NCBI GenBank assembly: GCA_039815375.1
Contig: JBCBZJ010000009.1
Location: 1-64,000, forward strand
Reading direction: 5' to 3'
DNA length: 64,000 bases
Source: Verrucomicrobiota bacterium
GTDB lineage: Bacteria > Verrucomicrobiota > Verrucomicrobiia > Opitutales > Coraliomargaritaceae
Positions 1-64,000 of this stretch are shown one piece after another; the first letter of the stretch is position 1, and each line of letters starts with the position of its first letter. The position numbers were made by a program, and so were the translations under genes. The notes beneath the pieces are model-generated. The model had not been told where the DNA came from. It made no database searches and saw only the letters and a program-made list of their open reading frames with translations.

Positions 1-11
1 GTCGGAGGGTA

Positions 12-123
12 TCTCGGCGCATGGCAGTTGGAGAAAAAGCGGAAGTCCTTGCCGAGACCGAACCTGCTCCGGGGCGCCGAATGGCAGGGACTCGCTACCA
101 TTCAGGGACTTAGAAAACAGGTC
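12..123 (-). ncRNA. Candidate structured cis-regulatory RNA (pseudoknotted, riboswitch-like)
   Basis: Minus-strand pairings 123-114/70-61, 104-95/87-78, pseudoknot 111-106/48-43 and alternative stem 57-51/18-12. Every imperfect pair in the first two stems is G-U on the minus strand and A-C on the plus strand. Confidence 0.45.
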
Positions 124-162
124 TTTGGCTAAGCTGCTCCGCTCGTATGATCGGCGGAAACT

Positions 163-186
163 GTAACAAGAGTTAGAGCTTGTTAC
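163..186. promoter_or_regulatory. 8-bp inverted repeat GTAACAAG-N8-CTTGTTAC (weak terminator or operator)
   Basis: Perfect inverted repeat about 25 nt downstream of the nucleoside hydrolase stop; no long U-tract. Confidence 0.3.
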
Positions 187-210
187 TTTAGATATTGAAT
201 TTGACTAAGA

Positions 211-1188
211 CTAAATATCCAATCCTAGAAGGCGGTGACTTAAGAAGCTTTCGAATGCATCCATATCGATCCAGCTCGTTGCCACTTTGGCGGCATATGG
301 GCCATCCTCATCGATCTTAGTGAAACCTTTGTCATCAACGCTAAAGCGGAGCGTTTCGTAGTTGAGCAGGCTTCCATCGTAGGCCATGTAGACCGCGACA
401 TCGTCGAAGAGCGTCGAGCTTCGCTCAGTGAAAAAATCACAGTGAATCCACGGGACGCGTGGTGCCCAAATGCAGTAGTTCTCGATTACCGCTTGAAGTA
501 GCGGATCATCCATACTGGACCAAATTTTGGCGTAGTTGTCACCCTTCAGACTGAACAGACCACAGGTGTCGAGTGGTGTTAGTGTTATCGAATTCCACGG
601 CGCCTCCATAACTGCGCGAAATGCTTTGGGGTTATCGGCTACATTATACTCGGCGGCCAACTCTTTACTGCCATCGTAGCCAATGCGAAAGCTCCCATAC
701 ATTCCAAATAAGTCGCATTCAACGGCAACTTTTGGATTATCTGAAACTGCCTTAGCTAAGGTCAGAGCTGGGCCGATCGCGATCACGATGACCTTTTCTT
801 CAGTGGCATCCACCAGATCGTAGAAGGCTTTGATTCCATCCTTATGGATCTGTCCTGGATAGTTTTCCAATTCATAGCCTTTCACCCAAGGCCCCTGATG
901 GCGTTCTTTGTCGGGCATCACGCCAAAGTCCAAGCCAAGCCCGACATGAATGTCCGTTCTTTTCGCAGCTTCCAAAAGCTTAGCGGTCACACGTCCACGA
1001 TATTCAGACTCGCCGGTTTCCGTGACAATCAGTTTAAGATCCAGCTCGGGAGAACGAAGGATGTGGGCCACGGCCCATGTGTCGTCAACGTCGCCTCCGA
1101 TGTCAGTGAACAGAACCGTCGGTTTGGCGGCATGCAGAAATGACATTCCAAGGAAACCGACTGCCAGAACTGCTCGGGAGAAATACAT
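211..1188 (-). CDS. Inosine/uridine-preferring nucleoside hydrolase family protein, probably exported
   Basis: TDIGGDVDD Ca-binding motif, AIGP, AEYNV, PLD motifs; N-terminal signal-peptide-like segment. Confidence 0.85.
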   Translation of the reverse strand: MYFSRAVLAVGFLGMSFLHAAKPTVLFTDIGGDVDDTWAVAHILRSPELDLKLIVTETGESEYRGRVTAKLLEAAKRTDIHVGLGLDFGVMPDKERHQGPWVKGYELENYPGQIHKDGIKAFYDLVDATEEKVIVIAIGPALTLAKAVSDNPKVAVECDLFGMYGSFRIGYDGSKELAAEYNVADNPKAFRAVMEAPWNSITLTPLDTCGLFSLKGDNYAKIWSSMDDPLLQAVIENYCIWAPRVPWIHCDFFTERSSTLFDDVAVYMAYDGSLLNYETLRFSVDDKGFTKIDEDGPYAAKVATSWIDMDAFESFLSHRLLGLDI

Positions 1189-1192
1189 AGGT

Positions 1193-2995
1193 TCAAGCAG
1201 GTTCGAAGAGTGGTAGGATTTCCATACCGGGAACAGTGACGAGGCCTTTATCGGTAAGTCGAATTTCGGGAATGACCGAGAGAGGCAAAAGATTGAAGCC
1301 CATGTAGGGAAGGGTGCAGCCGAGTGACTGCCATGCTTCCTTCAGAGCACTGGTTTCCCCTGCGACGACACGTGCGCGCTTGTCTGAAAGTAGTCCGGCG
1401 ATCGGCAGGTCTACTCTGGCCAACACTTTGCCTTCTGAAACCACAACCACAGCTCCTTGGGTCTTATCAATCTCTCCGAGTGCGATTCGCATATCAGCTT
1501 CGTTGCTGCCTGCGATAACGATGTTGTGGGCATCATGACCGACGCTGCTTGCAACAGCACCGTTCTTCAGGCCAAAGTTCTGGAGGAGTCCGTAACCGAT
1601 ACCTCCGTTCTGCCCGTAGCGTTCGACTACGGTCAGGTAGCAGCAATCGTGGGCTCCGAGAGCCTCGTCCCAGGACTTGGGCGCTGCCTCCAGCTCTACT
1701 GTCCGGTGGAGAGTGATGATCCCGGGAAGCTCGGTGCGTAGAATATTGAGCTTTCCAGCTGCAGTCGGCAGGTCGGGCAGTAGCTTTGGTGCTTCCGGCA
1801 GTTTGACGGTCTCGTAGGCTGCCTTTGGATAAGTATAGGATTCCCCGCTCAGGACTTTGTCCAGGGCGGAGGTGATGGTTTTCGATTCGACTGCAAGCTC
1901 ACCCCCATACCAGGTGTTTTGAACTTCCAGTCCATCGTTTAGAAGAACCAAGTCGGCGCGGCGGCCGGGGCCCAGGCCACCGATCTCACCATCCATCGCA
2001 TAGCGTGTCGCACTATGCAGCGATCCTGCGCTCCAGGCTAATTCAGGCTTCAAGCCCGAGTTGACTGCTTGCCGCACGACCCAATCCATACCGAAGAGGA
2101 AGAGATCGTCGGCATCGCGGTCGTCGGTGCAGACACAGACACGTTTGGCTGCAACGCCGTTTTCAATCACCGGTTTGATGGCTTCAGGCAAACTGTGCCA
2201 AGGCGTAGTCGGCGGACCACCACGAAGGAAGATCCAAACCCCAGCCTCAATTAGGTCCTCAGAGATTTCCTTGTCGATGGCCTCATGCGTATCCGTTACG
2301 CCAGCTGCAGCATAGGCGCTGACAAATTCGCGGCCGTAGATATGGCCACAGACAGGTTTTCCGCGTTTCAGAGATTCGGCAATGATTGCATGTGAACGCT
2401 CGTCTGATGTGCAGACTTGAACGAAATCCATCTTCTCGCCGAGAGCCACGGCCTCTGGCCACTTGTCGAAGATGCCGGCGATGCGTTCAGGAGTGAGATC
2501 GCCCCCAGCCGTTTCAAAAGCAGCCGAGGTTGCCGGGACAGTGCTTGGAACCGTCAGAAAGATATTCAACGGAGCGCAGCGGGCGTCCTCCAGCATCCAC
2601 TCAATGCCGTCTACGCCAGAAACGTTCCCTATTTCATGGCTGTCGCAAAAAATGGTGGTTGTGCCATTAAGCAGGGCAGCCTCGGCATAGGCACAGGCCG
2701 TCATCATACTGCTCTCAATATGGATGTGTGGATCAACGAGTCCCGGTGCGATGATGCCGCCGGCTGCATCGTAGTAGTTTGTATCCAGATTTTGACTACG
2801 TGCAGTCCCGGTTGCCTGGATGCAGGCGATGCGCCCGCCAAGTAGCCAAACTTCACGTTCGGGAAGGATGCGTTCGGAATAAGTTGAAAGAAGTCTTGCC
2901 CCTTCAATGACAAGGTCGGGTGTTGCGGTTTGCATGGCAACCCGAGCGAGCTCGCGCGTCATACTGTGAAGAGGATAGACGTTTCCTAGGGGCAT
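1193..2995 (-). CDS. ade: Adenine deaminase (amidohydrolase + adenine deaminase C-terminal domain)
   Basis: [35 protein letters not shown] motifs; 600 aa. Confidence 0.9.
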
Positions 2996-3057
2996 TCAGA
3001 AAGAAGTTTGAAGGTGAAAGTTTGAAGGGGAGCTTTTGTGCATGAGAATCTTTCGGC

Positions 3058-4104
3058 TTAATCAACCTTAGATGAAGGAATGTTGGCGGAGTATACATCC
3101 CATCCATTTATCAATTCTTCTGCAACGACATTACTTAAGGAGTAGGCCGCTTCAAGGGCGGGCCGCCCACTGGCAGGATATTTTGCATTCAGGCTCCAGG
3201 CGACATCCTTGCCGATAGGCGGGGTTGAGAAATTGCTCGCAGTCCGAAGGACGAGGAGGCGGTCGAAATCGACTTTTCCGGTTTCACTGACACGCTTCAG
3301 CGCGGTCGCCGTTCCCGTGTCTTCCATATTGGTCATAACGAAGTTCCCTGTCCCGCCTGTGTGGAGTTCGACCCAGTCGTTGGCCCATTCATTTAGAGCA
3401 AAGCCGTGCCAGTAAGTGGAAGACGCCAGAGAGTCCCCAATCATCACAAACGGTGGGCGGACGGCGTTGGGGTAGCCGCTATAGATCTTGCTAAACTCCT
3501 TGACCTCTTCGTTCTCCGGAAGTTGGAAATTCTTTGTGAGTTCATAGGCCCACTCGACAAACCCTGCATTGAGCTCGAATTTGATCGTCTCGACCTGCCA
3601 GCCGTTGTCCAGTGTGTTGGGCTCTTTCGCTCCGAGTGCAATAATCCCGTAAGGCCAATCTTCCGGCATTTCGCGTGCGTCGATCTCTTTAGCCAGGTCC
3701 GCATCGACAATCCATTTTGCCCAAGCCGCGCTGCCGAGCGAGGCGTCTTCCGGGTCAGCTCCGGCAATACCAGCCACGATCCAGTAGGCTTGGCTGAGAT
3801 CAAAGCGCTCGTCGACTGCGAGTGCAGTGATTGAGGTCGCGGCGTTGGTCAGCCCGCCGCCGGTGCACATGATAAGGAGGCCGTCTTTGCGCAGATAGTA
3901 GTCACGCCAGCCGAGGGGGGCTTCGATCTTTTCAACCTCGTTCCGTTCGATCCAGAACTGGAATTCTCCCGGGATATCGCCTGTGTCTTCACCGATTTCA
4001 AACATACTGACGAGGACGACTTTGACGGGAGTAGCAGCCTCGAGGCAGTTCGTCAGTCCTGTTAAGGCAAGTGCAGAACAGAGTAGGAAATTACTGGTAG
4101 TCAT
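3058..4104 (-). CDS. Purine nucleoside permease (Nup family), signal peptide
   Basis: MFEIGEDTGD.PGEFQFW, AGIAG.DP, TNMED, LRTASNF motifs; start placed at ATG 4104 (MTTSNFLL). Confidence 0.85.
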   Translation of the reverse strand: MTTSNFLLCSALALTGLTNCLEAATPVKVVLVSMFEIGEDTGDIPGEFQFWIERNEVEKIEAPLGWRDYYLRKDGLLIMCTGGGLTNAATSITALAVDERFDLSQAYWIVAGIAGADPEDASLGSAAWAKWIVDADLAKEIDAREMPEDWPYGIIALGAKEPNTLDNGWQVETIKFELNAGFVEWAYELTKNFQLPENEEVKEFSKIYSGYPNAVRPPFVMIGDSLASSTYWHGFALNEWANDWVELHTGGTGNFVMTNMEDTGTATALKRVSETGKVDFDRLLVLRTASNFSTPPIGKDVAWSLNAKYPASGRPALEAAYSLSNVVAEELINGWDVYSANIPSSKVD

Positions 4105-4115
4105 GCACGAGACAA

Positions 4116-4131
4116 AGCAGAATACCTGCCA
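4116..4131 (-). promoter_or_regulatory. Sigma54 -24/-12 promoter for the nup-ade-hydrolase unit
   Basis: TGGCAGGTATTCTGCT with GG-N10-GC spacing. Confidence 0.65.
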
Positions 4132-4136
4132 CTTAG

Positions 4137-4152
4137 TGGTATGCCAATTGCT
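4137..4152 (+). promoter_or_regulatory. Sigma54 -24/-12 promoter for adenosine deaminase
   Basis: TGGTATGCCAATTGCT, close to consensus TGGCACG-N4-TTGCW. Confidence 0.75.
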
Positions 4153-4163
4153 GACCTTCCAAC

Positions 4164-5702
4164 ATGAAGACCGACGACGAACGACCCCTTCCAAGCAGGC
4201 GATCACTCCTTAAAAGTGGTCTAGCTGCACTCGTGAGTGCTCCCGTGCTGGGAACCGGAGCGATTGCCGCGACAGCTTCCAAACCGCCTTTAGCCAGAGC
4301 CGTATTGCAAGGACCAGCAGTTACGAACCCGGCGAATATGGATTTACTCTTCGAACGCATCAAGCGTGAGGCTTCGGATGAAGAGCTTTACCGGTTTCTC
4401 TATGCGATGCCCAAGGGCGGCGATATTCACCATCACCTTGCCGGTGGTTTTCTACCCGCTATGTGGTATTCCATTGCGAGTGATTCGAAGCGGAACGGTG
4501 GGCAGCGTTTTTACACGCGTTATCGGATTACCGATTACAGGCGGCATCCGCTCCTGAGCCGTCCGGGTGTGAGCAACATATTTCTTTGGATCAACCTGAG
4601 GGAAGACAATGTCGAGAAGCTGGATGCCTCTCTGCGCGTGGATTTCAAACCGCTTGATGAACTAACAGAGGCCGAGCAGGCGGCATGGATGTCAGCCATT
4701 GTTCTGGACCTTCCGCATGAGGGACGAAACGAATTCTTCGAGTATCATTGGTCGCGACTTGGGGATATGAGCACCAGCATCCATGTCATGTCAGAGTTGA
4801 TGGTTGAAAACATGAAGCTCTTCGGTGCCGAAGGTGTGCGTTATCTGGAGGTTCAGCGGGGTGCTTTTCACTACCTTGATGCCAAAGGGAATTCGATTCC
4901 GGTTGAGGAATCGGAGGCTTTCTGGAATGCACGTCTCTCTCAACCCGACGCACTCGCCACGGGAGTCACTGTTCGTTGGCAGGGGATCGTGCTTCGCTTT
5001 GCCGACAATGCGCTCGATATGGTGCGGACCTGGTATGCATTCCTCGATAGCCATAGCAGCAACTGGGCTGGCATTAATATGGCGGGTCGCGAAGATGATA
5101 ATCGCGGTTATCCCAAACGTTTCACGGCCGTTTACGACGAGATGCTCCGAAAGTATCCCGGAATCGGTATTTCGATTCATGCAGGTGAAGCTGAGAAACC
5201 GGATACTCACATTCCTGATACACTACGATTGGGTGCGACCCGTATCGGCCATGGGATCAACCTTATCTGGGATGAGGACACAATGCTTCGTATGCGGGAT
5301 TCGGAGTTTTTGATCGAAATCAATCTGATCAGTAACGAGCTGCTCGGCTACGTTCCCGATTTGGACCAGCACCCTTTCCCGGTTTTCCTGCGCCAGGGGA
5401 TTCCCTGCTGCCTGAATACGGACGACCGCGGTATGTGGGATTCCAATTTCACCGATGAAGTCTACGTTGCAGTCAAGCGGTTCAACCTCTCATGGTCGGA
5501 GTTGCAGAAGACGGCGCGATTGAGCCTGGAGCATTCTTTTGCCGATCCTATCTTGAAGACCTCCCTGCTCAGCGAGTATCAATCAGATCTCGAAGCATTT
5601 TCCGCTCAGTTCAACGATTCAAATTGGAGAGCGATTTGTGCAGCAGTGCCCGCAATCACCCATGCCTACGGTATCGAGAAGTTGGGGCTCAGTCTAGGGT
5701 AG
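4164..5702 (+). CDS. Adenosine deaminase family protein (ADGF/ADA2-like) with Tat signal
   Basis: MPKGGDIHHH, IHAGE, RIGHG, LNTDD motifs; SRRSLLK twin-arginine motif followed by a hydrophobic stretch. Confidence 0.85.
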   Translation: MKTDDERPLPSRRSLLKSGLAALVSAPVLGTGAIAATASKPPLARAVLQGPAVTNPANMDLLFERIKREASDEELYRFLYAMPKGGDIHHHLAGGFLPAMWYSIASDSKRNGGQRFYTRYRITDYRRHPLLSRPGVSNIFLWINLREDNVEKLDASLRVDFKPLDELTEAEQAAWMSAIVLDLPHEGRNEFFEYHWSRLGDMSTSIHVMSELMVENMKLFGAEGVRYLEVQRGAFHYLDAKGNSIPVEESEAFWNARLSQPDALATGVTVRWQGIVLRFADNALDMVRTWYAFLDSHSSNWAGINMAGREDDNRGYPKRFTAVYDEMLRKYPGIGISIHAGEAEKPDTHIPDTLRLGATRIGHGINLIWDEDTMLRMRDSEFLIEINLISNELLGYVPDLDQHPFPVFLRQGIPCCLNTDDRGMWDSNFTDEVYVAVKRFNLSWSELQKTARLSLEHSFADPILKTSLLSEYQSDLEAFSAQFNDSNWRAICAAVPAITHAYGIEKLGLSLG

Positions 5703-5715
5703 GGCTTGAGACCGA

Positions 5716-7029
5716 TCAAGAGAAGGCGTAGAAGGCAACAAAGATCGCGCCAATGACGTAGGTCATCCAGTTGATCTGTTTCGCTCCTCCGGTTGCGACT
5801 TTCATAATGAGGAAGAGGATGATGCCGATCGCCAGCCCATGTGTGATACTGAAGAAAAGAGGAATCGCCAAAGCGGTAAAGATGGCTGTTATCGTCTCAC
5901 AGTAGTCATCGTAGGGAATCTCTTTGAGGCTCTGCCCCATTAATAGACCAACAAAGACCAGCGCCGGAGCTGTGGCAATGGCAGGGACGGAAGCAATTAA
6001 AGGGTAGAGAAAGAGCGAAAGGAGGAAAAGGATGCCGACAACGGTGCTCGTCATGCCGGTCCGGCCACCGGCTTCGATGCCTGCGGCCGATTCAATGAAG
6101 GAGGTTGTCGTTGAGGTTCCGAAGACGGCTCCACCCACCGTAGCAATAGCATCTGCAGTGAGCGCCTTATCCATCTTCGGTAGTTTTCCGTTTGTATCTA
6201 CAAGCTTGGCTCGGCGAGAGACCCCAATGATTGTTCCGATCGAATCAAAGAGATCAAGGATCAGAAGAACGAAGAGCACTTTTAGTGATGAGGGATTCGT
6301 GAACGGAAAAAACCAATCCAACTGTGCGAAGGTTTGACCAAGTCCTGTGGGGATTCCAAACAAACCGTCGGGTTTGTTCGTAAGTGAGTTTCCATCCGCG
6401 TCGCTGATGAATAGACCGATGAACGCGAGGGCGACCATGCTCAGTAAGATCGCACCGGGAACTTTCTTGGCTGAAAGCACGCACATCAGCGCCAGACCTG
6501 CAATTGCCAGCAGTATCGGTGGGCTTACGAAATCGCCGTGAGTGATGATTGTGGCAGGGCTTGCTTCCACGATGCCTGCTGCCTTGAAACCGAGCAGCGC
6601 TATAAAGAAACCAATTCCCGCCTGGATGCCGACCTGCAGCCCTGGCGGGATAGCTTCTGCGAGTTTCTTGCGAAGGCCGGTTATCGAGAGAATAAGAAAG
6701 ATGATTCCATTCCAGAAGGTCAGGCTGAGTGCTGCCTGCCAGGACAGTCCCATACCAAGGACTACGATGAAAGCAAAGTAGGCATTCGTCCCCATACCCG
6801 GAGCAAGGGCGATCGGGTAGTTGGTCATGAACGCCATTAGGAAACAACCAATCGCAGCGGCCAGACCTGTAGCCATGATTACGGCCTGCGTATCCATACC
6901 GGCATTGCCGAGGATGAGTGGGTTAACGACTAGAATATAGGCCATTGCCGCAAAGGTCGTCACCCCCGCCATGATCTCACGGCTAGGCGTCGTTCCGTGC
7001 GCTTCTAACTGAAAGAGCTTGTTGAGCAT
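5716..7029 (-). CDS. NCS2/AzgA-family purine permease
   Basis: [39 protein letters not shown] motifs; many TM segments. Confidence 0.92.
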
Positions 7030-7030
7030 A

Positions 7031-7960
7031 CTATCTGTCGAAAATCGCCTCGGGGAGGTAACCGGTTACGGTGAAATGTGGGGCATTGACAACCTGACTG
7101 ATCTTGAGATCGAGGACTGCAGAACAGAGCACGAAAGCCTGCTCGGCCGAGTAGTTCATCCGCGTCATCAGGTAGTCGATTGCACGCCGAACTGCACCAC
7201 GGGCATTTTCCATCAAATCCGGCCCGCTTGAAATAAACGCATGGTAGCTTGTGCCCGCATAGGCAGGTGGAACTAAATGTGGTGTCGTCTGGAGATAAGG
7301 CTCACCAACGCTAATTGTATCCGAAATTGAGATACGAAGTTTTACATCCATCGGGGCTTCGAGTCCATTGATCGAGACCTCGCCATCGCCCTGTGCAGCG
7401 TGGCAATCTCCTGAGCAAAGCAGACCACCGTCGACGAGGGAAGGGAGGTAGAGCGTTGCTCCGGCAGTAAGGTGCTTCACGTCCATATTGCCACCGTAGG
7501 GTCCGGGCGGACGGGTCCGAAAAACACCTTCTTCAGCGCGCTGCACACCGATAATCCCGCAGAAAGGATGCAGTGCGAGCGTGACACCGGGCATGCTTTT
7601 GGTAGACGTTTCGTCAAGCTCCCAATGATGCAGATAAAAGTCGTCAAAATCATCCGGAAGAAAGCAGAGCTCCGGGTTGATGCTCGTCCAGGCCCATCCC
7701 TTGTGGATATATTGAAGAATCTCGATCTTCAATGTATCCCCGGCTTTTGCACCATTGATGGAGACTGGCCCGGTCAGCGCGTGAATCTTCTCAAAAGCAA
7801 TATTGGTGAACTCTTCAGCCGACATGCCGGGGCGGACTTGACCGTCGCTGGCATCGTTCATTTCGATCAGAACAGTATCTCCCGATTCGATCTCCAGGCG
7901 TGGAGCAATTGAGTTATCCCACTCGTTGTAAGTGATTGATTTATCGAGGTAGTGTTCCAT
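7031..7960 (-). CDS. Acetamidase/formamidase family protein
   Basis: [24 protein letters not shown] motifs. Confidence 0.9.
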
Positions 7961-7973
7961 CGCGCATCCGCTA

Positions 7974-9320
7974 CTAGTTCACGAAGTCCTGCAGCGTATT
8001 AATATATTGAGCGATGAATGGCTGGTCGTCGATAACTTGCGCTTCTTTAAGACGGTAAATTGCTTCGGTGTATTTGGTTTGTTTGACCAAAACACGAGCA
8101 CTGCCGAGCAGTGCATCGATCTTCACCGCTTCGACTTTCTCGGCACGACTGTAGTAGTCGAGAGCCTTCTCAAAGTCCTCCGAGGTGTAGTAGTATCTGC
8201 CCAGTGTGAGCAAGGCCCCGCCATTGAGCGGGTCCTTGGCAACCACCTGTGAAAGCAAGCCCATGGCGTCATCCTTCTTGTCGAGCGCAAGCGCATTGCC
8301 GGCTTGTAAAGTAAGGAAGGAAAGCTCGTCGGCTTGAGCCATGCCCGTGCCATATGCCTTTCCGATGGCATCCAGAAAGTTCTTTAATTCAAGCGGGGAA
8401 AGTCGACGGTTGAGAATTTTAGCCAGTTGTAGCGCCTCTTCTGCTTCGACTTCGCCTGTGGCAAGTGCCTTCTCATAGGGCTCGAGTGCCATAACCGGAG
8501 CATTCAGGTTAACATAGATGTCACCCAGAAGGACGAGCATATCGGTTTCCATCGACCCGAGCATTCCTGCGATTGTCAAGTTAGCAGCAGCCTCCGCGTA
8601 TTTCTGTTGCGCGATAAACGCATTGGCCTGCTGAAGCCAAAACTCCGGTTCATCGGGATTTTCCTGAATGTAGCTGTAAATGATGCCTTCAACTTCCTTG
8701 TAGCGGCGAAGGTTTTGCAGTGCCTTGAGCTGACCAAGCCTCCAGTCGCGGCTCTCCGGTTCGAAAACAAGAGCAAAACGATAAGCGTCGAGTGCCGGGC
8801 CATAGTTTTCAGAATTGAGGTGGCAGTATCCGATCAACCCAAAGAGTCCACCGTCGCCTCCGAGAATTTCCAGAGCCTTGGTTAGATGCGGTGTTGCTTC
8901 CGGAAAGTTCTGTTGCTGAATGTGGGCGAGTCCCAGGTTCTTGTAAGCACGGCCGAAATTAGGAAACTTTTTGATCGCTGCTTCGAAGGCGCGAATTGCA
9001 GCGCTGTATTGCTGGTCCTGAAGCAGGAAATTCGCCAGAGCAAAGTCCATTGCAGCGCTCGATTCAGCCGTGAGTGCACCCTGTAGTATGCTGATGGCCG
9101 ACTTGATGTTTGTTCCTGCAACTTCAGAGACGCTGCGGAAAACCTCTGCCTCTTCTCGCGTGATCGAAGGAGACTTCGCACTGTCCACTCCGTAGCTTCC
9201 AAGGAAACGCTCTACAAATTCGGGGTTCGACCAAGTATTTTCCGAGAGCGGATAGGTCTGCGCACTCAAGCTAAGCGCGAATAGTATAGCGGCGATTAAG
9301 GTGCTTAAGATCTTTTTCAT
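7974..9320 (-). CDS. Periplasmic TPR protein of the TonB operon
   Basis: Signal peptide; repeated TPR patterns (AYKNLGLAH, LLTLGRYY). Confidence 0.8.
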   Translation of the reverse strand: MKKILSTLIAAILFALSLSAQTYPLSENTWSNPEFVERFLGSYGVDSAKSPSITREEAEVFRSVSEVAGTNIKSAISILQGALTAESSAAMDFALANFLLQDQQYSAAIRAFEAAIKKFPNFGRAYKNLGLAHIQQQNFPEATPHLTKALEILGGDGGLFGLIGYCHLNSENYGPALDAYRFALVFEPESRDWRLGQLKALQNLRRYKEVEGIIYSYIQENPDEPEFWLQQANAFIAQQKYAEAAANLTIAGMLGSMETDMLVLLGDIYVNLNAPVMALEPYEKALATGEVEAEEALQLAKILNRRLSPLELKNFLDAIGKAYGTGMAQADELSFLTLQAGNALALDKKDDAMGLLSQVVAKDPLNGGALLTLGRYYYTSEDFEKALDYYSRAEKVEAVKIDALLGSARVLVKQTKYTEAIYRLKEAQVIDDQPFIAQYINTLQDFVN

Positions 9321-9331
9321 AATAGCAAATA

Positions 9332-10021
9332 CTAGAAACGGATGGGTTGTTCGACACGTGCTTTAACTTGACGTCCATCCTTGGTTGGCGGTGTGAATTT
9401 CCAGAGATTAATGACTTTTCGAACAGCTTCTTCGAGTTCCCGGTGGCTGGTTTCCTTGAAGCCGAGGATACGCGATACGTTCCCGCTCTCATCCACGATA
9501 AAGGTTACCCGAGTGAAGCCTTTGATACGATCTCGTTTCATTGCGAAGGGCTTTTCAGGTGCCTGGAAATTCAACACACGCAACTTTTCGTCGAGCTCAC
9601 GAACGTCGAAAAACTCTTTCATTTCAGCCATCGCGTCCGGACTAGTTGCAAAACCACCCATGCCGAAGGCACCTGCCATCGCATCGCCGATTCCCGGGTC
9701 GAGAGCGAGATCGAGCTGCGACAGTGAAAGTTGTGGCGGCGGTGGCGGTGGCGGTGGTGGCGGTGGGGGTTCTTCGAGGTCCTCCTCCTCTTCCTCCGGT
9801 GGTTCTGGCGGCGGCGGTGGTGGCGGTGGTGCGATGTCGACACTCACGATGACGCTGTCTTTTTTGCCCAATCCCTCCAGTAGCTGGGTGAAAGGTACTA
9901 GTAGAAAAATACCGAGGGTTAGAATTAAAGATAAAACAGAAATTAGGACAATTGCTTGACCGATTTTAGGTAGGCCGATATCGCCAACCGCAAGAAGTGC
10001 TTCCTGTTCCTGATTAGACAC
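9332..10021 (-). CDS. tonB: TonB energy transducer
   Basis: N-terminal TM helix, Pro/Glu-rich linker, C-terminal FIVDESG...WKFTP..KDG domain. Confidence 0.88.
   Translation of the reverse strand: MSNQEQEALLAVGDIGLPKIGQAIVLISVLSLILTLGIFLLVPFTQLLEGLGKKDSVIVSVDIAPPPPPPPPEPPEEEEEDLEEPPPPPPPPPPPPQLSLSQLDLALDPGIGDAMAGAFGMGGFATSPDAMAEMKEFFDVRELDEKLRVLNFQAPEKPFAMKRDRIKGFTRVTFIVDESGNVSRILGFKETSHRELEEAVRKVINLWKFTPPTKDGRQVKARVEQPIRF
9733..9830 (-). repeat. Low-complexity codon repeats encoding poly-Pro/poly-Glu TonB linker
   Basis: Runs of GGC/GGT on the plus strand encoding P8-EPPEEEEEDLEE-P11. Confidence 0.8.
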
Positions 10022-10024
10022 GGT

Positions 10025-10429
10025 TTAGTTTTCGGTAGAAATATTGACTGAGGGCGCACCACCAATTTTCGCTTCGTCGATTACACGGACGAGCAGGCTG
10101 GTGGGAACAGTCTTATCTGCTTGGATAATGACTGGCATCTCGTCTTTTTGATTAAGTCGTTTAACTATCGAGCGAACGCCAGCAGGACCTATCTCGCGGC
10201 CACCATAAACGACCTTCCCGGTGTCGGTAATCGCAATAAGCACACTGTTTTTCTCCAGATCGACAGCCGATGAGGCTTGAGGTTTGGTTACATCAACTCC
10301 TGTCTCTTCGACAAATACTGTTGTGACGATAAAGAAAATAAGGAGGATGAATACAACATCGATTAGTGGTGAAATATTTATCTCATCACTGGAGTCCTCT
10401 TGTTTTTTTCTGCTTTTGCCTAAAGCCAT
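10025..10429 (-). CDS. exbD: Biopolymer transporter ExbD
   Basis: [20 protein letters not shown] signature; VIIQAD. Confidence 0.93.
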
Positions 10430-10450
10430 GGTCGTGCCCTTTTTGCTAAT

Positions 10451-11059
10451 TTAATTGAAGGTCCCTTTACGTTCCAAAGTCTGTATGGTTTTACCTTCCA
10501 ACTGAGTGAGGAAATGGTCCATCCCACTTCGTTGGGAACGGGCAAGGACAAGGAGAAACATAGCAGGGACAGCGATGACCAAGCCTGTTTGTGTAGTGAT
10601 TAGTGCTTCGGAAATGCCACCAGCTACCAAATCAAGTGAATTACCTCCATAGCTCACAGAGAGTCCGAGGAAAGTCGCGAGCATCCCCATAACAGTTCCC
10701 AAGAGACCAAGTAGTGGTGCTGTAGTCACTATTGCCGCCCCAAATCGTATCTGGCTGTCTAGTGGTGAGATTACCCGGTTTTTTAATATCCTGAAGCGCA
10801 AGCTTACGTCACTTTTCGATGTGACTCCATCTTGTGTGTATTGTATCATTTTGCCTATGATACCGTCGGAGTCTTCTGGTCTATCTACCCAGTGATTCCA
10901 TCTATTTTCGTCTTTCCTTAGCTCTTTAAGGCGAGCTGTATAAATCAATATCTGTATTATCGTGCCGTAAATAATGAAGGCTAGTATAGCCAGTAGGATC
11001 ATCAAGGAGCCTCCTGATGCCCAGATTCTGAAAACCGACTCATTAAATTCCTCTAACAT
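10451..11059 (-). CDS. exbB: MotA/TolQ/ExbB proton channel protein
   Basis: APLLGLLGTVMGM, GGISEALITTQTGL. Confidence 0.9.
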   Translation of the reverse strand: MLEEFNESVFRIWASGGSLMILLAILAFIIYGTIIQILIYTARLKELRKDENRWNHWVDRPEDSDGIIGKMIQYTQDGVTSKSDVSLRFRILKNRVISPLDSQIRFGAAIVTTAPLLGLLGTVMGMLATFLGLSVSYGGNSLDLVAGGISEALITTQTGLVIAVPAMFLLVLARSQRSGMDHFLTQLEGKTIQTLERKGTFN

Positions 11060-11083
11060 AATTATAGGCGCAATTTCTTAAAT

Positions 11084-12487
11084 CTATATGCTCTTTGAGC
11101 GTTGAATGCCGTTCAAAAGTGCCATGGAGTCAGTTTCAAAATCGTTCGCTTTGTTTTTTGCCCATTTATTGAGCAGGCCGTGACAGACCACAGCTGGGAT
11201 AGCTACGAACAAACCAAGTTCTGTAGTAATCAGGGCTTCAGAAATACCACCTCCCAGTGATTTGGGGTCTCCGGAACCGTATATTGTCAATAGTTTGAAA
11301 GTTTTAATAATTCCAGTCACGGTTCCGAGCAGCCCTAACAGAGGTGCGATCGAAGCAGTAATCCATATTAGAGACAATAGGCGATCCAGCTTTGGTTGTG
11401 TACGCATTAGAACCTCTTCCATCGATTGTTCTATGACTTCTTCGCTATATTTGATATTTTTAATACCTGCTTCAAGTAACTCTTTAGAGTGAGTCGGTAG
11501 CTTCTTACAAAGCTCAAGCGCTTTGGCTGTTTCGCCCGATTGCACTTCGGAGATAACTTTAATTAAGACAGTCTTCGGTATCTGCTTAATGCCAAATAGC
11601 TCGATCAGCTTGATTAAGGCTATGAGCAACGATATAACCGCAACAGCAATGATAGGGTATACCCAGTAGCCACCTTTTTGAATGTGTTCGATAAGCGATT
11701 CCTTGGTGGTTTCGAGGGCAAGTGCTTTGCCGAGTGTGGGATCAAGCGGCAGGGTGCCTCCACCTGCAAGCACCCCGGAAGACATTTCTCCAAAGCTATC
11801 AGAGAGCGAAATCAAAGTGGGTTCGCCCGAATCACCTTGCTGAGTGATACCTGCGTCTGTGCCGTCGGAGGAGCTGAAAAATGCGACCGGGCCGTAAAGT
11901 AGGAACTTTCCGCTTCCGAAGGATCCGTCACTGAGAACAGCGTTTCCTTCAAAGCTATGGCCGCCGACAAGAGTTTCCAATCGATCAATGCCCGTGTCGA
12001 CACCTTGGAGGAGAGACTTGATTGATGCCACGGCAGCCTCATCTGACTCAACTGGAACATCTGCTGTGTTGAGGAGCTCCAGCCATTGCTCTTCGTAGAG
12101 CTGGCGCTCGGAGGCATCGGAACTGGCGCTTTGGTTGGTGATGAACTCAATCAGAAGATTCTTGGCGTAGTCAAACTCGTCACGGCGGGCCTTAACCTCA
12201 GCTTCGAGTGCACTGAGGTTGAGGTCGCGTGCGTCCCTGAGGCGTTCAAGCCGTTTCTGCTCGTCGCGGAGGTTTTCAACCTCCACTTCAAGTCCGTTGA
12301 GCTTAGTTGCCATGGGAACCTTTTCGGCCGCGATTGACTCCTGTAGCTCTGCGAGTTCTGTGATCGCTCCTTCAAGTTTTGCAGTCGATTCGGATTGGAC
12401 AGAGCTGAAGCTCTGAGCCCCGCTGATTAGAGGCGCGCCGAAAGACGCCGCCGCGAGGCTCGAAAGAAGTGTTAGCTTTAATGTCAT
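11084..12487 (-). CDS. Large MotA/TolQ/ExbB protein with periplasmic coiled coil (TtpC-like)
   Basis: Signal peptide, coiled coil, LPLDPT, C-terminal APLLGLLGTVTG and GISEALITTELG. Confidence 0.85.
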   Translation of the reverse strand: MTLKLTLLSSLAAASFGAPLISGAQSFSSVQSESTAKLEGAITELAELQESIAAEKVPMATKLNGLEVEVENLRDEQKRLERLRDARDLNLSALEAEVKARRDEFDYAKNLLIEFITNQSASSDASERQLYEEQWLELLNTADVPVESDEAAVASIKSLLQGVDTGIDRLETLVGGHSFEGNAVLSDGSFGSGKFLLYGPVAFFSSSDGTDAGITQQGDSGEPTLISLSDSFGEMSSGVLAGGGTLPLDPTLGKALALETTKESLIEHIQKGGYWVYPIIAVAVISLLIALIKLIELFGIKQIPKTVLIKVISEVQSGETAKALELCKKLPTHSKELLEAGIKNIKYSEEVIEQSMEEVLMRTQPKLDRLLSLIWITASIAPLLGLLGTVTGIIKTFKLLTIYGSGDPKSLGGGISEALITTELGLFVAIPAVVCHGLLNKWAKNKANDFETDSMALLNGIQRSKSI

Positions 12488-12508
12488 AGAAATGTCTACC
12501 TTTCTAGG

Positions 12509-13261
12509 TTAGAGGGCTTTGACCGGCAGTTCGACGAACTTGGCTTCACTTGCGCCTTCGTAGGATTTGATCAGTGCAACGATGTCGTTTGCGATGGAGC
12601 TGTCTTCAGTCCAGACCCAGCCGTCAGGCCCGGGTGTGCCTGTTCCCGCGTAGGATCCGGAATCATTTGAAAAGTAGGCTCCACTCAGTCCAAAGTAAAG
12701 GGTCGTTACTTCTGAACTGCCGCCGCCCACGCTACGAATTTCGGATTTAATTGTGATTCCGGTATTGAATTTATCGATTTTGTTTAGAACACCGACTACA
12801 GTAAGCAAGCGCTGTGAAACCGGCATGCGTGTCTTTGCGTCTTCTTCAGGAAGTCTCCGAATCAGCGGATCCAGCTCCTGAACAAGCGGCTCCGGCAGGA
12901 GCGAGAGCAGCGATTTCACCTTTGACTCGAGGTCCGGCATAAAAGTCTCCAGTGCTTCGTTAGCGGCAAGGAGCCGCTCCTTATCTGCGTTTAGTTCTGT
13001 GCGGAGCTTGTCAGTGGCGTTATCGCTATCGCCGAGCTCCTCAATTCCAGTCTCATATTTTTCCTTCTCGATCTCAAGAAGTTGTATCAAATCCGATACA
13101 ATCTGCTTCTCGGCAGCCCATTCGGCTTTGGTCTCCGAGATCGCCTTTCTCGTTTCCACCCAGGAGATAAGTTCGTCTTGTGTGTCGGTGATCGAGCTGG
13201 AAAATAGCGTCGACCCAGCCACGGCAAATGCGGATACTATCAACAATCGTTTCTGAAACAT
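12509..13261 (-). CDS. DUF3450-like periplasmic coiled-coil protein heading the TonB operon
   Basis: Signal peptide, coiled coil, TLYFGL and GWVW..FVELPV C-terminus; position before the large ExbB. Confidence 0.7.
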   Translation of the reverse strand: MFQKRLLIVSAFAVAGSTLFSSSITDTQDELISWVETRKAISETKAEWAAEKQIVSDLIQLLEIEKEKYETGIEELGDSDNATDKLRTELNADKERLLAANEALETFMPDLESKVKSLLSLLPEPLVQELDPLIRRLPEEDAKTRMPVSQRLLTVVGVLNKIDKFNTGITIKSEIRSVGGGSSEVTTLYFGLSGAYFSNDSGSYAGTGTPGPDGWVWTEDSSIANDIVALIKSYEGASEAKFVELPVKAL

Positions 13262-13288
13262 GGCATAAATTTAGCTCATTCCATGCCA
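13261..13288. promoter_or_regulatory. Two overlapping opposite-strand sigma54 promoters
   Basis: Plus TGGCATAAATTTAGCT (13261-13276); minus TGGCATGGAATGAGCT (13288-13273); both GG-N10-GC. Confidence 0.65.
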
Positions 13289-13322
13289 GCAGCCACAACT
13301 TTTCGGCAAATAATACTTTTTC

Positions 13323-14627
13323 ATGTTTGCACCTATTTTGAATCGGGAATTTGCCATTTTTCGTGGTGCATTTCTCGATATTGCTTCCGATCAGGACTAT
13401 ACCTTGTATCCAGATGCTCTGGCGTTGGTTGGGCCAGACGGTAAAATTCTCGCATTTGGTGCGGCGGATGCGGTGGGGGCAGGCTACGGCCTTGATTTAG
13501 AACAGATCGAACCATCTGAGGGGCTTTTTTTGCCGCCTTTCTATGATATGCACTTTCACTGGGTGCAGGATGGCGTTCGCGAGATGCCCAAGATCTCTTT
13601 GATTGAGTGGTTGCAGGAGTATACCTTTCCTGCGGAGGCTGAGTTCGCAGACTCGGAGTATGCCCGAAAAAAGGCCGAGGTTTTCTGGAAACGAATCCTG
13701 CAGACCGGAACTGTTGGGGGTCTCTGCTACAGTTCGATTCATGAGACAGCGCTTGAGCAGGCGATGAATTTTGCCCAGGGCGAGTTTAAGATCGGAAATG
13801 TCCTGATGACTATGAACAGTCCGGACTTTCTTGTTCAATCGGAGGAGGAGGCGATCGCCTCGGTGAATCGTTGCGCCGAGCGCTACGGTTCACGCTATGC
13901 CTGCAGTCCAAGGTTTGCTCCGACGACTGCTCCGTCAGCGATGAATGCTGCTGCTGAGGCAGCCGCAAAAAACAGTTGTTTTCTACAAACCCACCTGGAT
14001 GAGACGCTGAAAGAGATCGAATGGGTTCTGGGCATCTATCGCGAGATTGAAGGTTTTGAGGATGTGCAGACTTATACGGAGATTTATGACCGCTGCGGTA
14101 TGCTTGGACCCAAAACCGTTTTCGGCCACTCGATCCATTTGTTGCCACAGGAGTGGGAGCGCTTGGCAGAAACTGATTCAGTTATTGCAAGCTGCCCAAC
14201 TTCGAATGCGCCGATCAACCAACTTGGCCTGGGCTCTGGACTATTCGATTATCAGTTAGCTGAAAAATACGGTGTGCGTTGGGCCCTCGCTTCGGATATC
14301 GGCGGCGGACCTTTTCTTTCCATGTTTGATGTGATGCGATCATTCGTGCAGCAGAACCGAGACGCCGGCTTGCCAGCCAGCTACTTGAAAGCGCTCTACC
14401 GAAGCACGCGGGCCGGGGCTGAAATACTCGATCTCGGTGGCTGCAAGGGTAAGTTTGCGGAGGGCTTTGACTTTGACTGTATTCGAGTGCCGATGGATGA
14501 AAACCTATTGAGGCAAAGGGATGTCGAGGAGATGCTATCTTCTTTGATTGGATCGGTTGAAGAGCGTGCGGCATTTGACGGATTGGTTGAAGACACGATA
14601 CTTTTAGGAAAGAGTGTCTTCGGCTAA
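13323..14627 (+). CDS. guaD: Guanine deaminase
   Basis: DMHFHWVQ, LIEWLQEYTFPAE, SPRFAPT, QTHLDE, CPTSN, SDIGGG. Confidence 0.88.
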   Translation: MFAPILNREFAIFRGAFLDIASDQDYTLYPDALALVGPDGKILAFGAADAVGAGYGLDLEQIEPSEGLFLPPFYDMHFHWVQDGVREMPKISLIEWLQEYTFPAEAEFADSEYARKKAEVFWKRILQTGTVGGLCYSSIHETALEQAMNFAQGEFKIGNVLMTMNSPDFLVQSEEEAIASVNRCAERYGSRYACSPRFAPTTAPSAMNAAAEAAAKNSCFLQTHLDETLKEIEWVLGIYREIEGFEDVQTYTEIYDRCGMLGPKTVFGHSIHLLPQEWERLAETDSVIASCPTSNAPINQLGLGSGLFDYQLAEKYGVRWALASDIGGGPFLSMFDVMRSFVQQNRDAGLPASYLKALYRSTRAGAEILDLGGCKGKFAEGFDFDCIRVPMDENLLRQRDVEEMLSSLIGSVEERAAFDGLVEDTILLGKSVFG

Positions 14628-15577
14628 TGGATCGATTTTGGAGAGTCGCGCGGGACGAACTGCGTTCCGGTCACAGGGTTTACATCCTGATTGTTGCTGC
14701 TGCGAAAAAAGGTTCCCCGGGGACTTCCGCAGCGCGTATGTTGATTTATGAAAATGGGCAGCAGTATGGGACCATCGGGGGTGGCATCATGGAAAGGCAG
14801 GCGTTCGATCTGGCGCTTTCCAGTTTGAATGCAGGCAAAAAGCTTCTACCTGAGCTAGTGACCTTGAAGCACAACCAAACAGTTCCCGAAGAAAGCTCCG
14901 GTCTGATTTGTGGTGGCCAGCAAAACAATATCCGCTTCACGCTCGATGGTGAGTCACTCGGTCTTGTCGAGGATCTCGCGCTTGCCGAAGAGGCTGAGCA
15001 CGAGGCACTTTTATCGGTCTCATGCGAAGGTTTGCGGCTCGATCCCGGCGCTGCTTGTTTCCGCTCGGAATTGGTTGATCATGATGGATGGCTCTATCGC
15101 TATAACTTTGTTAACCAACGGCGTGTGGCGATTTTCGGTGGAGGCCACTGTGGTGTTGAGCTTGCCATTTTAATGCATCGCCTAGGCTATGCTGTCACTG
15201 TCATCGATCCCCGCGAGGAGCTTTTTACGATGGAAAAGCTACCGCCTGAAGTTGCGAAGGTTCAGTTAGCCTTTGAAGATTCAGGAGCAAAAGTAGCGTA
15301 TCCTGAGAAAACTCTGGCAGTGGTGATGACCTATTCGATGCCGACGGATCTCCTCGCATTGAGTTCTGTGCTTGAGCATCCGTTCCGATTTGTTGGCTTA
15401 ATGGGCAGCAAAGTTAAAATCGCTCGGATCAAAGGATCTCTTTTAGAAATGGGCCTCAGCGATTTGCAAGTCGAGCGTGTGCGTGCTCCTGTAGGGCTAG
15501 ATTTTAACAGTGATACGCCCGAAGAAATTGCGGTGAGCATTGCGGCGCAAATCTTGCTTGAAAGGGAATCGAGGTGA
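14627..15577 (+). CDS. xdhC: Xanthine dehydrogenase accessory protein
   Basis: GSPG, GTIGGG, GLICGG, FGGGH, GLMGS, PEEIAVSIAAQ. Confidence 0.9.
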   Translation: MDRFWRVARDELRSGHRVYILIVAAAKKGSPGTSAARMLIYENGQQYGTIGGGIMERQAFDLALSSLNAGKKLLPELVTLKHNQTVPEESSGLICGGQQNNIRFTLDGESLGLVEDLALAEEAEHEALLSVSCEGLRLDPGAACFRSELVDHDGWLYRYNFVNQRRVAIFGGGHCGVELAILMHRLGYAVTVIDPREELFTMEKLPPEVAKVQLAFEDSGAKVAYPEKTLAVVMTYSMPTDLLALSSVLEHPFRFVGLMGSKVKIARIKGSLLEMGLSDLQVERVRAPVGLDFNSDTPEEIAVSIAAQILLERESR

Positions 15578-15583
15578 CGGACG

Positions 15584-17029
15584 ATGGTAAACCTACTTCA
15601 GAAAATATCATTTATTCTTAATGACCGGCTTGTGAGCACTTCGGTTCCGGCAGGTATGCTGGTTTTGGATTTCCTCCGAAAAGAGGAACGATTGACGGGA
15701 ACAAAAGAGGGCTGCAAAGAAGGTGATTGCGGCGCCTGCTCCGTCATCTTCGGGGAGCTTAATGAGGACGGGACGGTTGGCTACACTCCGATGACAGCTT
15801 GCCTCATGCCTATGGGTGAGCTTGAGGGTAAGCATGTTGTGACCATTGAAGGTCTAAATATGGAAAAACTTTCGCCGGTTCAAAATGCGATGGTTGATTG
15901 CGGAGGTAGTCAGTGTGGCTATTGCACTCCGGGCTTCGTGGTATCGATGACGGCTGGCTTAATGGAGCCTAGAGTGCCGCTCGACAAAGAGGGAGTTTTG
16001 TATGCGATCTCTGGCAATCTTTGTCGCTGCACAGGCTACCGTTCGATTATTGAAGCCGGTGTGCAAGCAGTGGATTCTTTAGCAAGCCGATTAAATGGTC
16101 CGGATCGAATCAAAGAGCTTTGTGAAGCAGAAGCCCTGCCGAGTTATTTTATGACAATCCCCGAAAGGCTTGCGGAACTCAAGCCTGCGGTGAGCGATGG
16201 TTCAAAAATTGATACCGACCCGATCTATCTTGGTGGTGGAACCGACCTCTACGTTCAGCGTGGTGATGAGATTCCAGAGCTTCCGGTTGATCTCCTCAAA
16301 AAAGGGGAGGCGCCTGCACCCGTCTATACCGAGGATGGTATGTTGGTTTTGGATGCACGCATGAGTTTCGAAGATTTTGCAATGGACCGCTTGGTTCAAG
16401 AATCCATTCCTCAGGTTAAAGATTATAATTTACTGATTGCGAGCTGGCCAGTTCGCACGCGTGCGACGCTAGCTGGAAATATCTGTAATGCATCGCCTAT
16501 CGCGGATATGACTTGCTTGCTTCTCGCGCTTGAGACGGAGTTGACTATCTCCAATGCGGGACGTCTGCGGACCCTTCCACTCAAGGATTTCTTTCTCGGC
16601 TACAAGCGACTCAACAAAAAACCTGAAGAGCAAGTCGTTCGGATTTCTTTCCCTGTCTGTAAACCTCAGGAAAGCGTCAATTGGGAGAAGGTCTCGAAGC
16701 GGACATGGCTCGACATTGCGACGGTTAATTCCGCAGCGAGGATCGAGGTTGGTGAAGGTGTATTTTTGAGTGCAGGTTTTGCATTGGGGGGTGTGGCTGC
16801 GACACCGCTTTATTTAACTGAAGCCAGCAGTTATCTAAGCGGTAAAACTTTTGAGCCATCAACTGTTCTTGAGATGATTGACGTGGCACTTGAGGAATTT
16901 CAGCCGATCAGTGATGTTCGCGGTTCTGCCGATTACAAGCGTCTGCTCGCTCGCCAACTCTTAATCGCGCATTTCGAGAAGCTTTTTAAAGACGAACTCA
17001 AGATGGAGGAGATTTATGCGGCATTGTGA
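15584..17029 (+). CDS. xdhA: Xanthine dehydrogenase small subunit (2Fe-2S + FAD)
   Basis: GTKEGCKEGDCGAC, SQCGYCTPG, GNLCRCTGY, GGGTDL. Confidence 0.95.
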   Translation: MVNLLQKISFILNDRLVSTSVPAGMLVLDFLRKEERLTGTKEGCKEGDCGACSVIFGELNEDGTVGYTPMTACLMPMGELEGKHVVTIEGLNMEKLSPVQNAMVDCGGSQCGYCTPGFVVSMTAGLMEPRVPLDKEGVLYAISGNLCRCTGYRSIIEAGVQAVDSLASRLNGPDRIKELCEAEALPSYFMTIPERLAELKPAVSDGSKIDTDPIYLGGGTDLYVQRGDEIPELPVDLLKKGEAPAPVYTEDGMLVLDARMSFEDFAMDRLVQESIPQVKDYNLLIASWPVRTRATLAGNICNASPIADMTCLLLALETELTISNAGRLRTLPLKDFFLGYKRLNKKPEEQVVRISFPVCKPQESVNWEKVSKRTWLDIATVNSAARIEVGEGVFLSAGFALGGVAATPLYLTEASSYLSGKTFEPSTVLEMIDVALEEFQPISDVRGSADYKRLLARQLLIAHFEKLFKDELKMEEIYAAL

Positions 17030-19325
17030 CAGCGCACTTCATGTAACGGGTCGTTCTCAATACATCGATGATGTTCCGGCTCCTGCCGGCATGCTCCACG
17101 GTGCAGTCTTTGGCTCGCCGGTGGCCCATGGATTAATCCGTAAAATCGACGTCTTGGCGGCAAGAGAAGTGCCAGGTGTTCGCGGGGTGGTTCTTTACGG
17201 CGACATACCCGGCGACCCGATGATCGGTGCACTGAAGAACGATGAACCGCTCTTTGCCAAGGACGAAGTGCTTTTCATGGGCCAACCGCTTGCCTTGATT
17301 GTGGCGGAAACGCCGGAGTCTGCACGTCGCGCGGTTAAAGCCTGTTCGGCTTTAATTGACGAGCTTCCAGTCATCACCTGTCCACGAGAGGCCTTTGAAA
17401 AGAGTGAGCTGCTTCAAGAGCCTCGCGTCTTCCAGAAAGGTGACGTTGAGACCTCTTGGTCAGAATGCACAAATATTGTCGAGGGCACGATTGATCTTGC
17501 CGGACAAGAGCACCTCTACCTTGAGACCAACCGTGCTCGAGCAATCCCTCGTGAAGATGGCCAGATGTCGGTCTATTCATCGACCCAAAGCCCTTCGGCC
17601 ACACAGAAGCATGTTGCCGGTGTGCTGGGTCTACCGATGCATAAAGTCGAGATCGACGTGAAGCGACTCGGCGGAGGCTTCGGTGGAAAAGAAGACCAGG
17701 CGACACACTGGGCCTGCATGGCTGCGGTGGCAGCCCGGTTGTTTTCAGTTCCAGTCCAGATTGTTCTTAATCGCGTCGACGACATGCGCATGACAGGTAA
17801 GCGTCACCCCTACATTCAGGACTACAAGATCGGTCTGGATGATGAGGGTAAGATTCTCGCCTATGAGATTCACCACTACCAAAATTCGGGCGCATACATG
17901 GATTTATCCGCTCCCGTGTTGGAGCGCACGGTGCTTCATTCGAGTAACGCCTACGCAATCCCGAATGTTAAAATTCATGCTGCTGCTTGCCGGACGAATC
18001 TACCTCCCAATACGGCCTATCGTGGTTTTGGGGGTCCACAGGGTATGTTCCCTTTGGAAGTCGCAATCGAGAAAGCTGCCCTTAAAATGGGCGTATCAGC
18101 GGATTGGATACAATCTCGGAATCTAATATCTGACGGCTACGTGATGCACTACGGGCAGGAACAGGAAGCATGCAACATGCAACGCACCTGGGACGAAGCG
18201 ATGGAGGAGTTCGACGTGGAAGGAGTTCGTGCTCGGGTCGAGGCCTTTAACGCCGAGAACAAGATGCTTAAAAAAGGTTTTGCCATGATGCCCGTCTGTT
18301 TCGGCATTAGCTTTACCAAGACTTTTCTCAATCAGGGCAGCAGCTTGGTTCATGTCTATACTGACGGCTCAGTCAGCGTGACGACCGGCGGTATCGAAAT
18401 GGGGCAGGGGATTAGTTCGAACATGATTGTGATTTGCTCTCGAGTTTTCGGGATTCCCCCAGAAAGAATTAAGTCGAACAGCACAAATACGACCCGCATT
18501 GCCAACATCTCACCAAGCGCAGCCAGCGCGACGACGGACCTAAACGGCAATGCCACCATTCTTGCCTGCCGGGAAATACTTGAGGGTATGCAGAAGGTCG
18601 CAGCCAAGGAGTTCGGCTGCTCACCTGATGACATCATGATCAAGAATGCGGTCGTCCACTGCTTTGGAGAGCCGACCGAAATGACTTGGGAGCAGCTTGT
18701 GCTGAAAACCTACTTCTCGCGTGTGCAGCTCATGGCGCACGGCTTTTATACGCCTCCGAATGTTAGCTATGATCCGGCAAAGAACGAAGGTCGGCCGTTT
18801 CACTACTATACCTACGGCACTTGCATGATCGAGGTGACTGTGGATTGCCTTCGCGGAACCTATAAACTCGATGCCTCGCGCATCGTTCATGATCTTGGTC
18901 GAACCATCATACCGACGGTGGACCGTGGCCAGATTGAAGGCGGTCTTGCGCAGGGAATAGGATGGGTCACGCTCGAAGAGCTCACTTTCAACGACGATGG
19001 GCGCCTTACCTCGCATGCCTTGTCGACTTATAAGGCACCCGATGCTGAGTTTATGCCCAGTGAAATGCAGCTTAAACTACTCGAGAATGTAGAGAACCCT
19101 GGAGGTCCGCTGGGAAGTAAAGCTGTTGGAGAACCGCCTTTTATGTATGGTATTGCGGCGTTCTTTGCGATTAGGAACGCTATCGCAGCTTATAGCGATT
19201 TTCATAAAAATGAGAAAATTGTTCGTTCTCCCGTGACACCGGAACAAGTTCTGCTACAACTATACCCGGACTTCGCCAGTGCGCCGGTATCTTCGGATCC
19301 GCCGCAGGCCGGACAAACTGTTTAA
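17016..19325 (+). CDS. xdhB: Xanthine dehydrogenase molybdopterin-binding subunit
   Basis: QEHLYLE, GGGFGGKE, RGFGGPQG, EMGQG, SKAVGEPP. Confidence 0.95.
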   Translation: MRHCDSALHVTGRSQYIDDVPAPAGMLHGAVFGSPVAHGLIRKIDVLAAREVPGVRGVVLYGDIPGDPMIGALKNDEPLFAKDEVLFMGQPLALIVAETPESARRAVKACSALIDELPVITCPREAFEKSELLQEPRVFQKGDVETSWSECTNIVEGTIDLAGQEHLYLETNRARAIPREDGQMSVYSSTQSPSATQKHVAGVLGLPMHKVEIDVKRLGGGFGGKEDQATHWACMAAVAARLFSVPVQIVLNRVDDMRMTGKRHPYIQDYKIGLDDEGKILAYEIHHYQNSGAYMDLSAPVLERTVLHSSNAYAIPNVKIHAAACRTNLPPNTAYRGFGGPQGMFPLEVAIEKAALKMGVSADWIQSRNLISDGYVMHYGQEQEACNMQRTWDEAMEEFDVEGVRARVEAFNAENKMLKKGFAMMPVCFGISFTKTFLNQGSSLVHVYTDGSVSVTTGGIEMGQGISSNMIVICSRVFGIPPERIKSNSTNTTRIANISPSAASATTDLNGNATILACREILEGMQKVAAKEFGCSPDDIMIKNAVVHCFGEPTEMTWEQLVLKTYFSRVQLMAHGFYTPPNVSYDPAKNEGRPFHYYTYGTCMIEVTVDCLRGTYKLDASRIVHDLGRTIIPTVDRGQIEGGLAQGIGWVTLEELTFNDDGRLTSHALSTYKAPDAEFMPSEMQLKLLENVENPGGPLGSKAVGEPPFMYGIAAFFAIRNAIAAYSDFHKNEKIVRSPVTPEQVLLQLYPDFASAPVSSDPPQAGQTV

Positions 19326-19342
19326 TCGAAGTCGATTAATTG

Positions 19343-20578
19343 ATGAGTCCAGAATTAGTTGAATTCTTCAACATAGTCTTCCGTTTTACCCACGTCGTCG
19401 CTGCGATTATGTGGATCGGCAACTCTCTCCTCTTCACATGGATGGAGGTCAACTTCGTCAAAGACCCTAAAAAGGGTGACGGTTCGTTGGGAGAAATGAA
19501 TATGCTGCATGCCGGTGGCGTGTATTTCCTGGAGAAGCGCGTGCTCGATCCATTGGATATTCCGGCAAAGCTGCATGTTTTTAAGTGGCAGTCTTACACG
19601 ACTTGGATCAGTGGAGCGATCCTGCTGATCACCACCTTCTATACAAGGTCCGGCACACTGCTTCTTGATCCGTCCAAGACTGATATGTCAGGCGGTATGG
19701 CCACTGCGATCAGTATCGCCTCCTTGGTTGGCGCTTGGATCGTTTACGACCTGGTCTGGCACAGTCCTCTTAAGAAAATGCCACCGGCTGCGATTGCTGT
19801 TCTTACTACCGTGCTTTTCGCCTACGCATATTGGATCGATACCTTTTACAATGGACGTTTCGTTTTGCTGCAGCTCGGTGCCATGATCGGCACGACGATG
19901 AGCGCGAACGTTCGTTTTGTTATTATTCCGAATCAGAAGAAGATCATGGCGGCGCTACTTGAGGGGAAGCCCCATGATCTCGAAAAGGGCAGGCAGGCCA
20001 AGCTACGCTCCTTGACGAATCACTACGTGACCTTCCCGGTCATCTTCTTGATGCTGAGCGCTCATTTTCCATCGATTTATGGTGACCCATATTATCTACC
20101 GATCATTTTTGTGATAAGCGCCTGCCTGGTCGTCATCAAATACATGATGAATGTCTACAACAAGTTTAAGGACTGGCTCTACGTCTCGCTCGCCACCTTT
20201 ACCCTTGGCGCAGGCCTTGTTGTGATTATCAAATACATTCCGGATCCGGTGCCGGAATCTGCTGCCGGAATTCCGATTGCACCTCCTTCTGCAGAGGTAA
20301 TCGAAGGAGAGAAGTTGTTCACAGGTAAGGGTTGTATGGCTTGCCATCAGCCGGCCGCCTCAAGCATCGCTCCTACACTGTATGGTATCTACGGAACCGA
20401 GCGCCGACTGGCAGACGGTGGGACAGCTCTTGCCGATGAGACCTATCTTCGTGAGTCGATCCTTCAATCAACCGCTAAAGTGTCTTACGGATATGCCGCT
20501 TCAATGCCGGGCTACGCAGGCGCTTTTACCGATGAGGAAGTGGATCAACTCGTCGCCTACATCAAGACGCTCAAGTGA
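19343..20578 (+). CDS. puuD: Urate hydroxylase PuuD-family membrane protein with C-terminal cytochrome c
   Basis: HVVAAIMWIG, HAGG, FKWQSYTTWISG, NVRFVIIPNQ, MLSAHFP; CMACH heme motif. Confidence 0.88.
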   Translation: MSPELVEFFNIVFRFTHVVAAIMWIGNSLLFTWMEVNFVKDPKKGDGSLGEMNMLHAGGVYFLEKRVLDPLDIPAKLHVFKWQSYTTWISGAILLITTFYTRSGTLLLDPSKTDMSGGMATAISIASLVGAWIVYDLVWHSPLKKMPPAAIAVLTTVLFAYAYWIDTFYNGRFVLLQLGAMIGTTMSANVRFVIIPNQKKIMAALLEGKPHDLEKGRQAKLRSLTNHYVTFPVIFLMLSAHFPSIYGDPYYLPIIFVISACLVVIKYMMNVYNKFKDWLYVSLATFTLGAGLVVIIKYIPDPVPESAAGIPIAPPSAEVIEGEKLFTGKGCMACHQPAASSIAPTLYGIYGTERRLADGGTALADETYLRESILQSTAKVSYGYAASMPGYAGAFTDEEVDQLVAYIKTLK

Positions 20579-20623
20579 GCCGCCTGCTTGATACTGTAAA
20601 CGAACTCCCTATAAGGATTGATT

Positions 20624-21865
20624 ATGCAAGTCCCTGACCTTCTAAAACAAATTAACCCACCACCACGTCTCATGATGGGCCCTGGGCCCGTTAACGCAGA
20701 CCCGCGCGTGCAGCGTGCTATGAGTGCGGACCTGCTTGGCCAATACGACCCGGCAATGACCGACTACATGAGTGAGGTGATGGCGCTCTACCGAGAGATC
20801 TTTGTGACGAAGAACGACTGGACCTTTCTAATCGACGGCACCAGTCGCTCCGCGATTGAGGCTGCACTGGTTTCGTTGATCGAGCCTGGTGATAAGATTT
20901 TAGTCCCTGCCTTTGGTCGGTTTGGTCACCTTCTCACAGAGATTAGTCAGCGTGTCGGCGGTGATGTGGTTGCGATCCAGAAAGAGTGGGGCGAGATATT
21001 TACCGAAGAAGATATCGCGGCTGCACTTGATGAGCATAGGCCAAAAATTCTTGCTATATGTCAGGGTGATACGTCGACCACGATGAACCAACCGCTTGAT
21101 TATGTTGGACGCCTTTGTCGAGAGCGAGGTGTGATCTCCTATGTAGACGCGACTGCATCTTTGGTCGGCAATCCACTGCCGATTGACGAATACCAGATTG
21201 ATGTCTGCACGGTTGGTTTGCAAAAGTGCCTTGGTGGTCCTTCCGGTTCTGCGCCCATCACGATCAGCGATGAGGTCGCAGATAAGATCAAAGAACGTTG
21301 GCATGTCGAAAAAGGGATCGAGCCAGAAGGCTACACTCCCGCCAAGGGTTCCCGCATTCAGTCCAACTATTTCGACCTCGCCATGATCATGGCTTACTGG
21401 AGCCCACAACGTCTGAATCACCACACCGAGGCGACCAGTATGCTCTACTGCGCACGTGAGTGTGCTCGTTGTGTTTTGGAAGAAGGACTGCAAAACACTC
21501 TCGACCGTCATGTTCTAGCGAGCAAGGCCATGGTCGCTGGACTATCTGCACTGGGTCTGCGGCTTTTTGGGAATCAGGAATTTAAGATGACTAATGTTAC
21601 CGGCGTTTATATTACAGAAGAGGTGGAGGGTGAAGCGGTTCGCCGCGATATGCTACTTGATTTCGGTGTAGAGATCGGGACTTCCTTTGGTCCGCTTCAT
21701 GGCAAGATCTGGCGTATTGGTGCGATGGGCTACAACGCGCGTAAAGATGCGATCCTGCGCACCCTGTCCTCCCTCACTTCGGTGTTGAAGCTCCATGGTA
21801 TGAAGCTGCCGGAAGGAGATGCCGCGCTTGCTGCCCTCGAGGTTTACCGCAACGCAGAGGCTTAG
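20624..21865 (+). CDS. pucG: (S)-ureidoglycine-glyoxylate aminotransferase (class V PLP)
   Basis: MGPGP, GLQKCLGGP, SNYFDL, LNHHTEATSM, EIGTSFGPL; purine catabolic context. Confidence 0.9.
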   Translation: MQVPDLLKQINPPPRLMMGPGPVNADPRVQRAMSADLLGQYDPAMTDYMSEVMALYREIFVTKNDWTFLIDGTSRSAIEAALVSLIEPGDKILVPAFGRFGHLLTEISQRVGGDVVAIQKEWGEIFTEEDIAAALDEHRPKILAICQGDTSTTMNQPLDYVGRLCRERGVISYVDATASLVGNPLPIDEYQIDVCTVGLQKCLGGPSGSAPITISDEVADKIKERWHVEKGIEPEGYTPAKGSRIQSNYFDLAMIMAYWSPQRLNHHTEATSMLYCARECARCVLEEGLQNTLDRHVLASKAMVAGLSALGLRLFGNQEFKMTNVTGVYITEEVEGEAVRRDMLLDFGVEIGTSFGPLHGKIWRIGAMGYNARKDAILRTLSSLTSVLKLHGMKLPEGDAALAALEVYRNAEA

Positions 21866-21956
21866 TTTGTGATCTCTCTTAAACGAAAGCTGGCAGAGGA
21901 TAGGGGTTGCTCTACTCTCCGCTGACGCTGTTCTCTCCTCCTGACCAGGTCGAACC

Positions 21957-23318
21957 ATGCCAAACAACTCTCTTCTGATTCGCAACATCGACTTCCTTGT
22001 CACTATGGACGAGGAGAAACGGATTCTCAGAGATGCCTGGCTCTGGATTGAAGACGGCTTCATCCACTCACTTGGCGAAGGCGAGATTCCGGATGAGGTT
22101 CCGGTATCCGTGGAGCGGCTGAGTGGCGTTGGCCGGATCGTCATCCCCGGCTTAGTCAATACCCACCACCACCTTTACCAGAACATGGCACGGGCCTACA
22201 CGCCTGGTAACAATCTCCCGCTGCTTCCCTGGCTTTCCCATATGAACAAGTTGTGGAAGCCATTCCGAGAGGACGACCTTGCACTTTGCACGAAACTGGG
22301 AATTGCCGAGCTTATGTTCAGCGGGGCCACCACGATTGCCGATCACCACTACGTCTTTCCCAAAGGTTCGATCGATATGATTGATGCGCAGTTTGATGCT
22401 GCAGCTGAAATGGGGGTGCGTTTTCACGCCAGCCGTGGCTCGATGAATGTGAAGTCTGAACTGATCTCGGACTGGGCGCTACAGGATGAAGAAGTTATCC
22501 TGGAAGATACAGAAAGGCTGATTAAGAAATACCACGATGCCGGTTCAGGGAGCTGGCGTCAGATTATTGTCGCTCCCTGCGCAGCGACGTCCTGTTCGGA
22601 AAGCCTGCTCAACGCGAGTGCCATGCTCGCCAAGCAACATCAGGTCGGCCTACACACGCATTGTGGTGAAACCGTCGCAGAGAATGAGTTTTCAGTCGAA
22701 AAGTTCGGACGACGCCCGCTTGAATATCTGCTTGATTGTGGTTGGGGCTACAACCGCACGTGGTTGGCCCATGGTATCCATTTTGAGGATACAGAGCTTG
22801 ACAGCATGCAGGAAATTGGAATCGGCGTGGCCCATTGCCCCAACGCCAACATGCGCCTTGGCTCTGGCATCTGCCGCGTTCCAGAGCTAACTGAACGAGG
22901 CATCAAGGTGGGCATTGCCGTTGATGGTAGCGCATCCAACGATTCCGGGCACATACTTGGTGAATTACGACAGGCCTTGTATTTGGCACGTGTTCGATAC
23001 GGTGCCGAGGCGATGTCTGTGCTAGATGCCTTGGAGTTGGGCACATGGCGAGCGGCCGAACTCATGGGCCGGTCCGATATTGGGCGGCTGGCACCGGGCT
23101 ATTGTGGCGATTGTGCCTGCTTCCCGGTTGAGGACCTCTATGCGAACGGAGCGGAGAACCCAGTCGATGCACTGCTCATTTGCCATGCCCGTGAGGTGAG
23201 CGAGCTCGTTGTTGGTGGCATTGTCCGAGTGCGAGGTGGTTGGATTGAAGATCTCAACCTAGCCGAGCTTCAAGCCCGTCATGCTTCACGAGCCAACGTG
23301 CTTCACGAGTTTGTATAG
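21957..23318 (+). CDS. 8-oxoguanine deaminase (amidohydrolase)
   Basis: PGLVNTHHHLYQ, DHHY, RGSM, CPNANMRLGSG, VDGSASND. Confidence 0.82.
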   Translation: MPNNSLLIRNIDFLVTMDEEKRILRDAWLWIEDGFIHSLGEGEIPDEVPVSVERLSGVGRIVIPGLVNTHHHLYQNMARAYTPGNNLPLLPWLSHMNKLWKPFREDDLALCTKLGIAELMFSGATTIADHHYVFPKGSIDMIDAQFDAAAEMGVRFHASRGSMNVKSELISDWALQDEEVILEDTERLIKKYHDAGSGSWRQIIVAPCAATSCSESLLNASAMLAKQHQVGLHTHCGETVAENEFSVEKFGRRPLEYLLDCGWGYNRTWLAHGIHFEDTELDSMQEIGIGVAHCPNANMRLGSGICRVPELTERGIKVGIAVDGSASNDSGHILGELRQALYLARVRYGAEAMSVLDALELGTWRAAELMGRSDIGRLAPGYCGDCACFPVEDLYANGAENPVDALLICHAREVSELVVGGIVRVRGGWIEDLNLAELQARHASRANVLHEFV

Positions 23319-23392
23319 TCCTCGTGATGTTCTTCGGAAATCTGGTAAGCAGTTTCCTGCGGCACATGGGTCGCTCTTTCGACAGAGTTCAG

Positions 23393-24300
23393 CTAGGCTG
23401 TCTTTTCTTCTTTAGGCTTCATTTGGCTTAGTAGAAGCACCGCACTCGCGCCGATGCATAGGAGGAGAATCGCAAATAACCCTTGTCCTATGCTTTGTGG
23501 CAAGATCGCACGTTGAATGACCGGGACGATATCGCCACCACTATCAATTCGGGTTGTTACGGTTTCTTTCCATGGCCAGACTGTTCTGAGTGCTCCGGTC
23601 ATGACGCCGGTCAGAGAAATTATCGTTGTATGGCGATAGGTGCGCAGCAACCAACTAACAACCGAACCAGTGAGAGCACGCCAACGACCATACCAGCCAT
23701 AAAGTAGGCAATTGAGATGAAGTCTCGCGAATTCACTGCATCGAGGATCTGCTGGTATTTCCCGAGAATAACAAGAATATAGGAGCCGGAAATGCCAGGC
23801 AGGATCATGGCGCTTATCGCGACGCAGCCAGCCAGGAAAAGATAAATCGGACTTGCCGGGGTTTGAGTAGCAGGCAGCCCGACGAGCCAAAAGGTAAGGA
23901 TTGCAGCAAGTGCAAAGATCAAACTATCGCGTATAGCCCAAGGGCGTGTTTCGCGATAGAGCAGAAAGATAGAACCTAGGATGAGACCGAAGAAGAAAGA
24001 CCAGAGCTTTTCGGGATGTGTGTTGAAGAGCGATTCGAGTAGGTGTGAGAGGCTAAGAATCGCGGTGACAAGACCCAAGCCAAGAGGAATGAAGAAAAGG
24101 AGGGGTATTCTCTGCAGCAGTTTTCTGTAGTCCAATTTCAGTGCCAGTTGCAAACTCGTTAAGTCGAAGCTTTTGATGCCGTTGATAAGCTTATCGTATA
24201 TCCCACTTATAAACGCGATGGTTCCTCCCGAAACACCGGGAATCAAATCGGCAACACCCATACAAAAGCCGATTACAAAAACTCTGAAATAGTTGAACAT
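23393..24300 (-). pseudogene. DUF368 membrane protein (undecaprenyl-phosphate translocase family) split by a 1-nt frameshift near 23663
   Basis: GVADLIPGVSGGT and AMILPGISGS in one frame; SWLLRTY...WPWK continues in another frame. Confidence 0.8.
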
Positions 24301-24392
24301 CTTTTCAAATTTTATCGCGTGATCTCTCTTCCGCTTCAATCATAGAGATACTTTTGAGCCAACAGCTTAAATTTGCGATAAAACTCTTCCCA

Positions 24393-25001
24393 ATGGCCAA
24401 AGAGAAAGAACCGAAACGAGCAAATACAATCGCACTCTACGGCGGAGCATTTGATCCGGTCCATAATGCGCACATCACGGTCGCCCGTTCGGTTCTGGAG
24501 CAGCTGAATTTGGATCGTATTTGCTTCATACCGGCGGCTCAGTCGCCTCTCAAGGCTGGTGGACCCGCAGCCAGTGATGTAGCTCGTCTGCAGATGCTCA
24601 GGCTGGCAACGAAAGATGAGCCACGCTTTTCAGTTGACCCTTGCGAGCTGGAGCGAGGTGGCATGAGTTATACACTGGAGACGGTTCGTCATTTCAGCGA
24701 ACGCAGGCCTGATGCCAAGCTCTATTGGATCATCGGAGCAGATCAGCTAGAGCTGCTTGATCGTTGGCGCAGGATTGAGGCGCTTGCTGCGATGGTGGTG
24801 TTTTTGGTTGTCGCACGGCCAGGCTACAAATTATCTGCTCCAATGGTTCCGGGGCTTAATTGGGAACAAATCGATGCGCCGCTTATGGAAGAAAGCTCCA
24901 GTAAAGTTCGCGAGGCACTTGCTACAGGGCGGTCCCTCCGAGGAGTGGTGCCGGAGGCAGTTGAGGCTTTCATTCAATCGGAGGGACTGTATACATTATA
25001 G
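24393..25001 (+). CDS. nadD: Nicotinate-nucleotide adenylyltransferase
   Basis: GGAFDPVHNAH, SYTLET, WIIGAD, SSSKVR. Confidence 0.93.
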   Translation: MAKEKEPKRANTIALYGGAFDPVHNAHITVARSVLEQLNLDRICFIPAAQSPLKAGGPAASDVARLQMLRLATKDEPRFSVDPCELERGGMSYTLETVRHFSERRPDAKLYWIIGADQLELLDRWRRIEALAAMVVFLVVARPGYKLSAPMVPGLNWEQIDAPLMEESSSKVREALATGRSLRGVVPEAVEAFIQSEGLYTL

Positions 25002-25011
25002 GATTTTAGGC

Positions 25012-25377
25012 ATGGCAGAAACTAAGAACTCCAAAAGTGAACAAACGATTGAAGAGATGCGATGTGCCGTCACCGCAATTGAGGATAAAAAGGGTGAGGC
25101 GATCAAGGTGCTTGATGTGCGCGGCAAGTCCTCCATCACAGATTATTTGATAATTGCGACTGCAACCTCGGAGCCCCATGTCAAAGCGCTCAAAGCAGCC
25201 CTTGATAGCGCTTTGAAGGATGCGGGTGTGCAGCTTATCGGGCAGGATCGTGAAGTCGGCAGCGGCTGGCTTGTGGTGGATGCCTTCGACTTTATGGTGC
25301 ACCTCCAGACTGAGACGATGCGGGAGTATTATAGCCTCGATCAACTCTGGAAAGATGCGGTCGCTGTTGAGCTCTAG
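25012..25377 (+). CDS. rsfS: Ribosome silencing factor
   Basis: DKKGEAI, TDYLIIAT, W..VD, REYYSLDQLW; follows nadD. Confidence 0.93.
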   Translation: MAETKNSKSEQTIEEMRCAVTAIEDKKGEAIKVLDVRGKSSITDYLIIATATSEPHVKALKAALDSALKDAGVQLIGQDREVGSGWLVVDAFDFMVHLQTETMREYYSLDQLWKDAVAVEL

Positions 25378-25679
25378 TTGGCTCGACAGAGTCGTGCTTT
25401 TTCGTTGTCAGCGCATTTTCATAGAGCAATTTTAAAGCTCTACGGCTATCAAACTATCTTCCAGACTCACGTCTAATCCATGAGACATCAACTGAAAGTG
25501 CCTCAGATCGGCAGCCTCTTTTTTGCTGCTCTGATTGTAGGTGCTCTTTCCGTGGGTCGTGTGATTCCGGGGTTTTTAAAGGCCTTGCTAACAGCTCGTT
25601 ACTGTGCCGACCCGAGTAATCACGGCATCGACGTTCTGTATCCCCTAGAAGAAAATTCTAAGGAAAGTGAGGATATCTC

Positions 25680-27506
25680 TTGAGGGAGAAAAAACGTAGC
25701 CTTGCCCGGGTTATCTATCTGTATGCTGCGTGTCCGGCGATTCTGCTTGTCGTTATGATGGTAGTTTGGCTTGTAACAGAGAAGTCCACTGAATACGCGC
25801 TCGAATATGATCGATTGACCGGTCAGCTCAACACCATGGTGGGGCAGTTGGATTCTGATCCAGCTGCGCGCACCAATGAGATCGAGCTCATGCGCAGTGC
25901 CCGGATAGATGCTTTGCAGAGTGACTTTGCTCAAAGTATGACTCTGGCGGCAGCTATTCTTGTGGTCGGTATTCTCGTGCCGCTGCTGGCTTCCCGCCAT
26001 CTGATTAACTTGATCCAGAATAATCTGAATCTCTTTGACGAGCGTTTGGCCAGCACCAGTGCGGCTGGTTCTGCCTTAATGTCTCATTCTTTTGACTTTG
26101 ATGAGTTTGAGAAGGTAGCCGAGACCCTGCGATTGGCCTTACGCGAGCGCAGTGAAACCGAACAACGTTGGCGGCGCGCCGAGAAGGAATTGGTCGATGC
26201 CAATGTCGACTTAACGAATCGGGCGGATGAGCTGATTGAAGGCCGTAAGATCGCCCTCAGTATGATGGAGAATGCGGACCAGGCGCGCAAAGAGCTTGAG
26301 CTTTCGAATAAGCGCTTGAATGAAGTCCTGGAGCAGGCTCGCCAGTCAGCCCAGGAAGCGGAAGTAGCCAATCGAGCTAAGAGTGACTTTCTTGCCACGA
26401 TGAGCCATGAGATTCGAACGCCGCTAAATGGCGTGATTGGATTTATCGAAATGTTATCGGAGACAAAATTGGATACCGAACAGCTCGACTATTTGGGCAC
26501 TATTCGAACCAGTAGCGAAGCATTGATGTCCTTGATTAACGACATTCTCGACTTCTCAAAGATCGAGTCTGGCAACATGCACCTCGAAAGGCGTGAATTT
26601 GAGCTCATTTCCATAGTCAGGGAATTGCATTCTATGTTCTCCAAAAAAGCTTCCGAAAAGGGTGTTAACCTGGAAATCGATTTGGGGGATGATGTGCCGC
26701 GTAAGGTTATTGGTGACGAAACCCGCCTTCGCCAAGTGTTGACCAATCTCTTGTCGAACGCCATTAAGTTTACAAACTTTGGTGAGATCCGCCTCTCAGC
26801 CATTCTTCATTCGGAAGTCGATGCCAGCGAAATGATGGAACTCGAATTCGAAGTGCGTGATACTGGCATAGGGATTGATCGCGAGCAGTTGAGGCATCTG
26901 TTCAAGCCGTTTTCTCAAGGAGATTCGTCGACGACTCGTATGTATGGTGGCACTGGTCTGGGCCTTGCGATCTGCAAACGTCTCTGCGAGGCAATGGGCG
27001 GCAAAATCTGGGCGACCAGTCTTCCCGGTGAAGGGTCCAGTTTCTACACGAGGGTTCGGGTCGGCCAAGCCTCAGATGAAAAGACGAAATCGCCTTTCAC
27101 AAAGCCTGAGGAGCTCGTAGAACAAAGCAAAAAAGATTTAAAAGTTGTGATTGCGGAGGATAACAAAGCGAACCAGCGGGTTATTTCGCTTATGTTAAAA
27201 CGCATGGGATGGGAGGCTCAGATCGCTAAGAACGGGCAGGAATTGCTGGACATGCTGAAAGAGAATCCGGCAGATCTAATTTTCATGGATTTACAAATGC
27301 CAGTTATGGATGGGCTGGAAGCAACTGCGGCCATACGCTCAGGCGAACTCGGCGAAGTGCTCAAGAACATTAAGATCATCGCCCTGACGGCCAATGCGAT
27401 GGCCGGTGATGAAGAACGTTGCTTGGCGGCAGGGATGAATGGCTATCTTACGAAGCCGCTAAAGTTTGAAATCTTGAAGAAGGCACTGAATAAAATCTGC
27501 GGTTAA
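25680..27506 (+). CDS. Hybrid sensor histidine kinase/response regulator
   Basis: Two TM helices, [28 protein letters not shown], receiver IFMDLQMP. Confidence 0.92.
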
Positions 27507-28051
27507 ACCTCTTCTTCAGTCGCTTTGGCTGCATTCTCTTCTGCCGGATTAAAAAAGCTAATTACAACATAGATTAGAACTCCGACCACAATTCCGCAGT
27601 CTGCAATGTTGAAGGAGGGATATCGTCCTGTTGGCATGATCCACGGAATGGTGAAAGGGAAATGGAAATCGAAAAAGTCAACGACGTGTCCGTGAAGAAT
27701 CCGGTCGATGAAATTTCCGAGGATTCCACCGGTCAGCAACCCGAAGGAGAGTTGCATAATCGGCCGATGCAGTTCGAGACTGTGACGTAGCAAGTAGATA
27801 ACGACGAGTGCGGCCAGAGCAAATACGGCTAACCAACCGCTGTATCCGGAGAGCATACCCCACGCTGCACCCTCATTACCGATATGAACAATGTAGAAGA
27901 AGTCTTCAATGATCTGGATAGAGTCAGGGTAGTGGTAGCTACCAAGAGGCAGATTATTGAAGACCCACGACTTCGTCACTTGATCCAGGACAAAGACGAC
28001 AATCGCTACTGCAAAGAGTAAGCGGTAGCTGATTTTATTCGTCGTCGTCAT
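27503..28051 (-). CDS. lspA: Lipoprotein signal peptidase II
   Basis: DQVTK, NEGAAWG, GNFIDR, VVDF, FNIAD. Confidence 0.93.
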
Positions 28052-28934
28052 CACTCGACGCGATCTTTGGCGCGTCGCTGGCATCTCCGAAGAGTCCGGT
28101 GTTTACTCCTCGATCGACCTTGCGGCGGACGTTTTTCTCATACTCTGCCTGGCCTTCGACTGAGTAGCGTGCGAAAGGCACTGCAGTGAGGCGAGCAGCC
28201 GGGATGGGCTTGCCAGTAACCTCACAGACACCGTAGGATCCGTCCTTGATACGCATGATTGCTTCTTCGATCTCGTTAAGAGCCTCTTGTTCGCTGGAAA
28301 CGAGGCTCAGGGCAAAGTCGCGGTCGAAGGTGTCAGTCCCGGCGTCGGCCTGATGATTCCCATAGCTAGAGAGGTCCCCAGCGTCGTCGCGTGACGAATG
28401 CTTGAGTGTATCAGAAGTATGCAGATCGATTTCATCGCTAACGTGATTGCGAAGCTCAATCAGAAGCTTGTAATACTTTTGCCACTTTTTGGGAATATCG
28501 TTATCGGACAGGTCCCTTGACTTTTTCTCCGAAGGATTAAAACCAAGAATATCTGCAAGCGAAGCAGCGCCAAGCACGCGCTTTTCAATCGGCTTTTCTT
28601 CTATAACGGTCTTTTTGACGGGTGCCGCTTTCTTAGCTGCCTTTGGCACAGCCTTTTTGATGGGCTTCTCTATGTTTGCTGCCTTCTTGCTGGCCATTAG
28701 CTCCTCGACATCATCGAGAGAAAAAACGATCGGCGTTGACTTGCGATCAGCAGCTACACCGGTCCTAGCCACCGATGCCTTCTTCGCGGTCGTGTCGGCA
28801 ACTTTCTCGGCTGAGGACTCTTTGTCTGCTGTGCCCTTCTTCTTGGCCACGGCTTTTTTCATCGGCGCTTTCTTTTTTGCCGTAGTTTTCTTGGCAGCTT
28901 TTTTTGTAACGGAAGTGGTTTTCTTCTTTGGCAT
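28035..28934 (-). CDS. dksA: DksA/TraR family protein with Lys/Ala-rich N-terminal extension
   Basis: HQADAGTDTFDRDF, EIEEAIMRI, GSYGVCEVTGKPI...RL.AVP. Confidence 0.8.
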   Translation of the reverse strand: MPKKKTTSVTKKAAKKTTAKKKAPMKKAVAKKKGTADKESSAEKVADTTAKKASVARTGVAADRKSTPIVFSLDDVEELMASKKAANIEKPIKKAVPKAAKKAAPVKKTVIEEKPIEKRVLGAASLADILGFNPSEKKSRDLSDNDIPKKWQKYYKLLIELRNHVSDEIDLHTSDTLKHSSRDDAGDLSSYGNHQADAGTDTFDRDFALSLVSSEQEALNEIEEAIMRIKDGSYGVCEVTGKPIPAARLTAVPFARYSVEGQAEYEKNVRRKVDRGVNTGLFGDASDAPKIASSDDDDE

Positions 28935-28957
28935 ATTTAAAGATGTGAGTCGGTTGT

Positions 28958-31783
28958 TTAGACGGACGGTGATATTTCTGCTAAGGCCTCTGCGCATCGT
29001 GCTGAGACGGGGCCCCATACTTCAGTTTCGACGAGCTCCGGAACCCAGCGCCAACTGCGTGGGCAGCGAACGCCATCGGCGTGTGCAACCTCGACGAGAA
29101 TTTCGCTTTCTTCGTTGGTTTCCTTGAGGATGACCTCTGATAATATGAAGAGTTCCGGTAGGTCGTTTTCGTATTTTTTTAAACGAGCGAAATCTGGATT
29201 TTTTGATGAACCGCTGATGATGGCTTTGGCGTCGAGGCTTTGGCCAATCGCTTTCTGCTGGCGGAGTCCTTCGAGGGGCTCATTGACGGATTCTGCAAGA
29301 AACGTCCTGAGTGCGCGGATATCCGTAGCAGTTTCTGAGTTTTGCCATGTGGAATCGACCTCCGGCCAATCACTTAATGCGATCGGCTTGTCTGTGAAGT
29401 CGCCGTCATTGGTGGCATAGCTCCATGCTTCGTCTGCGGTGAAGGGGAGTAGCGGTGCGATTAATCGCGTAAATACAGAGAAGATGATATGGATCGCGGT
29501 CTGAGAAGATCGGCGTAAAGGATCGTTCGGTGCGCGCGTGTAAAGCCGATCCTTAAGGATATCGTGGTACGTTGCGGAAAGTGTATTCGAGCAATATGGA
29601 TCGATGAACTCCTTGAAGGCTCGGTGAAACTCGTAGGCATCGTAGGCTTCGGTGACGTTTTGCACCAAGGTAGCCAGCTCATCAAGGGCCCATTTATCGA
29701 GTGCGTTAAGTTCTTCTAGTGGCACCGCTTGAGTGGACGGATCGAAGTCGTGGAGGTTGCCGATCTGGAAGCGCAGGGTGTTGCGGATATTGCGATAGTT
29801 ATTTGCAACATTCTTGACGATTTTGTCGGAGACAGGAACGTCACCACGATAATCCTGCGAGCAGATCCAGAGGCGAATGATATCGGCTCCGTATCCTTTG
29901 ATCCACTCCGTCAGAGGGCGTGCGGCACCATCGCTCTTGGAAAGTTTAGTGCCGTCTTCCTTAACGATAAAGCCGTGGGTGAGGAGATTTTTATAGGGAG
30001 CAGCCTTGTCTGCGATTACTCCGGTCCAAAGGGAGCTCTGGAACCAGCCGCGGTGTTGATCAGAGCCTTCGAGGTAGAGGTCTGCAGGCCAGCTGAGGTT
30101 TTTGCGCTTCTGCAGCACTGCACGGTGGCTCGTGCCCGAGTCGATCCAGACGTCAAGTGTATCCGTGCCACATTTGAGTTGTTCCGCTGAGGGCCAGTCG
30201 GCAGGTAGCTCGATGCCTTCGAGAATTTCGGCAGCGGTCTTTTCGAACCAAAGGTCGGTGCCTGTAGTCGCGACCTTTGCTGCAATGCCGCGGATGACAT
30301 TCGGGTCGATGTAGGCATTGCCGTCTGTGTCATAGAATGCGGGAATAGGTACGCCCCATGTGCGCTGCCGACTGATGCACCAGTCGGGGCGATTTTCTAC
30401 TGCTGCGCGGATTCGGTTTTCACCCCAGCTGGGTATGAAAGTGACTGCATCCAGCGCAGAGAGAGCCCGCTTGCGATCACCGTTTTTATCCAATGCGATG
30501 AACCACTGGTCGACAGCCCGGAAAACGACTGGTGTTTTGGAGCGCCAACAATGTGGGTAGCTGTGATCGAACTTCTTTTTTGAAAGGAGCGAGCCATTCG
30601 CCGCGATAATTTTAAGAACGCCGAGATTCGCGTCGGAAGGCTTGCTGCCGGTTTCGAGAACGGAAAGCCCGACCAGCTCGGCCGGAACTTGACCATCATC
30701 ATCGTAAACACCCTTGTCATTGACCGGGCAGTAAACTTCGAGCCCGTTCTTGATGCCGGTGATGTAATCGTCAAGACCATGACCGGGTGCGGTATGTACG
30801 CAGCCTGTGCCGCTTTCCGTAGTAACGTACTCGGCCAGCAGGATGGGGGAGGCGCGATTAATAAATGGGTGCTGTGCTTCGAGCTTCTCGAGTTGCGAGC
30901 CGAGAACGGTAACGATGGTTTCAACACCTTCCAATTCGCACTCCTCGGCAACTTGTCCAATCAGCGCGGTGGCGATGATCAGGTTGCCCTTGTTGCTTTT
31001 GATCACGCTGTATTCAACATTTGGATGCACGGCTACAGCTAGATTAGCCGGAAGTGTCCATGGTGTCGTTGTCCAGATCAGCGCGGAAGTTTCCTCTTCC
31101 AGGTTGAGCGTCTTGAGTGCTTCATCGGAGAGCTTGAGCTTTACATAGATGGAGATGCTCTTGTGGTCGCGATATTCAATCTCGGCCTCAGCCAGTGCGG
31201 TTTCGAAAGGTATCGACCAATAAACCGGCTTCTTGCTGCGGTAAACAAGGCCCTGCTCGACGAAATTTGCAAAGGTCTCAAGCTCAGTGGCCTCGTATTC
31301 GGGATGGATGGTCCAATACTCGTTTGCCCAGTCGCCGGTCACGCCGAGGCGTTCGAATTGCTCACTCTGAATCTTGCGATACTTATCGGCAAAGGCCGCG
31401 CAGGCCTTGCGTACTTCGAGTGGAGTGTAGTCAGTCCGCCCCTCTTCCTGCAGCTCACGCGAGACCTTGTGCTCAATTGGCAGGCCATGGCTGTCCCAGC
31501 CGGGGATGTAGGGAGCCTTGTAGCCACACATCCACTTGTAACGGAGGATAGTGTCTTTCAGCGTTTTATTCAGGGCATGGCCCAGATGAAGATCGCCGTT
31601 TGTGAAAGGAGGGCCGTCATGGAGGATGAAATCGGTTCCAGCAGCGTTTTTCTCTTGGATTTTCCCGTAGAGATTAAGCTTGTTCCAGTGTGCGATGCGC
31701 TGTGGTTCCCGTTCCACCAGATTGCCCCGCATGGGGAACTGGGTTTGTGGTAAATTGAGCGTATCCTTGAGGTCCAAAGCCAT
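28958..31783 (-). CDS. ileS: Isoleucine-tRNA ligase
   Basis: HDGPPF, HLGH, WTTTPWT, DWCISRQR, EGSDQHRGWF, KLSKS. Confidence 0.97.
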   Translation of the reverse strand: MALDLKDTLNLPQTQFPMRGNLVEREPQRIAHWNKLNLYGKIQEKNAAGTDFILHDGPPFTNGDLHLGHALNKTLKDTILRYKWMCGYKAPYIPGWDSHGLPIEHKVSRELQEEGRTDYTPLEVRKACAAFADKYRKIQSEQFERLGVTGDWANEYWTIHPEYEATELETFANFVEQGLVYRSKKPVYWSIPFETALAEAEIEYRDHKSISIYVKLKLSDEALKTLNLEEETSALIWTTTPWTLPANLAVAVHPNVEYSVIKSNKGNLIIATALIGQVAEECELEGVETIVTVLGSQLEKLEAQHPFINRASPILLAEYVTTESGTGCVHTAPGHGLDDYITGIKNGLEVYCPVNDKGVYDDDGQVPAELVGLSVLETGSKPSDANLGVLKIIAANGSLLSKKKFDHSYPHCWRSKTPVVFRAVDQWFIALDKNGDRKRALSALDAVTFIPSWGENRIRAAVENRPDWCISRQRTWGVPIPAFYDTDGNAYIDPNVIRGIAAKVATTGTDLWFEKTAAEILEGIELPADWPSAEQLKCGTDTLDVWIDSGTSHRAVLQKRKNLSWPADLYLEGSDQHRGWFQSSLWTGVIADKAAPYKNLLTHGFIVKEDGTKLSKSDGAARPLTEWIKGYGADIIRLWICSQDYRGDVPVSDKIVKNVANNYRNIRNTLRFQIGNLHDFDPSTQAVPLEELNALDKWALDELATLVQNVTEAYDAYEFHRAFKEFIDPYCSNTLSATYHDILKDRLYTRAPNDPLRRSSQTAIHIIFSVFTRLIAPLLPFTADEAWSYATNDGDFTDKPIALSDWPEVDSTWQNSETATDIRALRTFLAESVNEPLEGLRQQKAIGQSLDAKAIISGSSKNPDFARLKKYENDLPELFILSEVILKETNEESEILVEVAHADGVRCPRSWRWVPELVETEVWGPVSARCAEALAEISPSV

Positions 31784-31910
31784 GGTCTGAGCGGCCTCGA
31801 AGGCCGATGAAAAGCGCGGCAGTGTGGTTTTTTGGTTTACCAAGTCAAGCACGCAGACTTATCTCGCGAAACTTTAAGAATTGCCCCTGGCAAGACACTC
31901 GAAACGAAAT

Positions 31911-32915
31911 ATGATATTCGCACTCATCAACCTGCCATTCAATGACTTGTCTGTTTGGCTACTGCTCGTCTTTCTCGTGGTGGGCTTTCTCGGGCTCACC
32001 TTCGGCGGCGATTGCTTGACCAATGGTGCTGCAGCTATTTCGGTTAATCTCAAGATCAACCCGGTGGTCGTCGGTCTGACTATCGTATCGATTGCCACAT
32101 CCATGCCGGAGTTGGTAACTTCATTGCTTGCAGCCGAAGAAAGTCCCGGACTCGCCGTGGGTAACATTCTCGGTAGCAACGTCGCCAATATTGGTTTAAT
32201 TCTGGGAATCACAGCTCTTATTACACCACTCAGTATTCAGATGCGGCTTGTCCGCCGCGAGGTTCCCATTCTCTTAGTTGTTACGGCTCTCTTTATCTTT
32301 TTTGCATTTAAGGGCTTTTCTAGAGTGGAGGGACTCATTCTGCTGCTCCTCACGCTTGCCTATCTCGTCTATGTAGTTCTGGGCTCAAAATCGGCACCGG
32401 AATCCGTTTCCCGGGAGATTGTCGAAGAAATCAATCAAGCTTCTCGTAAATCCAATGTAGTGGCTGGCCTTCTTGTATTGGCGGGTGGCATTCTGCTCGC
32501 GTTGGGGGCGGAAACTCTTGTTGGCAGCTCCGTTGAAATTGCCAGCCGCCTCGGGGTAAGTGATGTCTTAATTGGTCTGACCATCGTGGCCATTGGCACA
32601 AGTCTGCCCGAGCTGGCTGCTTCGGTTGCCGCCGCAAGGTCCGGGCACAGCGATATTTGCGCAGGTAATATCGTCGGCTCGAATCTCTTTAATCTTCTAC
32701 TAATCGGTGGCAGCGTGGCGACTTTTGTTCCCATTCCGGTCGACACTGCTCTCTTCCGATTCGAGTTCCCTGCCGTCTTTTTTCTGACAGCCCTGCTATT
32801 ATGGTTCTTTAAGACCGGTCATATTGTCAGCCGTAAGGAAGGTGTGATCTTGCTTTTCCTTTACGTGACGATTCTTACCTTTTCCGCACTTCTGCAACTT
32901 GGTTATCTTTTCTAG
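31911..32915 (+). CDS. Calcium/sodium antiporter (YrbG family)
   Basis: Two alpha repeats: TSMPEL..GNILGSN and GTSLPEL..GNIVGSN. Confidence 0.92.
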
Positions 32916-32922
32916 TTTTATC

Positions 32923-34500
32923 ATGTCCGATACATACAAGCCTGTCGTTCTCATCATCCGCGATGGATGGGGTGAAAACCACGATTCGTCCTATGACGAG
33001 TATAATGCTGTCAAGCTAGCCAATACACCGGTTGCTGACAGACTCACTGCCAAGTATCCACGCACGGAAATCGAAGCTTCCGGTTTAGCTGTCGGTTTGC
33101 CGGAAGGCATCATGGGTAATTCTGAAGTAGGGCATCAGAACATAGGTGCCGGCCGTGTCGTCGATCAGGAGATCGTGCGGATCAATAAGGGTATCGCAAC
33201 TGGCTCGGTCAAGAAGAGTCCTCAGCTTAAGGCAGCCTTCGCCAATGTGCGGGAGAAAGGCTCTGCACTTCATTTTATGGGCCTTGTCTCCGACGCCGGT
33301 GTGCACTCCATGCTGGATCACCTCTATGGCTTGCTTGCGATTGCTAAGGAAGAGGGGGTCGAAAAGGTTTACCTCCATGCCTTTACTGATGGCCGTGACA
33401 CGGGTCCATTCACCGGCAAAGGCTTTATTGAACAGGCCGAAGCGAAAATGGCCGAAATCGGCATCGGCCAGATTGCATCCGTTGCTGGACGCTACTGGGC
33501 AATGGATCGCGACAATCGCTGGGACCGCGTGCAGCGTGCCTACGACTGCCTTACTGGACGCAAGGTCGAGAAGTCATTCTCGTCTGCTGCTGAAGCCATC
33601 CAGGCCCAATATGATACTCCGGAAACTGATGGAACCAAGGGCGATGAGTTCTGCCCGCCGTCCGCAGTGGTCGATGCTGAAGGCAGCCCTGTGGCGACCA
33701 TCCAAAGCGGTGATTCGGTGCTTTTCTTTAACTTTCGTGGCGACCGACCACGTGAGTTGACCCGTGCATTCATTCAGGATGACTTTGACGGTTTTGACCG
33801 TGGTGAAAAACTCGACCTTTTCTTCGCGACTTTGAGCGAATACCAGAAGGGCCTCTGTCCGAACATTATCTTTCAAAAACCACCGAAGATGGATGGCATT
33901 CTTGGAGCTCACGTATCCGAAGAAGGAATACCGCAGTTCCGTTGTGCCGAGACCGAAAAGTTCCCGCATGTCACCTTCTTCTTCAATGACTATCGCGAAG
34001 AGCCATTCCCCGGTGAAGATCGTGAGCTCATTCCTAGCCGCAAGGACTGCGCGACTTACGACGAAAAACCGGAGATGTCAGCCTATGGTATCCGCGATGC
34101 ATCTGTCGAAGCGATCAGATCAGGTAAGTATGGTCTCGTGGTAATCAACTTTGCGAATCCGGATATGGTTGGCCATACTGGAGTGGTGCAGGCTTGTATT
34201 AAAGCCTGTGAAGTGGTCGACGGATGTGTTGGCGACTTGCTTGCTGCGATCGACGAAGTTGGTGGCTCCGCCGTCATCACTGCCGACCATGGTAATTCAG
34301 ACCAGCTTTGGAACAATACTACTGACGGTCCCCACACGGCACACACCCTAAATCCTGTTGAAGTCGTTGTTTATAGCGAGGCGCACCAAGGTGTGAAGCT
34401 TGCCGAAGGGGGTGCATTAGGTGACATTGCTCCGACCATTCTTCAGCTTATGGGCCTCGAACAACCTGCTGCCATGACTGGCAAGAGCTTAGTGGTCTAG
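32923..34500 (+). CDS. gpmI: 2,3-bisphosphoglycerate-independent phosphoglycerate mutase
   Basis: [31 protein letters not shown]. Confidence 0.97.
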
Positions 34501-34669
34501 TCGAGCTGTCCTTTTTTGTGTTTCAGGTGAAACCGGAGTTTTAAGATCCCCAGTGGATTGCCTGTCAGGCTGGCGGTCATCCATCTTGATACTCTCTCCA
34601 GGCCTTCGGCTGGATTTGGATGGACCCTATTATAGGTCTGGTCGGCGCTCGGAGCCGGGTAGGGTTGTA

Positions 34670-35332
34670 TCAGTGTCGTCTTCTACGGCTCAGGGCGGCC
34701 GAGCTCAGGGCGATGAATCCCACAATGAGAGAATACAGGCTGGGTTCGGGGATTGGCGTGTTGATCCTGAATTGGACAAGATTTTCACCGCCTGCAGTTC
34801 CAATGACTCTCCACAGATCAATTTCCGTGTTCGTGGCGTGATGGTCGAGTCCGAGTGTTTCGAAATTCTGATTCGCAAAGAGCTCGGTCACTCCTTCGAG
34901 GTCACCCCCCGCTTCCGCACTCAGTTCGCTGAAATCGGGGGAATCATCGATACTGATCGAAAACACGGTTTCTTCGATAAAGAGTTCGTCGGAGGCAATC
35001 GTGATTCCACTATAGGTTCCTCCGGGAGAAATGGTTTTTGTCGAGAAATCATCCAATAGCAAATCTTCACCATCATAGCGTTCATATCCAAATGATCGAA
35101 TGAAGTCCGAACCACTGGGGCCAAATCGATTCAGTGTTCGAGTGGTAAATGCATTTATCGAAACGTCACCTGCAAAGGAGTCTGCAAGGTCGACCGAACC
35201 TGAATACGATAAAATCACATCATTTCCGACCTGATCAAATTCAATGATTAACACTCCTTTAGAACTCATTGGAATGAGAGTTAAAATAAGAAAGCTGATC
35301 AGTTTTCTGATCCTTACAGTTTGGTTTTTCAT
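34670..35332 (-). CDS. PEP-CTERM surface protein
   Basis: Signal peptide; C-terminal IPEPS, hydrophobic helix, RRRRH. Confidence 0.88.
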   Translation of the reverse strand: MKNQTVRIRKLISFLILTLIPMSSKGVLIIEFDQVGNDVILSYSGSVDLADSFAGDVSINAFTTRTLNRFGPSGSDFIRSFGYERYDGEDLLLDDFSTKTISPGGTYSGITIASDELFIEETVFSISIDDSPDFSELSAEAGGDLEGVTELFANQNFETLGLDHHATNTEIDLWRVIGTAGGENLVQFRINTPIPEPSLYSLIVGFIALSSAALSRRRRH

Positions 35333-35716
35333 GTGATTGGATGATTGTCGGTTCTCTAGTTTAAGTCCTTCACGAAAATTCAAAAATTGAGCGGAAGAAC
35401 GTTTCGGAGGCTACCTTATCAAACTTGGATTAATGGATTGTTAATGTTTCGACGGACTCGAATAATAAAAAACCATTTTAATGTAGAGCTGAGTCTGGCT
35501 CACCGTGTGATTCCCGAATCGTTTTCTCCCGCTTCTGTTACCCAGAATCGGACTCCATTTATAACTTGTTAGCAAGGCACCCGAGTCCAATGTGATCGTC
35601 GCGTCCAGATTCTCAGCGGCTCTATTGACTTCGCTTCGACTCAGCGGAGCATTGAGTGCAGAAGCAGCGTCATTCTCCAACAGATTATCCGAGACGGTTT
35701 CTTTCTTAAAGCATGA

Positions 35717-35905
35717 AAAGGAATCGGAAATGATGCCGCAGAATTGACCAACCTGCATGTTTGGCAGATCGGCCCTGGCATCTTCAGTGTGATCATGGTG
35801 ATCCGCACCGCAGAGATGTATTCTGTTGATTTCTACAAAGCGGAACCCGATAAAGAAACATTCTCACATCTTACTCTGGAGTTGGATATGGTAGACGAGA
35901 CCTAG
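35717..35905 (+). pseudogene. Orphan C-terminal fragment of a DmeF-like CDF metal exporter
   Basis: Manual translation ...LTNLHVWQIGPGIFSVIM...DFYK...FSHLTLEL; no start codon or TM domain upstream. Confidence 0.55.
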
Positions 35906-36074
35906 TGCAGGCGATTAACAAACTATATAGGTTTTAGCTAGAGCTTTGGATTTTTGTGCCTCTAATTTGGAAGCCGTTCAATCCATCTAAACCGGATTAC
36001 CAGACGATAGATCATCAGCCTTTAATCAGGATTGCTAAGATGGGTGAATCTGTTTTAAGTTATTTCTTTAAATT

Positions 36075-38609
36075 ATGCGCTGCCTGCAAACTTCCCGTCT
36101 ACTTGTGGCTGGCATACTTTGCCTTAGCCAAACCTCACACGCTGAAGAGATCGTAAGCTCTATTTCGCAGGCGCCTGTCCCGTTCAATGAACTTGGCCCT
36201 GCGATTACTTTGAGCGACTCTGAGATCGAATCAATGACGGCTGCTCCTGGTCTTAAAAAGTTCAGCCCAAGTATCTCACCAAGGACGAGCAGCACCGTCG
36301 CCACATCCGGATTTACGATCAACCGGATGAATCGTAATGCAGTCGCTGCGGGCTATCAGCGCTACTATCTGGCTTCGGTGGACTTTGAATCAGTCACCGC
36401 CTGGACAGGTAGTGCGAGCCCCTGTAATGCGGGCACTGTCTCCTCCACCTTTCAGGACCATACGCTCAGGCGGATTAACTACTATCGCGCGCAGGCAGGG
36501 GTTCTTGCGGATATCTTCTTCACCACGGAGAAAAATGAGAAATCGCAAGAGGCTGCTCTTATGATGGCGGCTAACAACGACCTAAGCCACACTCCTCCGA
36601 CCTCGTGGCTATGCTACACTCAGGACGGTTTCGATGCTGCTTTTGCAGGGAATCTGGCCCTGGGATCCTATGGCCCCGAATCAATCGATCAGCTCATTGA
36701 GGACGACGGGAGTAACAATGCAGCGGTTGGGCACCGGCGCTGGTTTCTATTTTTACAAGCACAGGAAATGGGTAATGGATCCATTCCTTCAAGTGGCACA
36801 TTCCCTTACACCTACCCCGAACACCCGGATACTGATGTCGTCTGGGTGATTGGCGATTTCAAGGGAGCTCAGCCTGCGCAAGCAGTGGCGTGGCCCAACG
36901 ACGGCTATGTGCCATGGAATTTGGTCCCCAATGATGGAGAGAGCTTCCCCAGATGGTCTTATTCCTATCCTGGAGCAGACTTTTCAAGCGCTTCCGTCAC
37001 TATGACACTTGGTGGTAGCAATGTACCCGTAACACTTGAGCCGGTCACAACCGGCGCGGGGGACAATACGATCGTCTGGATTCCCTCTTCCGTGCCAAAT
37101 GTCACCCCAAGTTCTGATCAGACCTACCAAATCAATATTAGTGGGATAAGTGGACCGATTTCGTCTGCCAACTATTCCGTTACCTTGATCAACCCCAATA
37201 CGGTGAACGACCTTCCGGTAATCACCGGAACAAAAAGCCCTCCTGCAGGTGTCGCCACAACCTATCAATTTTCCTCTACCGATCAGGCTGAGGGCTACAC
37301 GCTAACTACATTTGAAGCCGCATCATCGGTTTGGACGGAAGGCGCGGAAGCCTCTCCGGTTCCAAATGTCGTTGATGATACAGATGCTTCTTACGACTTA
37401 TTAAGCAGCGCACAAAGCGCTACGGGGAGCCAATCATTTCACCTTGCGACGCCGGATTTTAATGAAGATCGCTTCTCGATTGACCGTCTAGTCGTACCTG
37501 ATTCGAGCAGTTCGATTACATTTAAATACCGGCGCCTCTTCATGCATCCCGATACGAAGCTGAGAGTTGAGCTTTCTGTCGATGAAGGTAGCTCATTTAC
37601 AACAGTGGAAACAATCGACGGTGGAAGCTCCTCGGTTAGTTCAGTCGATTGGGACCCCGGGTTTATCAACGCATCGATCGATGTCCCTGCAGACTTCGAG
37701 AATAAGACCATCACATTGAGATTCAGCATCGATCCGACAGGTGCAACGTTCCTTGGAAGCGATAACAATATAGGAGTCTATATCGACGACGTCTCCATTT
37801 CGAACACGACTGAACTCTCCAACCCATCGACACAGACGCTTGCCGCAGCCGCGACTTCATTTGATTTCACTCCCGGCAGTGTGGGCCAAAGTTACCGTCT
37901 CGTTCTACAGCCAGAGCTTGGAGGAAATCTTTTCGAATTCGGTCCCGGCTTGGACATTCAAGCGGTTTCTGCGCCTCCAGCACCTTCGATTAGCAGCTCA
38001 AGTACAGCGCAGGGTGTTCAGGGTGAAATATTTTCCTACATGATCACCGCTTCCGAAAACCCCACATCCTTTAATGCAACGGGTCTTCCGGCGGGCGCAT
38101 CGATCAATACCAGTACCGGTGAGATTACCGGAACGATTGCGGTCGGCGTGCACTCGGGAATCACGATATCAGCCACAAATGGCGGCGGGACAGACGATGC
38201 ACTACTCACGATTACTGTTCTTTCAGGTTACGACAACGCAGTGCAAAACCTCTATCCAGGCCTCGGCGCTTCATCTGCTGATGATGATGGCGACGGAGAC
38301 ACGAACCTGGAGGAGATCGCAATTCTTGGGCGGAATCCTCTGGTTTCAGACGCCAATGGCACATCGCAAATCTCCGCGTCAATTACGGCCCCCAATTTCT
38401 TCTTCACAATTATGAAATCGGGCATTGCCGGCATCGACTACCAAGCTGTCGGGAAGTCTTCACTTACCGATCCAACATGGACGACCAATGGCATTATCAT
38501 TCAGACGGATAACGCCTCAGAGCTTACAGTCTCCTACTCAACCACGGGCCAGAATAGCCATTTCCTGAGGTTCGAAATCACGCAAAACAACACCACCACT
38601 GCAGAATAA
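36075..38609 (+). CDS. Secreted CAP (SCP) domain protein with Ig-like (He_PIG) domain
   Basis: Signal peptide; RINYYRAQAG, LSH.PP, VGHRRW; ATGLPAGASINTSTGEITGT; DDDGDGDTN loop. Confidence 0.8.
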   Translation: MRCLQTSRLLVAGILCLSQTSHAEEIVSSISQAPVPFNELGPAITLSDSEIESMTAAPGLKKFSPSISPRTSSTVATSGFTINRMNRNAVAAGYQRYYLASVDFESVTAWTGSASPCNAGTVSSTFQDHTLRRINYYRAQAGVLADIFFTTEKNEKSQEAALMMAANNDLSHTPPTSWLCYTQDGFDAAFAGNLALGSYGPESIDQLIEDDGSNNAAVGHRRWFLFLQAQEMGNGSIPSSGTFPYTYPEHPDTDVVWVIGDFKGAQPAQAVAWPNDGYVPWNLVPNDGESFPRWSYSYPGADFSSASVTMTLGGSNVPVTLEPVTTGAGDNTIVWIPSSVPNVTPSSDQTYQINISGISGPISSANYSVTLINPNTVNDLPVITGTKSPPAGVATTYQFSSTDQAEGYTLTTFEAASSVWTEGAEASPVPNVVDDTDASYDLLSSAQSATGSQSFHLATPDFNEDRFSIDRLVVPDSSSSITFKYRRLFMHPDTKLRVELSVDEGSSFTTVETIDGGSSSVSSVDWDPGFINASIDVPADFENKTITLRFSIDPTGATFLGSDNNIGVYIDDVSISNTTELSNPSTQTLAAAATSFDFTPGSVGQSYRLVLQPELGGNLFEFGPGLDIQAVSAPPAPSISSSSTAQGVQGEIFSYMITASENPTSFNATGLPAGASINTSTGEITGTIAVGVHSGITISATNGGGTDDALLTITVLSGYDNAVQNLYPGLGASSADDDGDGDTNLEEIAILGRNPLVSDANGTSQISASITAPNFFFTIMKSGIAGIDYQAVGKSSLTDPTWTTNGIIIQTDNASELTVSYSTTGQNSHFLRFEITQNNTTTAE

Positions 38610-39163
38610 GCGAATTTCGGTCTGTATCCAATACCATGGGTTAACTTTTTACCGGCAGTAAGAAAGCTGCGCTTTGGCTTTAATCCGATGACGGGGGAAC
38701 GGATCGAAATTCATAAACTCAAGTGAACATCCGCACCCAAGCGATCGACATCCATAACTCCACAACAAAGAAATTGGTCTGCCGTAAAGAAACGCATCGC
38801 TCAGCTGAATGACCAAGAACTTTTGAAGCTCATTGGCGAGCTCTACAAACTCGCACCCGAGAACAAACGATTTATAGACAATTTTTTGCACCACCTCCTC
38901 GAATGCCGCAGGATTGAGTTTCTTGCTAGAAAATAGCCTACTTATCTGGCTTGAAAATACGAAGTAACGGACAACTGCATCTAGCTACATGAAGAAAGGG
39001 ATAGACCAACACGCAGTCGTTCCTCACGTGAAAGAAAAATTACTTAACGAGATGATACTAATCCTTCGAAAGGTCGTGCTCTTTTCGTAAAAATGCTGTC
39101 AAATCCGAAGTGAGTCAAAAATCAAACTCGCTAAATAAAAGTTAGACATGTGATTTTTTTCTT

Positions 39164-40099
39164 ATGATCAGAATTATAGGAATGTCATGCCTAATTTACT
39201 CATCCGTTAGTTTTGCAAACGTGCAAATGCTGACTTTAAACACTGACGGGAGTGTTGCAGCTGATCGGGAAAATGTGGATACTCACACTTATGTACAGAC
39301 ACTCTTCCCTGGTGCATCCGAACCAGAAGAACGCTGGGCCTCACTGCTGACTTCAAGTTACATTTTTGGTAGTGCCAACACAACAACCAGGGGCATCGAT
39401 CTAATAGGCGTCATGGGAGGATTTTCTGCATTAACAATCTACGATACAGGTACGCCGACAACACTATATACGAGTCCTTATTTCTCACCTACAAACTTCT
39501 CAGTTTCTGCGGGACCAGGAACAATATGGGCAACCGACATAGTTAACGGCCCTTACATGGGTACGTCTTTGATCAATAATCCGGATATTGTCGCGATGGA
39601 TGTTTCTAAGGTCATTTTGTATGATTCTGTGACAGATAACCTATATGCATACAATCGTGAGGATCGATTCGCTGCTAATAATGGTTCACTCTTACTATGG
39701 ACCTTTGGGGATTTTGATAATAGTGGTGATTTGGATAATACGTTCACGAATGGCCCTTTAGCGAATCAGAACATCAGTAATCAAATCTCAAACCTAATAG
39801 CAGTTGACAATAATTTGTATTTTATTGACGGGGATAATACCGTCCATGCTTATGATCAGGATTTGGATTTTGTTGAAACCAGCACAATCACTTTGAGTGG
39901 TGATCTTGCGGGGGAGACGCTAAGCGATCTGGTCGATGGATTGGTCGACGGCTACACCTACTTGGGTTGGGATTTAGGTGGCATTGGAGTGTTGGGAATC
40001 AGTGATCCCAGAGTGGTCCCGGAACCATCAAGCTATGCTCTGCTTATTGGAATTGTATCGTTTTCTTTGAGCTATTTCCGCCGCCGTCGTCGTCAGTAA
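39164..40099 (+). CDS. PEP-CTERM surface protein
   Basis: Signal peptide; VPEPSSYALL...RRRRRQ. Confidence 0.88.
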   Translation: MIRIIGMSCLIYSSVSFANVQMLTLNTDGSVAADRENVDTHTYVQTLFPGASEPEERWASLLTSSYIFGSANTTTRGIDLIGVMGGFSALTIYDTGTPTTLYTSPYFSPTNFSVSAGPGTIWATDIVNGPYMGTSLINNPDIVAMDVSKVILYDSVTDNLYAYNREDRFAANNGSLLLWTFGDFDNSGDLDNTFTNGPLANQNISNQISNLIAVDNNLYFIDGDNTVHAYDQDLDFVETSTITLSGDLAGETLSDLVDGLVDGYTYLGWDLGGIGVLGISDPRVVPEPSSYALLIGIVSFSLSYFRRRRRQ

Positions 40100-40250
40100 A
40101 TACGCGGACTATCAGTCACTCTACCGACAGGAACAAATCTACAAGCAGCGTTATGGTTTGGAGATACCGCGGCAAACACTATGCCGCTGGAAAACTCTAG
40201 ATGCGAATACTCTGGAGACGCTTTACAAGCTCTTACGCAAGCAGCAATAA
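40083..40250 (+). mobile_element. IS66 transposase (TnpC) internal fragment
   Basis: Manual translation VVVSKYADYQSLYRQEQIYKQRYGLEIPRQTLCRW matches the IS66 SKYxDHLPLYRQ...RxTLxxW motif. Confidence 0.75.
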
Positions 40251-40264
40251 AGTCATCTCTACCC

Positions 40265-40355
40265 ACCGCCCCCTGAAAACAGTCCCTGATTGAATGAGAG
40301 GTCTGATTGTTTAAAAATCGAACAGAATCATGGCAAAGAGAAAGCACCACAGGCG
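40265..40355 (+). mobile_element. Possible IS3-family left-end remnant
   Basis: CCGCCCCCTGAAAACAGTCCC IR-like sequence followed by ATG-AKRKH, resembling an orfA start. Confidence 0.35.
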
Positions 40356-40403
40356 AAGAGAGCTAATTCTTGAGTTTTAAAGCCGGGTAAAAATAATACT
40401 GCC

Positions 40404-40910
40404 TGAGCTCACTTTTTTGGCCCACTTATTGTGATAGGTTTCCAAGCGGTGGATTCTTGGTATTTACTTGTGGTTTAGGTTGCGGTGGATCGCCTCTCTG
40501 GCGGAGGGAAGGCGTAGCCCGACCGAGGCCAGAGAGGCAGATAAGTTGCCTGACATACGCTTTTGGAGTGAGCAAGCCCAGAGAGCGATGCGGTCTTTCG
40601 TAGTTATGTAGATGCCGATAATGGCAAAGATGACGTAGGATTCACTGAGCGTGTAGATGAGCTCCCGGTTCAGGCACTCGCGGCGGAACGTATCGTTAAA
40701 GCTTTCCACATATCCGTTCTGCCAGTGACAGCCAGAATTGATGTAGATGCTCTTAATGCCCTTTTCTCTGAGCCATTGCTGGATCGCTAGATCAATAAAC
40801 TCGTGTCCATTGACCGAGCGGATATACTCGGGTGCGCCATGTTCCTCAATCGCTTTGATCGCTCGGTCGGAGTGGATGCAGTGGTATTCTTTGGTAAACC
40901 CATCGATCAT
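40404..40910 (-). mobile_element. Degenerate IS3-family orfB (integrase core) with right end
   Basis: GAPEYIRSVNG.EF (catalytic Asp of SDNG lost), WQNGYVESFN..FRRECLN; IR-like TGAGCTCACTTTTTTGGCCCAC at 40404. Confidence 0.8.
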
Positions 40911-41030
40911 GTTATTGCAATCAGGTCCTATTCAAGTGAATGGCATATTACTCCGTTTCTGCAACGGGCTTGCATTACCTCACCATTTTATCGATTTCTT
41001 TGTTATTACTTAATAAGATTAAGTATCATA

Positions 41031-43748
41031 ATGAAAAGCCGAAGAATAATACTAGTGGGTTGGGATGGTGCAGACTGGAAAGTTGCGCACCCGCTGATGG
41101 ATTCCGGAGAAATGCCGCAACTCAATAATATCGTCGAAAACGGGACGATGGGCAATCTTGCGAGCTTTCCGCCTTACCTTTCGCCGATGCTATGGAATAC
41201 CATTAGTACGGGTAAACACCCGCACAAACATGGGATATGTGGTTTTTCGGAAGTCGATGAAGCCAGCGGCAAGGTGCGCGCAATTTCCAGCCAAACACGC
41301 AAATGCAAGGCGATTTGGAATATCCTCACAGAGCAAGGGCGCAACTGTCACGTTCTCGGTTGGTTTGCCTCGCATCCTGCCGAGGCAATCAATGGAACTT
41401 GTGTCTCCGAAGCGTTCGCCCGGCCTAGCGGAAAAATCGGTGGTGACTGGCCCGTCCCTAAGGCCTCTGTTTATCCATCCGGAGAGGCGGAGGAGTTGGG
41501 TGAACTTCGAGTCGCACCCGAAGCCGTCGACCATGCGCTATTGGATTTTCTAGTGCCCCTTCACCGCGAAATTAAGCCACCCAAAGGGGCACGTGTCGAT
41601 CAGCTCCTTGTTCGCTTGGCCGAGCTTTACACCATTCATAATGCGGCAATAGGCATTCTTCAGTGCAATAAGGATTTCGATTTCCTCGGCGTTTACTACC
41701 ATTTCATTGACTGGATATGCCACGACTTCATGGAGTTCCATCCACCACGGCGCGATCATGTCGATGAAGAGCTTTATAAATGGTTCAATAATGTAGTGGC
41801 GCGCGCTTACCAGCTCCAGGATCTTCTTCTGCGCGATTTACTCAGCCATGCCGGATCTGAAGTTGCTGTGATGGTTGTTTCCGACCATGGCTTTCATAGC
41901 GACCATTTGCGCCCGGTGGTTACCCCCAATGTTGCTGCCGGTATCGCTGCCTGGCACAGGCCCTATGGTATTCTTGCTTCCGCTGGACCTGGTATCCGCC
42001 GCGACGCAGTCGTTCCGGGGGCGAGTTTGGCGGACATTACTCCGAGTATACTGCATTATCTGGGTTTGCCGGTCGGCCGCGATATGGATGGTCGTGTGCT
42101 CACGGAACTTTTCTCCGAACGTTATGAGCCGGACTATATCGATAGCTGGGAAACCCATCCGCCTGCTGGGCCGCTTCCTCCTGCCCTGGAAGAGTCCTGG
42201 GGTGAAGATGATGAAGCTGCTCTGCTAAAGCAATTTGAGGCACTCGGTTATGTCGATGTTGAATCGGTGCGAGGCGCCACGGCTACAGAGCAGACATCCA
42301 GTCAGAACGCCTGGAATCTTGGCGTTGCCCTGCGTTCTGCGCGGCTTGAAGCGGAGGCGCTGCCTTATTTGGAAGAAGCCTATTTCCATGCCCCTGAACA
42401 GGCACATCTGGCGAACCAGCTAGCTCATTGCCAACTCTCTCTAGGACTTCTGGATGCTGCCGAAGAAACGATCCAGACGATTCTCGACTATGGTGATGAT
42501 CGTCCTCGTGCAAATCTGCTGATGGCGAGTGTTGAGCATCAACGTGGTAATCTAAAAGCTGCCTGGGAACGGCTTGAGCGAGCGGAAAGCCTTGAGGAGG
42601 GGCGTGGGCTGCTAATGCTTCGGCGTGGCAGTGTGTTGATTTCCCTGGAAGAATTTCCCCGTGCTTTGTAGGCCTTTGACCGTGCTTTGGAATTCAATCC
42701 CGATGAGCCTCGATCGCATCTTGGCCGTGCTCAAACACTATTGCATCTCAATCGCCTCGATGAAGCCAGCGAAGCTGCCTGGCAGGCCATTGCGCTGGAG
42801 TACGATATGATTCAAGCGTATCTAGTCTTGGCCGTGATCAGCGAGGAACGGAAGGACTGGCCTAAAGCTCGGGAAAGCTATCAGCGGGCGCTGAAGATCG
42901 TTCCGAATGATACCCTGATTTTGCGCCGTCTGGCTGAAATCGCCGCCCATGACACACCCGGATACAAAGAAGATGATTTTATCCGGGAGCAGCACTTTCG
43001 TCATATGCTGCAGCAACAGCAATCAAAGACAGTTGAGCAAATCCAATGGCTGGAAAAAGCATCTGCCCGTCGCTTTGCCACCTGGAAAACTGCGCGGGAT
43101 GCCCGTCGCCATAAAAAAGAGCCGGTCAAGGTGCTTCGACCGAGCCAAGTCTCGGGACCGAGTTCCTCCGGCCGGACTTTTCTGATTGTTTCGGGGCTGC
43201 CCCGTTCGGGCACTTCGCTTATGATGAAGATGCTCCATGCGGGTGGTATCGAGCCCATGACCGACAGCCAGCGTCAAGCCGATGAGCATAATCCCGACGG
43301 CTACTTCGAATGGGAGGCGATCAAGCAACTCGCACAAAATCCCGACATCATTGAGCAGGCTGCAGGCAAGGCCGTTAAGGTAATCTCCCTGCTCCTGCCT
43401 TCGCTTCCTGCTAAACATCATTACAAGGTCATCTTCATGGATCGTCCGATCTCCGAGATTTCTCAGTCGCAGTCTGCAATGCTAGCCGCCGAAGGCCGGG
43501 AGCATCTTTCCATAGATGACACTTTACGGACCCTGACTGAGCATAAATCCATGATTGACCGGGTTATTGACAATTCACCGCAGTTTGAATGCTTGAGAAT
43601 AGATTATCGAGATCTGGTCCTGGGAGATGCTCAAGCTACGGTTTCCAGACTTGCTGCATTCATTGGGGAGGAACGCCTTCCCAATGCAAAAATGATGGCC
43701 TCCGTTGTGAAGCCCGAATTGTACCGAAAACGTCAGGTGGTCGATTAG
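41031..43748 (+). pseudogene. Alkaline-phosphatase/NPP superfamily + TPR + sulfotransferase fusion with in-frame TAG at 42669-42671
   Basis: GWDGADW, LSPMLWNTISTG, SDHGF; TPR array continuous across the stop; SGLPRSGTSLMM PAPS-binding loop. Both ORF halves share one frame. Confidence 0.8.
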
Positions 43749-43954
43749 AAGAGATTGTAAATTTCAATGTAGTTTCAGCTCGGTCAGGCCTAATCACTTT
43801 CGCGCTCTAACTATCAGGTCTTTCGGCAAAACGCTTGGAAAATTTTTAATTCATCGCATTAATTTTACCTTGACTAAAAACGTTAAGAATTCATCTCTGA
43901 AGTAGCTAATTAAATTTGAGTTAAACTAATCAATTTGCTACTTATAAAATTGCT

Positions 43955-44563
43955 ATGAAGAATCGTCTCTTACAATATTCGGCAGCTTCTGCTACAGGAG
44001 TTCTCGCTTCAACCAGTGCCTGGGGCAACATTCAATACAGTGGTCTCATTAATCTTTCGCTGAATTTCCAGGACGGAGATGAACTCTACATTGACATAGA
44101 TGGCATGTCTACTGTTGTTCAAGCTTCCGCACCTGCTGGTGCGGATTTTCGCTTGCAGGATTACGGTGGCGATGAATTCGATCTATATCGTCAGTCATCC
44201 CCCGGAGGCACCGTTAGAAGTACAGGATTCAGCATTCGCGATTTTAGCTCTGGTGAGACAATCGGTGTTGCCAATACATTCTCAGCTGGAGGGACCTTCT
44301 ACAACGGTGGCACCTTTGATAACAGTCTCGGCCAATATGCTGGGGTTGCTTTTGATTCCGGTTCTGGTATTCGTTATGGTTGGTTGCAACTCCAGTTCGA
44401 CCAAGTTGCGAATACCATCAACCTAGTTGACTTCGCCTATGATGACAGCGGTGCAGACATTGCGGCTGGAGCAGTTCCTGAGCCTGCTCATGCTCCGGTC
44501 ATTGCGGCTTTATTAGCCGGAAGTGCTGCTGCCTGCATGCGTCGCCAGCAAAAGAAGGCATAA
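43955..44563 (+). CDS. Small PEP-CTERM surface protein
   Basis: Signal peptide; YGWLQL..LVDFAYDDSG...AVPEP, hydrophobic helix, RRQQKK. Confidence 0.88.
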   Translation: MKNRLLQYSAASATGVLASTSAWGNIQYSGLINLSLNFQDGDELYIDIDGMSTVVQASAPAGADFRLQDYGGDEFDLYRQSSPGGTVRSTGFSIRDFSSGETIGVANTFSAGGTFYNGGTFDNSLGQYAGVAFDSGSGIRYGWLQLQFDQVANTINLVDFAYDDSGADIAAGAVPEPAHAPVIAALLAGSAAACMRRQQKKA

Positions 44564-44594
44564 TTCTCACTAAGAAGAAGATCTTTTTAATCAT

Positions 44595-44629
44595 AGCCTT
44601 GGGTTTTTGTTATTGCCCAAGGCTTTTTT
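44595..44629 (+). terminator. Rho-independent terminator
   Basis: AGCCTTGGG/CCCAAGGCT 9-bp stem followed by a T-run, about 30 nt after the stop. Confidence 0.8.
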
Positions 44630-44647
44630 GTGCACGGATATTTTCTC

Positions 44648-44917
44648 ATGAAGCAAAACGATTTTGTGATACGTGCTCCATGGCCCGATGAATTGCCTCG
44701 CCTGAAGTCCTTTATGGGAGGGTTTCAGCTAAAGGAGGAATCAATTATTCGCATTGCACTGGCTGGCTCCTGGGAGCGAGTCATCGGTGTGGCCATCCGA
44801 GAGGAAAGTGATCGTGCTTCAAGTCAAATTTGGTTGAAGCTTCGCCCTAGATACATGGGAAGCACGATTGAACAGCAGCTACGTGAAAGCGTCTCTGCGG
44901 TCAAAGCAACCGACTGA
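44648..44917 (+). CDS. Small hypothetical protein, possibly a truncated GNAT fold
   Basis: FVIRAPWPDELP start and LRPRYMGSTIEQQL resemble GNAT beta1 and a degenerate motif A. Confidence 0.4.
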   Translation: MKQNDFVIRAPWPDELPRLKSFMGGFQLKEESIIRIALAGSWERVIGVAIREESDRASSQIWLKLRPRYMGSTIEQQLRESVSAVKATD

Positions 44918-44923
44918 TTGCCG

Positions 44924-45454
44924 TTAAGCAGTCACAAATGTTTTTTTGGTGGTCATCCCTTCTCCATGCCACTCAAGATAAAGGTGCGTTTCCCGATCTT
45001 CCAGTAAGTAGAACCCCTGTCGCAAATAAAGACGGACCGCATTGCTGAATTTTTCCACGTGTAAACGCAAAGGCCGTTTGCCTTGAACACTGAAAGACTT
45101 GAGGGTTTCTATGGCAGCGGTTCCGATTCCTCTTCCCCGACATTCAGGCAATAGAGAGATATCGGCCAGACGAATTTCGTCGCGGTTGTGAAACCATAAC
45201 ATTCGACCTACAGATTGATCATCCAGCTCAATAATCACATCCGATTTTTCTTCATCCAACTGTCGGTAATGCTCGCTATGCGCATGAAACTGTTGATCAA
45301 CGATTTTTTGCGCTTCACCTGCATCCCAATGCCAGAGGCGCAAGCGCTCGCTGACCGTTAATGCAAACAAATGAGTCAGAAAGGGCTGATCATCATCATC
45401 TCGAGGTCGAAGTTTTAAAACCGCATTCACCGGGGTATTTTGGAGTAGATGCAA
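44924..45454 (-). CDS. GNAT family N-acetyltransferase
   Basis: DISLLPECRGRGIGT acetyl-CoA motif; LRLHVEK..NAVRLY.RQGF. Confidence 0.9.
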   Translation of the reverse strand: MHLLQNTPVNAVLKLRPRDDDDQPFLTHLFALTVSERLRLWHWDAGEAQKIVDQQFHAHSEHYRQLDEEKSDVIIELDDQSVGRMLWFHNRDEIRLADISLLPECRGRGIGTAAIETLKSFSVQGKRPLRLHVEKFSNAVRLYLRQGFYLLEDRETHLYLEWHGEGMTTKKTFVTA

Positions 45455-45536
45455 TCAGGCATAAAGACAGAATGCAGGTCTATGAACTAAACACCTTGCC
45501 TCTATTCCCGAAAAAATGGTTCGGGCCAATGAAGTA

Positions 45537-46133
45537 TTACGAACGTGGCGGGAAGATTCCCTGTAGGGAAATCACATAGTTCATTGCCTGGAAAGGTGGT
45601 AAGATGGAAAAAGGTACGCTGCCTCCCCTGTTATCCACTGTCACAGTGCCCGAAACACTTAAGTCCACGCCACCCAGACCAGCTGTAGGGGCGCTGGTAG
45701 AATACAATTTCACACGTTGATCGCTGGAGTCGCGACCTGAAGCGAGGTAATTGCCATTGGGTGAGCGGTTATCGGCGGCGTCATCCACAACCATCACAGA
45801 TACTCCGGAGGATGGATTAAGGTAAAATTCAGCGTCATGATGGTGTGAAGGCATATGAGCGATATCAAGCGTTACATCTTCGCGTCCGCCAACTTCACCA
45901 ATAATCGTACGCTGATAAACAGGGCTGCTTGGATTGTAACCCATGAAGGAACGGCCTCGGCAGTCGGGTAGTCCGAAGGTGCTACGGCCATCGCCGCCAT
46001 ACATCGTCCCGAGTAGCGAGAACAGAGCCTGGTTCTGGTTGACGGCCATGACTTGGCCTTGGCACATGGCCCAGTCGCGCGGAGCAAAATTGCATCCCAT
46101 TATAGTGATTTGAGAAATGAATGGTTCTGGCAT
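45537..46133 (-). CDS. Phage tail-collar domain protein (microcystin-dependent protein-like)
   Basis: NFAPRDWAMCQGQ, NQALFSLLGTMYGGDGRSTFGLPD.RGR, MPSHHH, C-terminal ISLQGIFPPRS. Confidence 0.92.
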   Translation of the reverse strand: MPEPFISQITIMGCNFAPRDWAMCQGQVMAVNQNQALFSLLGTMYGGDGRSTFGLPDCRGRSFMGYNPSSPVYQRTIIGEVGGREDVTLDIAHMPSHHHDAEFYLNPSSGVSVMVVDDAADNRSPNGNYLASGRDSSDQRVKLYSTSAPTAGLGGVDLSVSGTVTVDNRGGSVPFSILPPFQAMNYVISLQGIFPPRS

Positions 46134-46175
46134 GGTAAGTAGTAACGTTTTGAGATTTAGAGAATGTGGAAATTA

Positions 46176-46772
46176 CTATGAACGAGGGGGATAAACACCA
46201 TCAAGTGCGATGACATAATTCATCGACTGGAAAGGAGCCAGGCACTGAAAACTTTGGCTGCCGCCGTTTGCTTGTGTACTAACAGAAGCTTCTATACTGA
46301 GATCCACCCCACCAAGCGTAGCGTTCGGGGTAGCCGATGAGTAGGCTTTAACACGTTGATCACTGCTGTCACGAGCTGAAGCCAGAACATTGCCATTCGG
46401 AGAGAGATCACCTGCCGCGTCATCATATGTGTTGATCCGGGCATAACTCGCTGGATCTTTAGTAAAGCTGGCTGTGTGTTTATGTACGGGTAAGTGGAGT
46501 TGGTTTAATTGAACATTTTCATAGCCTCCGATCTCACCGATAATGGTGCGTTCGTAGGGAGCAAAATTAGGATTGTAGCCGGTGAAGACTCGCCCTTTGC
46601 CATCCGGCAGCCCGAAGGTAGAGCGGCCATCACCGCCATACATGGTGCCAACTAGAGAGAAGAGTGCTGTATTTTGGGTAATTGGCAAGAGCTGGCCCTG
46701 ACAGGTCGACCAAGTTCTGGGTGCATAATTGCATCCCATAATGATGATTTCGGAGATGAATGGGTCTGCCAT
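46176..46772 (-). CDS. Phage tail-collar domain protein (paralog)
   Basis: NTALFSLVGTMYGGDGRSTFGLPD.KGR, LPVHKH, IALDGVYPPRS. Confidence 0.92.
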   Translation of the reverse strand: MADPFISEIIIMGCNYAPRTWSTCQGQLLPITQNTALFSLVGTMYGGDGRSTFGLPDGKGRVFTGYNPNFAPYERTIIGEIGGYENVQLNQLHLPVHKHTASFTKDPASYARINTYDDAAGDLSPNGNVLASARDSSDQRVKAYSSATPNATLGGVDLSIEASVSTQANGGSQSFQCLAPFQSMNYVIALDGVYPPRS

Positions 46773-46824
46773 AATTAGCGTATCGGTTTTGAGTTAAGGG
46801 GAACGTATTCTAAAATTTTTTGAA

Positions 46825-47139
46825 TCAACCAAAGCAGGCCTGATAAACAGTGCCATCTTCATTCTGCTCAAGCGGCTCCATGAAAACGTATCGCTCTTCC
46901 ATGTGCTCGTTACTTAAGGCAAATGAGCCGGTCCAGGATGGATGGTCTTTGTTCTTATCCAGAAAAAACAAACTGAAAGGCTGTTTACGTATTTCTTTGT
47001 AATTGAAGTCGCGCTCTGTGTGCGGCTTAACTTCGCGTAATTCTAGCTCAACTGTATCTCCGTCTACCTGAGCCTTGAAGATAGTTCCTTCAAGCCCTTC
47101 GAAGTTATTAAGATTTAGCTCCTGATCCGTAGTAATCAT
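46825..47139 (-). CDS. DUF6916-like small protein
   Basis: F...GTIF, LELREV, PFSLFF, VFMEP, YQACF pattern; position before tail-collar genes. Confidence 0.7.
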   Translation of the reverse strand: MITTDQELNLNNFEGLEGTIFKAQVDGDTVELELREVKPHTERDFNYKEIRKQPFSLFFLDKNKDHPSWTGSFALSNEHMEERYVFMEPLEQNEDGTVYQACFG

Positions 47140-47581
47140 GCTTTTCGAAGATTAGTTAATTTACAATTATCTGATTAGTTAAGTATGAATTATTTAGTCA
47201 ACGTAATTTATGTAGAAATTACAAAAAAATCACTAGATATATCGAAAAACATACATCCTGTTCTAAGCCGCCCGTAGATCCGGCTTGAGAGTGTTTTTAT
47301 CACTAAGCACGATGAAGATCCGAAAAATCTCCTAGCCTTGTTATCACGGTCGTAATGCTCGGTTTCTATTTCGAAGAACTATTCCGGGCCAACCATACGG
47401 GAAATTATGATATTTTCAGGAAAATAGGATTGGTTCGGTTATTCCTCGAGGCTGATGGTGGGGAATTAGCTGCGAGCTTACCAGGAGTTCTTCCCTTCAA
47501 AGGAGGCTGGCGCTGTCTTAGCGCAGTCACGATCCACAATTGTTTGTGGTCTCGGATGGATTTAGCGATTACATGCAATAC

Positions 47582-48397
47582 TCATTTATCGCAGTAGTCT
47601 GCCGTGCTGACGATACGTTCAATGACCAGCTTTGAGTCCGCTTTGATAATATATTCGCTCATACCCACGTGGTAGGGCGGGTTGCCCCAGTCATAGGTGT
47701 AGCCGAGTTGCGTCCATGGCCAGCCGGGGCTATCCGTATCTCCGCAGATGTAATACTGGTGAGCGCGTGTTGTGTTCATCCATTTACGGTGCTCGGGTGT
47801 TACGTCGCCGGGGAAATCGAGCTCAGCTTGGGAATCGTCTACTTCGGCGTCAGGACTCGGGCGGAATAGATCTGCGGGTCGGACCCATAACTCGACAAAG
47901 TAACTTTTGTCATCGTTTGGAGGCAGACCGATGAGTTGACGCAGTCGCATATCCAAATCGTCCCCGCCAAATCCCGGCTTAGAGCAGAGGTCCTGTAGGT
48001 AAGGACAGGGAGATACCCATATCAGGTGCGTGCCATTGTTATAAAAGCCATCTGGGCCGTTCTGGTAGTATTGAACGTCCGAGGCCGATATCCAGGTCTC
48101 GACAAGCACGTAGTCCTGTCCGCTGAATGTTTTCCAGAGCAGGTCCTCGTTTGTTTTGCTAATGGAATTGAGCGTGTCGACGATTTCTTTCGGAGTGGGG
48201 TTGGACGCATCATCCAAGGCATCTGCGTAGGCTTGGTCGATATTCGCGAGAACGCTTTCGGGAGCAACACTGGGTATTGGATAGGTTGCGCTCTTGCTTG
48301 CAACAGGGCTTGCCGGAGCTTTGGCCTTTCCGGTTGTGTAGCATCCGCTGATCAGAGAGGCCGTAGTAAAGAGGACGATTGGCAGTGACTTTTTCAT
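47582..48397 (-). CDS. Hypothetical lipoprotein
   Basis: Lipobox LISGC; RLRQLIGLPP, DLFRP, PWTQLGYTYDWG blocks. Confidence 0.75.
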   Translation of the reverse strand: MKKSLPIVLFTTASLISGCYTTGKAKAPASPVASKSATYPIPSVAPESVLANIDQAYADALDDASNPTPKEIVDTLNSISKTNEDLLWKTFSGQDYVLVETWISASDVQYYQNGPDGFYNNGTHLIWVSPCPYLQDLCSKPGFGGDDLDMRLRQLIGLPPNDDKSYFVELWVRPADLFRPSPDAEVDDSQAELDFPGDVTPEHRKWMNTTRAHQYYICGDTDSPGWPWTQLGYTYDWGNPPYHVGMSEYIIKADSKLVIERIVSTADYCDK

Positions 48398-48691
48398 GAG
48401 TGATGATTTAATCGAAGATGTGGTTACTGGTTATTCTCCAATACAAAGTTGACGAAATCGATTTGGATATCGATTTGCTACGCCATCTTCATTTTATTAC
48501 GTCCGCTTCGCTGATTTCGATTTCGTGACAGGTGAGAAGTAAAGCAACGCTTTTATAAATTTGTTAAATATGCTCTAACGGTATGGATCAATGGGTCGCT
48601 GCCGGTGTGTAGAGATGATTTAGTGATTTTCAGGATAAAAGAATTTCTGAAAGCCGTGCGCTTTTGTAGAGGCAAGTCTGGGTCAATCGAA

Positions 48692-51600
48692 TTAAGTGAC
48701 CATTGCTCTCATATTTTCGATTTCCTGGTTGCGCAGAGCGGTTGCTAGGTCGGTCACATGTGGGGCGGTCATCATGGAGAGGTGCGTGCCGGGAACTTCG
48801 ATAACGTTGACGGTAGCCGGGCTATAGTCCTGCCAATTTAGTTTGTGGTTTTGGCTTGAGCTCATTTCGCCCAGATCGACATCACTCTCTTGCGCTTTAT
48901 AGAGTGTGATTGGCAAATCTACCGATAAGGCGTCAGGCTGATATTGTAAGGTTGCCATCGCGTTATCTCTGTAAACTTGGACGTATTTCCCGAGTGCTCT
49001 GGCGTTGATATGATCCGAGAGAACTTTGTGGCTGAGCAGGCGATTATGCAGTAAAGTGATCTGTTGGTCGTGGTTGAGTTTACGAAGGCCTTCGATGCTT
49101 AGCTGCAAGTCGATGTGATACAACTTCTGCATCCGTGTGACGATATGTATGAGCCAGGTGGCGGTGTCCCAACTTTCGTATGGGCGCTCGTGCATAGCGG
49201 ATGGGGCGGGGTTATCGAGAATACCTAATTGCTTGATATTTCCCGCAGCTTCCGTGCCCAGCTGGCGCACCATCTCATAGGCGACGAGGCCTCCATAGGA
49301 ATGGCCGATCAGGGTGTAGGGTTGGCGGGCAAAGGGAGCTTGCTTCAGTTCATCGAGGTAGAAGGCAGCAGTCGCCTCGATGCCGGATTCTTCAGGTTTT
49401 CGTTCGGATAGCCCGACACCCTGCAATCCCCAGAGGGTGTAGTCGGGCTGTAGCAAGCGTGCGAGTTCATTGTAGTAGAGGATACTGCCCCCTGCGCCCG
49501 GAATGCAGACAATGGGCTCGCCCTCTGTGTTCGGAAGCAGGGGAGTCAGGATGGACTCGATCGAGTCTTCTGCAGTGCTAATCCACTTGGCTTGCTGCGA
49601 TATGGTCGTGTTTGAGAGCACTTCCTGCAAGCTGAGTTGTGCTTCCAGACGTTCTTCGATGGTTGCGAGCAGTTTCACTGCAAGGAGTGAGTGACCTCCG
49701 GTCTCGAAGAAGTTATCATGAATGCCGACGGTATCGACTTCGAGAGTTTCTTTCCAAATGTCCTGTAGAGTTCGCTCTAAGTCTGTCTGCGCTTCTGCGA
49801 AGCCTGTCTCGGTTCCGTTGGAAAGATTATCAAGCAGTTGTTTGATATCGGCTTTGCCATTGGGGTTAAGCGGTATCCGTTTTACTGGATGGATGAGTCC
49901 TGGGACCATTTGTTCCGGGAGTTGTTTTCCGGCCCAATCACCAAGCAATTTTGGTAGTTCTTGCAGGTTCTGGTCTGCTTTGGGAACGACGAAAGCGACT
50001 AATTGTGCATAGTCAGTTCCAGCTCGTTTGACGGTAGCAACTGACTGCTTTATCCAGCCGGACTCCTGGAGTGCGGTTTCGACTTGAAGCGGCTCGATGC
50101 GAAAGCCTCGTAGCTGAATTTGCCGATCGCTGCGACCAAGCAATTCAAGTGTTCCATTGGGTTGCTGGCGTGCGAGGTCTCCGGTCTTGTAGGCTCGCGG
50201 GCCGTTGCTGCCCGGCAATTGGACAAATGCTCGCTGGTTTGCTTTAGAATCCCCATGATAACCTGAACTTAAGCAATCGCCTGCGATGTAGACTTCTCCG
50301 GTTTCGCCTTTAGATACAGCCTGTAAATCTGTGTCCAAAATATAGATACCGGTGTTGGCAATGCATTGGCTGAGAGGAAGCGTCGCCGGGAGGGCGCCGT
50401 TGTCGTCGAAAGCTTGCAGTGGATGACTGAGAACCCCGATCGTAGCCTCAGTCGGTCCATAGTGATTGTAGATTTGGCAATGTGGTGCGAGTTTTCGTAT
50501 CTCTCGAATCCACCCGTAGTCGGCTCCTTCGCCGCCAAGGATAAGGCTTTTGCGAGGGAAGAGTTCGGTGCTGGTCTGGGTTTGCAGCAGGGTTTTCCAA
50601 TGGGAGGGGACGATCTTTAGATAATCGACTGCATTATCCTGCATGAAAATGGCAAATCTACGCGCATTGAGGCGGTCCGGTTCAGGCATGACATATAAAG
50701 TGCCACCGCTGACGAGAGAGAGGAAAAGCATGGTGTTGCCGAGATCTGCCGCGAGTGTTGAAACGAGGGCAAAGCGTGCACGCTCCTCTATGCTGAGGTC
50801 GGGCATCATGCTCAGGATATAGTTGGCGACGGACCGGTGGGAGATCGGGACTGCCTTGGGCCGTCCGGTTGAGCCGGAGGTGAAGATAATGTAAGCGGTG
50901 TCTTCTAAACGAACAGCGACAGGAGTGTCAGTAGCTTTTGGCCGGGAGAGCAGGTCATCGACTGTAAACCTAACAGCGGTTATCTCCAGGCTGGTTAGTG
51001 ACTTGGGTGCTTCCGAATCCACGAGCACGGCTAATGCCCCTGCGGTTTGAACCATATATTGCAGAAGGTCTGCGGGGTATTGCGATGGGTCCAGAGGGAG
51101 ATAGGTCGCACCGATTTTGAGGACTGCTATAATACTACAGAGCGCTGCGTCGCTCGACTGGTTGCCGATGGCAATCACATCGCCAGTTTGGAATCCCCGT
51201 TGCGATAGGTTTTGGGCAAGTTCATTCGCGGCTTGATCGAGTTTCGCGTAGCTGAGCGTCTTGATGCCGTTCGAGTAGGCGGGGCTGTTTGGGTGTTCCA
51301 CGACTTGTTGCTCAAAGAGTCTGGTCAGGCATTGGTCCGCCGCGATTTCTATGGTTGGGCCTTGCAGGCAAGGTTCCGGTGTAACGATCTCCGGTGGCGC
51401 GGTCCGTTGCCAGTTATTCAAGTCTGAAAATCGTGTTTGCGGATCGTTTGCAAAAGTCCTGAGCAGCATTTGATAGTCCTCTGCGAAGTGGCGAATGGTG
51501 GACTCTTCAAACAGATGACAGTTGTAGCCGAAGGTTGCCTGCAATTGGCCGTTATCTTCTAGCAGTGTCAGCGTTAGGTCGAATTTCCCATCGGCCTGCC

Positions 51601-52910
51601 GGAAATCGAAGGTTTCGAGGTCGCTCTGTTTCCCTTGCTTTTGCTTTATATTGGTAATCGCTTTTCGAGTCAGGAAATTGAAGCTGATGTCGAAGAAAGG
51701 TGAGCGATTCGGTTGCCGCTCCGGCTTCAATTTCTCGACGAGCCAAGGGAAAGGCGCGTCGGCGTGATCCAGTGCTTCGCGGCTCTGCCGGGCGCTCAGG
51801 CGTAGCCACTGATCGAACGTATCCGTTGCTTCGGTTTTGACGGAGCGTATAATCACCGGATTGACGAAGTAGCCAACGGTCGAGGCATATTCGGCACGTC
51901 CACGTCCTGCTGAAAAAGAGCCCAGGATCAGATCGTCACGTCTGCTGTAGTCATGTAGTTGATAAGCAAATACAGAAAGAAAAAGTGAGAATTCGGAAAT
52001 ATTCTCTTCGCGTGCTATCCCGGAGAGCTGCGAGTGGATTTCTTCAGGGACGATGCTTCGGATAGAAAGGCCCTCAAAGGTGAGGGTCGGAGGCCGGGGG
52101 TGGTCTTGTGCAGGGAGTGTGATGGGGTGTGGTGGATCTGCCAGATTCTCCTGCCAGTAGGCGAAGTTTGCCGCGCCCTCGGGGCTGCGGAGCAATTCCT
52201 GCTCTTCGCGGGCATGATCGAAATAGGAATGTTTTTCCGGTTTGAGCTGCGGTTTATTGCCCGAGACAAGAGCATTTAGAATAGTATGCAGTTCCTGGCG
52301 TAGCACCTCTCGGGTACCATCCGTCACAGATGATGTGATGCATGGTGAAGAGCACGGTGCTGGGAGTGGTCCCGTCCTCGGAAAAGACCCTGAAGCGCAC
52401 GGCTGCACTGGTTTCCAGATCGAACGGTGCTTCGTGTGCTTTGCGGGCCGCTGCATCGCGTTCGTTCATCGTGCATTGAGACAGATCGCTCCAGGCGCAA
52501 TCCATGACTGCCGGATCGGTGCGCTGCTGAATCGGCTTCGTGGCATGAAGTGGAAACCGTGTGGAGAGCATGGGGTGGCGATCCAGGAGAATCCTGAAGC
52601 TCTCGATCCAGTTTTCATAGCTTGCACCGAGCGGCGAGGTCAGAGGGATCGATTGATTATAGGCGCTGCTCTCGGGGGCGAGTTTCCAGATGTACCAGAG
52701 GGCACGTTGGCCATAGGTCAGTGGATAGGCCGAAAGCTGGTACGGCTCGTTTTTTAGGATATGGAGCAGTTCGGATTTATACTCACGGATACGCGGTAGA
52801 ATCTCCTCCGTTGGCACGCTTTCCGGTGCCCTGAACTTGAGGCGATCCCCTTCCATCCAGAAGGACCAGCGCTCCAGGCTCAAATCGATAAAGAATTCAA
52901 GTGGACTCAT
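48692..52910 (-). pseudogene. NRPS (TubC-type docking-C-A-T-TE) with a 1-nt frameshift at about 52315
   Basis: HHIICDGW in ORF 52254-52910; YIIFTSGSTGRPK, YGPTE, YKTGD, GGHSL, GHSYGG in ORF 48692-52456. Confidence 0.88.
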
Positions 52911-55900
52911 ATTTCACCTTCTACCCACTGCGTTGCTGCACCTGCCGCGGAAAGTTGTAGCACTTCCGATTCTTTCTCGGTGGAATCGAGCGCTTCGGCG
53001 ACTAGTTGGATCAATCCCGACAGCTCCAAATCCTGAAGGTGTGGTGTCTGCTTCAATTCGATGAATAGGTCTTGTTGTAGCTGGATGCGAAGCGCCATAC
53101 TCATGATCGAGTCCATGCCCTGGGAGTTGAAATTTGCGCCTGGATCGACCGCGGAGGTAGATGAAAGACCAAGAATCGCAACGAGCACTTTGCGCAGATA
53201 GCGTTCGAGACGCCGGGAGCGTTCTTCGTCGTCAGCGCTGGCATTGAGCCATTCCAGGACGGACTCGGTCGACTCTTCGTTTTTGCGGTCCTTTGTCGCG
53301 CTCCATTGAGTTTCGGTGCAGCACATTTGCTCGAAGTAGAGGACCGGTTGCATGGAGCTGGTCTCACAAATGAGAATATCGACACTGAGCTTTGTCTCTG
53401 CGAATGTGTTCGGTGATTCGCGAACCTGAACGTGGTAGTCGCCCTGGGGTTCTGCATCGCCGAAGAGGATACTTGCCGCTTCTTCGGGGACAAAGAGCTT
53501 CCCCGGTGCTTTTTGTAAGATAAAAGCTCCCAGGGCTTGTGATGCAGCATCGAGCAAGGTGATCCACGGTCGATCGGGGTGGCTATCGGATGCAGGCGCA
53601 GGAATCGAGATTCTGGTCTGGATTGCTTCCGGCGAGCTGATGAGCTGCTGCATTGATTGCAGAGCAGGCGCAGTTTGAAAGCCTATCCGCTGGGAGCTTT
53701 CGTAATAAGTGTTCCCTTCCGTTGTCGTTTGCCCAGAGGCTGGTGTTGGCTTTGGCCATTGCTCCTGCGTATTCCAGGTAGCTGGCGAAGCAGGAAGATG
53801 GGCGGATGCGATGGTCTGCCAGCCAGCTTCCGGAGTGGGGCGCGCGAAAAGCGTTGCTTCAGCTGTTTCCGTATTTGGCTGGGTGATTTCGGTATGCAGT
53901 GTGCAGCTCTCTTCCGTTAACTCGACGGCATTAAGGAGGGTAAGGTCACGAATTTCGTAGGTTGCGCTTGTCTGGCAGACTTCCGCTGCCTTGCGAAGAA
54001 TGGCTAGAATGGCAGCATTGGGAAGGTAGGTCTTCCCTTGTATTTGCTGCTGCTTCCAGAATTTTGGCTGTGATCTGGAGCAGTGGGATTCAAAACGGCG
54101 GGAGTTCGCGGTGCCTGGCAGCGTGAGCGCTTCACCAAGCAGTGTTCGGTTGTTGATTGCTTTTCCGTTCGAACGACTCTTTGCCCTATCAGGTTCGATC
54201 CAGTAGCGTTCTTTTGCGAAGGGATAGCTGGGAAGAGTGGTTCGTTTGCCGGGGTGATGACGATGATAATTCTGCCAGTTCGGTAGATATCCTGCCTCGT
54301 AGAGCTGGCCGAGTGCTTCGATGATGTGATGGTCATCGTTTGTCCTCGGGTGCAAGCTGCTGACCATGCTTATTTTGCTGCACTCGGGTATGCCTTGAGC
54401 CAGATTGAGCAGGGTAGGCTTGGGTCCGAGTTCCAGAAACAGGCCACAGCCGTTTGCGACTACCTGTTGGAGGGAGGCTTCGAAGCGAACCGTGGCACGT
54501 ATCTGCTCGACCCAGTAGTCCGGTGTGGCGAAGGCTTGGCTTTCGAGTTGGCCGGTCATGCTGGAGATAACCGGGAGCGTGGGGGAATGGTAGCTTGTCT
54601 CTTGAGCGATGGTGCGGAATGGCTCAAGCATAGGATCCATCAACTCGGAATGAAATGCGTGTGAGACATGTAGTCGGGTGCATGCGACGGAACGTGCTTT
54701 CAGCAATTCGGATACTTGCTCGACTGTGCGAGTCAGACCTGAGAGCACGACGCTGTTTGCGGTGTTGACTGCTGCGACGGAGAGCTGCAGCTGGCTGTCC
54801 GACAACAACTCGAGAATAGTCGCTTCATCGGTTTCAACCGAGAGCATGGTGCCATTTTCTGGCAGAGACTGCATCAGTTGGCCACGATGTCGAACCATAC
54901 GCAGAGCGTCCTCCAGTGAGAAGACACCGGCAAGGCAGCAGGCGGCATACTCGCCGATGCTATGTCCGAGAAGGGTATCGGGTTCGATGCCCCAGTGGGC
55001 CCAAAGTTTGCCGAGTGCGTACTGTAGCGCGAAGAGGCAGGGCTGCGCGAATTCAGTGCGATGAATGCTTGTGCTTTCTGCAGACTCGTTTTCCCCACTT
55101 CTCCGAATCGTCTCGAGTATTGAATATCCCTGAGATTGCGCGATGGCCTCGCATGCGTCGATTGTGGCGCGAAAGATAGGCTCTGTTTGATACAGTCCGT
55201 ATCCCATTTTTGGATACTGGGAGCCCTGTCCTGTAAAAAGGAAGGCGAGTTGTGGTCGGTATGGTTCCACTCTTTTTGCGGGTGCTTCCATCTGCTGACC
55301 GATTCGTTCCGCTGCTTCCTTACGTGAACGGATCGCATAGGCTTCGCGATAGGCAAAATGAGAACGCCCGAGATTGCTCGTCTGGCAGATGTCTTCCAGC
55401 GGCTTGCCAGAGTGCGAGAGGAAAGCCCTGTAGCGTTCGCGCATTTGATTGAGGGCACTCGGTGTCTTCGCGGAAAGGGTAAGTAAATGAGAACGGCGGC
55501 GCAGCTCGGACACATGATCCGCCGAGGCATTGGGGATGCCCCCTCTATGCTCCGATAAAATAACGTGTGCGTTGGTGCCACTGATGCCAAATGAGCTGAC
55601 GCCGATGGACTGATTTGGCGCAAAGGTATCCCAGCATACGCTCTCCTGACATACCTCGATGGGTAGTGTTTCCCAATCGATATGGGGGTTCGGTTGCTCG
55701 AAGTGAAGTCCGGGCAGGAATTGGCGTTTCTGTAGCTGGAGTGTCGCCTTAATCAGGCCCGCTATGCCTGCGGCTGCCTCGAGGTGACCAATGTAGCTTT
55801 TGATCGAGCTGACCAGAAGCGGCGATGAAGAGCTATGTGAACGGGCGAAAATCTCTCCGAGGGCCTGAGCCTCGATGGGGTCACCGAGGGAAGTGCCGGT

Positions 55901-58516
55901 TCCGTGGGCTTCTATACCGATGATCTGTTCTGCATCGACCTGACTGTTACGCAAAGCCTGGCGGATGACATCGCGCTGGGCCAATCCACTCGGAACAGTC
56001 AATCCGCTGGTATGGCCATTGTGATTGACCGCGGAACCTTCGATTGTGGCGAGAACTTGATCTCCGTCCTCGAGAGCTTGTTGCAGTGGCTTCAGGATGA
56101 CGATGCCGCAACCTTCTCCGCGAACATAACCGTTTGCGGCCGCATCAAAGCTTCGGCAGCGTGCCTGGGGCGATAGGGCATGTGCCTGGCTCAGGTAGAT
56201 CGAACTTTCGGGAGAGGTCAGCAGTTGAACCCCGCCGACAATTGCGGTTCGGCAGCTTCCGTCCCGTATGCTTTGGCAGGCTTGATGGACTGCGACGAGT
56301 GATGAGGAACAGGCGGTGTCGACGGCTACGCACGGTCCTTGAATGCCGAGGAAGTAGGACAGGCGTCCGGCCGCGGTGAAATGCGCATTGCCGGTGCCAA
56401 TATAGCCTTTCTCGTGCAGGCGCTGATCCATATCCAGTCGATGCGCATAGTCCGCATGACTGATGCCGACGAAAACACCGGTTTGCGAGCCATGTAGCGT
56501 ACGTGGTGCGATGCCGGCATGTTCGAGGGCCTCCCAAGTGACTTCGAGTAGCCAGCGCTGCTGAGGGTCTAGGGAGATTGCTTCCTTGGGCGAGAGTTCG
56601 AAGAAGCCGGAATCAAAGCCGGCGATATCTTCGATAAAACCACCCTGGCTCAGATAGGCTTCCTCCGGGGGGATGCTCCATCGGTTTTTGGGAACGGAAC
56701 GGATCGCGTCTGTGCCTTCGCTGAGTTGTTCCCAGAGTTCTTCTGTTGTGCTGGCTTCTCCGGGGAAGCGGCAGGCCATGCCAATGATGGCGATTGCTTC
56801 ATTTTCTGAAGATGGATCTGCCTCACCCGAAACATTTTCCTGAATCGATGCTGCTTGAACGCCCGGTGCTTTCAACTGTGCGATGTATCTACCAAGTGCC
56901 TGGGGAGTTTGATAGCTGAAAAGTAGTGGGGCTGCAATCGATACGTCCAGCTGTTGATTGAGCTCGTCCACCATACGAACTGCATCAATTGAATTGAGGC
57001 CGAGCTGGAAGAAGCCCAGTTCGGGATTGAGACTTCCGCTTTCATCCAGTTCGAGAATGTTACGGATGGTCGCAAGTATGGTCCCGGTAAACTGCTCGCT
57101 GAGCTGCCGTTGGGGAATGCGCCCTAAGTTTGGGGCGGATGCTTTATCCTTTATTTCGGTTTGCTTCGGATTTTGGGAATCAAGAAAAGGAGCGGAGCGG
57201 AGGGCTTGGCAAAAATTCGCTACGTCCACTGGGTAGTTGCGGACGAAAAGAGTGGCGACAAAAGTCAAAAGTTGCTCGATGCCGGGTTTGTTTTCCAGAC
57301 TTGTGGCCTGTGCGAAGCAGCCCTTGCCTCGCAGAGTATCCCGAACGAAACCAGTCAGACGTCCACCAGGGCCAACTTCCAGGAAATGAGTTATGCCGTC
57401 CCGATGCAGTTGTTTGAGAGTCTTTACGAAACATACCGGAGTCAGCCATTGCTCGATCAATTCCTTCATCAGTTCGGTGCTTTCAGAACCGAGACGCTGA
57501 CCGGTTGAGCAGCTGTAGACTGGTGTCCGGGGGCCCAGCAAATCAAGCTCGGCATAGGCCTCGCTCAAAGCCTGCCGTGTGATAGGAAGCCGTTCGCTAT
57601 GTGCAGGAAAGTCCATACCCGACAAAATAGCGGCGGTCTCACCATGAGAGGACAGTCCTCGAATCAGCTCGGGAAGTTCTTCATTCTTAAGACAGTAGAT
57701 ACTCTGCTGCGGGCAGTTGTCCTTGGTCAGCGTGAGCGAGGGAAAAGTCGAAGCGTCCAGGTCCTCCAAAGTATTCCTTGCCGATGCCGTAAGGATCGCC
57801 ATAGCCCAGTCGTCGTTGGAACCATCTTCAACCTGCAGTTGACTTGCGAGTGTTTGGAAAAGTTCGAATATCGGTTCAACCTCCGAGACGTAGCCACCAG
57901 CGTAAAGGCAGGTCGCCTCACCGATACTATGGCCCGTGACGACGTCCGGAGAGATTCCGAGAACTTCGGTTAGTAGGTAGTAACATGCGAGGTTGCTGAG
58001 AACAATGCTATCGATATGATGCAGATACTTGCGTTGCAGCTTATGAAGCGGCTGCGCGGCTCCTTGATTCTTTGTGCGACGATACGGAAACAGGCTTGGA
58101 TTAGCTTGAAAACGTTCCTGCAGCTCAGGACTCAGACTGGCGAACCAAGCCTCAATTTGAGGGAAATGTCGGTGCAGGTCGTCAAAAAGACTCGGGTGTT
58201 CCGCACCAAAGCCGGGAAATAGGAAGGCTGTTTTGGGTGGAGGATCGGCCGTGTAGCGATAGAAGATCGAGGTGCCAATGGTGAAGCTGGCCTTTTCACT
58301 TTTACTCAGGCGCTCGATGGCCTGGGCTCTAAGCCTGTTCAACTCTGTCGGCGAATCCGCGATCAATGCCAGCCGATGGCTTCCGCTTCCCGGATCGCTC
58401 ACTGCATCCTCGCTGCCTGACTCGATCAGCTGGAGCAGGGAGATCTTACTCTCTGCGGCATAGGTAAAGAGGCGTTGCTTGCTAAGCCTTCGTGAAAACA
58501 TGCCAAGCTTACTCAT
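52907..58516 (-). CDS. Type I PKS: AT-ACP-KS-AT-degenerate DH-ACP
   Basis: AT GHSIG/FPAHS; ACP LGLNS; KS DTACSSS, HGTGT, IGHL; AT GHSIG/HAFHS; ACP GMDS; C-terminal WVEGEI. Confidence 0.92.
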   Translation of the reverse strand: MSKLGMFSRRLSKQRLFTYAAESKISLLQLIESGSEDAVSDPGSGSHRLALIADSPTELNRLRAQAIERLSKSEKASFTIGTSIFYRYTADPPPKTAFLFPGFGAEHPSLFDDLHRHFPQIEAWFASLSPELQERFQANPSLFPYRRTKNQGAAQPLHKLQRKYLHHIDSIVLSNLACYYLLTEVLGISPDVVTGHSIGEATCLYAGGYVSEVEPIFELFQTLASQLQVEDGSNDDWAMAILTASARNTLEDLDASTFPSLTLTKDNCPQQSIYCLKNEELPELIRGLSSHGETAAILSGMDFPAHSERLPITRQALSEAYAELDLLGPRTPVYSCSTGQRLGSESTELMKELIEQWLTPVCFVKTLKQLHRDGITHFLEVGPGGRLTGFVRDTLRGKGCFAQATSLENKPGIEQLLTFVATLFVRNYPVDVANFCQALRSAPFLDSQNPKQTEIKDKASAPNLGRIPQRQLSEQFTGTILATIRNILELDESGSLNPELGFFQLGLNSIDAVRMVDELNQQLDVSIAAPLLFSYQTPQALGRYIAQLKAPGVQAASIQENVSGEADPSSENEAIAIIGMACRFPGEASTTEELWEQLSEGTDAIRSVPKNRWSIPPEEAYLSQGGFIEDIAGFDSGFFELSPKEAISLDPQQRWLLEVTWEALEHAGIAPRTLHGSQTGVFVGISHADYAHRLDMDQRLHEKGYIGTGNAHFTAAGRLSYFLGIQGPCVAVDTACSSSLVAVHQACQSIRDGSCRTAIVGGVQLLTSPESSIYLSQAHALSPQARCRSFDAAANGYVRGEGCGIVILKPLQQALEDGDQVLATIEGSAVNHNGHTSGLTVPSGLAQRDVIRQALRNSQVDAEQIIGIEAHGTGTSLGDPIEAQALGEIFARSHSSSSPLLVSSIKSYIGHLEAAAGIAGLIKATLQLQKRQFLPGLHFEQPNPHIDWETLPIEVCQESVCWDTFAPNQSIGVSSFGISGTNAHVILSEHRGGIPNASADHVSELRRRSHLLTLSAKTPSALNQMRERYRAFLSHSGKPLEDICQTSNLGRSHFAYREAYAIRSRKEAAERIGQQMEAPAKRVEPYRPQLAFLFTGQGSQYPKMGYGLYQTEPIFRATIDACEAIAQSQGYSILETIRRSGENESAESTSIHRTEFAQPCLFALQYALGKLWAHWGIEPDTLLGHSIGEYAACCLAGVFSLEDALRMVRHRGQLMQSLPENGTMLSVETDEATILELLSDSQLQLSVAAVNTANSVVLSGLTRTVEQVSELLKARSVACTRLHVSHAFHSELMDPMLEPFRTIAQETSYHSPTLPVISSMTGQLESQAFATPDYWVEQIRATVRFEASLQQVVANGCGLFLELGPKPTLLNLAQGIPECSKISMVSSLHPRTNDDHHIIEALGQLYEAGYLPNWQNYHRHHPGKRTTLPSYPFAKERYWIEPDRAKSRSNGKAINNRTLLGEALTLPGTANSRRFESHCSRSQPKFWKQQQIQGKTYLPNAAILAILRKAAEVCQTSATYEIRDLTLLNAVELTEESCTLHTEITQPNTETAEATLFARPTPEAGWQTIASAHLPASPATWNTQEQWPKPTPASGQTTTEGNTYYESSQRIGFQTAPALQSMQQLISSPEAIQTRISIPAPASDSHPDRPWITLLDAASQALGAFILQKAPGKLFVPEEAASILFGDAEPQGDYHVQVRESPNTFAETKLSVDILICETSSMQPVLYFEQMCCTETQWSATKDRKNEESTESVLEWLNASADDEERSRRLERYLRKVLVAILGLSSTSAVDPGANFNSQGMDSIMSMALRIQLQQDLFIELKQTPHLQDLELSGLIQLVAEALDSTEKESEVLQLSAAGAATQWVEGEI

Positions 58517-58777
58517 TTCGGGATTTGATTTTTAGGATCATTCCATGAAAGCCTTTTGAAATTTTTGTTAGCATACGTTTGTTTTACAATCTACTTGCCT
58601 TTTCAAAATATTGTTTGCTCTTTAGTCAAGGGTTCGAAAATTTCTATTTCAAACGCCTGATATACCAGACAAAACAATGATTCTACCGGAAGCAGGTTAA
58701 GTCTTTGATCCGTGGAGTTATCTGTCCCGTTCAGGGACTTTTTTAATTAAATCAATACCACTAAACGAAACATCAAA

Positions 58778-59083
58778 ATGATCAGAGAAAAGAACGATAT
58801 ACTTGTGACAATTTCCGGGATTCTGACGACAATGCTGGAAGACATGGGTATCGAGGAGGAGATTGAGACTGGTTCCAAACTTGTTGAGGACCTGGGATTT
58901 TCATCGGTAGATTCCCTGCACATTATGGCATCAATTGATATGGAATTGGGTAAAAAATTGCCTTACGAAAAATTGGTTTTACGTGGAGGCCAATATGTAA
59001 GCGATCTGACGGTTCAGGAATTAGCTGATTTTGTCTACGACACACAGGATCGCGAAGACCCTGAGCCAATGAAGATGTCGTAG
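58778..59083 (+). CDS. Stand-alone acyl carrier protein
   Basis: 101 aa, acidic, LVEDLGFSSVD phosphopantetheine site, LTVQELADFV. Confidence 0.85.
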   Translation: MIREKNDILVTISGILTTMLEDMGIEEEIETGSKLVEDLGFSSVDSLHIMASIDMELGKKLPYEKLVLRGGQYVSDLTVQELADFVYDTQDREDPEPMKMS

Positions 59084-59084
59084 C

Positions 59085-60260
59085 GTGAGTACACGCCCTC
59101 CTCGTCTTGCGCTCTATTGTCATAACCTTTGGGGCCTGGGGCACATCGCCCGTTCGGTGCGTATTGCTGATGCGGCGGTTGAGCTGCTCAACGCAGACTG
59201 CGCAATCGTAACCGGTTGTCGCTGTTTGAATGCCAGTGGGCTCAAGATTCAGGATTCCATACACATTGAGTCCCTGCCTCCTGCGCAGTTCGACAATGTC
59301 GGTCGTTTCTTTGAATATGGGAACCCGGATAATACGCAGATACTACAACAGCGTGCTGAGCAGATCCTCACTTTTTTAAGAGAGTGGGGGGCAGATGTGG
59401 TTATTGTGGACAACCTGCCGCTCGGCCTGGGAGGCGAAATGATCGAGGCATTGAATGCAGCGACTCTGGAGTCGTGGCCAACCCGCTTTGTTTGGGGGAT
59501 GCCCTATCCGGAATGCGAGGGTAAGACGAATCGTCCGCCCCGTAATCCCAAGATCATTCGTTCTTTTGAACGTTACGATTTGGCGATCGCTTACACGGAA
59601 GAGTCCTGGTTGCCGGTTTTTCCGGAATATCAGGCCTATGGGCTTCCGGAACGACAGGACTATGTCGGTATGGTTGCGCCTCGCCTGGCTACGACGCCAC
59701 CTTCGGAGGTTCCGTTGATTGCGGTTATGGCTGGCGGTGGCCGTGAAAGCCACGTTGTGCTTGAGTGGACGGTAGCCGGGCTGCGTCCCCAACTGGAGGA
59801 TGGGAGTCTGCAACTCAGAATACTGGTCGGACCCCTTGGCGACTGGGAACGGGCGGAGCACTTGGTTGAGGGACTGCGAGGGGTTGAGCTTCTCTCTGAA
59901 GCATCGATGGACGAAGTCATCAATGGTGCCCATGTCGTCGTCTCCCGCATGGGATACAACTCAACCTTCTCTTTGCTGCAAACGGAGATTCCGCTGGTCT
60001 TTGTGCCTTTGCCGACTCGCGATGACGAGCAAACCAATCGTGGCGAGCGTGTGAAGTGTCTTGACCGTATTTGGGTGATTGACCAGCGAGCGGACGAGGC
60101 GGATCGTTCCTTGATCGGTGCTTTGAAGTCTGCACTGTCTGCACCGCGGTCGCCGCGCTCCCTGCCGTTTTCCTTATCCGGTGCTCAGCAAACGGCTCGG
60201 TGGGTCCAGCGCCTCACCCAAGAGGCTCGGGATCTTGAGTTGGAGGACTTGCGTCTGTAA
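59085..60260 (+). CDS. GT-B glycosyltransferase (COG4671-like, GT28 C-terminal)
   Basis: YCHNLWGLGHIAR, AGGGR, SRMGYNS, EQ..R. Confidence 0.85.
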   Translation: MSTRPPRLALYCHNLWGLGHIARSVRIADAAVELLNADCAIVTGCRCLNASGLKIQDSIHIESLPPAQFDNVGRFFEYGNPDNTQILQQRAEQILTFLREWGADVVIVDNLPLGLGGEMIEALNAATLESWPTRFVWGMPYPECEGKTNRPPRNPKIIRSFERYDLAIAYTEESWLPVFPEYQAYGLPERQDYVGMVAPRLATTPPSEVPLIAVMAGGGRESHVVLEWTVAGLRPQLEDGSLQLRILVGPLGDWERAEHLVEGLRGVELLSEASMDEVINGAHVVVSRMGYNSTFSLLQTEIPLVFVPLPTRDDEQTNRGERVKCLDRIWVIDQRADEADRSLIGALKSALSAPRSPRSLPFSLSGAQQTARWVQRLTQEARDLELEDLRL

Positions 60261-60291
60261 TCTGTGGCTTGATCGTCGCTCGCGAGGGAGC

Positions 60292-61029
60292 TCACCAGTT
60301 ATGGTCTTTCGCATAGCTGTAGCGTATCAGCATCTCTCCGGCAACTTGTTTGAAGGCACTCTTCTCCCCGTCACTCATACGCTCCCATTTTCCTCGGGCA
60401 TCATAGACCGGCTGATTGATCTGCCAGTTTCGGTAGCGGTCGTGATTATCGCCTTTGCCGTCAGGTGGGCGTTCGATGGTGTTGGCGTAGTAATACTTTT
60501 TCTCGGTGTGGTAGTTGAAGACGGCTTCGTCGTATGGGAGTTCGAGAAAACTGAGAATATCTTCGAGAGTGGCCTGATAGGACTCGATGAGTGATTCGTA
60601 GTGAACGATGTGCACGCCGGGGCTGTCCCAGTAGGGTTCGGCGGCGAGGTTGTCTTTATACCAGCGGTTGATGCCCATGTCCAAGTTGTCGTAACGGTCC
60701 TGTAAGGAGCAAGCAACGTCACGGCCGTCTCGGATCATCAGAAGAATCTTCGCGTTGGGACGTAGCTTGAGCAGCTTCGGGATACAGTGAATGTGGCGCG
60801 GGCTCTTTTCGATCCATCGGCGGAGGGACCGATCACTGGTTTCCTGGTCGAATCGTGCCATATGCTTTTCGGCATTGGGCACGAAGCCGACATTGGTCTC
60901 TTGCTCGATTGTATAGAGCTGGTTGTGCGAACCGATGATGGAGAGCAGAAGGCTGGTTCCGCTGTGTCCGCAACCGACGATAAAGATGGGCGGATCGACT
61001 TTGGTAGGCGTGAGCGTGCTTTCTTCCAC
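60292..61029 (-). CDS. Sulfotransferase
   Basis: IFIVGCGHSGTSLL, EKSP, RDGRDVACS, HYESL. Confidence 0.88.
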   Translation of the reverse strand: MEESTLTPTKVDPPIFIVGCGHSGTSLLLSIIGSHNQLYTIEQETNVGFVPNAEKHMARFDQETSDRSLRRWIEKSPRHIHCIPKLLKLRPNAKILLMIRDGRDVACSLQDRYDNLDMGINRWYKDNLAAEPYWDSPGVHIVHYESLIESYQATLEDILSFLELPYDEAVFNYHTEKKYYYANTIERPPDGKGDNHDRYRNWQINQPVYDARGKWERMSDGEKSAFKQVAGEMLIRYSYAKDHNW

Positions 61030-61040
61030 GGTCTGACTTC

Positions 61041-62279
61041 TCAGTTTGCGAGGACGGCCTGCTGTGATTGGCGGAAGCGTTGGCTAGTGGCTTCAACCGC
61101 GGTTTTCACCTTCTCCATTTCACTTTCGGGTAGGACGACCGGAGCAGGGAGGGTGATGAGGCGCGGCACGATGGTTTCGGCAACTTCGCAGCGATGTGGA
61201 ACGACCTTTTGTTCCGCACCCGGCCACTGGTATGGGGCCTGGTGTTGAAGCAATGGCCAGTAGTGATTGGGCTCGACCGGAAGACCGCCGGCACGAAGGC
61301 TCTCTTCGATCATTTGGATTGGCGTGTCGCCCCATTCTTCCTGTGGCACCTGAAAGACGAGGCGCCAGTAGACCCGTTCGTCGCCCGTCCGGACCTTCTG
61401 CGGTCGGAAACCGTTTGCCTCAAAAAGGGTTTCGATTTCCCGGCAGGTCGCTTGCAGGCGTTTCTTTTTTGCATCGAAGCGTTTGATCTGTGGCGTTGCC
61501 AGAGCGAGTCCGGCGATGTGCGGACGAAGCTTTAGACCGACCGCATCCGAAGTCCACTCAAAGGTCTTGATGTCCTGTGCGGCCCGTTTGACATGGCCCA
61601 GCACAACCATCTTATCGCGAAGTTCGGGATTGTTGGTTACCGCTGCACCCAGTTCGCCGCCCGTGATCAGCTTGCGCATCCCAAGCGAGTAGCAAGTGAT
61701 ATCGGCCCAGTGCCCAAGCGGCTTGCCCTGATGAGTTGCTCCATGGGCGTGGGAGGCGTCGGAAATGATGGGCAAGTCAGTTGCGCGACGAATGGCTTCG
61801 ATCCCGGCGGGCACACCCCATGGATGATGAAGGAGCACGGCTTTGCTGCGCGTGGTCAAGCGGCTCGCAATCGTCTCGGGGTCGAGGGCCAGAGTTTCGG
61901 GATCCATATCGCAGGGGACCAGATGAGCCCCCAGAGTGGAAATTGCGGCAGCAACGCCGTGATAGCCATAGTCACAGGCCAGCACTTCATCGCCCGGGCC
62001 AATACCCAGTGCCCAAAGTGCGGCATAGAGGGAAGCGGTGCCGTTATTGAAGGCGACGCAATGAGAAGCCCCGGCAAACTGGGCGAACTTGCGCTCGAAC
62101 TGGTTGAGTAGCCCTCCATGCGGGACGGTCAAAGTCCCCCTGAGGAGCTGCTTGCTCAGGTTTTCAACATCCTTCTCTTCGACGTCCTGCCAACCGCCAT
62201 ACCATTTCTGGATACCTGAAAGTGCATCCAGCGATCCGTTTGCCGGAATCGTTGACTGACTAGGCAGTGATGAGTTCAT
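61041..62279 (-). CDS. DegT/DnrJ/EryC1/StrS sugar aminotransferase
   Basis: FERKFA, NNGTASL, DASHAHGA, SLGMRKLITGGELG. Confidence 0.9.
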   Translation of the reverse strand: MNSSLPSQSTIPANGSLDALSGIQKWYGGWQDVEEKDVENLSKQLLRGTLTVPHGGLLNQFERKFAQFAGASHCVAFNNGTASLYAALWALGIGPGDEVLACDYGYHGVAAAISTLGAHLVPCDMDPETLALDPETIASRLTTRSKAVLLHHPWGVPAGIEAIRRATDLPIISDASHAHGATHQGKPLGHWADITCYSLGMRKLITGGELGAAVTNNPELRDKMVVLGHVKRAAQDIKTFEWTSDAVGLKLRPHIAGLALATPQIKRFDAKKKRLQATCREIETLFEANGFRPQKVRTGDERVYWRLVFQVPQEEWGDTPIQMIEESLRAGGLPVEPNHYWPLLQHQAPYQWPGAEQKVVPHRCEVAETIVPRLITLPAPVVLPESEMEKVKTAVEATSQRFRQSQQAVLAN

Positions 62280-63339
62280 TGTGCGGGATGTTTTCGTTGT
62301 TTCCGGTGCGTGCGGAGGTGTAAACCGTAGTGATGAAACGTGCGACATCCAGTGCTTCATCAAGACTTGCAGCGACTGAAGAGGGCTTGCCCAGAATTGC
62401 GTCCTGGAAGCTTTGCGCCACCTCGCGATGCGAAGTACCATAATAGGCGATCCCCGGTGAATCCTGCGACGACGCTTCGTTGATCGCTTTGAGTTGCTTG
62501 CGGAACCGATGCTGGCGAGCTCGATCCTCCAGTGTGATGCGGAACACCTGATTGGGATGGCTGATGTCAAAAGCAACAAGCCCCTTTGAGCCGATCAATT
62601 CAATGTAGGGGCTCCATCGTGAGCCAGCTGATCCGATTACACTGAGAACGCCGAGTGCGCCACTGGCAAACTGGATGTTTGCGGTAAGTGTATCTTCGGT
62701 ATCCATGGCTTCGGAATAGTTCAGATTTCCCATCCGTGCAAAAACAGACTCTACCGGGCCACCGAAGTGGAGCAGCATGTCGGCGACGTGAAACGCCTGA
62801 TTGATGAGCACCGAACCACCTTCAAGTTCCCAGGAACCGCGCCATGCGCTTTCCTTATAATAGGCGATTGCCTCGCGGAAGCACTCAAGGTGGCCCCGGA
62901 TCAATGAAATGCGCCCCAAGGCACCTTCCTTGATGAGTTCGCCGATGAGTTGAATGACGGCATCATGACGATGCTGAATGACCGGCATCGCAATTGCAGA
63001 ACTGTCTTCTGCCGCGCTGTGGAGGGAGTCTATTTCCTCCATGCTGATCGCCGGGGGTTTTTCGATCAGCACATGCTTACCCGCCTGCAGTGCCTGTGTC
63101 GCCATTGGCACATGTAAATAGTGTGGGACGCAAAGCGAAATCGAGTCGATGCTTTCGTCAGCAAGTAGAGATTCATAGGAATCGATAACACGCGGTATCT
63201 GATTCTTTGTCGCGAAATCCTGCGCGAGTGTTGCGTCCTTATCGACAACAGCAACGAGTTCAATGTGAGGTAAACGTTGAAACGCATCCACGTGGTTAGG
63301 CGCGATTCTTCCGCATCCGATAATTGAGTGATTGAGCAT
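62260..63339 (-). CDS. Gfo/Idh/MocA NAD-dependent oxidoreductase
   Basis: IIGCGRIA, AGKHVLIEKP, WRG...GGSVLINQAFH. Confidence 0.92.
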   Translation of the reverse strand: MLNHSIIGCGRIAPNHVDAFQRLPHIELVAVVDKDATLAQDFATKNQIPRVIDSYESLLADESIDSISLCVPHYLHVPMATQALQAGKHVLIEKPPAISMEEIDSLHSAAEDSSAIAMPVIQHRHDAVIQLIGELIKEGALGRISLIRGHLECFREAIAYYKESAWRGSWELEGGSVLINQAFHVADMLLHFGGPVESVFARMGNLNYSEAMDTEDTLTANIQFASGALGVLSVIGSAGSRWSPYIELIGSKGLVAFDISHPNQVFRITLEDRARQHRFRKQLKAINEASSQDSPGIAYYGTSHREVAQSFQDAILGKPSSVAASLDEALDVARFITTVYTSARTGNNENIPHNELITA

Positions 63340-63441
63340 AAAAAGAGCTTACTAATTTACTGTTAGTGTTTGACAATTAAAATAACCTAAAATTAGGGAG
63401 TATATGCTCGTTTGCACATTTCAATTTTATTGCAGGCTACC

Positions 63442-64000
63442 ATGATCCGAAACATTCTTTACGGCACAAATCCCATTGTTTTTCATGCGCACAGCCATTA
63501 CCCGCGGCAGAGGCACTGGCCAAAAATCCGTGAGCATTTCTTTAATTCACAAGAACGTAGCTTAACTGCCTGTAGTGATGTTACGATTGTGACATGTAAT
63601 AACGGGCACAGCGCTATGGGACTTTTTGAGGATAGTCTGGCTCATTTTGGTCTGGACTGTGTCGTCAAGGGGCAGGGGATCGAAAATTGGATCAACAGTG
63701 AGCACAAACCACCTTTAATTCTGGAAGCTGCCGCCGAAACGACGACGCCCTACCTCCTTTATGTGGATTCCCGTGATGCGATTTTGATGGATGATCCGGC
63801 GATCCTGGTGGAGCGTTATGAGGCGCACTTCAGGGACTATGACATGGTTTTTAGTTCAGATCTGCTCAGCTGGCCAACCGTCTCCGAGTTTACGCGATTC
63901 GAACGTCAACTGCCGGGAGCTGCAGATACCGAATTCAAATACCTCAATGGCGGGGTCTGGATGGGACGGACAGATTTTTGTCGTGAATTCTGGGAGCGGG
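63442..64000 (+). CDS. Partial PLOD/LH3-type glycosyltransferase-domain protein (runs off window)
   Basis: Not in the ORF track. Manual translation is open to the end: LLYVDSRDAI (DxxD), MVFSSD..SWP, KYLNGGVWMG. Confidence 0.7.
   Translation, partial: MIRNILYGTNPIVFHAHSHYPRQRHWPKIREHFFNSQERSLTACSDVTIVTCNNGHSAMGLFEDSLAHFGLDCVVKGQGIENWINSEHKPPLILEAAAETTTPYLLYVDSRDAILMDDPAILVERYEAHFRDYDMVFSSDLLSWPTVSEFTRFERQLPGAADTEFKYLNGGVWMGRTDFCREFWER

Follow-up and report, generated by a model that had tools for sequence, protein, structure and literature searches.

What do two proteins built on a phage Collar domain do in a bacterial genome, encoded between a DUF6916 gene and an acetyltransferase gene and facing the gene of a putative sorted surface protein? 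The question is raised by a locus in a 64,000-nucleotide stretch of DNA from a Verrucomicrobiota bacterium (the whole stretch is called the window below). The original prediction, made from the letters alone, had read a minus-strand set DUF6916-collar-collar-GNAT here. Pfam confirms all four genes, which share a strand and are separated by short intergenic gaps of 52, 42, and 82 nt.

46825-47139, minus strand: DUF6916 protein, 104 aa, first gene of the string (Pfam PF21880, E 8.5e-16)
46176-46772, minus strand: collar protein A, 198 aa (Pfam Collar, E 9.9e-23)
45537-46133, minus strand: collar protein B, 198 aa (Pfam Collar, E 2.5e-24)
44924-45454, minus strand: GNAT acetyltransferase of 176 aa that closes the string, with TTG listed as its start codon (Pfam Acetyltransf_1, E 4.2e-09)
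44630-44917, plus strand: 95-aa ORF without a family match, flanked by the terminator and the stop codon of the GNAT gene
44595-44631, plus strand: terminator-like hairpin with a T-run (inverted repeat), 3' of the PEP-CTERM gene
43955-44563, plus strand: PEP-CTERM-like surface protein, 202 aa (C-terminal VPEP, hydrophobic stretch, basic tail)
41031-43748, plus strand: phosphodiesterase-TPR-sulfotransferase gene, interrupted by TAG, a neighbour judged to lie outside the cassette

The Locus

The string and the 202-aa PEP-CTERM-like gene are convergent. The hairpin that follows the latter has a 9-bp stem (44595-44603/44616-44624, 100% complementary), a 12-nt loop, and then a T-run; the consensus terminator scan has no match at 44595-44624 because of its loop limit. 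The 95-aa ORF gave no Pfam, PHROGs, or PADLOC match, and a sequence search found no relatives of it in the cassette loci or in its own genome. GC content is lower across 38-48 kb of the window, and a transposase fragment, the remnant of an IS, lies nearby at 40464-40910. The string is 6.3 kb away from the end of the nearest large secreted protein (844 aa).

A Cellular Cassette

Since Collar is a phage domain and PHROGs tail families match both proteins, the two genes could belong to the tail fibre of a prophage, tailocin, or contractile injection system whose other genes are located elsewhere in the genome. However, the genome is 99.89% complete and has no match to Phage_sheath_1, Baseplate_J, or Phage_capsid (HK97); the partners of the collars in the cassette are cellular, and searches with the collar-cassette patterns returned 0 relatives among 2.9 million viral contigs. 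This explanation is therefore extremely improbable. The claim that phage structural genes are absent stands for sheath, baseplate-J, and HK97 capsid; the gp19 tube search matched none of the control genomes either and is uninformative. Among 45 scanned ORFs of the window, the only PHROGs tail-family matches that stand are the two collars. The best phage matches are minor tail proteins, 28-32% identical. Two other ORFs drew a 'tail protein' label from PHROGs: Pfam identifies the first, at 5716-7029, as a xanthine/uracil permease, and the second label covers 80 residues within the secreted protein of 844 aa.

Of 601 stretches matched in a pattern scan of the genome collection, 569 contained relatives. 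The cassette was rebuilt from 88 loci, and co-occurrence was counted in the best 80, which were selected on the collar only and span 9 phyla. DUF6916 is present in 58 of these, a GNAT in 60, and both in 53. These counts support the conclusion that DUF6916, collar, and GNAT genes co-recur far beyond chance, outside viruses, as a check of gene neighbourhoods across phyla had been proposed to reveal; the string of the window is a reduced member of a widespread cellular, non-viral collar cassette. Our literature search found no paper that describes it.

The usual cassette and the window share a core of collar, dedicated GNAT, and DUF6916, a non-viral context, and a surface-protein neighbour. The usual form has three collar paralogues in fixed order, whereas the window has two sister collars. 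DUF6916 occurs in 66 of the 88 loci, and in 24 of these 66 there is a paralogue bearing a Tat-like signal; the window has one DUF6916, which lacks the RR motif. A giant surface protein adjoins the collars in 31 of the 80 collar-selected loci, and the remaining 49 show none as a neighbour; the window stretch holds no member of the giant-protein clusters and has the small PEP-CTERM partner instead. Across loci, the surface-protein neighbours are cadherin/Big_9/beta-helix giants, T9SS giants, or small PEP-CTERM proteins, and some cassettes are accompanied by tailoring enzymes (a hydroxylase, a methyltransferase). In a genome of the same order (G264), two giants with signal peptides, of 1721 and 1579 aa, each contain three fused Collar domains. 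The nearest relatives of the window's collars, in loci L023 and L024, have the order DUF6916-collar-GNAT with one collar and a divergent PEP-CTERM gene.

Collar Proteins and Their Two Partners

Both collars score far above the Pfam cut-off (85.4 and 80.3 bits vs. 24), and the domain begins at residue 8 of 198. Collar A starts with MADPF and carries the motif HKH, collar B starts with MPEPF and carries HHH; the HxH motifs of the original prediction are thus real, and they are kept in 245 of 246 collars. Its statement that the collars lack signal peptides also holds when the N-termini are judged by eye. Aligned with one another, the collars vary in their central region. Collar A aligns with the T4 short tail fibre tip (1ocy) across the HxH site with an E value of 0.047. 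The gp12 tip is reportedly a trimeric, 'knitted', metal-binding fold, as Thomassen is said to have described in 2003. A and B are 61% identical, are sisters in the tree (support 100) inside an 8-row clade of single- or double-copy collars, and are the only two collars of their genome. They appear to be recent duplicates of a single-copy lineage, so that homotrimers or mixed A/B trimers would be expected rather than the A-B-C heterotrimer predicted for a three-gene cassette of the usual form.

The DUF6916 gene is the sole copy in its genome. Of the phylum's 401 genomes, 9 have DUF6916; of the 26 in the host's taxonomic family, 0 have it. The protein has no signal peptide. Its AF2 model (pLDDT 88) is a six-strand beta-barrel, and its best VIA fold matches are the N-domains of MrkH and YcgR (Z 8.2-7.8, rmsd 2.5-2.7 over 85-88 residues), a Z of about 8 being a level that the tool rates as common. 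We found no paper on DUF6916 in a literature search.

BLAST clustering puts the GNAT in a single group with those from 68 of the 88 loci. Among solved structures, the family profile matches N-terminal acetyltransferases best (6wqb at 4.4e-16, RimI, and Naa50), with the match resting mainly on the acetyl-CoA-binding half (profile positions 77-153), a generic part. GNAT and DUF6916 are fused in locus L062 and, independently, in a 269-aa protein with 42% identity. At residue 2, 183 of 236 collars have Ala and 42 have Ser; Pro, as in collar B, occurs in 2 of the 236.

The Putative Surface-Protein Neighbour and the Broken Gene

By eye, the C-terminus of the 202-aa protein combines VPEP with a hydrophobic stretch and a cluster of basic residues. 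The protein has no match to the PEP-CTERM models (PF07589/TIGR02595) at Pfam E<=1 and NCBIfam E<=0.01; its homologues end in canonical PEP-CTERM tails, and its Atlas neighbours are PEP-CTERM proteins of 200-220 aa. A sequence search found no close paralogue in its own genome, which has three exosortase genes (PF09721 matches above the cut-off). Single-copy homologues adjoin cassettes in two genomes. In a genome of the same phylum (G327), a 35% identical homologue with a canonical tail, the only one in 6.2 Mb, lies inside a collar cassette, 24 nt after its giant adhesin. In two others (G225 and G267), the homologues and the cassettes are on different contigs. PEP-CTERM ORFs also occur within 1.5 kb of collars in 10 other loci, where they make up at least four mutually unrelated passenger families besides the window's own. 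The link between the cassette and the PEP-CTERM protein is thus supported.

Of the two convergent partners originally proposed, the PEP-CTERM-like gene with its terminator pattern stands and the phosphodiesterase-TPR-sulfotransferase gene does not. Pfam finds Phosphodiest and TPR at 41031-42671(+) and TPR and Sulfotransfer_3 at 42687-43748(+); the two frames belong to a single gene that is interrupted by an in-frame TAG at 42669-42671 and has full-length relatives of about 900 aa. We rejected it as a member of the module: it is broken, its family is large (1361 matches), an intact 89% orthologue is present in a genome without Collar and without DUF6916 (G165), and no relative was found in the 87 other cassette loci. 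The predicted recurrence beside surface proteins applies to DUF6916, collar, and GNAT, and not to this sulfotransferase, and the proposed sulfation of the surface protein is not supported. The full model had the collars sit on the PEP-CTERM protein, with the GNAT acetylating and the sulfotransferase sulfating it. It draws on the adjacency of the genes, on the hydroxylase and methyltransferase of some cassettes, and on a sulfotransferase family that recurs beside collars in 6 of the 88 loci (L015, L018, L020, L021, L086, and L022). That family, however, is unrelated to the window's. Moreover, cassettes keep their GNAT but differ in the surface partner, which makes this partner an unlikely substrate of the GNAT; conserved parts of the cassette are the likelier targets. 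We regard the full model as very improbable.

Proposed Role and Alternative Explanations

The cassette probably builds a binding knob for a cell-surface protein. As to the window, the reading that we prefer, to which we give somewhat less than an even chance, is that of a reduced, horizontally acquired cassette whose knob is mounted on a sorted surface protein. Collars A and B would fold like the receptor-binding tip of T4 gp12/gp37 into a trimer with metal bound at the HxH motifs. The GNAT would acetylate a conserved cassette component, most likely the Ala or Ser N-terminus of collars after methionine removal, and the DUF6916 barrel may be an adaptor or assembly factor that acts jointly with the GNAT. 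The finished knob would be a sugar- or LPS-binding tip at the cell surface, tied to the 202-aa PEP-CTERM protein here and to a giant adhesin in other lineages. Some observations count against parts of this picture. The Met-Pro start of collar B fits N-terminal acetylation poorly, the PEP-CTERM gene converges on the string as a transcription unit of its own, the collars lack signal peptides, and the parts that suggest export elsewhere (Tat-signal DUF6916 and giant adhesin) are absent from the window.

An alternative is a cytoplasmic or periplasmic complex unrelated to surface proteins. Its collar trimers would be tailored by GNAT and DUF6916 and would have an internal ligand or a precursor to bind, and the PEP-CTERM gene would be next to them by chance. 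In favour of this, neither the collars nor the window's DUF6916 has a signal peptide, the PEP-CTERM gene has its own terminator, its homologues are unlinked in G225 and G267, and most collar-selected loci lack a giant neighbour. Yet collars are fused into giants with signal peptides, Tat-signal paralogues of DUF6916 exist, single-copy PEP-CTERM homologues adjoin cassettes in two genomes, and a PF07484 protein of Ruegeria pomeroyi was detected in exoproteomes, according to the available part of that report (PMC4949626); an internal complex is unlikely. The exoproteome finding would also suit a lectin-like protein that is released to act against other bacteria or to interact with them, in effect a 'bacteriocin' made of a tail-fibre tip; the GNAT would then serve in self-protection or maturation. 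The patchy, seemingly horizontal distribution seen for DUF6916 is consistent with this, as are the variable central region of the collars and the quorum regulation of RhiB in Rhizobium, as given in the accessible portion of the source (PMC13133039). On the other hand, the conserved gene set contains no lysis, export, or immunity-type gene, PADLOC gave 0 matches on 7 proteins, and the constant pairing with anchored surface proteins suits a mounted tip better than a free toxin, which makes a released protein quite unlikely.

The window could also hold a non-functional, decaying remnant that lost its third collar, Tat partner, and adhesin after transfer. The broken neighbour gene and the nearby IS remnant make local decay possible, and the presence of just two collars and one DUF6916 and the GC drop agree with it. 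Nevertheless, all four ORFs are intact and retain their conserved motifs, A and B have diverged to their present identity unbroken, L023 and L024 share the short architecture, with one collar, and further short forms (L015, L020, L021, and L047) arrange these three kinds of gene differently. We thus consider decay improbable.

A bolder form of the preferred surface-knob reading, speculative and rather unlikely as a whole, would have a modular, plug-in receptor-binding knob derived from phage tail fibres. It would fold around metal while still in the cytoplasm, receive its cap from a GNAT-DUF6916 acetyltransferase of its own, and be mounted on the sorted surface protein that a lineage has, be it a giant adhesin, a T9SS protein, or a small exosortase substrate; the window would be the minimal homotrimer with the 202-aa PEP-CTERM protein as the anchor. 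If this is true, PEP-CTERM proteins are docking sockets for a separately made binding head. Few exosortase substrates are known to have an assigned role, and the window's form connects the cassette to the exosortase system. More generally, the cassette brings collars together with a private acetyltransferase, the unstudied DUF6916 family, and sorted surface proteins, which yields testable hypotheses, and the two-collar minimal form is its simplest version for expression and assay.

Relation to Known Collar Proteins

Like the tip of T4 gp12 (PDB 1OCY, 1PDI) and gp37, the window proteins have a Collar domain followed by an HxH metal site. They differ from gp12/gp37 in being the tip alone, at 198 aa, with no shaft, virion, or phage genes and with GNAT and DUF6916 as partners.

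The virophage DSLV2 offers a parallel in free-standing small PF07484 proteins encoded by tandem genes. As the available part of the report describes, three of them co-purify as a heterotrimer and bind Synechococcus cells, the tail-protein trimer being about 16 nm long (PMC12724248). The DSLV2 tail, as presented there, is viral, consists of three distinct paralogues, and docks on a capsomer, whereas the collars of the window are a pair of sisters from a cellular cassette.

RhiB, a COG4675 'microcystin-dependent protein' of the Rhizobium leguminosarum rhiABC(D) operon (PMC6969944), resembles the window's collars as a cellular, non-phage collar protein without assigned function in the portions of the two sources at hand (PMC6969944, PMC13133039). 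Non-phage collar proteins of this kind (RhiB, COG4675) have had no function assigned for decades, though they are sufficiently common to be detected in soil metaproteomes (PMC5579227) and marine exoproteomes (PMC4949626). Compared by description, RhiB stands among rhiA, rhiC, and the quorum-sensing genes rhiI/rhiR, and the available text names no GNAT or DUF6916 (PMC13133039); the ORFs scanned in 36-48 kb of the window have no LuxI/LuxR family match in Pfam or NCBIfam. A PilV-collar fusion of a pilus shufflon likewise places a collar domain on a cellular surface fibre, but it is fused to a pilin, varied by DNA inversion, and, in the part of the account available, comes without GNAT or DUF6916 (PMC9881135).

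Gene String and Its Immediate Surroundings

Open reading frames, Pfam matches and a hairpin confirm that a minus-strand string of four genes (DUF6916, two phage tail-fibre-tip "collar" genes and a GNAT gene, with gaps of 52, 42 and 82 nt) converges on a small PEP-CTERM-like gene with a terminator.

Features of the string and its surroundings
46825–47139, minus: DUF6916, 104 aa, Pfam match
46176–46772, minus: Collar A, 198 aa, Pfam match
45537–46133, minus: Collar B, 198 aa, Pfam match
44924–45454, minus: GNAT, 176 aa, Pfam match
44630–44917, plus: 95-aa ORF flanked by the terminator and the GNAT stop codon, no family
44595–44631, plus: hairpin with a 9-bp stem and a T-run, 3' of the 202-aa gene
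43955–44563, plus: gene of the 202-aa PEP-CTERM-like protein, convergent with the string; C-terminus with VPEP, a hydrophobic stretch and a basic cluster
40464–40910, minus: rve_3/transposase fragment, 148 aa, adjoining the broken phosphodiesterase-TPR-sulfotransferase gene

The original prediction of the layout stands for the string and the terminator; the phosphodiesterase-TPR-sulfotransferase frame turned out to be one gene cut by a TAG codon, and the 95-aa ORF had gone unmentioned. The latter has no relative in its own genome or in the other 87 loci compared, and a kinship with GNAT was rejected, as it is unrelated both to the GNAT profile and to a GNAT-like ORF beside the G225 homologue of the 202-aa protein. 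A consensus scan for promoters and terminators yielded no more sites than shuffled sequence did.

Directly upstream of the string lies the gene of a 271-aa lipoprotein without a family (47582–48397, minus; lipobox LISGC). Past it, at 48692–58516 (minus), are a 1254-aa ORF resembling a non-ribosomal peptide synthetase module, a reading taken from its translation and one match to a PHROG of unknown function, and a 1869-aa ORF. This neighbourhood does not turn up in the related loci.

Separation from Phage Structural Genes

It had been claimed that no phage structural genes accompany the collars, and searches of the host genome, of the PHROGs and of a viral collection bear this out. Beyond the string, the host genome (3.56 Mb, 99.89% complete) has no further Collar or DUF6916 gene, and Phage_sheath_1, Baseplate_J and Phage_capsid were all without a match in it; a search for the gp19 tube family was uninformative, being silent in all control genomes too. 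When 45 ORFs of the window were scanned against PHROGs, the two collars were the only tail-family matches that stand. Collar peptide patterns drawn from a 3-row alignment matched 601 stretches of the genome collection, 569 of them relatives; in the viral collection they matched 260 stretches, none of them a relative. The best phage matches are minor tail proteins of actinophages, at 28–32% identity. PADLOC returned 0 matches for 7 proteins. By these searches the string is not part of a phage.

Two further "tail protein" labels were discarded. That of PHROG 27398 at 5716–7029 (minus, E 2e-130) is misleading, as Pfam identifies a xanthine/uracil permease; the other spans just 80 residues of an 844-aa secreted protein (36075–38609, plus) that has no Pfam family. 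The stretch concerned, residues 637–716, matches PHROG 8763, a tail-protein family also holding a collar region, and matches as well the giant protein of another compared locus, L017.

The Cassette across Genomes

The comparison covered the 80 best collar loci from 9 phyla, as assigned by record title (L022–L101), selected by collar, together with 7 loci of the window's phylum selected by DUF6916 and the window itself, 88 in total; all their ORFs were subjected to profile searches and then clustered. DUF6916, collar and GNAT do recur together elsewhere: 58 of the 80 collar-selected loci carry DUF6916 and 60 carry a GNAT, always from a single cluster; 53 have the two together, and 31 have a giant surface protein. 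Several loci scored as lacking parts of the cassette are cut contigs. Loci or records of the cassette also come from culturable strains, for example Herpetosiphon aurantiacus DSM 785, Dyadobacter alkalitolerans DSM 23607, Mesorhizobium erdmanii USDA 3471 and Tritonibacter mobilis. Tandem runs with three collars number 72. The giants are cadherin, Big_9 or beta-helix proteins and, in Bacteroidota, Ig-repeat proteins with a T9SS tail. A DUF6916 paralogue with a Tat-like signal occurs in 24 of the 66 DUF6916-bearing loci. The HxH motif is present in 245 of 246 collars; residue 2 is Ala in 183 and Ser in 42 of the 236 with a recognisable start, and residue 3 follows the gene order as E, Q, D.

Within the window's phylum DUF6916 is found in 9 of 401 genomes, and in the window's family in none of 26. 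A full HMMER search with the window's DUF6916 gave 11 matches at E ≤ 0.001, and a word-index search found no match except itself.

The window's copy differs from the usual three-collar cassette in having neither the Tat-type DUF6916 nor a giant neighbour. The two collars here group as sisters (paralogues; support 100, 61–63% identity) and sit in an 8-row clade (support 89) exclusively of single- or double-copy collars, the sources being Pseudoalteromonadaceae MAGs, Algihabitans, a myxobacterium and an Ardenticatenaceae MAG. The nearest relatives, loci L023 and L024, share the gene order DUF6916-collar-GNAT. The GC content at 38–48 kb is 0.45–0.51, below that of the flanks; together with the transposase fragment and the patchy distribution this fits a horizontal acquisition of the string.

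The PEP-CTERM-like Gene

The 202-aa PEP-CTERM-like gene probably belongs to the cassette, as had been proposed; a homologue in another cassette and the PEP-CTERM ORFs near collars in 10 other loci tie it to the collars. In the 6.2-Mb genome G327 the one homologue (35% identity over 171 residues, canonical tail) follows the giant adhesin of the collar cassette at a distance of 24 nt. The homologues in G225 and G267 lie on contigs other than the cassette's, and G189 and G378 have none. With a strict tail pattern, the PEP-CTERM ORFs of those 10 loci lie within 1.5 kb of collars; in L028, L029, L038 and L040 the ORF is on the same strand, 11–148 nt upstream, and in L042 the distance is 335 nt. These passengers form at least four unrelated families besides the window's own. 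L023 and L024 carry a divergent PEP-CTERM gene of 211–212 aa, of whose product only the sorting tail matches the window's protein.

Chance adjacency to the string is unlikely, given that the host genome has three exosortases and only 19 matches to PEP-CTERM models. The 202-aa protein itself reaches no PEP-CTERM model of Pfam or NCBIfam, and the host genome holds no close paralogue of it (one weak match, E 6e-4). In the Atlas it neighbours PEP-CTERM clusters, a lead only, and an AF2 model from a 4-row alignment (pLDDT 37) is unusable.

The Sulfotransferase Gene

The phosphodiesterase-TPR-sulfotransferase gene, which the original prediction counted into the module, is judged to lie outside the cassette. 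Lying on the plus strand upstream of the 202-aa gene, it is cut by an in-frame TAG at 42669–42671, which reflects a nonsense mutation of recent date or else a mistake in the assembly. With the stop replaced by X, the product counts as a complete member of a ~900-aa family (1361 matches, the best at 85% identity over 905 aa). An intact orthologue (89%) is found in G165, a genome with neither DUF6916 nor Collar, and the other 87 loci hold no relative. A different sulfotransferase family occurs in 6 of the 88 loci; four of these come from the window's phylum and carry one or two collars. The profile of this family does not match the window's enzyme.

Gene Fusions and Proposed Mechanism

GNAT and DUF6916 are fused in one protein in locus L062, according to Pfam, and in an independent 269-aa protein, P0017 (42% identity). 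These fusions argue that the two act together. In the proteins P0037, P0044 and P0045, one of which represents 17 sequences on 5 contigs, a cassette-type GNAT is fused to the Asp/Asn beta-hydroxylase domain PF05118. Genome G264, from the window's order, encodes two proteins with a signal peptide and three Collar domains each.

Three-Collar giants of G264 (RCC1, InlB-B, Ig, fn3 or TIG repeats)
L141 1170–6335, minus: 1721 aa
L143 2848–7587, minus: 1579 aa

Their architecture argues that the three-collar set would work outside the cell, within a large surface protein. A 510-aa protein of G080 (L140, 1822–3354, plus), which lacks a signal peptide, is built from three collar units.

Collar A aligns with the tip of T4 gp12 through the HKH site, and in the virophage DSLV2 three small collar proteins are described as forming a trimer and binding cells (PMC12724248). 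On these grounds the window's collars are read as metal-bound trimers, which would recognise a surface glycan. We infer a mechanism in which GNAT acts on the collars and DUF6916 assists. The likeliest target of GNAT would be the collar N-terminus, which fits Ala or Ser at residue 2; Collar B, starting with Met-Pro, is a poor fit. Among solved structures the GNAT profile comes closest to N-terminal acetyltransferases, RimI and Naa50 among them, with the match covering mostly the cofactor half. DUF6916 may be an adaptor or chaperone, a role suggested by the fusions. Its AF2 model is a small beta-barrel (pLDDT 88), for which Foldseek found nothing in the PDB at E ≤ 0.001 (weak rows: Hcp, VgrG, Dit and PilZ barrels); the best fold match, to PilZ-N domains, is at a level common between folds. 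A prediction of the GNAT–DUF6916 complex from alignments, run without controls, scored 0.00 against a mark of 0.32 and counts neither for nor against such a complex.

Other Cellular Collar Proteins

Phage fibre tips reused by cells are a known kind of module, to which the window adds a minimal form and a probable exosortase link. A collar domain is reported in RhiB of Rhizobium (PMC6969944; PMC13133039), a collar protein of Ruegeria is reported from exoproteomes (PMC4949626), COG4675 proteins occur in soil metaproteomes (PMC5579227), and a PilV-collar fusion is a further case of cells putting the domain to use (PMC9881135). Literature searches turned up no paper on the cassette, on DUF6916 or on PEP-CTERM with a tail collar.

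In genomes G306 (L018, 181–16395) and G336 (L020), Collar, DUF6916 and GNAT lie amid putative tailoring genes: NTP_transf_5, Asn synthase, PqqD, an Asp/Arg hydroxylase, two sulfotransferases, methyltransferases and a VKOR-DsbA protein. These surroundings look like a protein- or peptide-tailoring cluster.
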